Assembly: GCA_977862235.1 (NCBI GenBank)
Contig: OZ374562.1
Coordinates: 2,046,001 to 2,110,000 of the forward strand
DNA from: Dudresnaya verticillata
Lineage: Eukaryota
Direction of reading: 5' to 3'
DNA length: 64,000 nt
Both the position numbers and the translations under genes were made by a program. The notes beneath the pieces were generated by a model. That model searched no databases. It saw only the letters and a program-made list of their open reading frames with translations, and was not told where the DNA came from. This document shows, piece by piece, positions 1-64,000 of this stretch; positions within the stretch are counted from its first letter, which is position 1, and every line of letters starts with the position of its first letter.

Positions 1-1914
1 ATACTCCGAGTAGGTATAATGCGATGGAGATCCAATCGACAGAACGCCAGAGCGTCGTGACTGACTCTTCGGTTTTCCGTCGAAGACGTGCACCGCTGAG
101 GTTTGGCGTCTGGCTGCCCGATGGGATTCTCCGAGCCCTTTAGCGTAGCGGGTGATGGCTTGGTAATCCATATGGGGGTGTGTCGCCAGATAATTGCGCA
201 TCTGCTGACACGTTCCCGGTAGGAGTCCTTCCACAAACAGCGACTTGAGGGACCTGTCGGAGAATACTGTACCGCATCGGAGTGCCTTAGTCCAAAGTTG
301 GTTGGAGAATTGCTCTTCCGTTAAGGCCGACGTTTGTCGAAACGACGTTACGTCCGAATACCCTTCGGCAATCACCTCATCGGTAGCATAAGTCCTTAGC
401 AAAAAGTTCACCACTTCGGTATAGGTGCGAAGCATCTCTGCTTGCTCCTCGTCGACCGCCATGGTGCCACCAGCGAGACGGGCTTGAAGCAAAGCTTCAG
501 CCTGTCCACTTAAGAAAAACTGGAAACACCACAGTGCGGTTCCTTCCGAAATGGAGTTGATGTTACACGCATCCTTGAACTTCGCGAGAAATCCAAGGAC
601 CGTGATGGGGTCTGTACCGTTAAAGGAGTGGGACTTCATTTGCCTCTCCAGCTTTTTGCGGATACGTCCCATATTCTGGGACAAGCTGGAGCTGTAGTAA
701 GAACTCCTTTTCTCCAGACGGTATGTTCGGAAATCCAGCGCCTTCACGAACCTGTCGTTCAGGGGCCGGATCACCTTTGGGAGTGGCCTGTCGACCTCTC
801 GGTGTTTGGCGTCGTGTTTTCTGGCCCGACGCCGCTCGTCCATATCCGTATCGGAGTAGCTCGTATCAGAGCCGGAGGAATGGGAGGAGTCATGCCCTTC
901 TCGGTGCCTATGGCGCGACTTGCGCCTATTCTTCTTCCTTTTGCGGTGTTGGCTATCATCTGATTCCATACCGGAGTGTTCTTTGTCCCGTCGCGAAGCG
1001 CGTTTGCTCCGTTGCGAACGGTCACGTTCCTTATCGGAGTGGGAGTCCTTGGCCTTTCTGTCAGCACTGTATCTACCACTCCGGTCTTGGTTTTTCTTGG
1101 AGTCACCATCGGAGTGCTCACTGCCTCTACGCGAAGCCACCGGCACGAGGATAAGTTCCCCCGGAGGCACTTCTGCGGGTCCAGGGACCGTACTCCGATT
1201 CTGTTGGGGTTGGTGTGTTGGATCCAATTCGATGTATTAAGTTTGGGTAGGTAACCCAGGGGCTGCCGCTGTCCTTACCGGATCGGGCGGAAACACCTAA
1301 GTGGGGATTTCTGGCATATATGTCGTTTCTCCCTTGACCGTGAAGTTATTCCGTATCGGTGTAGGTCCAGAAAACGGCTGCTCCTTGGGTCCCGGTAGGG
1401 GTTGTCCGGGGGTGAGCATCTGCTCGATCTCCGACGCCTGACGCTCCTGATGGATGAGCGTCTGTACCAACTCCGGAAGCTGTTTCTCCAGGTAGGAGCT
1501 AACAATGACCGGAACGGTGTCGGCGAGCGTGGTCTCAACGTCCTTGACCATGTTGGGTTGCACCTCTATACGGAAATGTTCCAACTCCCGTGGGATGACT
1601 TCCGAAAGTATCCAGTGGACACGATTGGAGTCACCTGGCTTGGATACACCCTTGCGGGAAGTATCTGAACCAGGTCGGGATTTAGAGAGCTTACTGGCTA
1701 CACCTTTAAGGAGTTCTTCAGGGTTCTCCATACCGGGGTTCAGGTCGGCAGCATCGCCACGGTGTGTTCTCGTGGCTGAGGCTACGTCCGGTTCGGTGGG
1801 CTCACTGCGGCGTGTTCTCGCAGTAGAGGGCACCTCCGGGACGGTGTTATCGTCACCGTGGCATGCTCTCGTGGTTGACGGCACCTCACCTTGATCCGAT
1901 ACGGTACGGTCCAT
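1..1914 (-). pseudogene. gag: Gag of element B, broken, continues off the left edge
   Basis: Minus-strand translation FNGTDPITVLGFLAKFKDAC...VVNFLLRTYATDEVI resembles A gag (FNGSDPVMVLEFL...YLLRTY) and C gag (FDGRRSIELLSFLKEFKDAC); N-terminal ORF 1297-1914. Confidence 0.85.
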
Positions 1915-1984
1915 GTGTTCTTCTATTCTTAGGATAACAAAACGGAGTCAACGGGTGTTTTGCCTTGTCCTGCCTTTACACCAA

Positions 1985-2843
1985 TGTGGTGCAAGGGGAG
2001 GGCTGCCCCTTTTTCGCTTTGAGCGTATTATATGCCAACGTCTACCGACGGCACTTCAACCGCCGTTGGCGCGCGAACACGTCATGGACGATTGGTCCCC
2101 AGGCATACGGCTGCCGTTACCCCGCGCGGCGCGCGCGCACTGTACGGGCAGATCCGGATGTATCATCCCGATCGACAAGGCGCAAGGCGCACGCCTGTAA
2201 GCTTGGCCCGGATCCGGATCAGATCCGGGTGGGGACATCGGGATCCGACATCGGAATCCACAGTGATGTAAGGAGCGCGCCCGTAATGGCCGCGCGCCAG
2301 CAATGATGGCGGGGATCTGGATCCGAATCCGGATCACCCGCACTTCTACACGCATGCGCCTGTAAGTCACCCATTACTCGCACGCACGCCTGTAAGCTAC
2401 TCCCGAGCTCCCGCGCACGCGGCTGCATGGCGACGACGACGTGTCAGACACTCGACGGCGCGACACGCGTCCTGAGTTCCCGCGCACCGCGCCCGCCGCC
2501 GTCGCCCACGTAGTAAATTAGGTAATCCGTCTGAGACGCTGAGTAAACCCCGGACAAGCCGGCCTTGGTACAGACTTCCCCATTCCGCACGCGCGTACCC
2601 TACCGCTGCCTACGGCCTAAGCGTCTACCTCCCGTGCTTCCACGTCCCTCACCGTCCTTGACGTGTTTCCTTTTTGTTCCCTTTTTCCTGCCTTTCCGCC
2701 TCAGGCGTCTACAGTCCGCCCAAGGCGTGTCCACTGCTCTACCACAAGCCGCCCAAAGCGAGGCTACTCACCGCCACGGGCGCAGCTACCCACCGAGTCC
2801 CGAACTGCTCGGCGGTGTTCCGTCTTCAGACGTTTGCACTACA
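1985..2843 (+). repeat. 5' LTR of element A
   Basis: TGTGGTGCAA...TTGCACTACA; about 24 substitutions plus one 7-bp indel versus 14512-15377 by manual count (about 97% identity). Confidence 0.97.
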
Positions 2844-2845
2844 TC

Positions 2846-2863
2846 TGGTCTCCCGGCCTAGAA
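2846..2863 (+). promoter_or_regulatory. Primer binding site, tRNA-Tyr-like
   Basis: TGGTCTCCCGGCCTAGAA 2 nt after the LTR; its complement ends CCGGGAGA-CCA, like a eukaryotic tRNA-Tyr 3' end. Confidence 0.8.
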
Positions 2864-2895
2864 TTGTGCTACGTTTCAACGAGTGACTCCGTCGT

Positions 2896-5554
2896 GTGAC
2901 GTCCGACTTTCCGTCTTCAGACATTCGTCGCCCATCGTCCACGACGTTCAAGCAACTCTACGACTGCATAATGGCCTCACGACCGCCGACGTCGCGAGGC
3001 CCAAGTTCAAGAAGACCGTCCTCGACGCCTGCGAGTGTCCCCGCGTCAGAACGGTCGCTACAGCGGATGACAACAAGATCAGGGCGCTTCGTTAGCCCAG
3101 ACATCGTGTCGGCGTTCCTGACGCCACCCCCGGACCACGGTCACGCTGGCTCCCACGTGTCGCTTAACGGAGGAGAGTTACCTCGCCCGCCGACGCGTAT
3201 TCCTGTTGCCATCCGCACGTCAGTCCCCGAGGGATCGGCCCTCCGCACCTACCACGCCTATGTCGACTCGGCTGATACAGTACAAGCCGAGCAACGGGGC
3301 GTCGTAGACGAAAGACAAGCCGAAATCATCGAGGAGCAACCGGAACTTCCGGACCAACCAACCATCCCCGTCAGTAACGATAAGGAGCACTCCGCGGAGC
3401 GCGACGTCGCTGACGACCCATTGACACCTGGGGCATGCTGCCCCACTCCCCACGGCAGCGCCGGTTGCTCACCGGCTAAGCCGAAGTCGACAAGCCAAAG
3501 GGATGCAGGAATGCCTAACCGGTCAACCCCCGAAAGCCATCCGCCCACGGCGTCACCCTCGGCCGTCCGCGTGAGTAACATAACGATACCACGCGAACGG
3601 ATCCGAGAGGGGTGCGTCTTAGAAGACGATGCTCTGCTCGCAAGGTTCGCTGGTTTGCTAGACGACAGTGTCGGAGGAATCGCAAGTCGTCTACAGACGT
3701 TGGAAGAGGATCGAGACGGCGCCCTACAAGGGCTTCGCTCCGATCTTGACCGTCTACTGACGAACCAAAACGCCCATAGCGAGGGTACCCAGCCACCGCC
3801 GGCAGTAACGGTCCATTCACACTCTGAGCTTAGCTCACGCGAACGCTTTCAGCGACTGGCGACTCGCTTAGAGCGTCTCGAAACCGCCAAGTGGCGCAAC
3901 TGTCCACCGTCGGGTGACGAGAGTTCGTGCGAAGACCGTCACAGACGCAAGGATCGGAAGAGAAGCCGCCGCCAGCTGCGTCATAGACGGAAGAAGAACC
4001 GTCATCGACGTGGGGATTCATCCTCGTCCTCTTCGGACTCAGTAAGTGACGGAGAGTCATCCGACTCTTCGTCTGAAGACGACGACTTCGCTGTCGGAAG
4101 TGCTGCAAGACCTCGCGGAAAGCGGTTCAAAGGATCGAAGGAGCTACGCCCCTTCAACCCCCTCTTCGACCAGCTATTATCGTATAGGACTTATCTTCTC
4201 CAGGACATAGGGCAGAAACGCTCAGGGCGCGACACGGGTAAGGTCAAGGACAATATTAAGCGTCTGGAGCTGACCTCGAAGGACGCCGCCTTCAACGGCA
4301 GCGACCCCGTCATGGTCCTGGAGTTCCTAACGCGTTTCGCGGATGAAGCCGATACGCTGGAGATGAGCGAAGCCCAAGCGTTTGTAGCGCTACCCTACTT
4401 CTTGCGAGGTACGGCAGCCACGCAGTTCCGCTCCGTCAAGTCGACGACTTCGCACCATCGCGGCGGGATGTCCTCGTATCCGGAGGCGGTACAGTACCTC
4501 CTCCGTACGTATGTTACGCCAGCGGCGATCAGGGACAATGTCCTCGCCCTACGGTCGACCGTCCAGAAGCAAAGCGAGGACGAGATGACTTATGGGATGC
4601 AACTATCCAGTGCTTGTATCCGTTGCGGTAACGTATATCCCGATTGGGAAAAGATGACGCTGTAAATCGACGGGTTAGACACGTCGATAAGGTCTCTGGT
4701 CGCTCGCTTCCGAGAAGAAACGCCAAGGGCGGAATTATCATTCGAGCGGCTGGTTCACTTCGCGCAGGACGAGGGAGACGCCAACCGCGCTGGACGAGGG
4801 AGACGCCAGCCGCGCACGACACGGCAGGGCCGGTTCCGCGTCAGCATGACGTGACCTACTGACACCGGCTCAAGCCGTACGCACACCGCGACCCGCCATC
4901 GGCGATGCCCGAGGTGCACTACATCCACAGACGAGAGGCGCAAAGCCTGGAGCGCGCGCTATGATAGCGGAGTCCTCCGTCGAGTTACGAGACGTTAGCC
5001 GCCCTGCCGATGACATGTAAACACACGCCGATGGCGATCTCTACCTGGCAGACGAGCAAGCGTCGGTGCCAACTTCGGCTCTACCGACGGACAGCTACGT
5101 CGATGACGAAGAAACAAGGGACATGGACCTCGCTCTCGCCTTTGGGCGCTCGGTCGTACCCGCGCCACGCGTTCCATACTCCGAGTATGCCCCACACGTT
5201 CACCGGGCAAGACCCGGATGGCAGGATAGAGGTCCGCCCCGTCAAGACGCGCGTCGGCAGCTGGTATGCCACCAATGCTACGCTCGCGGACACATCGCGC
5301 CGGACTGCTTCCTCCGCATGAGCGACTTCATGAAGGTTATTCCCAACTATGAAGGACTAACCGAAACCGAGAAGGCTGGTGTCCCCGCTGATGCGTATGT
5401 CCGTTGCAAGGAACGCGCGACTCGCGACGCTGCCCACCGTGCTGCACGGCCGCAATCGCCACGAGGCGGACCCATGCCGCACGCAGCAGAACGTCATCCG
5501 ACGATGATCAATCGCTATGTAGCGCCACAACCACCGCCGCCGGCGAAAAACTAA
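2896..5554 (+). pseudogene. gag: Gag of element A with CCHC zinc knuckle; stop at 4665 and frameshifts
   Basis: ORFs 2896-4665 and 5066-5554; CHQCYARGHIAPDC knuckle; short internal duplication near 4770-4815. Confidence 0.9.
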
Positions 5555-5698
5555 CTCGGGCACCGAATCCTGACACTGGGGTGTCGCACCATGAAGAGAG
5601 GCCTAGGCCTCGGGTGTTGACACGGAAAGAGCCCCGAAGTTAGTTTCTGATGACGCCAGTGGGCGGATAGAGTCGTCACAGACGTCATTAAAACGCCC

Positions 5699-8600
5699 AT
5701 GGCGAAGGTACCAGCCCCCCAGGCGCGGGGGCAGTTGTTCGTAATGGCCAAGAGGAACTATAAGGTGTACGCCGACTTGGGCGCAACCGTTAGTACCTTG
5801 GCACGTAAACTCACTGTCCTCGATACGGGGGCTGGTCTGAATTTCATTTGTATTGACGACATTCCGCTGGAAGCGCGATCAAGCATCGTGGCAACGAGTC
5901 TCCCCGTCATAGCCGACGCCAACAATAAGGCGATCCAGACAAGAGGCACCGTCGACCTGGTCGTTCGTCTGGGACGGCGAGTCGTCAAGTTGGAACTGAT
6001 CGTTTGCGAGCGACTCGCTGCGCCGGTTATACTCGGCTGCGACTTTTGCGACTGCTTTGTCGAATCAATATATCCGCGAAGTCGCGAGGTCGAATTGGAC
6101 GACGGGACTCGTGTCCCTATAACGCGCCGCCCCCTGCGCCGACCCCCGTCGTATCCTCCGTTACCAACGGAACAGGAATACGGCAAGGCCGAAGGAAGGA
6201 CGTCGCCCAAGATACGAGTAACAGTGCGCGCGATCATCCCGCCTATAGCGCAGCAATGAGTATCGGTTACCACCAAGCGCGCCGGCGTCATCACAATTCA
6301 ACCGTTCGGAACGCTGTACGACAAACAAGGTCTATCCGTTACGAACGGGATTGCCCAAGTGGAGCCGCTAAAAGCACTTCGAATTTTGGTTGCCAACTTC
6401 TCTTCCCGACCGCAGGCGCTGGCCAAAGGCCAAGTCGTCGCGACGGCGTTACCATATCCGACAGCAGTGTTCCCCAGTCACGTAAGTCTAGCCGATGTTT
6501 TGGGCCTCACAGAGGAACAGGCCGAGGAGGAGAGGGCAAACCAAGACTTCCGTTTTCAAACGAACGATAATACTACGGCACAGCTGAATACTTTCACGAA
6601 GTCAATCGAGGCAATCACTGCAAAGCCTCCGTCAGTAGACGATTTGGACCTGGGACATTTCCCCGCCGAGCATCAAGGCCATCTTAAGGAGATGTTACGC
6701 AAGTATTCGTCTATGTGGGACGGTTCGTTTGGAGAAATCTCAACGACGGAGCACTACATCGACTTGCTTCCCAGCTCTAGGCCGATATCGTCCCCGCCTT
6801 ACCGAGCGGGGCCGAAGGAAAGACAACTCGCTCAATCGGAAGTGGACCGCATGCTGCGTCAAGGGGTTATCGAACCCGCACAATCGCCGTGGGCCTCACC
6901 AGCGGTTTTCGTCCCCAAGAAGGATGGGACCCTCCGCTTTTGCGTAGACTACATCCATTTAAACGCAGTAACCGTACGGGATACGTACCCTCTGCCCCGT
7001 ATCGACTAATGCATTGACAGTCTAGGGGAAACAAACGTCTTCACCACCCTAGACGGTAACAGTGGGTACTGGCAGGTGCCGATCAATCCGCGAGATCGCG
7101 ATAAGACCGCGTTCACGTGCCACGCCGGACTGCTCCGCTATAAACGTATGCCTTTCGGTCTCACGAACGCACTCGCTACGTTTCAACGAACGCTGGAAAT
7201 ACTGCTCGCGGGTTAAAAGTGGCGTTCGTGCCTCGTCTACCTCGACGACGTAATAATCTTCTCCAGCTACATCGACAGTCACTTCCGTCATGTTGACGAG
7301 ATCCTTTTGACACTGCACCCCGCCGGGGTGACCCTGAAGTTGACTAAGTGTGACTTCCTCACCCCGACCGTCAACTACTTGGGTCACGTCATACATCCAG
7401 GACGGTTAGAAGTTGACCGAACTTTCACTGCTGCGCTATGCGAAGCCAAGCATCCAAGGGATCAGAAGTGGCTACGGAGCTTCCTCGGTCTTTGTAACCT
7501 CTACAGACGGTTCGTCTCGCGATACGCGCATGTCCCCGCCCCCCTCAATACGTTGCTGAGGAAGGAACAGGAATTTCTGTTACAACCATTCGATGAGACA
7601 CAAGCCAAAGCGTTCAGTACGCTCGCCGAGGCCGTGACTCACCCGCCTATACTGGCGCTACCACAGCAGGGTCTCCCCTATTCCGTCGATTGTGACGCAA
7701 GCGAGTATCAGGTTGGCTGCGCTCTCTTTCAAACGCAGCCCGACGGAGAGCGTAAACCATTCGGCTTCTGGTCTCGCTCGCTCACCGCTCCAGAACGTAA
7801 CTATTCGGTCTCCGAAAAGGAGTGCCTCGCAGTAGTATGGTCCATCATGACGTTGCGACCTTACCTCGAGATGGAGTCATTCACAGTCCATACGGACCAT
7901 TCGTCACTGAGGTGGCTGATGGAAATCAGCGACCCCTCTTGACGGTTAATGCGGTGGCGTCTTCGCCTTTCTGAGTTCGACTTCGTCGTGAAATACAAAA
8001 AGGGGTACCTTAATACTCAGGCAGATGCCCTTTCGTGTCTACAGACGGCGGGGGAAACCGTCGAACCCATTGACGATGATGTACCATGCTACCACGGAAG
8101 CTACGTCGAAGACGGCCATCAAACGTCACAAGACGATATGTCAGAGGCCGAAGGCGAGGTTGACTTCTCCGAACGAGAGTTCGAGGCGTTTGACCAAGTG
8201 TTGATCAAAAACACGCCACCGGCGGATGAGGTAATCCTTCGTCAAGTGACGCATGAGGCGTTGGTACACGCACAAGGCAATGACCAATACTGTAACGAAA
8301 TCCGGAAGCATCTGGGCGACGGAGTCATCTTACCGTTCGCAACGGATTAACAGGGCCTGTTGGTCCGAACAGTAGAAGCCCGCTCGCAAGTAGTCGTACC
8401 CTCCGCGTTACGTGCTCGCTTACTCCACCTCCGGCACCACGCCAAGTTGGTAGGGCACCCAGGGGGGCGTAAGTTGTATCAGACGCTTCGACGCGAATAT
8501 TATTGGCCATCCATGCCAGTTGACTGCTACGCGACCGTCCGCAACTGCGTAACCTGCGCTAAGAATCGCATATTGTTGCGAAAGAACACCAAGGAATTGA

Positions 8601-10225
8601 AGTTATTCCCGGCAACCGAGCCTCTCGAGTTCTTATCGATCGACATTCTGGGCGAACGCATAAGAACGAAGCGAAGCGAGGAAACAAATTCCTACTCGTC
8701 ATTGTGGACCGCTTCTCGAAGCTGGTCCGGACGGTGCCATTACGTAGTATGACGGCATTGGAAATCGCTAAGGCGTTTGTACGACACTGGGTCTTCGAGT
8801 ACGGCCCCCAAGAAACTGTTGTCCGACGACGGACCACAGTTAGTGGCTAAGTTGTTCCAGGATATCTGCCGTCTTTTGGGAGTGGAGAATCTCTTCACCA
8901 CGACGTACCATCCGCAATGCAATGGCCAGATAGAACGATCCAATCGAACTATCCTGGCCTCGCTGCGTCACTACGTTGCGGATCATCCGAGATATTGGGA
9001 CCTGTTCCCAGATGCCTTGACGTTCGCATACAACACGCAGTTGCATTCATCTACGCATCCCGCTCCGTTTGAATTGGTGCTGTCTAAGCCACCACGGCCA
9101 TTTTCGCTTGAAGCGGAACCGTCGCTTGAAAGCGTACCCACCGCGGGGCAATACTATACCAAGTGGCGAACCTGGCTGGCCGCAGTGATGGGAACCGCTA
9201 AAGCGTCGTTAGAGAAAACTCAAGCACGTTACAAACGGAACTTCGATACCCGATTAAGGAAATCGAAAGAAGCCATCGCCGTAGGCGACTTCGTATTCGT
9301 ACGCAAGGAATACTTCGCCCGAGGCGGGGGCACTGATTGCGCAGAACGCAAGCATAAGTTGGCGCCAGTGGCGGACGGACCATATCGGGTCGCGCACGTT
9401 GATAACGAGACAGTAACCGTCGATAAGGGACGTGAAGAGCGGGAACGCTTGTCCCGAGACCGCGTGGTCTGGGCACCGACCCCACCGGGTCAGGTGGCCC
9501 CTCCAATCGTCGTGCCCCCCGGCCCACCCGCGACGCAGGACGCAGTCGCCCCCACGTCACAAGACGAAGGGACGACTACCCCCGACCCGCCACTAGCGAA
9601 CCCAGAGGGTGACGCAGAGACTTCGCATACTGCGGGAGATCCGCAGGAGCGCACAAAGGAAACGTCACGCAGTCGTGGGTTGGCAGAGCTTTCTCCCTTC
9701 GCAGCCGACCCTGACGACCGCGCTTCGCAATCCGTCTCCAACGACGACAGTACCCCAGGGGTTCGCACCCGTTTGGAACACGTCGCTACGACACCGCGTT
9801 AACCGTGCAAGCACGAAGCAAACGCTGCAAGCGATGACGTCGTCCCAAGATGCAGCACACCAGTCACCTTTGAAAGAGCATCCAAGGCCCAAGGCCAACG
9901 CCCTCGGCGATCACCCCGTCGAGTCCGCTTCGCCAAACCGGTACAGCTGCCCATCACGCAACGGGACGAACCGCCAAAGGCGCTGGCGGGGCCCACGCCC
10001 CAGCCGATCGCTGCGAGCGGGAAGGAATACGTTATTGAACGCATCAAGTCGCAAACGAACGCGGATGATGATGAGATCCTCTACCGCGTCAAGCGGAATG
10101 GATACCCCGCTTCAGCGAACACCTGGGAGCCAGTCTCCAGTTTGCCGCGATCACACGTCGTGCGGTACCACGGTCGGAAGCACACGCGCCTGCCGCCCAA
10201 CATTGACGACGCTCAACGCGGGTAA
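5699..10225 (+). pseudogene. pol: Pol of element A (protease, RT, RNase H, integrase, chromodomain); multiple stops
   Basis: LDTGA protease; [16 protein letters not shown] near 7238; DCDAS...RNYSVSEKEC; HHCC and DDE integrase; chromodomain EYVIERI...YRVK...NTWEP at about 10026-10190. Confidence 0.95.
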
Positions 10226-11695
10226 ACTAACCGGAGAAACAACGCTCAAAGCGAACGCGATGACGATCGAAACTGCACGAGCGCACAACGGTCGCCAAAG
10301 GCGTGGAACCCCCATCTAACGTATGTGGACGCGGGCACACCGCTGTGGCGACATACCGGCACACACGTCACAGACGGGGAGGGACGCAAATACTTGGGTC
10401 ACAGACGGCCATCCCAACGGCCCTCATACAGAGCTCCCGGAGGTGACGATGGCTGACAGTGGATCCAGATCCCTAGTAGAGATACACGACCCACCAATCC
10501 AGCGGCACGACGAAGACCAGCATTGGAAATTTTAATGGACAAACACAGGGGAGGCGGACTACCCGACAATCCATCTCTACGCCAAACGCGATAGGCCAAG
10601 TGGCAACACGGGCACTACGAGCGCGCACGACGGCAGACGCACTTCGAACCGCGCAAGGACCGTCCCCGAGGCTGACGCCGGCTCGCGCACCACGTCCAAG
10701 TCGCTGCAGCCTTCCATTACCCAGGCAGCAAACGCCTCGGCCACGCACGAACACACGCACAACGTCCCCAACATACCTCGCGCAGGAGGGGCACGCCGCC
10801 GAACCCGCCGCGAAAGGGGTAGTGAGGCGTCGAGGACGCGATTATCACGGTTCCGTGCACGACGCACAACCAAATCGCTAACCAAATTGCCCAATGGCTC
10901 CGCCGCTGAGAATGGCCGCCACGGTCGCGCGACGACCATTCCCCACCCTCGGAGGAGAACGTCAGAGACGAGGAACAAGGCAACTCGCCCACCAGTAGCT
11001 ACCGTACCGACCACACGTAGACCTCCGTCAACGACGATGCGCACAACTACCCTAAGCTACAGCGCACCAAGCGAGAAAAGATTACAACCTACTCCGCATG
11101 CAAATGGCCCACGCTCATGCGCAAGCCGCGGTCCGAACTCGAAAACATCCAAAAACGCTTTGAGCGAGTCCCCCATGACGATTATGTCGAGCGTGGCAGG
11201 ATGGAATGCAACGCAAGGAAACGCTTTGCTAAGCGAAATAACTAAGAGGCTCGGCCCCGACAACGTCAACAATAGTTGTCGCCAACGAAACACAGCTCCG
11301 AAAACAACGCCCAAGTAACCTTTCTAGACGATTAACACAATAACATCGCCACGATGAGACAAGAAGTAGGTGAACGCTCGCCGAAGTGACACCATTTCTC
11401 ACTATACGTGCAGCATGAGTTCGCTAACACGCCCGCAAGACGCGGTGGCAATACACTACAACACGACGGCTGCAACACGAAGGTTGCAGCGAGAAGAAAC
11501 CAAACTACGTTACCAACGATAAAATCTATTCGGGCTAAGCAACGGGAAAGCCCCGCGCCCAAGCTACAAGCCACGGCGGCTAAACGCCGCAAAACATTCA
11601 ACAAATTCGTCAACGACGTACGATGCCCTACCTTCCGACTCCGCAAAGGAGCCGACAAGGTACCACAACACGCACCCCCGCGACGGCCTTTTGTG

Positions 11696-14228
11696 CTAAA
11701 CGACGCTAACTACGTCACGTCGCAGACGGTTTTGCTGAGCCCTCCGCACCATCGCCCTCGCCGGAGTCCCTTCATAGAGGTCATATTTCGTCACCGACGG
11801 CACACCCACAGCAGAAACAGGGACGGACCGCAAAGGCACCGCCACCACCACTACTGAAGGAGTAATACGCGCCGCTGACGAAGAGTTCGACTCACCACCC
11901 GCCTTAGGCGGCGAAGCCTCTTTGGCTTTGCCAACCACCGATGGCGTCGAACCAAGTCGGTCATTCGCCCCCGGCGCTGCCACGATAACATCCGCCTTCA
12001 GCGTAGTTGTAGGGACTGTCCCCTTGGACGACGAAGCAACCACAACCGCCTTTGGCGTAGAGTCTAACTCATCACTCGCCTTCAGCGTCGCAACAGAACC
12101 AACCGCCTTCGGCGCAACTGTCGCAACCGTGTTAACTGACGTAGACCCCTCAACGGCCTTTGGCGTCATTGGTTCTATATCCGTCATCGACGCAGGAGCC
12201 ACTGGACCCTCCTCAACCGTCGAAGACGTTGTAGCGACATTTGCTTCGCTCGCCGCTGGCAGTACAGTAGCAATTACGTCTTCGGAGGCTGAACCAGTCG
12301 CCTTAGGCGATGACGACTTTTCGTCTGCACCGTCTTTCGACGCAGAACCTACACCAACCATCGGTACCGGCACCGACGCACCTTGGGGTCGCGACGCAGC
12401 CGCCAGAGACTGGCCCACCCATTCGGTGGGTGAGCCGCTCAAACAGCTAGCAGCGACTCCAGCAGCCCGCAATAACGCGAGCACGGTGCGGTGCTGTTCC
12501 TCGGTCCAGAACGGCATTGAGGGCGCATTCACTGATCCGTCTACGACGATTGATACTCCGCCTTGAGGCGTTACGGTCGTCGGAGCCGACTCGCTTTTGG
12601 CGTCGCCATAACGGCATCGCCAACCTCATCAGCGACGGGAGCCGCAAGGTCCAAGGGTGCAACAGCTGGCAAGCCACCCGGCATCCCAACACCACCGTCA
12701 GACCCTTCGGGCAAACCTGATGGTGGGGCCACAGCCTCGGCAGATGACTCAACCGCCATAGGCGTAACAACAGCCGTCCCAGACGGGTTCCCCGGTTCGC
12801 CATCGGCGTTAAAAGCACCCTCCTCTGCCATCAAGGCACTCAAGTGCGGAGGAAAGTCACCGACGAAGTCGCACCTCTTACGCAAACCACGCGGGTGATT
12901 ACCCGGTGAGCGGTCCGTTTTGAGATGACGCTCCGCAACGTTCTTCGTCGTACGACGCTTAGTCCATGGATTATAATGGATCCAATCGCCACAGGCGCAG
13001 TGAGTACGACTCATCGCGAATCGCGGGCGGTTCACCTTACGGCGGTTGTTCCCTAACGGCACCATCGCTGGGTCGTTCCAATTGACTTCATCCGCTACTG
13101 AGCGCAAATCCCAGAACTCCTGGCTGTTCCTCGACTCGCCAAGTATCTGGGATAGGTCAAGGCCACCAAGAGACACGACTACGCGAGGTGGCAGATAATA
13201 CATGCGAAAGGTGTCATACACCTCCCACATCCATGCGTACGCTACGTTTGCCACCCATTCGGTGTAGAACATCACCCACCGTTTGGCGTACGGGTCCGTC
13301 AGTAACTCCGACCCGAGATACGTGAGACACGGAGGGAGCTCGGCAGCGAAACCTTCGCAAATTTCGAACTCTCGCCACACTGGCGGCACCTTCACGAAGC
13401 AATGAGGCAACTTGCTGCGTTCGATATGATCGACCTGCATATCCTGGTAGGCCACAAAGACGCCCTTTCGGTGACGCGTTTCACACTCCCAACGTATGCA
13501 CCGTTCCCAAAAGAACGTACCCGTTCGGTGTTGGTAACGGAAATCCGCTTTCAAGCGCACTCCCAAGAGGTACGCCTCCTGTATGATACGCGGCTCTGCC
13601 GAGACGCTCAGATGTTTGAGCGATAACGTCCCTAGACGATTCCCATATTCGATCTCGCCATTGGTTCGGTATTGCCAAGCGTCAAACTCAAAGATGGCTG
13701 ACGTTAACGTCGAGCACGGATAACGCGTGGAGCGACGATAGACGTCTGCGACGAACTTGGCGTGAACGCCCCCACGCGATTGCCCTGCGCAAACCCACAG
13801 CCACTCGGGCGGCACTGCGCAGCGCAACTTCCAATCCATCGTCCAGAAGACGGCAAGGGGGAGTCCCCCTGGGAAAAATCCGCTGGTAGCGTAATGAGCA
13901 ATGAGCTCCTCATTGCGCAAGGCCTCCTGGTCAAACCAGGGGGCCTGCGCGAAGATGTCCCCGTGATCCTGCGAGTTCTTCCCGACAAAGTCGTGCGGCG
14001 ACAAGTATACCGGCGCGGCCGAGGGCGCCGCGACCTGAACACCATTGAACATCGGCATATCGTCAGCGACGCAATTTCGTTCACGCCACTGGCGCTTAAG
14101 GTCAAACAAACGTCAACGACGACTCTTGCCCAACGCCACAGGCGGTTATACTTTTTGATTACGTTAAGGACGCCTTTTGTTCCGCGCCACAGGCGACTAC
14201 GATGAGCTGCGTCACAGACGGGAAACAC
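11696..14228 (-). pseudogene. Antisense accessory ORF of element A (unknown protein, roughly 800 aa if frameshifts are repaired)
   Basis: 512-aa ORF 12571-14109 with globular, Trp/Tyr-rich composition; apparent frameshifts near 14107 and 12595 join it to the 14228 frame and to ORF 11696-12532. Confidence 0.8.
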
Positions 14229-14501
14229 TTGCGCCTTGGGCGATGAGATTCACAGAACTCGTCTACGACGATGCAACTTACACGCCCCAGGCGACGAATT
14301 GGATGTGGCGTCGTTGATGGGATTCGCAATTCCCTAGCGGCGATGATGCACGGTGAAGAGAGAGCTCGCCGGACGCAACGCGCAGTACGCGAAGTTAGCA
14401 CGGCACAGCCGGAACGCAGGAACGCACGAACGACGAAGTGGGATCCGCAGAGAAACGCAAGCGGCAAGTCGCGTCGAGCGGCGGACGTGTTCGCGTTTTG
14501 C

Positions 14502-14508
14502 GAGGGGG
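14502..14508 (+). promoter_or_regulatory. Polypurine tract of element A
   Basis: GAGGGGG 3 nt before the 3' LTR. Confidence 0.6.
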
Positions 14509-14511
14509 TCG

Positions 14512-15377
14512 TGTGGTGCAACGGGAGGGCTGCCCCTTTTTCGCTTTGAGCGTATTATATGCCAACGTCTACCGACGGCACTTCAACCGCCGTTGGCGCG
14601 CGAACACGTCATGGACGATTGGCTCACGGGCATACGGCCGCCGATACCCCGCGCGGCGCGGTGCGCGCGCGCACTGTACGGGCAGATCCGGATGTATCAT
14701 CCCGATCGACAAGGCGCAAGGCGCACGCCTGTAAGCGTGGCCCGGATCTGGATCGGATCCGGATGGGGACATCGGGATGCGACATCGGGATCCACAGTGA
14801 TGTAAGGAGCGCGCCCGTAATGGCCGCGCGCCAGCAATGCTGGCGGGGATCTGGATCCGAATCCGGATCGCCCGCACTTCTACACGCATGCGCCTGTAAG
14901 TCACCCATTACTCGCACGCACGCCTGTAAGCTACTCCCGAGCTCCCGCGCACGCGGCTGCATGGCGACGACGACGTGTCAGACACTCGACGGCGCGACAC
15001 GCGTCCTGAGTTCCCGCGCACCGCGCCCGCCGCCGTCGCCCACGTAGTATATGAGGTAATCCGTCTGAGACGCTGAGTAAACCCCGGACAAGCCGGCCTT
15101 GGTACAGACTTCCCCATTCCGCACGCGCGTACCCTGCCGCTGCCTACGGCCTAAGCGTCTACCTCCCGTGCTTCCACGTCCCTCACCGTCCTTGACGTGT
15201 TTCCTTTTTGTTCCCTTTTTCCTTCCTTTCCGCCTCGGGCGTCTACAGTCCGCCCAAGGCGTGTCCACTGCTCTACCACAAGCCGCCCAAGGCGAGGCTA
15301 CTCACCGCCACGGGCGTAGCTACCCACCGAGCCCCGAACTGCTCGGCGGTGTTCCGTCTTCAGACGTTTGCACCACA
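14512..15377 (+). repeat. 3' LTR of element A
   Basis: TGTGGTGCAA...TTGCACCACA followed by TSD ACCAA. Confidence 0.97.
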
Positions 15378-15452
15378 ACCAATACGGAGTTGTCACAAAG
15401 CTGATCTCCTACCGAAGCGGAGTCCAACGGAGATTCTTCTACCTTGACGGTT

Positions 15453-15470
15453 TTTTAGGTCGGGAGACCA
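15453..15470 (-). promoter_or_regulatory. PBS of element B, tRNA-Tyr-like
   Basis: Minus strand reads TGGTCTCCCGACCTAAAA, near-identical to the PBS of A and C. Confidence 0.8.
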
Positions 15471-16034
15471 AAAAGATGTGGTGTAGTGAAAGGCACACCT
15501 GTAAGGAGAGCTGATCAGGCAATCTCAATACGGAGTGATCTCACACGGCACCGGGGTGGTAGAGCTTAGTTCGTAGACCGAAGGGAGTACCTCGAGCGGC
15601 AACACCTGTAAGGAGTAAAGGGACGCAACAGACAAGGGGGACGGTACAGTGCCAGGGCAGCTACACCGGGACGGAGGGAAGAGGAATCCGTGCACGGGGC
15701 TGGCGAGGGGAAACTGTGAAGGAGTATGAGGGTAAGGCTTAGGGCAAGTCACTTTGCCCAGGGTTGCGTACAGTCAAAGCCCTCTAGGAGGAACCACTCC
15801 GTGGAATGGGGTAAGTTCCACTTATCGAGAGGTTTCAGTTGGAGGGAGGCATACAGTACACGTGTCTCACATTTATTTGAAGAATTGATCAACGCGGGTT
15901 TGTCGCATGCGCAGTCCTTTCTCGACACGTAGCTCGCCCTGTAGATTCCTCAGACTTCTGAACAACTTGTTATCTTCCCGTTGACGAGCACCGACAATGT
16001 ACTTCACACGAGCGATGGCAGCCAATTGCTCCTG

Positions 16035-18096
16035 TCATGAACCAAGACGGGTAGGCTCGGTTGGTTCCTCAACGCTGATCTCATCGGTAGCACGTCCCTC
16101 CCGAACCCCTGCATTGACCACTGCGTCCACCATGCCCGTCTCCGTTGTAATCTGTGTGACCTCCATCTCGTCTTCCCAGCACAAATTGTGGTGCAGATCC
16201 ACTGCTGAAAACAACAACAGAGGACACACCTCGGGCGTTCGGGACCCGCGGGTAGCGGTAGTAGGGGGTGGTTTGGTAGAGCGTGGGGAGTAGCCCCGTA
16301 GCGCGACTGTAAAACGCCACGAGACGAAAGAAAAAGGGAGGAACCCTAAAATAGCGGAAAAGCAAAGGGAAAAGGGAAAGGGTTCTGTATGATGAAGAAG
16401 GGGTACGCACGCACTGGAGTCCCTCCTGACGACGAAGGTGTCGGTCAAGGGTAGGGAGGTGTGTTTCGTAGAGCCCGAGCTTGGCTTGTTTACTGAATGA
16501 GGGCGCGCCGCTAGCTCTAATATACTATGTACACGCGGGTGCGCCGCAAATGAAGTGAGGAAGGGAGCGTGCCATTTGGTGATTCGTGACACGCGGAAAG
16601 GGATTAACTAAAATTAACTAAAATTAAGGGTGGCTGACAGTGCATACAGAAGCGAAGATCCGCCACCATAATCCGCCACCCGTTGCCGCCGGCGAGCAGG
16701 ACTTACAGGCCGGGCGCCTTACAGGGGCAGTCCCCAAGTGCATTGCTGGCGGGGAGTCCGCTATTTAAGGCAAATGAGCACCGGTGAATTGCACCACACA
16801 ACTTTTCCGATATAGGAATGCGCCTGTGCTCGGGCACTACGGAAGAAATTAAAGAATTAACATCCTCCGCCTCGAAGTTCGGCTCTTCTGTGCACTGTAC
16901 AGTTCCCTCCATTGTGCTAGTTACATTCGATCCCATCAAACCAGTTGTACGCCAACAATTCGAAATTGTTCGGCCGTGATTTCCTTCCATACATCCGTAA
17001 GCCACCTCATTGCAGAAAGTATGCCCACTTTGTAATTTTCCCCAGCCCCGATGTCTGCTAAATCTACGGCGTATTCCATTTGACGCCGTCTATAGCGGAG
17101 TTTCATTGCCGCAATAATTCCGGCGTCGAGAGGCTGCAGTCGACTTGTTGTGTTGGGAGGAAGGAATTGCACAGAAACGTTCTGTAGTGGCGGCAGAGAA
17201 TCAATGGAACCATGAGCAGAGCAATTGTCCATCAAGAGCAGGACGTGTCTACTCGGAGTTTTTCGAACGAAGGCGTCAAATGCGAACAACCGATCAGTAA
17301 AAAGCAGAGATGTCATCCATGCCTTCTTGTTGCTCTTGTAGCTCAGGCCCAACTCTTCTCGTTTCTTCTTTTTGAAACATCTCGGTGACGTTGCAGTACC
17401 AATGAAAAACAATGGCACCTTTTCTGAGCCATCTGCGTTACAGCAGCACATAAACGTGAACCTAGACTTTTGCTTCTTGCAGCCAGAGAAAGAGCAGTTG
17501 GCTATGGTTCTGTCTGGTGCAATTTTCCAAAACAATCCCGACTCATCGCAGTTGAATACATATTTTGGACTGTATTGTCTGACTTTGTCCTGCAGTGATC
17601 GGAGGTCTCTCGATACCGTGTCCTCGGGTACGTCACCACTTTCGCCATGCAGACGAAAAGAACGTAGCTTCCAACGTTGTTTAAAGCGTGCTATCCATCC
17701 ATCAGAGAACGTCAGCTTTATCTTCTGGCCTTCTGTGAGTTGTTCATTTGCCAAAGAAGCTAAACGCCGCGCTTTCTCCTGAATCATCACACCCGAAATG
17801 CAGCGCCTTTTGTGACTCATGTGACAAATCCAGGCATAGATGGAGTTGTCAAGCTCTGTATGTCGTGGGCGAGAGCAACGGAACATATTTTCTGAAGTCG
17901 ATTCGGTGTCTTGCGGGGCAGAGGCGTTGATAATCCGTGACATAATGGGTTTCCCCGGCAATTTCCGCAGCCCGTACTGGACTTGCGCCCACTCCGCCAG
18001 GGCCGCATGTGTTGCTTTGCGGCCATCACTCAGGCGAGCGTTACGTTCCTTCACAATGCCGCGCTTTTGCGCTAGGGACAGACTTTGAAGTGGCAT
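16035..18096 (-). pseudogene. pogo-like transposase (CENP-B-type HTH plus DDE_1); frameshift near 16980 and a solo-LTR insertion in the C-terminus
   Basis: ORF 16936-18096 has FSDGWIARFKQR, FNCDESGLFW, MDNCSAH, LQPLDAGII; continues TISNCWRTTGL...ISEKL|CWEDEMEV across the insertion. Confidence 0.92.
16187..16798 (-). repeat. Solo LTR inside the pogo-like transposase
   Basis: TGTGGTGCA...TTGCACCACA; TSD CAAAT/CAACT (1 mismatch); removal rejoins the transposase tail. Confidence 0.85.
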
Positions 18097-20865
18097 GGAG
18101 GCCTCGGTTGATTATGGCGACGAGGATCGCTCGCAAGGAATGGGAGAAGTAAAGCATGGGGACACTTTGCTTTGAGGCTCTATCCATTGTGGGATTTTAT
18201 CACAAGCAGCCCTCATGAACATAACCGTCAAGCAGGACCAACTTGGTCCGTTACGACACTTCATTGTGTTGCGTTGCACCAACTTAGCCCGTTGCGATAC
18301 TTCGTTGTGTTCCGTTGAATGCAAGACAACGAAGTGTCGTAAGACGTTACGACGCAACACAACGACGTGCCGTGAGACGTTACGACGCAGCACATCTTAG
18401 TGTCGTAATATCTCTGAAGGCTGCTTACAGTCTAAGAAAAGACTTTTATGTGTAATGTATGAGTATTTAGACTGAACTGAAGTCACCAAAACATGGTCCC
18501 AGTTAAGCGGAAATGGAACTTTCTTCTCTTTTAATTAAAATTTCGCATCCACGACCATGGTGGATTGGAATTGGTTCCAGTTACACGTAGGTTCCACTTG
18601 CAGCGGGTTCCACTTAGAGGGCTTTGAATGTACCCGTTTACTGTAGGACTCGCGGTGGCCACCCATTAATATACTGGGAGATACGCCCCGCGGTCCGGTC
18701 CGTGTCGGCCAGACCCCAATGGGTCTGGTCCACCAGGTGGGTCCGGCCCTACTGGTCGCGGTCACCGTTGCGGACATGCTCGGCATTCTCATTGGCCGGC
18801 TGACACTACGTACTGTACAGCATCATTACAATTACCTAATTACAAATAAATCAACTACTTGGCTCCTATTGGTGGTGCGCGCAGACTCCAGCAAGGTGTA
18901 CAGTGCTACTGTGTCGCTGCACTCCCGTTCGGTTTTTGGCGCCAGCTCACCTGTGCGCCGGTCGCGAGTCGGCTCAGCCGTCGTCGGCACTCCACAACGG
19001 CCGCTTCACCACACTGGCCCACGAGTTGTATACGCAGAAACAACGAAAAAATAAACATTTTAGCGATATGGGAACACAGTAGCGTACTGTAATTGGTATT
19101 CCATTGCGGCGCACGCTATGAAGGAAGGGGCTTCGGATTCGGTGCTTTTCGAAAATCACGGAGACACGATACGAACTGCGATTGGTGAGGTTCGGATCCC
19201 ATGTTATGCCATGGTTTGTCTCGTACCCTGCGAGCCTCCCCATCTCTTACAAAATTCTTCGACTGAACCAATGTATTGTTTTTATCTCCTGGAGGTTTCC
19301 CTAGTACTCCTCCTTGTTTACTCGGACCAGATGGGCATTCATCGATATCCTTTCCCGGCCCCCAGTACGTGAATGACACCAGTTTATGAATCATAGACAA
19401 AGGCTTCAAAGAACTAGACAACTGTGTTCCTTCATGAGCAGTGTGCATCAGAGCACAGAAGCATCAAAATGGGCTGGTCCACAGTGAGTGCACAGAAAAC
19501 TCCGGAAAGACTGATGCTATGCAGTTCCTGGGTCCTAACGTTAAAACACTTATTTCTCCTGGGGAAGGCCATTTTCTACGAGATAAACTGAAATGTAGAC
19601 TGCTGTTTTCTTCTCTATTCTTTTTTCAAACTCCTATAGACGCAAGACATGATATTCTTGGATAGACCCGAGAACAAATGGTCTGGAGTGATTATGTTCG
19701 ACCTGTAAGTATAAAAAGGACTCAGAACTACGGGATATCCACTTCGAGATAGCGGTATTGTAGCCCTTGTTTCTGACAGCTTACGGTGAAAGTGTGTTAA
19801 AGCACAATTGCACCTAGAAGCTCGATAATTTAGTTCTAACCGATTTTATTGCATTCGTGTCTGCAATACCAATACTTCTTACGGCAAAATGGCGTTCTCC
19901 ATTTCGTTGAAAAGTAATATTGTTGGCGTTTACGTCCGTACTATATCCATAACAAGAAACTTTGTTTGCTCTCAACTTAATCTGCTGAGGGAACATAACG
20001 AGCATTGATCACTACCTTTATGCCCAATGAGGTGAGCCATAGGACTAGCAGCAGGATATTCTGCGATAAATATCACAACGTCTGTAAAAATCAGGAAAGT
20101 TGTTCCTTCTGGGGTAGAGCCCATTAGACTATCGCAACATCTCGTCACTAAGTCTTCACCAATTATTTATCTGATCTTATTTGTAGAAACATCAGTAACG
20201 GTTAACGAAATTATCTGTACGGAGGATGGCCTTCGGCGAGCTTTACGGGGAAGGCTCATTGCTAGCAAATGGCAACCCCGGCCGTGCCACTTGAACTCAG
20301 CTGTGCAGACGTTCTAATCTAATTACAGTACAGAAAGCTTCCGATGCAAGACATCTGGGCGTCTATCCGCAAGTGTCCCGCAAGGGCAATATCGAATAGT
20401 TCTTCTGATATCAATGGAAATAATCTCTTCGCCTCGCTCGTTTAGTACTGAGATATTCTGGACAACAGGCATATTATTTGTCACAGGAACGGTTTATATT
20501 CCTGCTGGTGGCTTTTCATGATGTGTCCCACCTTTTCGGTTAGGGAGAATCCATAGCATCCCAGTAGACGGAATTCCTTCTGCATACCGCCAGAAACAAT
20601 GAGGGCTATCAGTTCTGAGGGGGTTCGATTCGGGGATTCTCTATGGACACGAGTCAGTAAGGTAGATATGTCTCCAGGACGTGTGCTGATGATTTTAAGT
20701 GCACAGTGCCATCCTTTAGCACCTTTCTGGTTCTTTCCCTTCGTCCACGAAATGGATTTCCCGCCTGAAACGGAGGCGGGAAACTCTTTTCCGAAACTAG
20801 AATCAAAGCATCCCCTGGAACAAGAAACGGAAGAACCAATAGAAGATCGCTGTTTTGAGCCCTCT

Positions 20866-21470
20866 TGTGGTATAGATGTAAGACCAGCTGTGCCACGCCC
20901 GCGCAGCTGCAAGACCAGCTGCGCCACGGGTGCACCGCTGTGCGCACGCTGTCAGCCGGTGGCGCCGAAGCCCCGCTGAAATGTAAGGAATTGCGCTGTG
21001 GCGTCCCGCGTGCGCGTGTACGCATGTGACACTGACACTCCCGTGTACCTTGTACTTTTATTTTTGCGTGTAATGTGTAGTCTAAATTAAGCGGCGGTCG
21101 AACGCCTTGCTGTCCTACGCGCCGTCCCGCACACGGCGCACGGAGCACGCGCACTCCGGTATCGAGCTGTTGGGTGCGCGGCGGACCGTTACGTCCGCGC
21201 GTGCCCCCGGGTAACCGTTACCCGTACGTGTGGACACGTGTCGGTGCACGCCGGTGCACCTCCTGTGTGTAGTGCCGCCGCGTACTGTAGCTAGTCTATT
21301 TAATGTAAGTCGACAGGCATGGCTAAGTAAACACAACAAGCAACCAGCCTGCGCTGGTGATGGCCCCTTGTTCTTTGGGTTTCTATCCCATTCTTTCTCC
21401 CTACGGCGTTTCCCTTTCCCTTAGCCGTTTAGGCGCCCCCTTTCCTTTCCGACCGTTTGCTTTGCTTCCC
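20866..21470 (+). repeat. Family-X LTR, 3' truncated or diverged
   Basis: TGTGGTATAG start; clear similarity to 23817-24633 and 40802-41636; preceded by CCTCT. Confidence 0.85.
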
Positions 21471-23099
21471 CGCCTCGCTATGCCTCATGGTCATTGGTGG
21501 TTTACATCTTTTTGTGGAGTACAAAGCGGGGCATTACGAACGACAACCCTGTTGCGCGGTCAAGACCGGCGGTTCCCAATGCTCATGGTAGGGGCCCAAG
21601 AGACCAGCTTTTCATTGCGCAAGAGGCGGAAACGGTTCTACTTATATGAGAAGTTCCCAAACATTGCCCAGGAGAGGCCATTAGTCGGGCCATGGTGTGC
21701 ACGGGGCACACGTGCCATGATGTGATCAAAGAAAAATCAAAGAAAGATGTGATGAGGGCGTTGAAGCCGAGTGGGCCATTTCATCGCCTCGCAGAATGCA
21801 GGTCTCGGGTTCGAGTCTGCAAAATGACAACAGCATTTTATAATCTGGCGGTGAGGAGGGTTCTGAGGCTTTATCCATATGCACCGCCAGCAATGACCCG
21901 AGACGGGTAATTGTCCTGAGGTTACTTACGGGATTGTACTGTAAGAGAGTAATCTCCCGAGGTCACACCCTGGAAATATCAGAGCTACTACGAGTAGGTA
22001 GTTGAGTCAAGGTGGAGGCCGAGAGGGCCGACCCAGGGATGCAGAAGCATCGAAAGAGTATCTCGTTTCATCCCAGCTGGGCCGCTCGATGGATCTATGT
22101 CACGGAAGCTTTCGTTTCAGTGGCCACGCGTCACGCCAGCGCGGCCAGTCCACGAACACGCGGCGTTGATTGCTGTCTCAACAACTGTTCAACGGTGATG
22201 ATATCAACCATTACTTGGCGCGCAGCTTAAAACTCCCCGTGGTCACAGCACGAAATGGAGCAGCTACAGCTTCATTCAAAGCTGTAGAGCATCTGGTCTA
22301 CTACGTTAGCGGGTAATCCGTGCCCGGCTGAATTGAATGGCGACCGAAGCATCTGTGAGAAAGCATCTTCTTCCCGGGCTTTGTTCATGAATCATATCGA
22401 ATGGCCTCACAGAGGTCTGACGCCTATTGTTGCAGGGACTTCTAATTCCGAAGAGATTAAGTGCCAGGACGATATTCCAGATGTTATACTGAGGATCAAC
22501 GGTCCGACATATCTAGAGGACGGATTGTTAGAGAGCTCCGCGGAACCGTGTGGGGTGCCTTGTGAGGCAGATCTGAAGGTCCAGCTTTCTGAAAGCTCCG
22601 AGTCTGTAGCTTTCTCGGTACCGGCTTCTCATGAGCAACAAACAGGAAGCAATGACACAGCACATCATGATGTAGAGTTTGACGATGTTTTTCTGCGGCC
22701 CAAGATTTCCTTCCCCAACAGTAACATATCTCCCCAGAATGCGCTTCCACCTGTTGAGTTGTGAAGGGAAACGCCGCAGCAGCTGTGTTTTGTTTCTACC
22801 AGGGATTCGGTGACACGCAAGAATGTCTTTAGACTTCTGCACCCGAACTAACTCAGTCCTTCACATCGCTTTCAAGAGTAGGACAAAATGTTCTCCAACA
22901 CTTCCAAGGTAACTGTTTGACGCCTGGAGAATCGGCAACCTTGCTTGAGCAGCTTCATGACATTCAATGGGAAAATACCGAATTTCTCAAGCCTGTGTCG
23001 CACGCGTTTCGAAGTACCGAAATCTTCATAAACTTACCTTGACCATCTGATGAATGCCCATGTAAGACAAGAAGGGTGGGTTGTGGCTGTGAAAAATTC

Positions 23100-23780
23100 T
23101 ATGTTTGGCACAAATAAGACAGGTGTTTTCCGATCGGTTGCAGCCCTCTGATTGGCCATATCAAGAATTCCGGTGGTATCAGTGGGATTATTCGTTGCAA
23201 GGAAGAGAACGTGGTATGGAAAAGTGTATTCTCCGCGCCTTGAAGTTCTAAAGGAATGGAATAGTACCAAAATACCATCGATCAGCTGAAACGGACTTCA
23301 AACACACGTATCGTTTTCCTGTTGACACAAGCAGTGAAGGGACGGCGCTGAATACGTCAGGCACCCAGAGTACCAACAGAATCCATGTTAGATTTCGGAC
23401 AGTGCGCGGATTTACGGATGAGAGGGTATAGTTTGCTGTGGTTCCAACGGTTGGTTGTTCCAGACGCGAAAGACAGCTCAGCGGAAGCACTAAGACGAGA
23501 GAAGTTAGAACTGTGGCACCGCGTTTGGTTTTTTGCGTTCAAAGACCTTCTCCGTCAGTCACATGTAGGCCTTGAATTGGGAGGAGCCATCTTGTATCCA
23601 CGACTTGGAACTAATGGATTGGTCCAGGTCCAGGAGCGGCCCTCAGTGGGTTTAAAAGGCAATGATAGATTCTACGATTGTACGAAGTGCTTGATGCCGT
23701 CAAGGCTTCGCGAGCGATCCCGGGAGGAGCAAGCCCCACAGGTGTACCCGTAGGTTGAGCTGAAAAGAGCTAGGAGTGCT
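23100..23780 (+). pseudogene. Plavaka-like (CACTA-related) transposase fragment
   Basis: KLELWHRVWFFAFKDLL...G...ILYPRL...GLKG...YDCTKCLMP pattern recalls the Plavaka family; recognised by eye, heavily decayed. Confidence 0.5.
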
Positions 23781-23816
23781 GCAACTGAATCAAACAACAT
23801 TGAAAGCTCGGATTAT

Positions 23817-24633
23817 TGTGGCATAGCTGTAAGACCAGCTACGCCACGCCCGCGCAGCTGTAAGACCAGCTGCGCCACGTGTGCACCGCTGTGCGCACGC
23901 TGTCAGCCGGTGGCGCTGAAACCCCTCTGAACTGTAAGGAAGTGCGCTGTGGTGCCCGCATGTACGCGTGTACGCGTGTGGCACTGACACTCCCGTATAA
24001 CTTGTACGTTCATTTTTGTGTAGTGTACAGTAAGTCTAGTGTAAGCGGTGGTCGAATGCCCTGCTGTCCCGCGCGCTGTGTGCACGCACTCCGGCGTCGA
24101 GCCGTTGAGTACGTGTGGACCGTTTCGCCCACGCGCGCCTCCGGGTTACCGTTACCCTTACGCGTCGACGCGTGCCGGGGCGCGCCGGCGCACCTCCCGG
24201 GTTGGTGCCGCCGTAGGCCCTGTAGTGTATTTAGTAGTCGCCCCACTGAGCTTGAGTAAACGAAGGCAAGCCAGCCTACGCCAGGCTTGCCCCTTTCTGC
24301 TTTAGGGTTCTTTCCCAGTCTTTCGCCCTACGGCTTCCCCTTTTAACTAGCCTCCTAGGCTTTGATTTCCTTTCCCTGCCGTCAGCTTCGTGCCGCCCCA
24401 CGACGGGGACGCTGGGATCCGGCCGCTGCCGCCGGCGTACGGTCCGCCCCGTGCGCACTTAGGCTTCAACGCCGTAGATCCACAACCGTCGACGGCGCGC
24501 GCGCCCAACACCGCGCGCGCCCGACACCACCGCTCTACCACCACAGCTACCACATACCACCCTTCGGCGGATCTGAAAGCGACTGATCGCTCAGCACAGC
24601 TAGACGTTTATTCAACGTGACGTCTATGCCACA
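23817..24633 (+). repeat. Family-X LTR
   Basis: TGTGGCATAG...CTATGCCACA 10-bp inverted termini; followed by CCTCT. Confidence 0.92.
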
Positions 24634-25319
24634 CCTCTAAACATGGTAGTTCCGCCAATATGTATATAAAGAAAAGCCCTCGGCTTCGGCTACCGGCCGC
24701 TATGGTCTCGTAAATTAAAGGGTGAAATAGCTTTCTGCGTACAGGGCAATTATGAGCTCTTTAACAATGGCATGCAGCAAGCTTTGAACACTTGTGAAGA
24801 ATGCTACCCAGCGCCCAGGATATTTGATGATGGAGACAAACGGGATAGAAATAAGCTTTTATTGATGCCATCACGTCAGGCAAGTACGGAGCTGGATCTA
24901 AAATAGGCGCCGAAAGCGAGAGCTTCGAGCTTGCTAAACAACAAGGGGAAACATTGGTGTGGGTAAGAAGGTTGAGCGCAAAGACGGCGATCTGTCAGAT
25001 TTAGAAGAGTTCTCCGGTAGCAGGTACAATAGGTAGAGGTATGAAAGGAGGTGAAGGGAACCACTTCGACCAACACGATGCTGTAAATCTTGCAAAGCCT
25101 TCAGCTTGCGTTGAGCATTCCATGAGGTCTGCATCTCAGAAAGAAGGCCTACTCTGGGACGGTGTCTCAAATAATTGCCGTAATTCGGACCAATGTCACA
25201 CACCAGACTCTCTCCGCTCCTTCTCCGAGAGGATGGATCGACAGAGCACAAAGATATATTGGCCAGGAGGTGGCTAATGACTAAACAAATCATTGGGCTG
25301 ACAGACAGGGACAGTTCAA

Positions 25320-26084
25320 AGCCCAGCTGCGGCACACCTGCCAGGCTGTGCGCACTCTGTCAACCGGTGGCGTCGATGCACCGCTGAAGCTTTAAGGAAG
25401 TGCGCCGTGGCGCCCACGCGTATGCGTATACGCGTGTGACACTGACACTCCCGTACTGACACTCCCGTGTAACTTGTAACCTCTATGTTTATATGTAGTG
25501 TAGTCTAACTTAAGCGGCACTCGGGCGCCTTGCTGCCTCACTCGCACTCCGGAATCAAGCCGTTGCATACGCAGCGGACCATTACACCCGGCGTGTGCCC
25601 CCGGGTAGCCGTTACCCGTACCGGTCGACACATGTCGAGGCACTCCGGCGCACCTACCGCATTGGTACCCCTGTGCCCTGTAGCTAGTCTATTTAATTCC
25701 AGTCGCCAGGCATGGGTACGTAAAGACAACAATCCACCGGCCTATGCTAGTGCTTCACGCTTTCTCTTCGAGTTCTTTCCCTGTTCCCTTCGACCTACGG
25801 CTTCCTTTTCACTTGGTAGTTTAGTCTGTTCGCTCCAATTTTTCCGACCCTCGGCTTCTTGCCGCCCTACGATGGGGACGCTCGGATCCGGGCGCTGCTG
25901 CCCGCGTACGGTATGCCCCGTGCGCGCTGAGGCTTCGACGCCGCCAGATCCGCCACCGTCGACGGCGCATGCGGCTGATACCACCGTTCTACCGCAGCTA
26001 CCACCCACCACCCTTCGACGGGTCTGGGTGCGACTGATCGACCAGTCCAGCTGGGCCTCAGTTCGACCTGAGGTCTATGACACT
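25320..26084 (+). repeat. Family-X LTR, old and 5' degraded
   Basis: Colinear similarity to the other family-X copies; ends GTCTATGACACT. Confidence 0.85.
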
Positions 26085-27469
26085 GCTTGCCTTCGGGGAA
26101 AACGACGAAGATGGCAACACCATACTGACGCATGCTTTTCGGTTAGTTAAAATGGCCAAAGATCTAGAGCTTCAACCACGGTTGGCGGCCGACTTCTTCA
26201 AACCAGGTGCAATTTATGGATCTGATGAACAGAGAACCTCTACTAGTAAAGCTCGGAAGCACGAGGTGAGACGCGGGGGAATTCCGGAGCATGACAGTCC
26301 AATCAGTAGCGCAAAGCCAAGGCCAGATGGTCGACTGAAAGGAGAATGTATCTGCGTGCGCGGTTAGATTCGCTGTTGGGCGTTCTTCTGTCGAAGCCCA
26401 ATTTATCGGCGCCGGAGTTGGCGACACTCCCAACATACAAACGGAGCGGAGTTGTTCTGGTTTTCTAACTATCTGGTCGCTTGGGCGCTCCTCGTTTGTA
26501 GGATACGCCTATAACAGGCTCGCAATTTTTACGACAAGCTCTGTGCCGGAGATGGGATCACATACTATTTTGGTGTTTAGTCAGCCGAGTTTTTACCGCA
26601 CTTCAAAACATTCTTTCTTTTCCTGGCACTTTGTTCCATCTTCTTTCAGATTCTACCAACCGTAGGAGCTACCTTCCTACCTTTGTGGCACAATGGAGAT
26701 TTCCGCCAACCGGTACGACATGCTATAGGCAAGGATGAGCGCTCGCCCAATAAATCACTATCCTCGCTGGATGATGCCAGGAGTAGGCATTTGATTGGTG
26801 CACACGCAGTTTAATTCGCCCGTCCGAGCGTGTCGAGTGGATGCCGATTGGTGCGGCGACAGGGATATTTTCCGATTATACGCCGCTACCGGGGGCGTAA
26901 CATCCCCGTCGCCCATTTGTATTCTGTAAGTACTGTACAGTACACTGTAGTAGGACCTAGTACTTCGGGCAAAACCCCCTATTTCTTGGTCCCCTTAATA
27001 GCAGCGTACCCCTGATTGAGTCCTATTGGGCGTTTCTCGATCTTTGACTGCCTTCCGGTGCCGGGCGATTCCCGTTCCCCTTTAACGAAGCCAAGCAGGC
27101 GCATTTCCCGTACGATAAGTTTCCTGCGGACCACTGAGTCGTGTCCACCACACTTTTGAAGAACTACAAACGCCCGGTAAATGCGTAAACATGTTCCATT
27201 TTTCCTCTTCTATGTCTTAATCGGCTTCTATAATGTCTTCTGTGCATTCCAGTTCTGGTCTTTGAGAGTCGTTCCTTCCTTCTACAAAGCCCAGATATAA
27301 TGATTCCTGGAATTTTGATTTCTTGAAAATTCTTCTCATTATTTTCGACTATAACTTGTTGGTTGACAGTTTCTGACGATACAGCTTTATCAAATGTTAC
27401 ATCTCTGGACACTTCTACTGTTCCGTTCTCTGGAAAATATTCTTTGTGACTGCTACCATTGTCATACCC

Positions 27470-28231
27470 TGTGAATTCCTGAGGCTAGCAACGCGGTGGG
27501 CAACGCGGATTTCTTGACTATTATCGTTCCGACGGATGTTGGAAGGTTGTAGGAGCTGCCCTAAATGTGCTGCAACCGTCTCTAGATCAAACGGAAGTTG
27601 TCCCGAAAGGTTCAGGTTGAGACTTGAGACGTTCAGGTTGAGACTTGAGACGTTGAGGTTGAGACTTGAGACATTGCGGTTGAGACCTGAGAAGTGCAGA
27701 TCTCGGAAGTAGAGTTCTAAGTTACTCCAGCTTGGTTTAAATGCAAGCTGGAAGGCCGTAACAGGTTGGTAGGAGGTGCAGTGCGGTTAGCGAAAGGATA
27801 GTGAACGGGGAGACGGAGGTCGGGACAGTGAGAGGGCGCTACCTCTCTGCTTGGTCGGTTTGCCGAGAGAAGGCTGCCATTATTGTGACGGCGGTTCGTT
27901 CCCTGCTACAAAAGGCAGAGAAACTGCGGCTCGCACAGCGATATTCGCAGGGAGATCGACTTGCCTCGTTCAACGTGTGCCGTTGGCTACACATGATGCC
28001 GAAACTACCAATCAGAGACTGAATAGCTCCAGGTGATCTGATACTATCTTACGACCTCATCCAAGTGGCTGCACGTGGCACCCGGTCGCGGACCTGGCGG
28101 CACCACGTCGCGCAATGGCGTAACCACTGTCCGCGCAGCAGAATGCAGGTCGGGAGCTCAACGTCACAGCCGTTTCCGCGCAGCGGGTCCTGACCTGAAT
28201 AGCACGTCGAAAATGGTGCTCAGGAGTAACA
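27470..28231. repeat. Solo-LTR-like insertion in the Copia remnant
   Basis: TG...CA ends with imperfect inverted termini; 4-bp duplication ACCC; removal restores GGA ATC TTA GTG GGG TAT GAC (GILVGYD). Confidence 0.8.
27610..27693 (+). repeat. 21-bp tandem repeat, four copies
   Basis: GTTCAGGTTGAGACTTGAGAC twice exact, then two degenerate copies. Confidence 0.9.
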
Positions 28232-30524
28232 ACCCCACTAAGATTCCTTGTCGAACTCTTGCTCCAAACTTCTGAGCTACAGATTCTTCTTAGTTACATG
28301 ACCTAGTAACTAGAGCTAAATACTCGGAAATGCCATCTGTCTGGTTCACGAGCTGTAGGAGTCTCGAATCGTGCCATATTTTCTTGCTTGCAATCTCTCG
28401 TGAATGTTCTATTGCGAAGATGGTTCGCAGTGTCCATTGCTTCTGCTCACATTTTCTTGTGTCGAACAACTCCATCCATGTTCGCTAACGTACTCCAGGG
28501 CATGTTCATCAGAGTCCTATTGCGTCTCTCTGATTTTCCGTTGGATCCCGGTGAATATTGGGAGGAGAGCTCCAGTACTGTACCTCTGTCCGATAGCCAT
28601 TTCGAAAAGTTGTTTCAAATGAACTACTTTGCATTGTCCAAGCGAAGTAGCTTCATATTGATTCAGTAATACCCTGCGAGTAATAAAACATTGAATTTTG
28701 ATCTCAGCTACGGATTCAAGTTTAGTTATCATGTCCTTGAGGTGTTCTGCCTTCCTTGGGTCAAAACATCTTATCAACGACAAGGCACAAGCGTCTTCCC
28801 ATAGTGTTATGAAGCACCTGGAACCATTGATTGATGTTGTCTCAACTGGTCCAACGACATCAGCATGAGCCAGGTCCAATAGTTTTGAACTATTTTCGTC
28901 TTCCTCTTTCATAGCTGGTCTGGCACTACGCTTGGGCTTCGCTTTTACGGAATTATTGAATGTACCTATTGGTTGAGCGTCTTGGATATCAATACCTGAT
29001 ACAATTGGTATGCTCTTTTGTACTGTCTCCTTCCCAACATGGCCGAGTCTTTCGTACCATAACGCTTGTCTCTCAACAGCGTTCATACAGTTTTGTGCAC
29101 GTACTGAGTTTCGATTTTTCTTCGGGTCACGGCTGTATTCTGGCTCGATATTGACCTTATACGGTCCTCCTTCAGTTTCAATTCCCTTCAAAATAGTATC
29201 GTTGTTTCCCTTTATTTGTCACCAGACTCCTCTTCCATTGTTGTAAGTTTCGAAGGAAACGAGCAGCCCAGCCTGTCTCAGTTTGCTGACAGATATTGGG
29301 TTTCACATGAGATTATGGACAAATAAAACGTCCTTCATCCTGATGTTAGTCGTTTTGTCATTGATGTTGACAGTACCACTGATATAACCTATTCCTTTCA
29401 CTTCGATGTGCGCACGAGTTCGTACACAAACCGATCTCGACTCCTGATTCATCTCCTTGATTATATTCACCTGGATACACATATTGGCTCTTGTACCTGA
29501 GTCAAGTAGCCATTGTTCTTAAAAGGTTTGAGCTCCTTTGGTATTAGTGCTCATGCACTTTGAGACACATTTGATGTATCCTGATCCTGGGCTAAAATTC
29601 CCTGTTTCTCCTCGATTACAATTCTTCTCTTGTTTCTTCCGTCCTTTACACTTTCCGTCTCTATTCCGATTTCTGGGGCGGTACTTCTTGTTCACTGGAT
29701 TACAGATGCACTCGGACTTCTTATGCCCTTTCTTACCGCAGTATTGCCATTTGATGTTTTCCAGTATCTGGATAGTGCCTTGGGGGGTGTCTCCTCATCG
29801 TTACCCTCTTCAACGTATTCCTTCTTGGTTGCCCCTCTCGGAATTAACTGTGATATGGCCTATGGGTATAGTTCAGTAATCCTAATGATTTCTCCAGTTA
29901 TTTGGAAGTCATCTGTACGCCGTCTCAGCTTGACACGCATTTTCTCCGCGTCCTTAAGAACATGAGCAGCATACGTGAGTTAGCTTTCTATAGCACTCAA
30001 CCGACTGACTTATGCCATTAATGTCCCAAATTTATTCATCTTAAGGGCTCGGTACTATGCAAGATAGGCATCTATGGAGGCTTTTGACACTGCTTCAAAC
30101 ATATTCTTGAGCTTTCCTCAAGTATCGTTGGGATTTTCAGGTCGATCACCGTAGCACGCAGTGTAATCTATGGACAAATATATAGTGCTAAGTGCTTGAT
30201 CTTTTCTTCTCCTGAACTTCTTGCGCCCTTCTGTGTCTGGACCTCCTGGCTGGCCTTATTCCTCTGAGACCACAAAACATAGCCCCTTTCTTTTTAGCAT
30301 TAGTTCGATCTTCCTTGACCAAATGTAGTAGTTGCTGGCATTGCGGTTCTCGATAGAGAACCTGGATGTCCCAACTATATCATCTTCTCTGTCTATTTTG
30401 ATCTGAACTGGTTTTCTTGGTTGGCACAGCAACGATCGCCTAGAGGCGACGCGCATCAACAGCGACTCAAATAGAGTCTCAGTGGTTTCAAAACTGTTGA
30501 TAACGTAGTGTTAGTGACATTGCT

Positions 30525-30538
30525 CTGGGTCCATAACC
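30525..30538 (-). promoter_or_regulatory. Copia PBS (internal tRNA-iMet type)
   Basis: Minus strand GGTTATGGACCCAG directly after a CA end; one mismatch to the copia-type GGTTATGGGCCCAG. Confidence 0.8.
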
Positions 30539-31386
30539 TGACAGGTCAACAGTACTGAAAGATGTGCGGGAGCTGTTCGACCTGTTGCGTTATTTATGCT
30601 AGGCTATTCCCAGTAAGCAGTCGCAGCTTGTTCTTTATGCAACCTATGCAACCTATGCAACCTCTACCACACTGGTAATACCGAGAACGTACTATTATTA
30701 AAATTACATCTACACCGATACAGAAAATTAGACTTGCCCCAGTGTCTACAATTGGAAGTTCGCCATTGCTCAAATTGCGGGTACAGATCGTAAGGTGCAG
30801 TGAGAATTCACCAGAACCGAAGGCCCGAAGCCGGGAATCAAAACCGCAAGGCCTACGCTGTCACCAATGTGAGTCGATGCCCTAGCGCTAGAACAATGTT
30901 CCAAGCCAGACGCGACAGGGAACAGACTGGATCCTTACAATAATCGTCATACTGTGGGCATGACCTAGGAAATGATATTCTGATGCTGAAGAAGATCCAA
31001 ATATGGTGGTAACCAAAAACATGTTACAAGGTTGGATATTAGTAGTTTTAATTGATGGTTACTGTATTGGGGTCATTCTAAGGCAGTACTTGATACCAAA
31101 ATGTACTTAGGGCCATAAGATAGGCGACATGCTTCTTGAATATGAAGTACCTCCCATTGCGAGGGCACCTACGGTGGTATGCATTTGGATAGCAAGTCAC
31201 TGACCTGGATGAAGGGGAACGGGAATAGTATAAGAACTCCGTCAACCACAACCATAAATAAAGCATCCGTTGATGAACTATAATCGTCCACTGCTGGTCC
31301 CTTCTCAACCCCGGAAGGCTATAGTGGCTACAGTTCAAGCTGTTCCGCGGAACCCCTATTGTTTTCCCTGTTTCTTCGTTCCGTGC

Positions 31387-32420
31387 ATGCCAAGACTTCG
31401 CAGAGAACTTTCTGGGCTCGGAATCACGATTATTTCAGGGAATGATGAAGACGTTGATGGCGTTGATTATGGTAAATCAGTCGTGCTTGATGTCGTGGGA
31501 CACCCCGTCCTGAAAAGTCTCGATCCCAAAGAGATGATTAAATTTGTCTCTGCTCGTGAGGAAGACGAGATAGAGGTTGAAGAGAACAAGGAGGAAGTCC
31601 CGACAACTACAACGGCAAGCTACAAGCTATGCATCAAGCCCCATGTGTTACGGTGAATGCATTATATGGGTATGTCTGATACGATTCCGCCAGATGTGGA
31701 GGGCACTAACCTTACGTCCGAACACATCAAATGTGCAATCAATGAGGTCCTGACCGCAGTCAGGAAGGAGCCGGACTGGCGTGTAATCGAAGCCGCTCTA
31801 GTGGGCCTATTTATGCCCAGGAATATTGAGGATCCGCGCATGCGAGCCTGTCAAATGGTTGTTGCCTTCTTTGAACGTCTTCAAAATGTCGATTACGGTA
31901 CTTTTAGAGATGACAATCCAAAGAAAACCGTCGCACACCTAACCGAAGCCCTTTTCCCGCCTAAACTAAATTCAATTGTCGTCAGGGATCTGGAATAAGG
32001 AAGGCACTGAAAAAGGATGTTCGGAAATTTGTTAAGTATGTGGAAGAACAAGCTGTGCCTGTGGATAAAACACGTTATGTAGATAGTGGAAATGGTAGAA
32101 AAATAGGAACGGGAAAGGAAAACACGGATCTTTGAGAGGGTTAATCAAGGGTCTCCGTTCGGATCTCAAGCTGGAAAGGAAAATGGAAAAGAAGTTCAGA
32201 AAAAGTTGAGAATCGGAAACCAATATGTTTCCACCCTGAGTGCACTAAGAAGAAGCTTCGCTATTCTATAACGGATTGCAATAATTGCGAAGATCAATAT
32301 GAGAAGGACCGCTTACTAAAGGAACACGGAGAGAAGAAGAAAGCCGCAAAAACAGTGCACTTTGGAGATATAAGGTCTCAGTAGGACGGGACAACTCTCA
32401 AAGCAACTTTTGCAGGTACA
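31387..32420 (+). pseudogene. Probable gag-like remnant of another LTR family
   Basis: In-frame ORFs 31270-31656 and 31657-31998 separated by one stop; decayed Cys cluster near 32225-32290; family assignment is an impression only. Confidence 0.45.
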
Positions 32421-33345
32421 GTTACGCCGGATATTTCCCCCAACCACGCAACGTGCTATAAATTTGGAACCAAGCATCCGTTCGCAGAACGGATTTCGTC
32501 AGCGTGCTCTTGGGACACCTCTCTTTCGATTGAGGCCTTAAAATATCCATTGGGATATATTCTGATTTTTCATTCATTCTGAAAAGGCCGAAACCTGTGT
32601 TGTATGTCGTTTGTAACCAATGTAGTTGTGAACGTGCGTGTTTAGATTTGGCCCAACTTATTAATGCACCACCCCCATTTGCGTTGGGTGGCGATTTCAA
32701 TTGGCCCATCGTAATCTCTGCACGCCCAGTGGAACAGGTCCGTTCCTATTTGGATTGATCCAATCCTAACCCGGTGATCGGTGTACCTCACCAACGTCTT
32801 GGAAATGTTCCCAGTTGTGTAAAAGCATTGTGCCAGTCAGGTCCGAGAAAGTATCTCTAAGCTCTCTCACCAGATCATTGAGTGAAGTACTCTGCATCGA
32901 CCACTTCCATCTCTTGCTAAATGGAGCATTCCGTATTATGGACTCCGTTACCAGATACTCAGCCGGTGATTTTGTTCTTGACCTCACAATGCATTCGGCA
33001 ATTTTCGTCTTTGAATTGCATCGTATTCCTCAGTTTTGGCCTCAAAGCGCGGTTATCAAGGATCCCGCACTTCCTACACAAGAGTTTATCGCATACCTGA
33101 CAAATCACAGAATTGAGGACCGCCCTGTACCACCTCTCCGATGCAACAAGAATTTTATTGAATCCAAGCATCCGATAACTAGATATATGTTTCTAATATT
33201 GAAGAACGCTGCAGAATACAAGCCCCCTTCACATGAGAAACGGCTTATGCAGCAAGCTCTGCGACTTTCTAACGATTTATACGGCAATGATATATGCTGA
33301 AGTAAGGAGCTAGTTGCAGATACACGCATCCAATCATGACGAAAT

Positions 33346-35020
33346 TGTGGTGCAAACCGGCCGCGACGGGGAGCACGTCCGGGTGTTCGCGGCCCGGCGG
33401 GTAGTGACGTCCAAGGACGGTAGTAGTAGAGCGAATGAGCAGCGCCACGGGGCGGACTGTAAATGCCCCGTGCGGAAAGTAGCTGAAGCGAACGGATAAA
33501 GGAACAAAAACCAAAAAGAAACATGTTTGGGAAACGGTCAGGAACGTGGAAGCAAGGTGGGACTGATTGTGGCATAGACGTCAGGTCGAACTGACGTCTA
33601 GCTTCGCTGGTAGATCAGTCGCACACGGAACCGTCGGCGGGTGGTGGTAGTTGCGGTAGTACAGCGGTTGTATCGGCCCCGCGCGCCGTCGATGGTCGCG
33701 GATCTACGGCGTCAAAGCCTAAGTGCGGACGGGACTGACCGTACGCGGACGGCAGCGGCCGAATCCCTGCGTCCCCGTCGTGGGGCGGCACGAAGCCAAC
33801 GATCGGGAAGGAAGGGAAACGCCTGGATGGCGAAGGGAAAGGGAAAGCCGTAGGGCGAAAGACTGTAAAAGAAACCCAAAGCAAAAAGGGACAAGTCTGG
33901 CGTTTGCTTGCTTGCCCTTGTCTACTCTAGCCCAGAGGGACAAATAATAAATATACTACAGTGTTTGTGGCGACACCAACCCGGGCGTTGCGCCGGCGCA
34001 CCCCGATACGCGTCGACGCGTACGGGTAACGGTAACCCGCGCGCAAGGGAGAAACGGCTCATACGTACTCAACGGCTCGACGCCGGAGTGCACGCGCGCG
34101 GGTCACGCCCTTCGCGCCTCTACACCGGAGTGGGTGCGCATGGCGTGCGGGACAGCGAGGCGTTTGACCGTCACTTACACTAGACGGTACTGTACACTAC
34201 ACAAAAATGGACGTAGAAATTACACGGGAGTGTCAGCGTCACAAGCGTAGACGCGTACGCGCGGGCGCCACAGCGCACTTCCTTACAGTTCAGCGGGGCT
34301 TCGGCGCCACTGGCTGACAGCGTGCGCACAGCGGTGCACACGTGGCGCAGCTGGTCTTACAGGTGTGTGGGCGTGGCAGATCTGGTCTCACAGCTATGCC
34401 ACACTGATGGATGGGCTTCAGGATGCGGAGGGTGGTACGCGCAAGCGAAGAGGGGCATTCAGGTACCGGATCTGTTTAGACGAGTTTGCTGTGACGTCTC
34501 CGACGGACGACCTAAATACTACTAGCACTATGCGTGCCTTGGCGGCAGGGATGCGACAAGCGCGCGCGAACTCGGGACACGTGCCGTTACACCGTGTGTC
34601 TGACATTGCCGCGATGAAGCCGTAATGTTGATTGATCCGTACGCGTCCGCTGCTTGCATCTACTCGTGGACACGGCTTGCGCCTTACAGTACAGGCCGCG
34701 TTCAGATCGGGCGCACCCGTCATCCGATCGCGTTCCGCCGGGCTCGCTGTCGTGTGTAGCACGTGTACGCGCGCGGCCCCTATTACGTGCCATGTCACCG
34801 ACCTTCGGCGTTTCGCCACTCCTGAGCCGCGGCCGATCTGGACACGGTTTGTACGCTGATGCCGGTTTCTTTCCGCAAAGCGAGCGGGTTCGCACCAATG
34901 TTCACTGGGTGGATACGAAAATATGTCCCACGCCGAAGGGCAGAAGACGCCCGTCGTCGACGGTATTCAGGGCAGCGGCGGTAAGTTATATCAGGCACGC
35001 CACACGTGGTTTGCACCACA
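33346..35020 (-). repeat. Solo LTR (TGTGGTGCAAA type) containing a family-X LTR
   Basis: TGTGGTGCAAACC...GGTTTGCACCACA inverted termini; TSD degenerate (GAAAT/AAAGT). Confidence 0.85.
33568..34403 (-). repeat. Family-X solo LTR
   Basis: TGTGGCATAG...CTATGCCACA; perfect TSD CTGAT. Confidence 0.95.
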
Positions 35021-35769
35021 AAAGTCATATCCTGCTTCTGTTACCGATTTGTTGCTGGAAACGCACGAAGAACAGATGGGGAAACGAAAATGAAAGCGCA
35101 TTCTCGAAAACAAAAGTATGCAAGAACCCTACTGTGTCCTGGGGACTCCGTCCATGTTTTCATCAAAGGGGAAAATGACAAAAGAGGTGAATGGTTCCTG
35201 CCAAATGTGATTCTAAGTGTTGGCAATGTACCTGGAGCTGTCATCGTTCCTGGAACATGGAAAAATGGTTCGCGACCCACTTGAAGACGTGATACCTGCC
35301 ATGGCTCGAGACAGCCTTGCCGAAACTATACGAACTGCTGCTGATGTATTGGAGCAATCCATTAACAAAACTATAGAAGACTTCTTGTCGCAGATCCCTG
35401 ACAGGTCTGATGTAACAGAAAATGATAACGTCACCAGTCAGGAAGATGACGAAAAAATAATATTCAAGAAGCAGACTCAATTGTCCAGCCTCCAGGTGTT
35501 GGGGACTTTATCGATGTTTACTGGCCCATAGGCAAAACGCTTTACACTGGACAGATATCCACAAATTGAGGAAAGCAACAATTCTGTTCAAGTTGATTAC
35601 ACTAATAGAGATAAGGAGACTCTAAACCTAACTGAAGAAAGCTGGGCGTATTTTGTTCTATCGTTTGTTTGTTTCAAGGCGGCATAACCAGCTATATTGC
35701 AGGGTAATATCTAATACAGCTCTATATATCTCCGTACTATATTGATAACTACTTCAGAGTTAGTAGATA

Positions 35770-38677
35770 ATGCAAAGAAACTGCTTGGATGCCTATTCTG
35801 GATCAGCGTCGGATCACGGTCGGGGTTTCGTTACACTCCAACTGCATTGTAGTCAAAAAATGCGCTGGAGTGCCTGTCCTCGGCTTTCGTTCATATTCAA
35901 ATGGCCCTGGAGCAATTTCTCTGTTGCTCCGGCAGCCGTCCGCACGATGTTCGCATTGTAACCGGCCGGAATGTTTCGACCTCCTTCCAACCGCTAACAG
36001 CGACTGCTTCTTTGCTGACGCCCGTCAGCGAGCTCTCGGCAGTAGCCAGGGTCACCACCGTGCCTGGCGTCCGAACTACGTCCAATGTTCTCATCCATTG
36101 CATTTTCCCACCTCTCACACGAAATGCGATGGCATTAGTAACTGCAGCCGTGACAGACCGTATACGCAAAGTCATCACCCCGATACCCAATCCCCAACTT
36201 GCGTTTGGACCGCGTTCATAGTATCCATTATCGTCGTAACCGATTTGTTGACCATCGCCATTGTACCTATTCGAAGTTCGCATCGACGCATTCACAAACG
36301 GCTTTTCATCTCCGAGAATATTCTTGATAATGTCTCCAACCGTCAGGTGGCTCGATTGATCCCAACCCAGAGCGCGAATTAAAGTCTTCAAACCAGAAAC
36401 ATTGTTGCAGTCTTCTGCATTCAGCACTGCGTCAAGAGCAGACCTCCAATCATCCTCTCACCTTTTCGCGGTCGTGACGGATCCCGACCTATTCCTGGTG
36501 GACAACAAAGCAAAGCACGTCATCCCGGAAGGATCGTGTATGTACATGATCCCAGCCCCTCTCCTTGACCACAAAACAACGCTGTCTGTAACCGATTGAT
36601 TTATTTCCAGAACATTTTCAACCATCTTGCAGGAGTACGGCACAAAGTGGAAGCAGTTGTAGAGATTACTATCCGTGACAGCAGCGAGGCGCATTAAGGA
36701 CAGAATGTAGGAGTTTGAAACATTCTTGACGATTTTCACATCTCCAATTACGTTCCTCAGCTTCTCAATAGTTTGAAATGGAATAAAAAACGGCCTGGAC
36801 CATACATAAGCCTCCAACAACCACAAAGTTCCAACTTCAAGCCCTTATACTGTTTCTCCATCCTATTCGTGCAACTAGAAACACCTTGCACGTGAAGCTA
36901 CCTGTGGCCGTAGTACAGGACCAAATGAATCGGTACCAGGAGCCTGGGGAGCTGTTGGAACTCTTTCAGTCATTCAGGTGTTCGGAAGTCGGGCTGCAGA
37001 ATATATCGACGTAGAGCATCGATTTCTCGGTTCGAGCAGTTATCCACTGCAATCCAAATGTTGTACATGCTTCGCTTGTGAAGTTCCCGGAAGAATACGG
37101 GCCATTCGGCAAATTCAAATGGCATTCTATCACTCACTCTGTTCTTCTGCAGCAGCAGGGTTTCCATAGTGAACTCCAGATCACCACAATTGGTCACCAA
37201 GACGTCCAGGGCACAAAGATGGTACGCCTCGAATCCGCCACGAAAAAAGTAGGATCGCAATACATCATGAACGGAACACGAAAACGAGGCTGTTCACAAC
37301 ACTCTTGTCATGTTTGTAGCGATACCAGTGCACACCGCAAGCGACGAAAGATACTTCAGAAGAGCTAGCTCTTGGGTTGTCATTGTAAAGAACATTGGTC
37401 TTGTAACAGAGAACCTTTGCAATGGCTCATGGGCCTACGGACACACAACCCGCAGGTGAAGGTGATTCAGCACTGACGGCGGCCCTCTCCTATCGGAATA
37501 AATCACATTTGTACACCTCGTACGTAGGTACGGCGCGATCCGTTTCGACAGGATAACCAATTGGGTGACGCTGCTTCCAAACGAAACGACTGCGGCCTCT
37601 CAACGCCAACCTAAAGGGCATACTGGAGGACAGATGAAGGCTGCTTAAACTCCATAGTTATATTGAGGTCATGCGTATCTGTACTCGTTCCTTGATCTAC
37701 TTCATCCGAGGCCTGACCTGCGCTAATAAAACCGACCGGAAGGCCTACCGCAACAGATCTATCTGCTGCAGAAGGTCCAGGATGCCCGGCTGTGGAATGA
37801 GGCGCTCTTGCAACTACTCCATACGAAACTGGCGTGACAGAGGAAGCAGGCTCAGATGGATGACAAGGCACAAAAGGGGATAGATGCGGAGGAAATAGAA
37901 CCCTGCGGGGGAGCAGCAGCGATCGGTTCAGTGACTAGCGTCAGTGTTGCGGCGCTATCAGGCTCAGTAAGCTCGCGTTTATCTGTTGTTGGTACACTAG
38001 AATCGAGCTGCAGTATCAGTGGTGCAGCAGGAGCGGCGGACACCACAGAGGGAACAGCGCTGAAACTCGACTTGATCCTTGCGTAGAAGCACGGGCCCTT
38101 TCAGCAGCGGCAGAAGCAAGTGCAGAGGCGATCAAGGTAGCGGAGAGTTTTAGTGTTTCCTGTGTTGGAGGCGCGGCGGCAGAAGATGTCACGGAACTCA
38201 CAAGAGACGGAGAAGTTGTAGCATGTCGACGTGATACAGTACTTCCTCGAGCACTTCCCTTAACGGTGGAACCAAACGGGACAACCGGTGTAGAGGCGAG
38301 CTGCGGTATGCCTTGTGTAGCCGGCGCGACGGAAGGCAGCGCAGAAAGCTGCAGAAACCACAGCGGAAGCAGGCGCAGGATCTCTACTTTATCCATGTCT
38401 GCAAATTGCACGGAGGGAGCAGCCCTAGAAACTCGACTTCCTGCATCAGTAGACCCACGGGCCGTTGCAGCATCGGTAGAATGGCGCGGAATGTCGTCCG
38501 CAGTAGAAAAAGCGTCGGTATTGTCCTTGGAGAAGGCGCCGCGGTGGAAGCCGGCAGGAAATTTAACACGGTGGAGGAAGCTCGGTGAAACCCAGCTGCA
38601 GAAGGGGAATCAGATGCGTCGGTCATGCGCTGATCGAAGGCTCGATCGTTGGAGTACGTAGTCGTGCGGGCAGCCAT
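35770..38677 (-). pseudogene. Decayed homolog of the antisense accessory ORFs of A and C
   Basis: Fragments 36970-37260 and 36458-36826 join as DFRTPE*LKEF...VLYYGHR*L...WLLEAYVWSRPFFIPFQTIEK; S/A/P-rich upstream part; outer limits uncertain. Confidence 0.6.
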
Positions 38678-40801
38678 GGTAGCGCGCTGTGCCCGCCAGT
38701 GCGGAGTGGACGTCCTATCTGATAGCGCAACTGCCTTGGGCTGATGATTGCGTGGTATGCAGCTGACACATATGGGTTTGGGGGTCTGGCGTGGGTTGGT
38801 GGGCTGGGTGGGTGGGAGGCGGGTCCACTGGGAGTCAAAACCTGTGGAGTGGAAACAGCCACGGCTGACCTGTAGCTCCCCCAACCGTCATCTGCCACCT
38901 CGCAGCACCGCATGAAAAGCCTCAGCTCGAAGGTTTCATTGATCCCGTCGTGGTTGTACTGTATGCCTTCATTGTGGTACTCTATTCTACCATTAAATTT
39001 GGGTATTCCTTAACGTAAAGAATTAAAATGTCTTCTGGGGGATATCTGTTGTACCCAAGCACCCGCCCGCGGAGGCGGATGGGTGATGCAGTGGTTCACC
39101 GCTGCGCCGTAGATTCCGGGAAACTGCGTTCGACTCCCGCCAGGTCTCATGGTTCTACATTTTTTCTCAAGGATTTTCCCCACCGGGGTTGTTTGCCCAT
39201 TCTTCTCATGGAGCCGGCTGGACTACCTCCAGATTACGGGTGTAAGCCCGTCTAGTCTACAATATACAGTAGATATCTGGTTGGTAGGACGTGTGCCTGC
39301 AAATGGGCCTTAGTCGCCCGCGCAACTGCACACGTTAAAGATTCAATAAAATACAACATCACATGGCAGGAATGCTTAGAGGCGAGAGGCGAGGGTTTCG
39401 TTCTATCATTAGCATCGAGAAGGCCTTTCATTCCGAAGTAGCCGTATCTGCTACTTCATCGCTGCTGCTCTATCGGACGCTGCTAACGTTTAGATTTCGA
39501 CGGACCAAGTCACGCGCAGTAGTGCACGGGCGAGCTTGCGACGTACGTCCCGAATCAAACACTGCTGAGATCCACACTGGCTTTCATTTATATAGTGAGG
39601 TGTTGTGTCCGTAATTGCGCACGGAATAAAGGCTATGTACAAGAAAAGACTAGTTCATTAACCTCACAAGAGTAACGCCTAGCGCGTTGGTGCTTTTGCG
39701 ATACGGGTTCCTTGTGAAATTGCTCACGTAAATGTATCTCTGGTTTCTATTGTAGTTCTAACTATTGTATGTGCAATTGCGCACAAAACGAAAGCTATTT
39801 ACAAGTACTCAAGAGACTTCTTAACATCATGACATAGTCAAGGTATTCACGCTAGAGACACTACCAAGCGCTACTCCCGAGCGGGAGTAGGAGGAGACCG
39901 GACAAGAAATCTTTATTCGACAGAACTGTTTTCTGTACTTTGGTGTGACAAAGGAGCAGGGAATCCGCAGCGGACAAATTCGCGGAAGGGTCAACCTCGT
40001 GCGGTGACCGCCGTCCCAATGGAAAGCTTTGCTGCTGTTGACGGCCGCGAAGAACGGTCTCCTTGCTTAAAGATACGAAGCCCGCTGCCACGAAGCGCCA
40101 AAAAGGGCCAGCTCTGGGTCCTTGTCTTTACCGAATAGGGTCAGCCCTGCCGTCGTCTCTCACGGAGTTTGCAGTTTCTGTTTCTACCTACTTTTCACGC
40201 TATGGAGTAGCCGGCGGTGCTGACGGTGCCATCTGATGCTAACGAGAAGCTGCAGGTGTTCAAGGGCTCGGAACTCATCTCTTACTTCCGCTCGCTCTCC
40301 CGGAAACACCTACTCAATTCATACATCGAATGATCAACTCCTGAGGAGCTATTCTCTCTAAAAGAGTCGTTTAGAGATATTCTGGTCGAGCCCGGATTCA
40401 AGGCCGTCAACTGTGCAACAGCGGAGAACGGGTAAGGCGCTAGCAATGGAGATTAGCCGTATTTGGGAGAGTGCTGAAGGCGAGAGTGCTGTTCGATTAG
40501 GTGTCGGAGCAGCTATCGATCCCGTCTTGTCTTTGTGAAGGAGCGGCCGCAACGTGCATCGCACGGAATTGCCAAGGTCTTAGACTCTGTCGGCGTTATA
40601 TTTGATCTCGAGGACCCACATAAGAAGTTTGGGTATCGCGTTCCGGCAAAGACAGCTGCAAAGCGCCTGCTCTCAATTTGGAGCGCGGCAACGTCCCCGG
40701 ACACTGTCGGAGGTTCATAGGATGGTTTTTTGAGGTGTCAGGTGGAGACAAGCTGTCTCTTTTCCGCAAGAAATGGTCTACCGGTTTAATGCAGTATTTA
40801 A

Positions 40802-41636
40802 CGTGGCATAGCTGTAAGACCAGATGTGCCACGCACGCGCAGCTGTAAGACCAGCTGCGCCACGTGTGCACCGCTGTGCGCACGCTGTCAGCCTGTGGCG
40901 CCGAAGCCCAGCTGAACTGTAAGGAAGTGCGCAGTAGCGCCCGCGCATGCACGTGTACGCGTGTGACACTGAACTCCCATTTAATTTCTACGTTTATTTT
41001 TGTGCAGTGTACAGCACTGTCTACTGTAAGCGGCGCTCGAACGCCCTGCTGTCCCGCACGCCGTGCGCGCGCACTCAGGCGTGGAGCCGTTGAGTGCGTG
41101 ACACGCGCGCGCGTACTCCGGCGTCGAGCCGGTGAGTACGTGTGGACCGTTTCGCCCACGCGCGCCGCCGGGTTACCGTTACCCGTACGCGTCGACGCGT
41201 GTCGGGGCGCGCCGGCGCACCTCCCGGGTTGGTGCCGCCGCAGGCCCTGTAATCTATTTAGTAGTCGCCCCTCCGGGATTGAGTGAACAAGGCAAGCCAG
41301 GCTACGCCAGGCTTGCCCTTTCTGCTTTGGGCTTCTTTCCCAGTCTTTGCGCTCTACGGCCTCCTCTTTCCCTACCCGCCTAGGCTTTCTTTTTCCTTTC
41401 CCTACCGTCGGCTTTGTGCCGCCCCACGACGGGGATGCAGGGATCCGCCCGCTGCCGCCCGCGTACGGTAAGACCCGTGCGCGCTCAGGCTTCGACGCCG
41501 TTGAACCGCGACCGTCAACAGCGCGCGCAGCCGACACCACCGCTCTACCACCACCGCTACCACCCTTCGACGGGTCTGGGTGCGACTACGAGACCAGCCG
41601 CGCTAGACGTCAGTTCGACCTGACGTCTATGCCACA
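40802..41636 (+). repeat. Family-X solo LTR
   Basis: CGTGGCATAG...CTATGCCACA; TSD TTTAA/TTTAG. Confidence 0.93.
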
Positions 41637-43088
41637 TTTAGGTGCAGATGAGGCCGCACGTCTTGCCAAGTTTGCCTCAGGTGCTTCTTGGGAGGGCTCA
41701 CCGAAGGCTATGAGGTGTAGCTCTGTGCTAGATACCATGTTACGAAAGGTTGGCAGTTCTGTGAGGTCTGGTCCTACGTAGGCTCATCCCGCTCGCCCGA
41801 ACAAAATAGACGTTCAGGAGATCGAAAGCTCACGCTCTAGCACGGATGAGGGTGAGGGGATAAGCGTTGATGATTTGCGTGAGAAGCAGAGGCCTGTATC
41901 CAAGTCTGGCCGCCAGCAGGGCCGCAAGAATGCAAATAATTCCAAACGCACTGGAAACTTCAAAGCTGCGAGGGGAAGCCGATATTTATTGTTGCGCACG
42001 GGAGAAGGGCAGGCGGCAAGCGGCGGGAGCTCTGGGTCGTCTAATGACTCAGAGTCAGACACCCTGGATGATGCTTCGTCCGGCGAAGATTCGGATGGGA
42101 GCGCTTCTCTCTCGCCAGACATAAAGGGGTTGAACCGGAGGCAGAGACGCGCATATCAACATGAACCGAAACGTTTCTGGCGCGTGCTGCACCACGGAGG
42201 GACCGGCTTCGTAACACTATATGAGCTGCTGTGCAATCATTTTTCTACCCCTTCCCAACTTAAGGCCTTTTCGGAAATATATCAGGAGCAGCAGAGAGTG
42301 ACCTAGCATGTCTGCAACGCACGCGGGCTGGAGGTATCCCCGCAGGACTGAGGGGATCGCTTTACCTATTTCCATCTCCACCAGCTTTGACCCGAGAGCG
42401 GCGGTCGGGCCTGGCACTCAGAGCCCCCGACTGCATCGCCCCTTTCGAGGTGGAGAGCTGGCCCACCAACGGCTCTCTGGAAGCTCATGTGAAGCAACTC
42501 GCGGCAATGATAGGATCAGCGGAGAAAGAAAATGGGGACGGCCATCTCGCCCGCACACTTCTCGTGGTCGGCCTAGCACTGTCGTCTCTGTTCGACGAGT
42601 TCCACCCCCACCATCTTTCCTATTGAATTCCATTCGAGAGAATCGTGCGGCACCTCGTCATAATCGAGAAATCTGTGAACCTCGGTGGAACGCTCGAAAA
42701 GAGCGGACTTCGAGGCCTCCAATATGGAGTTCATGGGGATCGGGAGCGGCCAACGGGCCCAAACGCGCCGGCAGATGAGGAATTAAAAGAGATTTAGAAT
42801 CATGGGCTATCAGGTTCCCTTCCAGCCCGAAATTTTGAGAACGAGGAAACTACCGAAATCGCCTCCTCCATGCCTTAGGGTGGTTGGGATCTGGACGCCT
42901 TGACACGTATTGCAACCGGCTGCGTCTTGGAGAGATGCTCCTAGAAGTTGTGTCACAGAGGGCTTCGATGACACTGCAAAGCGTACCGTTGCGCTCAATG
43001 CGGCTGTACAGTGCTTTACCAACTCAGAGGTCAAGCGCGCAGCGGACTCAGGATATTGGACTGGAGCAGGTAAGCAGCGAGGCGATCA

Positions 43089-44747
43089 ATGCCTCCTAGA
43101 TCACCGACTAATGGCAATACTCGCCCGGACCGAGTCGCTACTGCCGGTTTCCGGGACATTTTCTTCCCGGAGGACTACTACAAACTGACCGAGGAGCAGT
43201 TTAACCTACCCACCGAGGAACGGCCGTCGTGGACCGAGTTATCCGGTGAAGACCTTTTCTTGTATTTGAATCAGGGACACTATCCAGCCCTTCTTGGAAA
43301 GATGTTGCCCAGCGTAATGCTCTGTTTTAAGGAACCGAGTGCCGCGGTTGCGGAAACTTCCCTGTTTGGTGTGTCGAAGAAACCGGTAGTTAGCCAGCTC
43401 TTAATATGGGATGGCACGCGGTCTAACATATTTTGCCGCCCAGCCGCCAATGCAGTTGATCTCCCCACTCCGTATCTGTTTTCGGACTTGCTGATGTTGC
43501 GGCCCCGGAGGTTGATAGCGCGCCTAGCTCCAATTTTGTCGTACCATGTCTACATTGCTTCAATATGGGCATCACATTTGCGATCCATCTGGCGCAAACT
43601 GCTTCGCTGGCGCTGGTACGGCGTTCGGGTCTGGGGGCAAGGTACTGCTCTCCGACGGGGATAACATGCTTCGCTGTGAAAACGGAGTACGGCTGGTGTA
43701 CCTGCAAGACGTTAACACTATAGGAAGTTGTCGTGCACAGGTGAATCGTGAATGTGCCAAGCTCGCTAAGACACTGGCCGAGCACAACCTGCCCGACGTT
43801 CCGAAAAACGGCAAGTCACCTCTCGTATGTCACTGGGTGTCGCTTTAGGGCTATGGTGGTGACCGCTATGCATCCTGACCGTCAAGTCCGCTTTTTCACG
43901 GAGGCATTTAGAAGAAGCGCAGGACATGTTGGCACGGGGATCCTTGAGCTCTCGGTAGATTCATTGATTACTGGGAAAATGGACCGGGGACTGTTTGCTT
44001 TGTCGGAGTCTGCTATCGACGGTGAGTTCTGTTTACGGTATTTTCCCCCTAAGCCGTCCGATGAAACACCGCCCCTCTTCTTCGCTTCGCAATTGTTGGA
44101 GCTTGTAATGTTGCTCGACATTTTCCCTTTTATGTTTATGGACCTCCGTGAGAAGGAGAGCTTCCCCATGTACGCCACAGACACCTACCCCTCTGGGCGC
44201 CGTTACGTATTGTGACTTAGGCTCCCACGCGAACTCGCGTTTGCTTTCTGTCATACAAGAGACCCAAGTTCGAAAAGGATGGTGCTCCTCCTTGAACGTC
44301 ACGGAAGGTCTTACATTTGTGGAATACGTCCGAGATGTGTTGGCCGGTCGACCTCCGGCCGGTTGTCATCCCTTGAACGTGTCGCGCGTTTTCCGTGAAA
44401 CGCTCTCGCGAGCCTCTTTCAAAACGGCGATTTCAACACCATGGAGGGTGCGCAACGAGCATTTATATGTATTGGAAACGGAAGATGCATCTTTAGCGGT
44501 TCGCCACATGCGCCTCTCGCCGACCACGGTCGGCAGACGTGTGGCGCTGCTGCTTGACAGCACTGCTGCCTTAGGAGCGCTTTGCAAAGGCCGCTCGAGC
44601 TTTCGGAAGTTGAAAACTGTGTGTCGTCGCATTTCTGCTGAATTGGTTCCCGCGGACGTCCGCCTTGACTTCTATTGGGTCCCGTACAATCTAAATCCCG
44701 CCGATGGACAGTCTCGTGTGCGACGTTCCATGCCAGCGTATCAGTAA
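43089..44747 (+). pseudogene. DIRS-type RT and RNase H, frameshifted
   Basis: LFGVSKK...QLLIWDGTRSN; VYLQD (decayed YxDD); EHLYVLE...LLLDSTAALGALCKGRSS...WVPYNLNPADGQSR. Confidence 0.85.
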
Positions 44748-44759
44748 GATGGTGCCGCT

Positions 44760-45366
44760 TGCTAGAGCTTCACTCAAGGCCGGAACTTAAAGAGCCTAAC
44801 GACAAGCTGTGGAATATTTCTGCGCCTGGCTACAACAGAACCGTCCGTTCGCCTCCTACCCAGATCAGGTCGACGACGCCTTGGTTGAATATATGATATA
44901 TCGTTTCGATGATGGTCCGCGCCGTGGATCCCACCAGCGCGCCGTCAACAATCTGTACGGCATCGCGTTCTTCCATGCACGACTAAAATGGACGCTCCAG
45001 CTGACCCGTCAAGCGCTCGAGGGGTGGAATTGCCCTGTGCCCGGACAGTCTCCCTCACCGCTCTCTTGCCAAGTTCTACCTGCAGTATGCGGCTTTCATG
45101 TGAGACGGCAGTGCCTTGACTAGGCTCTAGCCTTAAACTTAGCGCACCACAGTTACCTACCATCGATGGAACTATTGTCCTTGCGTGTACGCTATCTCGC
45201 GTTTCCAGGCGACGATCGTCTTACGGACAACTTGCAACCGCACCGGACCGGATGCCTGGGCAAGGAAGCAAAAACCGGAAAGGACCAGTTCGTCCCTCTT
45301 GATAACCATCGCCTACTTAGAACGCTGCAAACATGGATCCAGCGACGCAACACGAATGCCCGGTAA
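44760..45366 (+). pseudogene. Tyrosine recombinase, truncated
   Basis: VDDALVEYM...RQALEGW...HSYLPSMELLSL (decayed LRxxE)...AKTGKDQFVPLD; catalytic C-terminus not seen. Confidence 0.75.
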
Positions 45367-46219
45367 CACTTGGCTTTTGGAGGCGATATCCCGGAGATTT
45401 GACTTCCCCCCGACTTCGCTGCGTCGCGCTCTCAGCGACTCGAGAACAGATGTCCGCCAGGCGCCCTTAGACAACAAATTGCTCTTCATCATCATGCACT
45501 CGGGCCCTTCTTCTATTAGGAAATTATCTGCTTCAAGCTCCTTGGGCTGTTCTCAACTGCCCCAGATCTTGGAAGAGGAAGATTTCTCTCGCGCAGTGCT
45601 ATTAGTAACCGGAATATTCGCGGCCTGCCTGCTCTAGGCTACAACCGCGCGGAGCGATGTTTGCCCAAACTTTAATGAAAGCAAACTGCATGACCCTTGT
45701 TCGAGAAATAAGAATTTCGAGAGGACCTCGTGATTATGCGCACCACGATGACATTCTCATTACAGTGCATTACTGTATCCGAAATCGTTGGGACCTCCTT
45801 GTTTTCCCATTACTTCTTGCGCGAACGACTCAAAGGCCCACCATGCGCGTGCGCCCACGTGCACATTTCTGGCGTGATGCGTACCCGCCACCATACATGA
45901 GGCGATGGTTCGCAGGCTCTGAGGCCGTTACGTGTTAGTTGGGTGTGAGCCGTTTCCCGAGTTGACGCGCATTCGTACCCGTGTACATAGAATTAGATCG
46001 TCTAGCTTGACCTCCGAGGTAACCCGGGTAAGAAACCATCGCCTGGACTTCGGAGTCTTCTGTAAACTCTTTTTGTTCGTGTTTCGGTCTTCCAGGGCGT
46101 GTTAACAGATACGGTTGAGTCACGCTTTCGATAGCATCTCTCACCCGGTTTATCCCGTGTGATCGTTAGGCCGCAGTTCTCCCTTCCGCACACGCATACG
46201 TTGACACCGTGGTCCTTGG

Positions 46220-47166
46220 TGTAGTGCAAAGGGTGAGCCTTTTCTTTTTCGCTCTGAACGTATTATTTCAAGATGGAATCAACCGACGAATATCGCCGGC
46301 GATGTGGGCAACCGTCGTTGACGCGAACACGTCCCAGACGTAAGCCTCTGGGAGCACCTGAGGCAAAAAAGGCTCACTCGTGTGCGGACGTTGTGTTCCG
46401 CGGGCCACGCGCGCGCGGCGGTACTGTACGGCGGCGCACATGGGTGCCGGGGCACTCTATGCCAGCCATGGCGCGGATCCGGGTGGGCATTGGGATCAAC
46501 GGTGGCATGAACCAGCAAGGATGGCCGGGATCCAGATTGGATCCGGATGGGACATCGGGATCGGGTATCGGGATCCATGATGATGTAAGACGCACGCCTG
46601 TAATGCTGTCGCACATATAATGCTGGCGCGGATCGGGATCGGGATCAGTATCGCACATGCCACACCGCGCGCGCGCCTGTAAGGAGTGTGTGGCCGCATG
46701 TGCGTGTGTAAGAACTCAAATGGGACGGCACGCGGCAAATCTGCAAGACGCACGGCTGCATCCCGGCGACAAATCTCTCAGACACACAACGGGAGAACAC
46801 GTGTGCTGAGTTCCCGCGCTCCACACTGCCGTCACCCACGCCCGTGTTAGTAGTAAGACTTAGGTAACCCGTCTACGACGTTACAGCATACTGCGATAAG
46901 CTGGCCTTGGTCCAGACTACCCCTCCCGCGTCGACTCGTACTCAACTGCTGCCTTGAGGCCAAAGCGTCTACATTGCCTTACTACAACGTCTGCTACCGT
47001 CAACGCCCTGTTTCTCTGTGGGTTTTCTCGTTAACTTTTCTTCCGCCTTGGGCATTTACAGTCCGCCCCTGGGGTGTATCAGTTCTACCAAGCACCGTGA
47101 TAGGACTCGCTACCCACCAGATCCTCGGACTAATCGGACATGCCGCGTCACAGACGGTTTGCACCA
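46220..47166 (+). repeat. Solo LTR related to the element A LTRs
   Basis: TGTAGTGCAAA start; blocks shared with A (TTTTCGCT..GA.CGTATTAT, GGGACATCGGGATC, TGAGTTCCCGCGC); TSD CTTGG; terminal CA missing. Confidence 0.9.
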
Positions 47167-48385
47167 CTTGGCGTCGGTCCCCGGCTCTACCACGCCACCA
47201 TCTTATTCATTATCTCCATGTTTTCGTGCTTCCTTACAGCTGCGAGGCTTTTCTATGTCTCTGTGGTGTACGCATACGTTATTCCACATATTTAGCCCCA
47301 GCACGCCAATACCGCCACCGCAGGGCCTGGTGATGACGTGGCGCCACGATGGTGACGCGGAAACTTGTAACGGTATCGGTGTTTTTCGCATTGCTGTTCA
47401 CTGCTGTACATTGCTGTGCGGCAGTGGAGCGCACCAAACGCAACGGAGTACTCGCCGTATTTAATTTTAATTTTTAGAGAGTCTCGGTGCAATCCGTAGT
47501 GTAGTGCGATAGCCACTGAGAATGCTGCTCATGTCCGTGTCGGAATCGGGGATCTCTAGGGCCGATTCCACCACCAGTCCAGACCACTGGGGTCTGGCCT
47601 GCACGAATGCAGTAGTATGACGCGGTGAGCCAGTAGTCCGCTAAGTTGCAACGACAACTGTTCTGAAACGCACATACCCTATCTCGGGTAGCTCGGAAAA
47701 AGGGGTTGATAGATACTTAGGAAACAGGCGAATAAGCCTAAAGGAAAGGAAAAAGGGGCGGCGCCACCATAGTGCACGCAGAGTACATAGTCGTACGATA
47801 AGGGCTCGTAAAGGACCGGAAAGAGGCTAATGTACGGTGAGCCCGTTTCAGTCCAGACAAAAGGGTACAGACCCGAAACCCATCGTGGGTTCTATTCAGC
47901 AGACCCCTGCTAGCCAGGGGCACAATAAATATGTCGAAGGCGCCTTAGCCACTTTCGTCCTTCTCCGTTATTCCTATTCTAAGCTATCCAGCTAGCATAA
48001 ATAATTACAGTTAATGAATTAGCGCCCGTACTCCGTCCTCGCGCACGTAGAATGCCCCTGAGGTTGGCGCGCTCCTGCGCGCACAGCCATGATTAATCAG
48101 CAAATCACATCAAGCCATCTCACGGCCATTCTATCCATACTGGAGATGTGGAAATCGGAAATCGGAAAAGACTAAATCATACGTGGTTTCCGTGATTTCC
48201 GCTTGTGCTCCATTCTATACAACTTGTAATTGGAAACTGCAATTTGGTAGTGCAGTCGTCGAGTTGCACTCGGCTCTCCACCTCTACCCTTTTAGCAGAG
48301 TGCTCTACCTCATTCATGGGGTGATGAGTCGGCAATCATCCGTGGACCGACCATCCTCCACCAGTTGCTATAGTACTGTGCCCAT

Positions 48386-49653
48386 ATGTCTCCCTACAGC
48401 CGAGTTTTTAAAGGCCGTGTCAAGAAAGCTATCAACAGGGCAGTTATTCGAAGGCAATATGCAGCCCCTGAGCGGCTTGCTGTGCTAGGAGCCACAGTCC
48501 TAACAGCTATCTTGGGCCCTGTGCTGCATCGTAGAGATGGGCGCTCAGGGCGCTCCGTCCGGAAGCGGCTTCAGTTTGACTTTCCCAAGCATATTGTGGA
48601 CATAGGAGAAGAACATTTCGAGCGTTTGTATCGGCTATCGGTCGTCCAGTTCTACATTGTGCTAGAGCTTATAAGACCGTACTTAGACACGAACAATGAA
48701 CGCTTGCCAGTGCATGGCAAGATACCTCTAGAAGTTTGTTTGTGCATTTCGATGCGTCTTTTAGCGGGAGCGAGCTATCTTGATGTTGGATGGCCCTACG
48801 GAGTTGGCCCTGCCACTGTGTTTGTTCTGTTTGACAAAACGTTGAGTGCATTGGACAAAGGACTCCCCAAAATATCGTTTCCAGCGACATCTGTGGAGTG
48901 CAGACGTCACGAGGAGGCCTTCAAAGCTAAACGAAGAACACCGTTACAAGGGATTATTTCTGCATTAGACGGGATTGCAATTGCCATCAAACAGCCCAGG
49001 CTTTGTGATGCGCCGGACCCGAGAAAATATTTCAATTGCAAGTCGTTCTACTCGCTTTGTGTGCAAGCTGCAGTCGGTGCAGACTACAAATTTCTTTTTG
49101 TTTCCGCACGACACGCAGGTGCTACACACGATGCAACAGCATTCAGAGCATCTGGTCTGTACAGGATTTTGGAGAATGGTATACTTCCAAGGTGGTGTCG
49201 AATTGCTGCGGACGATGCGTATTCCAATGGAGGACACATACTTACGCCGTACAGTGGAAGAGGTTTACCACAGATCAAGGATGCTTTCAACTTCTACCTT
49301 TCATCCTGTCGAATTATTGTTGAGCAAGCGTTTGGTATGTTGGTTTCTCGCTTTGGAATCTTCTGGTCGCCACTGCGTTTCAAGCTACCCAAATGCACAC
49401 TTGTGATTCTGGTTGCGTGCAAGCTTCACAACTTTATTATTGATACCGATAAGGAACGCTATTTCAACCTCTGCAAACCGCTGCGGATAACGATGTTGCA
49501 GGAGTGCCCACTGTATACACTCAATATACTTTACACATGGAAACAGAAATGCAGAGGAGTCGACAGAGGAAACGAGAGGAATCTGAGTCACGTGATGAGG
49601 CTGCCGCTCGTTTGCAAAGACTGGGATACTTAAGACCACGAATGCGAAGATAG
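48386..49653 (+). CDS. Harbinger transposase (DDE_Tnp_4 type); probable frameshift near 49470
   Basis: ALDGIAI, GATHDATAF, IAADDAY, FNFYLSSCRIIVEQAFGMLVSRFGIF, ACKLHNF; alternative-frame tail ends RLGYLRPRMRR* at 49653. Confidence 0.93.
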
Positions 49654-49741
49654 TACGATTGGTAAATTGTTTCGCTGACTCCTACAGTTGACGAGTTAAG
49701 TTATCGACAAGGCGCTTCACAACGTCCGCGAATGCAGCCCT

Positions 49742-51217
49742 TTATTCGTCGTCGGTGGCCTGGGACTCCATTTCCTTGGCTTGTGCAATTGCCCACAACA
49801 AAGCCTGTGCCGAGCGACCCTTTGCTTCTGATGCTTCGTACCGCACCTTGTCTCTCTCTGCTTCTTCTGTGGCACGAGCTACTTCTTCGTCACGTGGTTT
49901 AAACGCCGAAGAAAGGGCGTCTAGCCCGATAATATTGATCTCCTGACCTTCCCGTCTACGTTTACGAAGCGGTCCACTTGATTCCTGGCTGGGCCTCGTG
50001 CCACTGGCGACACCCTCTTCGCGTTGGGCATCAGTCGGTAGCGCTCTTGTAGAAAGCGGTTCCAACACTGGGTTCTGTTTCACAAAGCAAAAGGCATACA
50101 TAATATGCGCCCTGTTGTCCGAGAAATGGACAAACTCTTCTGGTTCATTATGGCCTGAAGCTTGATAGTGAGACAAGCACGTTCCAAAGTTAGACTTAAA
50201 CTCTGCGAACTTTCGACTCAAAACCCCAGCATGACGAATATGTGGCCGCTTCGAAGGATCAATTGCCGCTATGTCCGCTCGCGTCACACCTCCTGCAACC
50301 ACGGAAATAGCAATCGGTTTGAAACTATCGTCATTGAACAACGGCGCAATATGATCTGTCCACGGATCAATAGGGTCAGCATCGAGCTCTTCTCTTGTCC
50401 TTGGAACCATCAAATGTGTTCTAGCGGTTGTCATACGAGCGTCTGCCAGCACGTGCAGCAGTCTGCAATACTCACTTGCCTCAAAAGGAGGTTCCCGTTG
50501 GTTTCGCAGCGCCGTGGATTCGCCGAGCATTGGCTCTCCAACTTGAACTTCTTCACCATCGAAAACAGGTAAATCTCCTCTTATCCACCCGATCGTCTCC
50601 ACCCCTGCCGTATTTTTGCTGATGCGTACAGCAGTAGAACGAAGTCCCGTCAACGGAAGGAGCGAGACGTCTTCCGAAGCTTCTATCTTTTCGACAAGCT
50701 CCAGAGCATCATTGACACAGAACTGTCTTTGTGTCATCTTGACTGCCAGAATCTTCAGCTTAATGACTAGCTTAGAGTTTTGAGCTCCCGTCACCTTTAT
50801 ACCTTTGAGTATCGCTTTACAGGTAGTGTTGTCAATTAGCGAGAATCGAACTAGTTTCTTGGCTTGCTCAAAACAAGTCGGAATCGTGACACGGGGGCTT
50901 TGCTCCACGTCATCAACGACAACAGCTCCAACTTGATCCTCGTTCGCAACAAGAGGCGCTTGTAAGGGCGGGTGCTGATCCGCTCGTGTCATCGAACTTG
51001 GAAGAAGGGGGCTGCGTATGGACTGCCCCCCGGCGGTCGAAATAACCTGTTCTCGATTCATGGAAGCTGGCGATGAAAGTTCTTCACTTGGACTTGGGCG
51101 AATTGTTGCTGCTGGGATAATTGGATGCTCGCTTGCTTCATGAGCTCGGCCATCAGCCTGAGACCTTGAACGTTCCATTATCCCCTGAAACGGCTCAACT
51201 TTAGCGTGCCGCTGCAA
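49742..51217 (-). CDS. Harbinger ORF2, putative Myb/SANT-like accessory protein
   Basis: 491-aa ORF inside the TIRs, convergent with the transposase; FEASEYCRLLHVL...LSRKFAEFKSNF...ASGHNE; product inferred from position. Confidence 0.75.
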   Translation of the reverse strand: MQRHAKVEPFQGIMERSRSQADGRAHEASEHPIIPAATIRPSPSEELSSPASMNREQVISTAGGQSIRSPLLPSSMTRADQHPPLQAPLVANEDQVGAVVVDDVEQSPRVTIPTCFEQAKKLVRFSLIDNTTCKAILKGIKVTGAQNSKLVIKLKILAVKMTQRQFCVNDALELVEKIEASEDVSLLPLTGLRSTAVRISKNTAGVETIGWIRGDLPVFDGEEVQVGEPMLGESTALRNQREPPFEASEYCRLLHVLADARMTTARTHLMVPRTREELDADPIDPWTDHIAPLFNDDSFKPIAISVVAGGVTRADIAAIDPSKRPHIRHAGVLSRKFAEFKSNFGTCLSHYQASGHNEPEEFVHFSDNRAHIMYAFCFVKQNPVLEPLSTRALPTDAQREEGVASGTRPSQESSGPLRKRRREGQEINIIGLDALSSAFKPRDEEVARATEEAERDKVRYEASEAKGRSAQALLWAIAQAKEMESQATDDE

Positions 51218-51772
51218 CGAGTCGGCTTGTTAACAAGGAGCGAAGCACGCCCACAGCAATGAGAAGGGGCGGGCGGCACTTCGGAGAGAGAGAGAGTTGG
51301 CTACGCCCAGCTTGCAGCCAGCGTCGCTTCGGTCTTTGATGCGGTCCGCTTGTAATTTCCTTGTCGGGGAAACTCCAGCTTTCCCCGCAGCCGCGGAAAT
51401 CTGATAACGGTTGGAAACCAAGGATGCCATCATGGCCTTTATTCATTGGTCCGCCAGAATTTCCGATTTCCGATTTCCCCGGTTCCAAGCCGGATAGAAT
51501 GGCCCTCAATGGCGTCGTGCTGTTTCCAGAAATTCCATGCACTGTGACCAGCAATGCGTTGGGAATTACAGTCCGACAGCGCGAGGGGCGCATTACAGGC
51601 GTACTGCACGCGCAATATTACTCGCATATTACAGGCACACGCCACGTGTACTGCGAAAAGGCTCGAGCGGCTCATTCTCCCACAACGGACCGGACCGCCC
51701 TGGCCACGCTGACTTTTATATCGGGACAGCACGGCGACGGCTCCTAAGGTAAACGGACAAGAAACCCTTGGG

Positions 51773-52448
51773 TGTGGTGCAAACGCCGCGCGCGGCACCT
51801 CTGAAGTAATCTACCGCCGCTGGGGTGAACAACGTCGACGACGGACACCGACGGCCGTTCGGCGTGGAAATGATTCCGTAACCGCCCTGAGGGCGTTGGC
51901 GCCAACCCCCTCCTTTTTTGAGGAGGAAAACCGGCATAGGCGTGGAAACCGTGGCTATCTCGGCCGCGGCTCAGGTTCAGGTGCCCGGGGAGGGCGGGTG
52001 GCATAAAGTGAATCGGGCCGCACGCGTACATGTAGTACACGTGAGCGCGTGCGCGCCGGGGCGTAACCAGACTAGCGCGCGCACGATTGGATCAGCGCCT
52101 CGCACTGTAATGATTAGTCGTGGCCACGTGTAAGTGTAAGCACCAGCGCGGCGCGCGCGGTGACGCGCGCGCATCTATCAGTACTACGGCTGCATCGCCG
52201 CGACGCTTTTCAGACGCACCGCGAAGCGCCACGTGTCTCAAGTTCCCGTGCGCTTGTCGCACCGTCGCTGCCGCGGGCGTAGTACTAGTAGTACTTAGGT
52301 AACCCATCTAGAACGTCACAATAAACCCCGGTCAGCCGGCCCGGGACCGGAATGCCCCTCTGCGCTTGTGCGTACCATCTAGCGCAGCCTGAGGCTTATG
52401 CGTCGGTACCACCGTGCTTCCACGTTTCCCACCGTCACTACATTTTAT
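51773..52448 (+). repeat. 5' part of a TGTGGTGCAAA-type LTR, interrupted by element C
   Basis: TGTGGTGCAAA start; TTAGGTAACCC block shared with the A and 46220 LTRs. Confidence 0.75.
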
Positions 52449-54094
52449 TGTGGTATAATGAGCCGCCAGGGGCTGTAAGCCATCACGTAGCGTGTGCCTG
52501 AAGTTTGTGCGCGTGTTCGCCGAGTGTGCGTCGGAGCGCTGTAAGCATGCACGCATTGCTGGGCGCAGCACCGTACCATTGAGATGGCTCCCCATTGTAG
52601 CATCTCGAAAGGCACCCCCCAGTACGGGGCCGAAATGAGACCCCAAAGGACCAGGAAGACCGATCGGATTTCGTAGCAAACGGCCGAACGTAGAGCGGAC
52701 CTGCACGCCGGTAGCAAGGGCTGTAGAGCGGGAGCGCACAGACGAAGTCGCGGCCAAAATCCTGGATGAGCAGTGGAAAATGGCCGAGGTGGGAAAAGGT
52801 TGCAAAACTTTACTCCCAACCTCTGGCGGGAGGGCTTCGTACCTATCCTGGCCGAGCCGTAGTTTGTGGGCGTCTAAGTAGACCCAAAATCGGCCATTGG
52901 AGCTAATCTAGAGCTATTCTACAGTTAGTGGCCGAGGTTACTCCCCGTCGGCCGTAATATCTACTTGTGTTCCGGCGTCGGGCCAATGTCATACCGTTAC
53001 CGGTCTAAACCAAGTACTTGTCCGTTAGTGGTTGGCCAAATGAGTTAGATTTTCCCTTGAATTTTCGGCTGTCTTCCTCTTGATTTCACTTGCGGCCAAA
53101 TCCAATTTCCTCTTTTCGCTTGTCTCCAGATCCGATCACACTGATCATGCGTGTACAGCGGGCCACGTGGTGCGCTTGGGTGTCGTAGGTGACCACGTGT
53201 GACACACGTGTACACTTGTTGGACACGTGTGTTTCTTGCGCGTGTTCACCGGTGTCCGCCCGGCCACACTGTCGTCGGCTGGCCAAACGTCCCTTTTTGA
53301 TTGGACCGACTGTCCTACTTGGCCCGGCCGATTGCGCCCGTTTCGGAGGCCCCTTGGTGTTGCGCCACACCGATAATTGGCTGATTAACCATAGCCGTTA
53401 GCGCTCAAGTGTACGTGCACAGGACGGTATACTACCGCTAATTCCCGCATTGTAATTGTTAACGCTAAGTCAGATAGCTTAGAATAGGAATAGCGGCGAA
53501 GGCGCTTCCGGCGTTCGTGATACATGTTGCGCCCCTGAGTAGCAGGGGTCTGCTGAATAGATCCCTACGGTGGGTTTCGGGTCTGTACCCTTTTTCGATC
53601 TAAACAGGCTCACCGTACCTCCTTCCTTCAAGGTGCTTTACAAGATTTAGTCGCGTACGACTTGGTGCTCTACGTGCTCTAGGGTGGCGCCGCCCCCTTC
53701 TTCCTCCCCTTTAGGCTCGCTTGCCTTTTCCTTTTTCCCTAAGTCTCTACCAGCCCTTCTTTCTGAGCTACCCTCGTTAGGGTGTACGCGCAGACAGGAC
53801 AGCTGTCTTGGCTGAATAGCGGGCTACTGGCTCACTGCGTGATAGTACTACACAGTGCCGTGCACCGCATCCGCGTGGGCTGCGTGCAGTGGCGGCGCTG
53901 GTGGCGCTGGTTCCGCTAGCGGCGCTGGAAATTCTGTTACCCGTCGCGGCGCGCTCCTGCTCTACCACCTTTACTACCGGTGCGCAGGTCCGTTCTACGT
54001 TCGGCCGTTTTGCTACGAAATCCGACAGGTCTTTTGGGTCTTCTTGGAGTCTCGCCCGGCCGCCGTACTCGGTGGTGCCGTTCGAGATACTACA
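52449..54094 (+). repeat. 5' LTR of element C (about 870 bp without the nested insertion)
   Basis: Inverted termini; PBS follows; colinear with the 47500-51684 LTR. Confidence 0.82.
52596..53369 (-). repeat. Solo LTR nested in the element C LTR
   Basis: TGTAGCA...CGCCACA; TSD CCCAT/CCGAT; 52596-52740 is an inverted match to 53945-54094. Confidence 0.75.
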
Positions 54095-54095
54095 C

Positions 54096-54113
54096 TGGTC
54101 TCCCGACCTAGAA
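54096..54113 (+). promoter_or_regulatory. PBS of element C, tRNA-Tyr-like
   Basis: TGGTCTCCCGACCTAGAA 1 nt after the LTR. Confidence 0.82.
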
Positions 54114-54866
54114 GATCAGCTGAGGTTTCGGCCGTGTCTCTCCGTTAGAAGACTCGAGTAGCTGGCCGTAGTCGACGACGGCCAGTATCTTCCTCGCTAC
54201 TGTGGTGGCCAAATCCCGCAAGTTGCAGATTGCGGGTTAGTAACTACCCGGTCTTGCAATCTGATTATCCGTCTACTTCAACCCGATTCAGTGGCCGCAG
54301 TCTAGGTCACAGGCCAGACACCCGTCGCTTGGTTCGTTCCCAGGTCGGCCGCTTTGCACACTTATTGGTTCGTTCCCAGCACAGGGAGCTTTGCATACGG
54401 CAGTGTCCGACCCTTGGTACAGGGGCTAGAACTCGGAATCGTCCGTTCCCACCCCTGTGTTTTGCACACGACAGTGTGGTTCCCAGGTAGGCTACTTTGC
54501 ACACGTCGGCCACGGGGTGTCCACGAATCGCTAGAAGTACACGGGAGATCAGTCTTCGAAGCACTTCTTCATGTCTTCTTCTTCTTCACGGGCAGGCGGA
54601 CAACCGCAGTCCTTATAAGGCTCGGCTCCGCCTCCCTCCACGTGGGCCGCTCCCATAGGGCCTCCACCGGCTCCTGGCCTTTATCCACCGTTATCGGGGC
54701 CAACACCAGCCCCTCCGGTCCCGTTATCGACTGGCCGGGGTATGCCTCCAACAGTCGGCCGAGCAGGGTCAGCCTCCACGGCAGGTGCCGTCCGTAATGA
54801 GGTACCGCCGAGGGCAGCTCTCCGATTTCGCCGTTTCGCACGCCACCAGCGGCCACCGCGCCGCCG

Positions 54867-56908
54867 ATGAGTCCGCTGGCCGCTCCTGCCAATCTTCGGC
54901 TGCCTCCGGTCGATGATGATTCCCAGCCAGAACATGATGTCTGGTTGGGCCGGCAAGAGTTCTACCAGTATAAGCGACGTACGGCCGATTGGCAACAAAA
55001 GGTGAAGAACCAGTTTGGCGAGATGCAAGTCAAGATGTCCACCACGGCTCTGATTAGGGACCAACAGCTTCGCCAAGAGATACACTCCGTCATTCTCGAC
55101 GGTGCACTTACGGCCATAGCCGAACTTTATGATGAGCGTCTGGAAAAGGTTGAGTCGGCCGTTTTCTCTTCCGACGGGAAGGTAAAACTGGCTGTTCCTC
55201 CTGTCCAGACAAGGTCCGAGTCCGCTCGGATGACACCGGCCAATCAACCAGTCTTGGCACCACAGGTTGGTGAACCGGTAGCAGCAGTGCAGAAGCAACT
55301 GGACAAGTTGCAAGATGAGATTACAGCCTTTTCGCATCCTGATAAGGCTCGGCCGAATATTCCAGTGGAAGGGGTACCACCGCAAAAGGGCAACACTCAG
55401 AACAGTGGTGCGCCCCACGACCTGCGTTAGTTGGACCTTCTGGCCCGGCTGAGGTAGGAGAATCTTTCACGGGATATGCCGGCCATTTGGATGAAACAGG
55501 TCTTCCAGTCGCAGCAATGGGGCCGATAGAACAGGGTCTAGAGCCTCTCAAGACCCTCCAGGAGACCTTCCGGCGGGTGGTGGATTACCGGACCCACCGT
55601 CTTCTGGATACTCGGCCGACGATGACTATGGAGGATGCGCGGCGCTTGTCCCGGATGACTCGCCAAATCCGGAACTTGTTCCCGCAGATGAACCCATTTG
55701 ACGGCCGACGCTCGATAGAACTTCTTTCTTTCCTCAAGGAGTTCAAGGATGCCTGTGATGGGACAAACGTTCATGAAGGGGCCGCTTTGCGTCTTCTGGC
55801 CTTCTTTACGGCCGGTGATGCGAAGAGGTTCTATTATGGCCGGATGTCCCGTGGTATACGGTCAGGACACTCCATCTTCCCGATGAGTGGATTTTCACAA
55901 TTCAGCTGGCCACACTTAGTCCATGCTTTCATCAAGCGCTACTGCACCGAAGATGTTCTGGCCGCCGCGTTTGACAAAGTGGCCAGAAGCAAACAGAAAG
56001 ATACCGAGACAGAAGCGGAATTCGCCGACCGGATAGGAGACGCGGCGCTGTCGTGCGCCGATGTCTTCTCGGAGAACACCCTGATCAACCATTATGTGAG
56101 GGGTCTAACTTCGACCACTCGTTCGGCCGTAGCTGAGAAGCTTATGCAGATGCGGCCGGAGGAGAAGGACTTCTCGACGGTGCGCCGTATAGCCATCGCC
56201 GAGGGGGAGACACACAGAGCCTACTTGGCTTCTGCACGTCCCAAAACAAGGTCGGCCAGTTCCCGAAGTGCGTTGGTCATCCCTACCCTTGCGGCCGAAC
56301 CTGCTTGGCAGGCGGAGCCCGAGAATATAGCGGCCAACTATGATGATCCGTTTGACACTATACCGGTTATGGCCATTACTCCTGGCCAGAATGGTGCTCA
56401 GCAAACACCGACAATGACGCCGACCACGCCGTCACCGGCTGGGTCGGTGTCCGGGGGTAATACCCCGGACCCACTCCGGAAGCCGCCAACGTTGACGGCC
56501 GATGAGCTGACCAAAGTCGCTATTATGCTACGCAGTGACAAGACAAGCGCCCGTTGTTGGGGTTGTCGCGAATGGGGCCATGATTTGTACACTTGTGTGT
56601 ACTTACCAAAGGCCATCAGGAACTTGTTTGCCATACGGAACTTCCACTTCCGAGATGAGTACTCTAGATGGCACCCTGAACAGTTTGCCGGCCGAGGTGG
56701 TCGAGGTTACCGCCCCGACCAAAGGAATGTCTCCTTTGGGGATGGAAGGGGACGCCCTCCCCCTCAGGGAATACTCCGACGGCCGCAGCAATCATCTTCG
56801 AACCGTGGGAATCGGCAGGATAAGTTAGTCACTACGCAAGAACATCCAATGGATGAGGTGGTGGCCTACGTCGAGTCCGATAATTCTTCGTTAGCATCGG
56901 GAACCTAG
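54867..56908 (+). pseudogene. gag: Gag of element C; one frameshift near 55430
   Basis: ORFs 54867-55430 and 55487-56908; CWGCREWGHDLYTC knuckle; similar to A and B gag. Confidence 0.9.
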
Positions 56909-56928
56909 CCGGGCCGAGATCTTGGGTC

Positions 56929-59900
56929 GTGATCCCGTTGCCCGTACACGTCCCAAAACCGGTTAGTCTCGTTTCCGTTAAGTTGTTTCCTTTTAGTAAC
57001 CTCCGTTTTTCTTCCTTGCTAGCCATTGCATGGCGTTTGGAAACGCCAATCCAGGTTTGGTCAACCCATGATTTGACCTACCACTGCCTATTTTCATCTA
57101 ACGGTCTGGTGTGGTCACCGCCTTGGCGGTTCGGCCACACTACATCATCATCATCCACCCCCATACCAAAAGATGGGGGTTCCTTGCCAAAGAGTGGCCG
57201 CAAACCATTGAACGAAGAAAAGAAAGACGTCTACCAGTCGGCCGATGTTTCATCACAAGGTATGGTTTGCATCCTGGGTGGGGCCAACTATACCCTCTCG
57301 GGTTCTTTTGGTCTCACCATCTCTGCCTTGATACCCGGACCCGTAGTCTTAGACACTTGCTCCGGGTGGAACATCATCCGATTGGATGTGTTGCCTCCCA
57401 ATTGGAAGGACAACGCACTTGTGTTGACATCCATACCTCTCCTAGGGGACGCCAACCAACGGCCGATTCACTTTCGAGGGGCCGTTTCCTTGGTCGTGCG
57501 CTTAGTCCGTCTTTCATATAGAGTGCCGTTCCTGATCTCCGACCTTCGATTTGCTGTACCCATCTTACTGGGTACAGCCTTTTTGAACACGCACGTGGAT
57601 AGCATCCAGTGTCGTGGTCAAACCGTGCGCTTAGTGCGCGGAGATGTCCTTCCGCTGCTCCCTGACAGCACTTCGATGGCTCTGGGGGCAGAGCCAACCG
57701 CTGCGAAGGGGGCCCCGCCTCCGGGTAATTCCAATTCGGCCAATATGGAACGCAAGCCTCCACGACACTACGCGGCCACTGTACGCTTGACAAAAGGTCT
57801 GACCATACGGGCAGGTCAACAGGCTAACGTGTCTGTTCGCAGTGCCGGCCGGGGTTTATGCGTGTTGGAGCCCAAACATTCTTTGAGCTTCCGGCACCAT
57901 ACGCGAATGGCCAATGGAGTTGCAGAAGTTCGGCCGCAGAAGCCATTCCAGGTAATGCTGGCCAACTGGGGATGAAAGGATGTCTTATTACCGAAGGGTA
58001 CGGTAGTCGGCTACGCCGTCCGTCACCCTATGGCAATCCTGACGCCACACCGACGGAGCGTGGAAAATATGGCCAATGTACTTGGACTCACCCCTCTGGT
58101 GGAGCAGGACATTAGTGAAGTAGAAGTAGAAGAGGTCGGCCAAGAAAAGGACAAGTCTTCGGAACCAGAGACACCCAGAAATGACGCAGAAGAATGGCGG
58201 GACAAGATCAAGCTTGATCACATCCCGGACAAGAAGCAACGTAAGAAGATAATGGCCATTCTGGAGAAACAAAGTGCGATGTGGGACGGTTCCTTGGGAC
58301 AGATCATGGCCACCGAACACCGAATAGACTTGGAGGATGGGACACGGCCAATAAGAGCCATGCCGTACCGACAGGGACCAGCGTTACGTGCAATCTCTGA
58401 CGCCGACATTAAGAAGCAGTTGGAGGCTGGAGTGATAGAGCCATCGTATGGAGAATGGGCCTCGCCAATTGTCATGGTGCCCAAAAAGGATGGCACTCTC
58501 CGCTTTTGTGTCGACTACCGCCGACTCAATGCGAAGAAAGTTGGCGACGCATACCCGCTCCCGCTCATGGACGATTGTATAGATTCCCTTGGGGATGCGG
58601 CCGTGTTTTCTACCTTGGACTGTAACTCAGGTTATTGGCAGATACCAGTGGCCGAAGAAGACAAGGATAAGACGGCCTTCAATTCCCACTTGGGGATATT
58701 CCGGTATAATCGAATGCCGTTTGGATTGAAGAACGCACCGGCCACATTCCAGCGCGCGCTTGATATAGTTTTGTCCGGCGTCCGTTGGCAAATATGTCTC
58801 ATCTACTTGGACGGCGTCATCGTGTTTTCTAAGAATGTGGAGGACCACCTGGGCCATCTGGACGAGGTGCTTACCTTGTTGAAGGCGGCCGGTATTACAT
58901 TGAAGCTGAAGAAGTGTTCGTTCTTCCAGACCAAAGTAGATTACCTAGGTCACGTGGTGACCCCCGGGAAGCTGAGTATGGCAATGCAAGGAACCAAGGC
59001 AATTCAAGAGGCCGAGTTTCCAGGTACCCTTACGGAACTCAGGTCCTTCTTGGGGAGCTTGCAATGTCTATCGAAGGTTTGTGGCCAAATACTCTACGAT
59101 CGCACGGCCACTCACGCGTATGCTATGCAAGGATGCAGAGCCAAACTTTGAGCAGCCGACAGAGGAACAGAGTCGTAGTTTCGAGAAACTGAAGGCAGCC
59201 CTAATCTCACCGCCGATCCTAGCCCTGCCTCGACATGGACGGCCTTATGTCATTGAAACAGGTACCAGCGCTTATCAAATTGGGTGTTTCTTACTCCAAG
59301 AGCAAGCGGACGAGACGTATCACCCAGTGGGATACTGGTCCCGCTCCCTGACTTCGGCCGAGAAGAACTATTCGGCCACGGAGTGCGAGTGTTTGTCTGT
59401 GGTGTGGGCCATTACATCGTTACGGCCATACGTTGAAGGGACGAAGTTCACGGTCCGCACGGACTATGACGCCCTTCGTTGGTTGATGTCGCTCACAGAT
59501 TAGTCAGGCCGCCTCACGAGATGGAGATTACGCCTAGCCGAGTTTGACTTTGTAATTGAATATAAGCTGGGATGCAAGAATCAGGTGCCCGATGCCTTGT
59601 CCCGATTTGTGGCCCCGCTAGAAAACGGAGACATACGGCCAATAGATGATACTGTACCTGCATTGGATGGTACCCCCTCTGTTCTCACGACCACACGGGC
59701 CAGGATAAATCGAGAAGTAGCCCACGTGGCCGATAGGAGGGAACGAAAAAACGAAGACGATGTTGATGCATGGGAAGAAGAGCATTTGATGGCCGATAAT
59801 ACTGACTACGGCCGGGCAGAAGCCTTCAGTCGCGCACAAGCAGAATGGAGGGCATCGGAGACACTCCCCGCACCATTGACACACGCCGAAATTATAGAAG

Positions 59901-61366
59901 GGCAGAAAAGCGATGACTTCTGCCAGACCATTATAGCTACACGTGCCGGTTTAGGGAAGTCCAAGAAACCCCTTTTCTTCGAGAGTATCCAGGGTGTCCT
60001 CTCCAGGAGGTGTCCTACGGATGGCCGACATCAAATAGTGCTACCCGCTTCGTTACACGGCCGTATCCTTCGGCTGTGTCATCATGCAGTTCTTGCAGGT
60101 CACCCTGGCCAGAACCGTATGTATCAGACACTCCGCCGGACGTATTATTGGCCACATATGGCCGCTGATTGCCTCGCCCCTATTCGGAACTGTGGCCAGT
60201 GCGCCAAGAATCGGATTCGCAGGCTACGCCATACGTCGAGGTTGAAGCTGTTTCCGGCCAATCAACCCTTGGAGAGCGTGGCCATGGATCTGCTTGGGCC
60301 GTTACCTCGGACGAAGAAAGGCCATGAGCATATATTAGTCATCACATGCTGTTTCTCTAAACTGACACAGGTGGTACCATTGGCCAAAATCACTGCGTAC
60401 AATGTGGCCATAGCCTTTTGCACTCACTGGTTTTTCAAATATGGAGCGCCGAAAACGGTACTAACCGATAATGGGGGGCAGTTCGCGGCCAAATTCTTTC
60501 AAGCGGTTTGTCCTCAGTTGCAAGTGGCCAATATATTCACGACGACATACCATCCACAGACCAATGGTCAAGTGGAGAGGTGTAATCGGACGCTGTCGGC
60601 CATGCCGCGAAGTTATGTGCATGAACACCAAACCGATTGGGACCAATATGCGGCCGCACTGATGTACGCGTACAACTATCATGTACATCGTTCTACGGGA
60701 ACTACACCGTTTGACTTGGTGCTGAGTCGGCCACCAGGACCGTTTTCGTTAGAAGCCACGCTAAATCGGCCAAAACCAACGGGAGCAGTCAAGGAAGCTT
60801 TCCTCCGAAGGTTGTCAGAGGCTGTGGATAAGGCATCGGCCAGTCTAACTCGCACGCAGACACGCTACAAGAAGGACTTTGACCGTTCAGTGCGAACGGG
60901 GAATAAGTCACTGGCCGCAGGAGAGTTCGTCTACTTGGATAACCCGGAAATACAGCCGAAGAAACTGGAGCACCACGCACAAGGGCCGTATAAGATTATA
61001 AGTAACGATGGCCGAACCTTCATGATAGACCGGGGTGGCCAGTTGGAACGCGTGAGCTCTAGCCGAGTTGTCGCGGCGCCAAGGCCACAAGGGCAACCAC
61101 TGGCTCCGGAAACTATGACTAGTGCTGCCCTTGGCAACCTCCCAGAGGGCGTGGCAGCGACGGCCGAGGAGTATGTCATTGACAAACTCACGGACATGCG
61201 CCAATATTCTACCGGCCGACGTTGGTTCCAGGTCAAGTGGTATGGTTATCACGGCCGAACGTGGGAGCCAGAAACTCTCTTGCCGGCCACATTGGTCTCC
61301 CGTTTCTTCGCGCGCATGGCGCGTCGAGCCACACCAACCCAAAGCAGTAGCGGTGGGCAGGTGTGA
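56929..61366 (+). pseudogene. pol: Pol of element C (PR, RT, RH, IN, chromodomain); a few stops and frameshifts
   Basis: [25 protein letters not shown] (decayed YLDD); KNYSATEC; MDLLG/TDNG/NGQVER; EEYVIDKL...FQVKWYGY..RTWEP. Confidence 0.95.
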
Positions 61367-62162
61367 AGTCGGCCGTTATAAGTCCAAGCGAGTGAAGCTA
61401 AGCGTCCGGCCGAAGACAAGTGTGGGTGAGGGAGCTGGTGAGGTCGAGGGGGGTCAGTGCTGGGTGGCAATAACATTTGGTGAACACATTTGGCACCAAC
61501 ACACGACGGCGGCCATTTAGGGCTGGACTACCCAGGTGCGTCTCGGCCAGATCACGAATGAATCGGCCAAAATCTCCAAGAGGCACGAGCTGGGACCGAG
61601 TTGAGTAATAGTGATTGGATGGTAAAAACTCACCATCCGGTCCTGGGGATGAGTAAGGTTAATTGCAGCCCGAAATCGTGCCGACATCCGAAGAGACATG
61701 GCGGCGGTTCCGACCTTCGCGGCTTGGCCACTTACACGTATGCTCCCTCGTAGAAAGACGGCCGAACTATTGCATCTTGAAGAAAGAATATCGGCCGAAA
61801 ACGAAGATGGAGCAAGTTGGCCGACCTACTGTAGCGCGACCGGAGCGCGAAGGCAACCTTGGCATCGGCCGAAGGATGAGGCTAACAACCGTAGAGCAAG
61901 GGGGAGCTTTCAAGAAACCCCCAAGAAGAAGACAACCATTAACCTTTAACTAAAGTTGGCCGAACACTAAGGGGAACAGCTGTTCCGAAAACAGGGAACC
62001 ACTTACCCGGTGTCGGCTGAAGTACTTCTATTATTGGCCATCAACTTTTGAACATAACAACAACTAGACAAAGACGGCCATGAACACACTAACATAACAT
62101 TGGCCGAAGAGAAAGGACGCCAAGCCTTCACAAGAACTTGGCCATCCACTTGAAGATGGCGG

Positions 62163-64000
62163 TTAACGCCGGAAGTAGAGGTCAGCGTACTCGCCTGGCC
62201 GAGAAGAGTAGGGCATCGGAGACCTTGATCCCGCTGCCCCACCAGCATCCGACGAAGGGTCGGCCGTGCGTGGTAAGAATGGGCTGGCCGCGGGAAGAGA
62301 CATGGAAGGCGTGCCAGCCATACTAGAACGCGGAGCCGCCACCGGGGTGCCAGGGACCGAGGGCCCCGCACGAGCGGGCTCAGGTTGATAATCGGACGGC
62401 CGAGGCGCAACGCGACTTTGGCCGTAAGGGACATCAAAGACTTGAGCCGGAGTTGTAGGAGCCTGGGTCGGTGTAGCAGCTCCCGGCGTCCCAGCAAAGT
62501 TGGGCATCATGGGAACATTGGCCGACAGTTGCTGATTGGGATGATAGTGAGACGGAAATTGGCCAAACGATGGAGCGGCCAGTGCCCTCATGGAAGCCAG
62601 CTGGTGGAAGCTGCGGTTGCGCTCCAAGTCCAGTAGCGTCTGCTGCTGATGGGCCGAGTCGCACCAACGGTCGCGCTGGCGCCTCCACTCCTCGCCCTGC
62701 TCCTTCTGCATGGCCAACTTATCCTGGGCATCCCGGTTAACACCGTTGAGTCGGTTCAGTTCTCGTTTCAAGTCGGCCAACTCTTCTTCGAGCTTATCAC
62801 TAACGGCCTTATCCGCATCTAGATAACGTCGATAGCGTGCAATATCGGCCAAGTCCTTCTCCCGCATCTCCCCGAATCGGCGGATGCATTGGTCCAGTTG
62901 GCGTAAGATAGTCACCAACGGGGCTTGGTTCAAATGGCCCCTGACACTAAGCTCGGCCACAAGTCGAGGATGCGGCTGGAGAGTTTGCGGCCGAATGATG
63001 GAAGCTTCGTTGGCCACTTCCACGCCGAAGCTGCTACCGTGGCGGAAGGTAATCTGCTTACCCCAATCGAAACCACAGTACGGCGCGTCTTGCGACCCAC
63101 GGCGAGAAAACAAGTGGAGACGGTGACGGACAGCATCGGCCAACTTGTCGTAGAGGTCCACCACGTCCGGCCAATACACATCGTTGTACAAGTGCTGGTG
63201 TGCGGGGTTCACCGGAAGCGAAGGGAGATCCTTAATGGCCGAAACTCTCTTCTCAATACTCTGAAGGGGCATCCACAACATCCGCTTGGAAGCTTGTGCT
63301 TCGTATCGGAAAAACATAGCGGCCATAACATGAATCTCCCTAGTCTTGATCTGCCGCAAGTAACCGCACCAATCCACTTCAGTCGGCCGTGTGTTGTACT
63401 GATGAACGAAGTAATAGGCCGTGGGACTCAACAAAGGACACTCGCCAGCAGTCGGCCATTCAGACCAAAGGAAGGCCGGAATTGATGGGAAGGTAGTCAC
63501 AGGCGGCCAGAAACACTGTTGCCCACGACCACCGGCCAAGTAGATGTAGCAACCGGTCGTCTGATGAGCAACCCAGTCGGCCGGCGCAATCACGCGACGT
63601 AAGTCCGTGCTGGCCCACTTCGCACTACGCACCACGGCCTGATCTGCACGGTCCAACATCCAAGACTGCGGGAAGGAATGCCACCAAGTCAACATATATT
63701 ACATCACGGAACTTCGGCCGGTAAGCGTAAGCCAAGCTTGATGGACCAGCAAGACGTCGCCCATGTTGAGTAGGAAGGCGCGGTCGCATCCAATCTCCCA
63801 TGGCACCCAATATAAGTGGCCGCCAGCGCGCGAAGAACGGAACTGGCGCCAATTGTCGGCCAGGTTGTCGGGACTCTCACGAAGACGAACCATATCCAGT
63901 TTCGGCGAAGTAGCCACCAGCTCCGTGTAGTTGATGTAAACTCTCGGAAACTTCGGCCATATGGACATGTCGGGCAAACTCGCGTCCAGTCGCAACTCTG
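62163..64000 (-). pseudogene. Antisense accessory ORF of element C (more than 600 aa, one in-frame stop at 63699-63701; start at or beyond the window edge)
   Basis: ORFs 63699-63995 and 62163-63695 share a frame; aromatic-rich domain, coiled-coil-like segment, P/Q/S-rich tail. Confidence 0.82.

Follow-up and report, generated by a model that had tools for sequence, protein, structure and literature searches.

Chromodomain Gypsy retrotransposons, probably red-algal, carry a long antisense gene under purifying selection

Element A and its antisense ORF

The window, by which we mean the whole stretch of 64,000 nucleotides analysed, is transposon-rich eukaryotic DNA. It contains a Ty3/Gypsy LTR retrotransposon, element A, recognised by LTRs with TG...CA ends, a target duplication and a primer-binding site. 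The 5′ LTR (1985..2843, +) is preceded by the target duplication ACCAA and followed by the primer-binding site, which starts with TGG at 2846; the 3′ LTR (14512..15377, +) is again followed by ACCAA. The two LTRs are identical at 835 of 866 columns. The gag gene (2887..5554, +) is interrupted by stops and was matched by tblastn to the gag of a related metagenomic locus, L003, with 42% identity. The pol gene (5654..10225, +) encodes a protease-like region and then, in this order, reverse transcriptase (RT), RNase H, integrase, a long linker and a C-terminal chromodomain (about 10020-10150, +). It has 6 stops in 1124 codons (6107-9478). The Chromo match of element A (E 0.00036) is short of the Pfam curated cut-off, which is exceeded in two of its relatives (L001 and L006). 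Element A is thus complete (LTRs, gag, RT, RNase H, integrase and chromodomain) but decayed.

Several further observations concern this element. It is nested in a minus-strand Gypsy element (1-1947, -, and about 15460-15480), with the insertion point between the primer-binding site and the gag of that host element. The start of the primer-binding site, TGGTCTCC, is common to element A (2846), to a second Gypsy element of the window that we call element C (about 54096), to the host element of A (about 15460-15470, -) and to L003 (about 2900), so that the same tRNA is likely used. The pol linker before the chromodomain is long and disordered in the group of A. An RRVxF-like word is found there in element A (9806-10225, +) and in four of four A-type loci (L001, L002, L003 and L006), and is absent from the integrase linker of element C. 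We take this word to resemble the PP1-docking RVxF motif; if it is one, the integrase could recruit a host phosphatase.

The window holds other repeats as well. A DDE_Tnp_4 transposase gene (48374-49633, +) is convergent with a 495-codon ORF without a Pfam match (49742-51229, -), and we take the layout of this gene pair (48374-51229) to be that of a PIF/Harbinger element. A nearly whole pogo/Tc5-type transposase (DDE_1 and HTH_Tnp_Tc5) lies at 16936-18111 (-). Another repeat, of up to about 830 bp, is scattered over five places (20865-21460, 23816-24633, 25319-26083, 33568-34403 and 40803-41636); its copies are 68-83% alike and likely solo LTRs. Decayed relatives of the LTR of element A occur at 46522-47077 and 52187-52436.

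Behind the integrase-chromodomain region, element A carries the long minus-strand ORF that a sequence-only reading of this DNA had pointed out. From stop to stop, ORF A spans 513 codons (12571..14112, -); its first ATG is at 14058 and 495 codons are stop-free. Within it lies a conserved globular core of 360 aa (12868..13959, -), as seen from the family profile and an AlphaFold2 model. The gene of A likely extends past the coordinates noted earlier. The minus-strand frame at 11696..12625 encodes a small helical module that is also present in homolog tails, and then an Ala/Ser/Thr/Pro-rich tail with the word LRSVP, and this frame was matched by the whole-protein family profile with an E of 0.0006 (3 frames searched). 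The occurrence of these homolog tail features in the next frame suggests that the gene copy of A is frameshifted near 12600 (12570-12625) and that 11696..12625 is its likely continuation. The stretch at 10226-11695, about 1.5 kb from the end of pol to the end of the antisense gene, compares with 150-225 bp in four relatives of A; its plus strand is A-rich and encodes no recognisable protein.

We rejected the idea that ORF A is the shadow of a sense-strand gene. There is no long sense-strand ORF at the site, and the homologs, read in the antisense frame, change at third codon positions. In A, about 450 bp separate the first ATG from the motif at the LTR edge; in L001, L002 and L003 the distance is about 560, 730 and 140 bp, respectively. 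Distances of 140-730 bp are compatible with a promoter in the LTR, as the sequence-only reading had suggested, or with an internal promoter as in maize Grande. TATA-like words that we saw by eye close to the edge of the LTR were set aside.

Linkage to chromodomain Gypsy elements and purifying selection

A scan of metagenome contigs yielded six loci with a homolog of ORF A (L001-L006). The pol gene is present at four of them (L001, L002, L003 and L006, which all carry one accession prefix); the contigs of L004 and L005 are too short for pol. At all four loci with pol, the homolog is antisense and tail-to-tail with the integrase-chromodomain, and the two stop codons are about 150-225 bp apart. 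On the L003 contig all three genes (gag, pol and the antisense one) are present. The integrase tree is largely unresolved; a branch with a support of only 77/82 sets A and L001/L003/L006 apart.

The ratio dN/dS (Nei-Gojobori) was measured in homolog pairs; comparisons with A itself, which lacks a close copy, are saturated. The values are well below 1 (0.062-0.24). The pair L001-L004 gave 0.062 over 140 codons, with 5, 2 and 28 differences at the three codon positions, and 0.19 over its tail. The pair L001-L002 gave 0.136 over 380 codons, at a dS of 2.07 that is near saturation, and the pair L005-L006 gave 0.24.

In these respects element A agrees with the aORF-3R class of retrotransposon genes: a long ORF runs antisense to gag-pol in the interval from pol to the 3′ LTR, and purifying selection has maintained its homologs from copy to copy and from family to family. 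The sequence-only reading had proposed that the ORF is an old accessory gene under selection, and had recognised no family for it. For A this proposal is supported by evidence from outside the window (homolog loci, profile, dN/dS and Pfam). We put the probability that ORF A is an accessory gene under selection at about 0.95, and read it as the third, antisense gene of a chromodomain Gypsy group, likely red-algal.

A large protein family with an unmatched predicted fold

A word-based search with ORF A found two homologs, with 32-34% identity. A core profile made from three sequences matched 1,298 cluster representatives (50% identity) at E<=0.001; of these, 555 lay within 1e-10 and 128 within 1e-30. 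The best 150 of the 1,298 were retrieved. Twenty-two clusters were looked up. One of them is named and comprises four hypothetical proteins of the red alga Gracilariopsis chorda, the only named homologs among these clusters; the other 21 are ENA, Logan or JGI records. On the strength of these named homologs, a red alga is the likely host of element A. No cellular homolog of ORF A was seen among the named matches, and none of its homologs was found in the viral_contigs and genome_contigs collections.

The G. chorda proteins (BWQ96_10156, _00829, _09918 and _02238) are true homologs of A, with 32% identity over 80% of ORF A. They are annotated as hypothetical host proteins, unlike the element-borne gene of A. 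The four are near-identical, a pattern expected of element copies. It is likely that these supposed host genes are in fact carried by transposons, a point of relevance to gene counts in red algae. The gene models P0001 and P0003/P0004 differ by 29 aa directly before the core, possibly because an intron was predicted there or as an artefact of gene modelling.

Members of the family share an architecture in which a variable N-terminal stretch is followed by the core, about 360 aa long, and then by a disordered tail, with a length of 60-421 aa in 73 tails. Many homolog tails contain the small helical module, which by eye we take to resemble modules of the SAP/LEM/HeH type; whole-protein scans of homologs of the A family gave no Pfam match of that type. 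After removal of three near-copies, the word LRSV[PR], picked by eye, was present in 5 of 70 tails as compared to 0.05 in shuffles.

The AlphaFold2 model of the core is confident (pLDDT 94.7, pTM 0.93); a model made with three sequences had a pLDDT of 34 and was set aside. The core model had no fold match in the PDB, BFVD or a wide VIA-align search, which does not by itself prove a new fold. The predicted fold of the core is in this sense unmatched. Candidates from PDB sequence profiles were not significant (A-100, E 0.48; UHRF1, E 0.27; RanGAP1, E 1.1). Lipase-like leads for A in the ESM Atlas (0.82, low recognition) were rejected as no other search agrees with them, and the G. chorda core gave no usable match there. 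Among 54 homologs and ORF C, the antisense ORF of element C, Pfam returned six unrelated weak matches, all short of the curated cut-offs, and NCBIfam and PHROGs gave no significant match. TRP28 (PF04195) had no Pfam match in A or the 54 homologs, nor did the plant mobile domain (PF10536) at E<=0.2 in the 54 homologs. In the literature searched, PMC6431247 included, a red-algal antisense retrotransposon ORF is undescribed; Repbase, TE libraries, and the Chondrus and Gracilariopsis genome papers with their supplements lie outside that search and may describe one.

Element C and its antisense ORF

Element C is a decayed Gypsy relative of A, with an integrase core 46% identical to that of A. Its gag-pol (55346..61366, +) is broken, and a short linker precedes the chromodomain at its end. 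As the sequence-only reading had seen, a long minus-strand ORF lies behind the integrase-chromodomain here too, with 511 codons (62163-63698). The frame stays open past one in-frame stop (about 63700) up to the window edge, indicating that ORF C (62163..63998, -) is cut off and that the 3′ end of element C is outside the window. The encoded protein has a Trp-rich N-terminal part, a coiled-coil-like middle part with a weak SMC match (E 0.084) and a Pro-rich tail. Judged by base composition, an open frame of 511 codons is not expected by chance, and we regard ORF C as a real antisense gene at the same place as ORF A, whatever its ancestry.

That earlier reading had also claimed that ORFs A and C share a domain in spite of having no visible DNA similarity. 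The peptides it quoted for both are present at the places it gave, and a blastn search of the window against itself found no match between the two ORFs. The shared domain fared less clearly: the choice of segment was reproduced by the profile, and its significance is borderline. BLASTP aligned only the low-complexity tails (E 0.07). The same holds for Smith-Waterman alignment, with a score of 55 against 38.9 +/- 5.3 in shuffles, 26 of 2000 of which reach it. The best match of the family core profile (154 sequences) on C joins residues 69-147 of the 511-aa ORF (63258..63494, -) to profile positions 193-266, with -1.2 bits and an E of 0.085. This score was attained by 55 of 2000 shuffles, counting the 369 shuffles unlisted by hmmsearch as lower. 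The same segment was chosen by hhalign (probability 0.44%, E 0.14), and global hhalign found nothing. Of 300 shuffles, 7 attained the whole-profile overlap score of 32.0, as did 10 of 300 block shuffles; this score is above that of the reversed sequence and of 15 of 15 decoy stretches (maximum 18.0). The A-C match therefore lies beyond most shuffles (p about 0.02-0.03), below the usual cut-offs.

On balance, ORF C is probably an unrelated antisense gene gained independently, its likeness to A being a chance product of Trp/Pro-rich helical sequences. Every profile test between A and C stays below the usual cut-offs, and most of the family's invariant residues upstream of the matched segment lack a clear counterpart in C. 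ORF C also has the coiled-coil-like part, lacks the helical tail module and the LRSVP word, and belongs to an element whose short integrase linker lacks the RRVxF-like word of the A group. No homolog of ORF C was found at 281-895 aa or below 336 aa, a weak result since the same word-based searches found only two relatives of A. No C-like antisense ORF was found in L007, L009 or L010, and in the C-related elements L009 and L010 the 0.6-1.2 kb behind pol is free of long antisense ORFs. Against independent gain, two methods chose the same segment of C unprompted, three tests gave a shuffle p of 0.02-0.03, the overlap score exceeds all 15 decoys, and position and strand are identical in a related element. 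A remote membership of ORF C in the A family, as read from one C-side sequence at a p of about 0.02-0.03, is a possibility to which we give somewhat less than even odds. L009 and L010 are high-coverage contigs in a bacterial MAG (Algimonas) with intact-looking Gypsy elements, and are likely misbinned algal host DNA.

Proposed function of the antisense protein

The composition of the core provides some insight into what the protein might do. In 60 near-full cores, Arg makes up 10.6%, Trp 3.8% and Tyr 4.5% of residues, and the mean net charge is about +0.4. The best-conserved columns hold W, Y, R, E, D, P and G, and no Cys or His is conserved at 70%. We tentatively propose that the ORF A protein is a nucleic-acid-binding regulator that keeps its element expressed, most likely against silencing. 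The antisense gene would be driven by a promoter of its own within or beside the 3′ LTR, and a separate antisense transcript would allow the protein to be produced independently of the genomic RNA. The Arg/Trp/Tyr-rich core may bind the DNA or RNA of the element, and the disordered tail, with its small helical module and short motifs, may recruit host factors. The net effect would be an element activated or shielded from silencing, by analogy with VANC for VANDAL. A binding role is disfavoured by a core net charge near zero, unlike that of a strongly basic DNA binder, by the lack of any link to a nucleic-acid-binding domain in the fold and family searches, and by the basic word K[KR]x[KR] occurring in just 9 of 70 tails. 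A regulatory or anti-silencing role as such is likewise plausible at a little under even odds.

An Arg- and aromatic-rich core with a disordered tail suits RNA binding as well as DNA binding. The protein might therefore act after transcription, by binding genomic RNA, Gag or the integration complex, or by suppressing RNA silencing. Such a role would cover export, packaging and nuclear import, as in retroviral accessory proteins, and an analogy with Rev and Vpr has led to the same proposal for the antisense ORFs of plants (PMC7264820). We consider it somewhat unlikely, as a separate antisense transcription unit would uncouple the protein from the amounts of Gag and Pol, and BFVD holds no viral protein with a matching fold.

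The core is one globular unit of 360 aa with the nearly invariant residues D144, R149, E153, E209, R213, E250 and Y265 (numbered in the 513-aa ORF). These features would also fit an enzyme of new fold captured long ago, acting for instance on modified nucleic acid, and an m6A demethylase domain in orchid Gypsy elements is a precedent (PMC9289625). This is unlikely in our view: a metal-binding Cys/His set and a recognisable catalytic motif are absent, the conserved acidic and basic residues could form salt bridges within the structure, and the named matches include no cellular homolog.

Env-like genes occupy the same slot between pol and the 3′ LTR (PMC7264820), and an Env-like or cell-to-cell movement protein, in red algae possibly acting via pit connections, might be considered. 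Env-like genes have sense orientation and a membrane-spanning segment, and ORF A has neither. The best hydropathy window is 1.16 in A, and among 55 long homologs 3 have one of 1.8 or more; by its sequence, the protein appears soluble and without a conserved membrane segment. No viral fold match was found. We regard this explanation as highly improbable.

Going further, the chromodomain Gypsy elements of red algae might share one ancient anti-silencing gene of new fold across deep lineages, including that of C. This broad reading is quite unlikely; if true, it would be the first element-own anti-silencing system for LTR retrotransposons outside land plants.

Comparison with known systems

Among elements with antisense genes, Boty of Botrytis presumably bears a chromodomain. 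Known antisense ORFs in the interval from pol to the 3′ LTR include gene23 of maize Grande, those of rice RIRE2, the TRP28-bearing ORF4 of Silene Retand, the SMC-like ORF2 of bean PvRetro13, and brtn of the fungal Boty (PMC7264820). ORF A is alike in its antisense place between pol and the 3′ LTR, and the coiled-coil-like part of ORF C recalls PvRetro13 ORF2. The sequence-only reading had rightly named antisense ORFs in Tat/Retand elements; the listing of Boty shows that they are not confined there. These plant and fungal ORFs are kept across families and have been described with no assigned function; GENE23 of Grande is nuclear and has its own, internal promoter (PMC7264820). Retand is a non-chromovirus lineage, and 97% of its clusters encode TRP28, for which DNA binding is predicted (PMC11963269). 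ORF A, in contrast, lacks TRP28 or any other Pfam match at curated level, its host elements have an integrase chromodomain, and its hosts are likely red-algal, whereas those of Retand-type elements are flowering plants.

The plant mobile domain is similar in size to the core of ORF A. Like ORF A, it is a large domain forming an extra gene of Gypsy elements; its PMD-A clades are Gypsy-encoded and its host relatives MAIN/MAIL1 have silencing-related functions (PMC5418596). It differs in that a PF10536 match is absent from the homologs of A. The VANC proteins of Arabidopsis VANDAL elements (PMC5735166, PMC10398659) offer a functional analogy only, that of an extra element-encoded protein acting on its own family. 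VANDAL elements are DNA transposons and their anti-silencing activity has been shown, whereas ORF A belongs to an LTR retrotransposon, its anti-silencing role is proposed here and no sequence link to VANC was found.

How the antisense extra genes of LTR retrotransposons arose, and what they do, are questions on which the ORF A family bears. The family would show that such genes arose beyond flowering plants and fungi. Deeply diverged, with a confident model and an unmatched predicted fold, it is a ready target for structure and binding work. The arrangement as such is known, with an antisense gene placed after pol and before the 3′ LTR; here it is filled by a new, large and selected protein family.

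What the first reader, a model, noticed from the sequence alone, without database searches (positions are those of the whole stretch)
54095..64000. Element C is saturated with the palindrome YGGCCR
Seen, by manual count: 16 YGGCCR in 61321-62220 (mostly non-coding; every GGCC there is YGGCCR) and 18 in 59581-60660 (integrase coding). About 1 per 700 bp is expected from base composition, and only about 4 occur in the homologous integrase of A (8341-9300). The motif runs through the leader, gag, pol, spacer and antisense ORF regardless of frame or strand. Inference: a selected element-wide cis signature (protein binding, chromatin or modification mark, or RNA packaging) rather than codon usage.
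Basis: seen in the sequence. Interest (0 to 1): 0.85.

Follow-up and report, generated by a model that had tools for sequence, protein, structure and literature searches.

The report
Retrotransposon recoded with one spaced palindrome
A jumping gene, likely from a red seaweed, carries the six-letter palindrome YGGCCR about every 80 bases through its terminal repeat, genes and spacers, eight times more than chance and unlike its neighbours and relatives, which likely reflects selection for a coat of DNA-binding protein, possibly one the element encodes itself.

Summary
Confirmed, and larger than reported. Element C is a Ty3/Gypsy LTR retrotransposon, probably red-algal, whose 5' LTR starts at 52596. 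It holds 142 YGGCCR in 11.4 kb (shuffles 16.7±4.0) against 55 in the other 52.6 kb.

The excess survives synonymous-codon shuffles (102 vs 33±4.5). It is near saturation: Ala is GCC in 60 of 69 site-making contexts, against about 32% elsewhere. It has also shifted the integrase's peptide content beyond all 120 homologs. Sites avoid each other below about 20 bp (7 gaps vs 26), and the two half-sites vary independently.

Neighbouring element A and the five nearest relatives lack the signal, and no word in 68 other coding sets approaches it. C carries an orphan antisense gene, unrelated to the antisense family of its relatives and predicted to dimerise through a coiled coil.

Best reading: a selected, dispersed array of binding sites for a two-fold symmetric DNA-binding protein (about 0.6). 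The binder is most likely that antisense protein (0.35, VANC-like), otherwise a host factor. Binding is not shown, no second copy or genome was available, and methylation-repair drive or RNA structure remain possible.

The parts
52681..63959 (.). Dispersed array of 142 YGGCCR sites (CGGCCA 45, CGGCCG 44, TGGCCA 27, TGGCCG 26), 12.5 per kb, no periodicity, gaps under 20 bp avoided; runs to the window end
52596..54094 (+). 5' LTR of element C (TGTA...TACA, 1499 bp) with unusually long inverted ends (about 145 bp, 82% alike); 14 sites
   Evidence: sequence and self-BLAST; LTR identity inferred from the ends and the PBS, since the 3' LTR is outside the window
53331..53999 (+). Site-free middle of the LTR; 53412-53852 is 73% identical to 47608-48049 on the other strand; possibly the promoter/R region or an imported segment (inferred)
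   Evidence: chance of so long a gap about 0.024
54096..54111 (+). Primer-binding-site-like sequence after the LTR end, shared with relatives L173, L175, L014 and, with one difference, element A
   Evidence: the tRNA was not identified
54801..56908 (+). gag region in two overlapping frames (54801-55430, 55346-56908); 25 sites
   Evidence: Pfam Retrotrans_gag E=1e-4, below the curated cut-off; 30-35% identity to relatives; count
57250..59503 (+). Protease-like region, reverse transcriptase and RNase H; broken by stops ending at 57975 and 59503 and a frame change near 59060; 21 sites
   Evidence: Pfam RVT_1, RT_RNaseH; protease region by likeness to relatives only; counts
59504..61366 (+). Integrase with weak C-terminal chromodomain; 28 sites; motif-compatible peptides 0.071 per residue against 0.044±0.008 in 120 homologs
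61367..62162 (.). Non-coding spacer, 15 sites in 796 bp (18.8 per kb), the densest large part
62163..64000 (-). Orphan antisense ORF, at least 611 codons, one in-frame stop at 63699-63701, start beyond the window; Trp-rich N-part, coiled coil, Pro/Ala/Ser tail; 27 sites; candidate binder
   Evidence: no homolog found; coiled-coil homodimer predicted
1985..15377 (+). Control: element A, full-length related Gypsy element (LTRs 96% alike) with its own antisense ORF of a widespread family; YGGCCR not enriched (O/E 0.7; 7 coding sites vs 12 in shuffles)

Best explanation
Element C carries YGGCCR scattered every 80 bases or so across its LTR, genes and spacers, likely because copies with more sites were selected to be coated by a two-fold symmetric DNA-binding protein, which is inferred to be the element's own antisense-encoded protein and would keep the copy transcribable against host silencing. 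Shown: the excess, its independence from codon use, near-saturation of synonymous opportunities, the shift in integrase peptides, the short-range exclusion, and its absence from element A and from the relatives sampled. Inferred: (1) sites arose one by one by point mutation on C's own branch and were kept by selection among transposing copies; (2) each site is read on double-stranded DNA by a dimer, one half-site per subunit, covering about 20 bp, so a second site inside that footprint gains nothing and stays at background rate; (3) the binder is the antisense protein; (4) the benefit is anti-silencing or processive transcription. Steps 1-2 together about 0.6; with step 3 about 0.35; step 4 is by analogy only.
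For: Saturation: Ala codon GCC in 60 of 69 site-making contexts vs 32/97, 21/70 and 7/18 in the other contexts. Sites vs synonymous near-misses are 101:24 in C and 7:44 in A, and the remaining near-misses are of many substitution types. No one-off class is emptied (O/E 0.69-1.70). Peptide shift: none of 120 integrase homologs reaches C's density over the same stretch, while conserved residues are spared (15/71 differ at site codons vs 175/726 elsewhere, p=0.66). Spacing: gaps <20 bp 7 vs 26±4, <12 bp 1 vs 11.8; site density 1.2/kb (background) at 6-11 bp from another site, 6.6 at 12-19, 20-23 beyond. Symmetry: Y and R independent (odds ratio 1.02), T/A flank preference on both sides without complementarity. 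Family specificity: nearest RT relatives L144, L147, L007, L151, L152 have O/E 0.2-1.2; top 5-mer z is 13.0 in C and at most 6.7 in 68 other coding sets. Antisense protein: outside the family found in relatives (HMM E=61, hhalign probability 0.1%). Predicted homodimer through residues 281-369: score 0.36, best of 3 controls 0.00, contact agreement at least 53%, pLDDT about 40; the mark was reached by 21 of 30 solved dimers and 0 of 23 single chains in microbes, 17 of 29 and 0 of 30 in eukaryotes. Precedent: VANC proteins bind short motifs amassed by their own transposons (PMC5735166, passages).
Against: No binding data. No DNA-binding, methylase or plant-mobile domain was found in the antisense protein. 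Antisense ORFs are common in this lineage (87 linked ORF pieces) and those elements show no comparable motif, so an antisense gene alone does not predict one. The link rests on one copy of one family. The five near relatives with 3' sequence show no antisense ORF of 200 codons, but only 389-2237 bp were held. One-off variants are also scarce near sites (9-14/kb within 20 bp vs 20-23 beyond) and synonymous near-misses are not enriched there (6 of 24), which a pure footprint model does not predict. The dimer model is a generic coiled coil of low confidence. The start of the antisense gene lies outside the window.
Confidence: 0.35

Rival explanations
1. Same selected DNA array, but the binder is a host transcription or chromatin factor that C recruits by dose, possibly in a former host from which C was transferred.
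For: All saturation, spacing and symmetry results fit any dimeric binder. Dose-dependent short motifs are known in plants: GATC downstream of start sites (PMC13547354, passages) and PMD-protein motifs opposing Polycomb (10.1101/2024.09.27.615353, abstract). No DNA-binding domain is seen in C's antisense protein.
Against: A generally useful host factor should be exploited by other families, yet A (O/E 0.7) and the rest of the window (about 1 per kb) are not enriched. The site-free stretch lies mid-LTR, where a promoter may sit.
Confidence: 0.27
2. Mutational drive, as proposed for cyanobacterial HIP1: a methyltransferase or repair activity acting on this family protects existing sites and fixes new ones, without a benefit per site.
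For: YGGCCR has the form of a type II methyltransferase target (the 14 papers holding the term appear from their listings to concern such enzymes). The HIP model also predicts saturation by distance (PMC4390886, passages). Red-algal transposons carry putative DNA methylases (10.1101/2025.02.11.637652, section 8). The 1 kb upstream flank holds 4 sites vs 1 expected (p=0.018, post hoc). GATC is low in C (0.58 vs 0.82±0.13).
Against: No methyltransferase domain in the part of C seen. A host enzyme should act on all families. No substitution class is singled out. CpG is not depleted (0.96), and C and T variants are not coupled as deamination series would be.
Confidence: 0.15
3. RNA-level selection: the self-complementary GGCC cores pair with each other to fold, dimerise or package the genomic RNA, or are repeated Gag-binding signals; close pairs are avoided because they make local hairpins.
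For: Predicted pairing at sites is higher than at other all-G/C tetramers (0.86 vs 0.75, p=9e-10). Near-misses are also scarce next to sites. Every part bearing sites would be in the genomic RNA.
Against: The pairing excess is expected from many copies of any palindrome and was not controlled for that. Perfectly self-complementary variants are not favoured (71 of 142; CGGCCA, which mispairs with itself, is the commonest), and flanks are not complementary (37 vs 40 expected). No Rfam match.
Confidence: 0.13
4. By-product of codon or amino-acid use, base composition, tandem duplication or assembly artefact.
For: 60 of 102 coding sites are in one codon phase.
Against: Survives dinucleotide and synonymous shuffles; densest in non-coding DNA; flanks differ from site to site (52 different 8-mers among 128 sites); no tandem array holds it; reading frames align with relatives across the sites.
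Confidence: 0.02

Closest known systems
VANC anti-silencing proteins of Arabidopsis VANDAL transposons (PMC5735166, passages read)
   Same: One transposon family amasses one short motif that relatives lack, and carries an extra gene proposed to read it.
   Different: VANDALs are DNA transposons; their 8-9 base motifs are non-palindromic, sit in non-coding regions and grow by tandem repeat. Here a retrotransposon holds a 6-base palindrome, scattered singly, mostly inside coding sequence. Binding and demethylation are shown for VANC and untested here; no sequence likeness to VANC/PMD was found by Pfam.
Bacterial DNA uptake sequences (PMC2817400, abstract read)
   Same: A short motif accumulates in coding DNA, raises the peptides it encodes (about twofold there, 1.6-fold here) and spares conserved residues.
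   Different: Genome-wide in bacteria and driven by uptake bias; here confined to one mobile element, palindromic and far denser.
HIP1 and alternative highly iterated palindromes of cyanobacteria (PMC4390886, passages read)
   Same: Iterated palindrome of methyltransferase-site form, with saturation by distance.
   Different: About one per kb genome-wide and tied to a methyltransferase; here 12.5 per kb in one element, exclusion range about 20 bp, no enzyme found.
Antisense extra ORFs of plant Gypsy elements such as Grande, RIRE2, Retand (PMC7264820, parts 1-2 of 3 read)
   Same: Antisense ORF between pol and the 3' LTR, unknown function; one is reported nuclear and another has an SMC-like domain.
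   Different: No associated element-wide motif is described in the text read; C's ORF has no detectable homolog.
Plavaka accessory gene PAG3 of red algae (10.1101/2025.02.11.637652, section 8 read)
   Same: Red-algal transposon accessory protein proposed to bind and modify its own element.
   Different: DNA transposon, ParB and oxygenase domains, local tandem inverted repeats; none of these seen in C.

Membership tests
Ty3/Gypsy LTR retrotransposon | Order gag, (protease), RT, RNase H, integrase | tested here: met
   Pfam hits in that order; protease region by likeness to relatives only
Ty3/Gypsy LTR retrotransposon | LTR with TG...CA ends followed by a primer-binding site | tested here: met
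   52596-54094 and 54096-54111; shared with relatives
Ty3/Gypsy LTR retrotransposon | Matching 3' LTR, polypurine tract, target-site duplication | not testable with these tools
   Element runs off the window; no genome held; no sequencing run listed
Chromodomain-bearing Gypsy (chromovirus-like) | Chromodomain at the integrase C-terminus | tested here: inconclusive
   PF00385 E=7e-4, 19.9 bits, below cut-off 25.1; many homologs carry PF00385; no named chromovirus references in the tree
VANDAL/VANC anti-silencing system | Mutator-like DNA transposon | tested here: not met
   C is a retrotransposon
VANDAL/VANC anti-silencing system | Motif in tandem repeats of non-coding regions | tested here: not met
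   About 101 of 142 sites are coding; none of 8 tandem rows has the motif as its unit
VANDAL/VANC anti-silencing system | Accessory protein related to VANC/PMD | tested here: inconclusive
   No Pfam, PDB or Atlas hit; no reliable fold; N-terminus outside the window
VANDAL/VANC anti-silencing system | Element-encoded protein binds the motif and lifts silencing | not testable with these tools
   Needs binding and chromatin assays
HIP1 / uptake-sequence type iterated motif | Genome-wide excess | tested here: not met
   55 sites in 52.6 kb outside the element; only this window could be examined
HIP1 / uptake-sequence type iterated motif | Accumulation in coding DNA with raised motif-encoded peptides | tested here: met
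HIP1 / uptake-sequence type iterated motif | Cognate methyltransferase or uptake machinery | not testable with these tools
   No host genome; none in the part of C seen
Antisense ORF family of related algal Gypsy elements (A, L011, L014, L076, L084 and others) | Sequence likeness to the family core | tested here: not met
   BLAST no link, HMM E=61, hhalign probability 0.1%; the coiled-coil-plus-tail layout is shared with L011, L013, L014

The most novel reading that the evidence does not exclude
A retrotransposon family has rewritten its whole sequence, proteins included, into a self-recognition code: an orphan accessory dimer binds a palindrome laid every 80 bases, giving the first retroelement counterpart of VANC, built by point mutation rather than tandem repeats, and a first function for an antisense accessory gene of a Gypsy element.
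Probability: 0.35. Interest if true: 0.92.

Novelty: new variant of a known kind. Interest (0 to 1): 0.76.

Why it matters
Motif saturation that bends protein sequence is known from bacterial genomes (uptake sequences, HIP1). [quoted passage not shown] A retrotransposon showing both would be a new route in the host-transposon conflict. Whatever the binder, the signal hands over a precise target sequence and footprint, so two open questions become testable: what antisense extra genes of Gypsy elements do, and how red seaweeds silence or license transposons. A protein that opens chromatin at a 6-base site could also be a tool. My ten literature searches showed no report of this pattern; the library lacks most subscription journals and I saw most hits only as listings.

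Tried and rejected
No genome is held; no sequencing run was listed, so copy-level variation, expression and genome-wide density were not examined.

Homolog searches for C's antisense protein found nothing usable: word-indexed search, 1.84 billion representatives, Pfam, NCBIfam and PHROGs (only weak coiled-coil matches), PDB sequences, viral contigs, four bins (best E 0.013-0.018), ESM Atlas (best 0.85, a lead only; no named hit). No single-chain model of it was used, so its fold is open.

The antisense family of relatives: search among longer proteins found none (near and shorter lengths not searched). Model pLDDT 59.8, no Foldseek match in PDB or viral libraries, best VIA Z 4.3 to helix-turn-helix domains in a low-confidence stretch: not meaningful.

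TGACG in element A as a second case: rejected. It is 51 vs 30±5 in shuffles, but z 4.8 is ordinary for a best word (others 3.0-6.7) and there is no gap exclusion (7 vs 9). Word excesses in L036, L023, L015, L010 are local repeats.

Periodicity: none, including 10-11 bp. Deamination series from CGGCCG: rejected. Enrichment of near-misses beside sites, which I expected: not found.

A triple-site pattern in four bins found no other saturated element. Viral-contig scans with integrase, RT or the primer site gave nothing close. No tRNA or Rfam hit. Three look-ups of earlier findings were empty. PMC9016345 is not held. No supplements were read.
Full report
OBSERVATION. The element holds 142 sites in 52596-64000 against 16.7±4.0 in 500 dinucleotide shuffles (max 28); the other 52.6 kb hold 55. 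In seven reading frames there are 102 sites against 33.3±4.5 under synonymous shuffling and 19.3±4.2 under codon-order shuffling (the two gag frames overlap by 82 bp, so one site is counted twice and later calls give 101). After the sites are masked no other GC-rich word stands out.

ANATOMY. Pfam gives gag (weak), RT, RNase H, integrase and a weak chromodomain in Gypsy order. Named integrase homologs are from Chondrus crispus (up to 49%) and Agarophyton chilense (37%); the best hits (up to 60%) are unnamed. A florideophyte red alga is therefore the likely host (inference). The LTR is 52596-54094, with about 145-bp inverted ends, followed by a primer-site-like sequence shared with relatives and element A. 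It follows an LTR fragment of another family (51773-52595). The copy is broken by stops ending at 57975, 59503 and at 63699-63701 and by frame changes. The 3' end is outside the window. Site density per kb: first LTR part 16.3, LTR middle 0 (669 bp), leader 12.7, gag 11.9, protease region 9.7, RT 8.3, RNase H 11.2, integrase 15.0, spacer 18.8, antisense ORF 14.7. The most conserved gene has the fewest.

SATURATION. Where an Ala codon decides the site, it is GCC in 60 of 69 cases, against 32/97, 21/70 and 7/18 otherwise. Sites outnumber synonymous near-misses 101:24 in C; in A the ratio is 7:44. The protein has moved too: peptides able to encode a site occur at 0.071 per residue in C's integrase against 0.044±0.008 in the 120 homologs held (of 284 hits), none reaching C over the same stretch. 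Against nine near relatives, 13 of 340 site-by-relative comparisons show a site, 12 of the 59 with the same amino acids. Site codons do not break conserved residues more than other codons (15/71 vs 175/726, p=0.66) and differ only slightly more at variable ones (82/114 vs 552/858, p=0.12). This matches what is reported for bacterial uptake sequences (PMC2817400, abstract).

SPACING AND SYMMETRY. There is no periodicity, but short gaps are missing: under 12 bp 1 vs 11.8, under 20 bp 7 vs 26.0±4.1 in a local-density null; 5 vs 15.3±2.8 when sites are redrawn among positions the proteins allow. Density is 1.2/kb, the background, at 6-11 bp from another site, 6.6 at 12-19 and 20-23 beyond. Y and R are independent (odds ratio 1.02), T is favoured 5' and A 3' (p=9e-13), and flanks are not complementary to each other (37 vs 40). 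This is how a dimer reading two half-sites on double-stranded DNA behaves (inference from general knowledge of such proteins). Against a clean footprint model: near-misses are also scarcer near sites (9-14 vs 20-23 per kb), partly explained by AT-rich flanks (GC 0.39 at 1-2 bp, 0.53 far), and predicted RNA pairing at sites is raised (0.86 vs 0.75; uncontrolled for copy number).

SPECIFICITY. Element A in the same window has O/E 0.7. In a quick RT tree of 75 rows (7 duplicate loci dropped; careful search unfinished) C falls in a 6-row group (SH-aLRT 96) with L144, L147, L007, L151, L152, up to 74% identical, whose O/E are 0.2-1.2. The gain thus lies on C's own branch. Among 80 sequence sets after tandem masking the top 5-mer z is 24 for C and at most 7.3 for others; under synonymous shuffles 13.0 against at most 6.7 in 68 others. 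No other copy of C's family was found, so all of this rests on one copy.

ANTISENSE GENE. The minus-strand frame has 2 stops over 62163-63998 against 9-31 in the other frames and runs off the window. Relatives carry a widespread antisense family (87 linked ORF pieces including A's), of unknown fold. C's protein is not detectably in it and has no homolog in any library searched, though L011, L013 and L014 share the globular, coiled-coil, tail layout. Five near relatives show no antisense ORF of 200 codons in the 389-2237 bp held after integrase, too little to call it absent. A two-copy model supports a parallel coiled-coil dimer over residues 281-369 of the unbroken part: score 0.36, best control 0.00, agreement at least 53%, pLDDT about 40; calibration 21 of 30 dimers and 0 of 23 single chains in microbes, 17 of 29 and 0 of 30 in eukaryotes, only 1 of 7 without an older solved relative. 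This fits a symmetric binder but shows no DNA binding.

MECHANISM. I judge a selected array for a dimeric DNA-binding protein at about 0.6, split 0.35 for the element's own antisense protein and 0.27 for a host factor. Family specificity favours the first; the lack of any recognisable domain, and the many antisense-bearing relatives without a motif, hold it down. A methylation-repair ratchet as proposed for HIP1 (PMC4390886, passages) gets 0.15: red-algal transposons carry putative methylases (10.1101/2025.02.11.637652, section 8), but no substitution class is singled out, CpG is intact and a host enzyme would not be family-specific. RNA-level selection gets 0.13. That YGGCCR is the EaeI/CfrI site is recalled, not from a call. 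Anti-silencing as the benefit is by analogy with VANC (PMC5735166, passages) and with H3K27me3 silencing of transposons in Cyanidioschyzon (cited).

COMPARISON AND NOVELTY. It works, on my best reading, like VANC, but fails membership (retrotransposon; dispersed, coding, palindromic sites). In pattern it resembles uptake sequences and HIP1 but is confined to one element. Plant antisense extra ORFs are of unknown function (PMC7264820, parts 1-2 of 3). Other papers opened: PMC9861306 and PMC13547354 (passages), 10.64898/2026.08.24.746577 and 10.1101/2024.09.27.615353 (abstracts). Ten searches showed no description of such an element; coverage is partial and no supplements were read.

VERDICT. 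Real, strong, family-specific and unexplained by composition. New variant of a known kind; interest 0.76. The mechanism is inferred and rests on one copy.

Noticed in passing
window 52592-52737 and 53951-54098: The LTR's two ends are inverted repeats of about 145 bp (82% alike), far longer than the roughly 10 bp of element A's LTR.
   Followed up: partly
window 12574-14112 (-); L011, L014, L076, L084, L072, L101, L123, L170 and others: A widespread, apparently undescribed family of 3' antisense proteins in these Gypsy elements (87 linked ORF pieces; Trp-rich helical core; no Pfam, PDB or fold match).
   Followed up: partly
window 1985-15377: Full-length element A, LTRs 96% alike; TGACG is 6.1 per kb against 1.05 in C and 2.2 elsewhere, but within the range of chance best words.
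   Followed up: yes
window 48374-49633 (+) and 49742-51229 (-): PIF/Harbinger-like transposon: DDE_Tnp_4 ORF plus a convergent second ORF, with inverted subterminal repeats at 48114-48168 and 51460-51513.
   Followed up: no
window 16936-18111 (-): Tc5/pogo-like transposase (DDE_1 and HTH_Tnp_Tc5).
   Followed up: no
window 20865-21464, 23816-24633, 25319-26083, 33568-34403, 40803-41636: Five copies (68-83% alike) of a 600-850 bp non-coding repeat family.
   Followed up: no
window 47608-48049: 73% identical to the site-free middle of C's LTR, on the other strand; probably part of another family's LTR.
   Followed up: partly
window 51596-52595: Four YGGCCR in the 1 kb just outside the LTR against 1 expected (p=0.018, post hoc): insertion preference, spreading or chance.
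   Followed up: partly
window 52596-64000: GATC is low in C (O/E 0.58 vs 0.82±0.13 in 12 controls); unexplained.
   Followed up: no
window 1-1236 (-): gag-like frame of a third Gypsy element running off the left edge.
   Followed up: no
L006-L015 (G001), L009 (G002), L010 (G003), L016-L041: Bins labelled as bacteria in the genome collection contain eukaryotic LTR retrotransposon contigs, likely host contamination.
   Followed up: no
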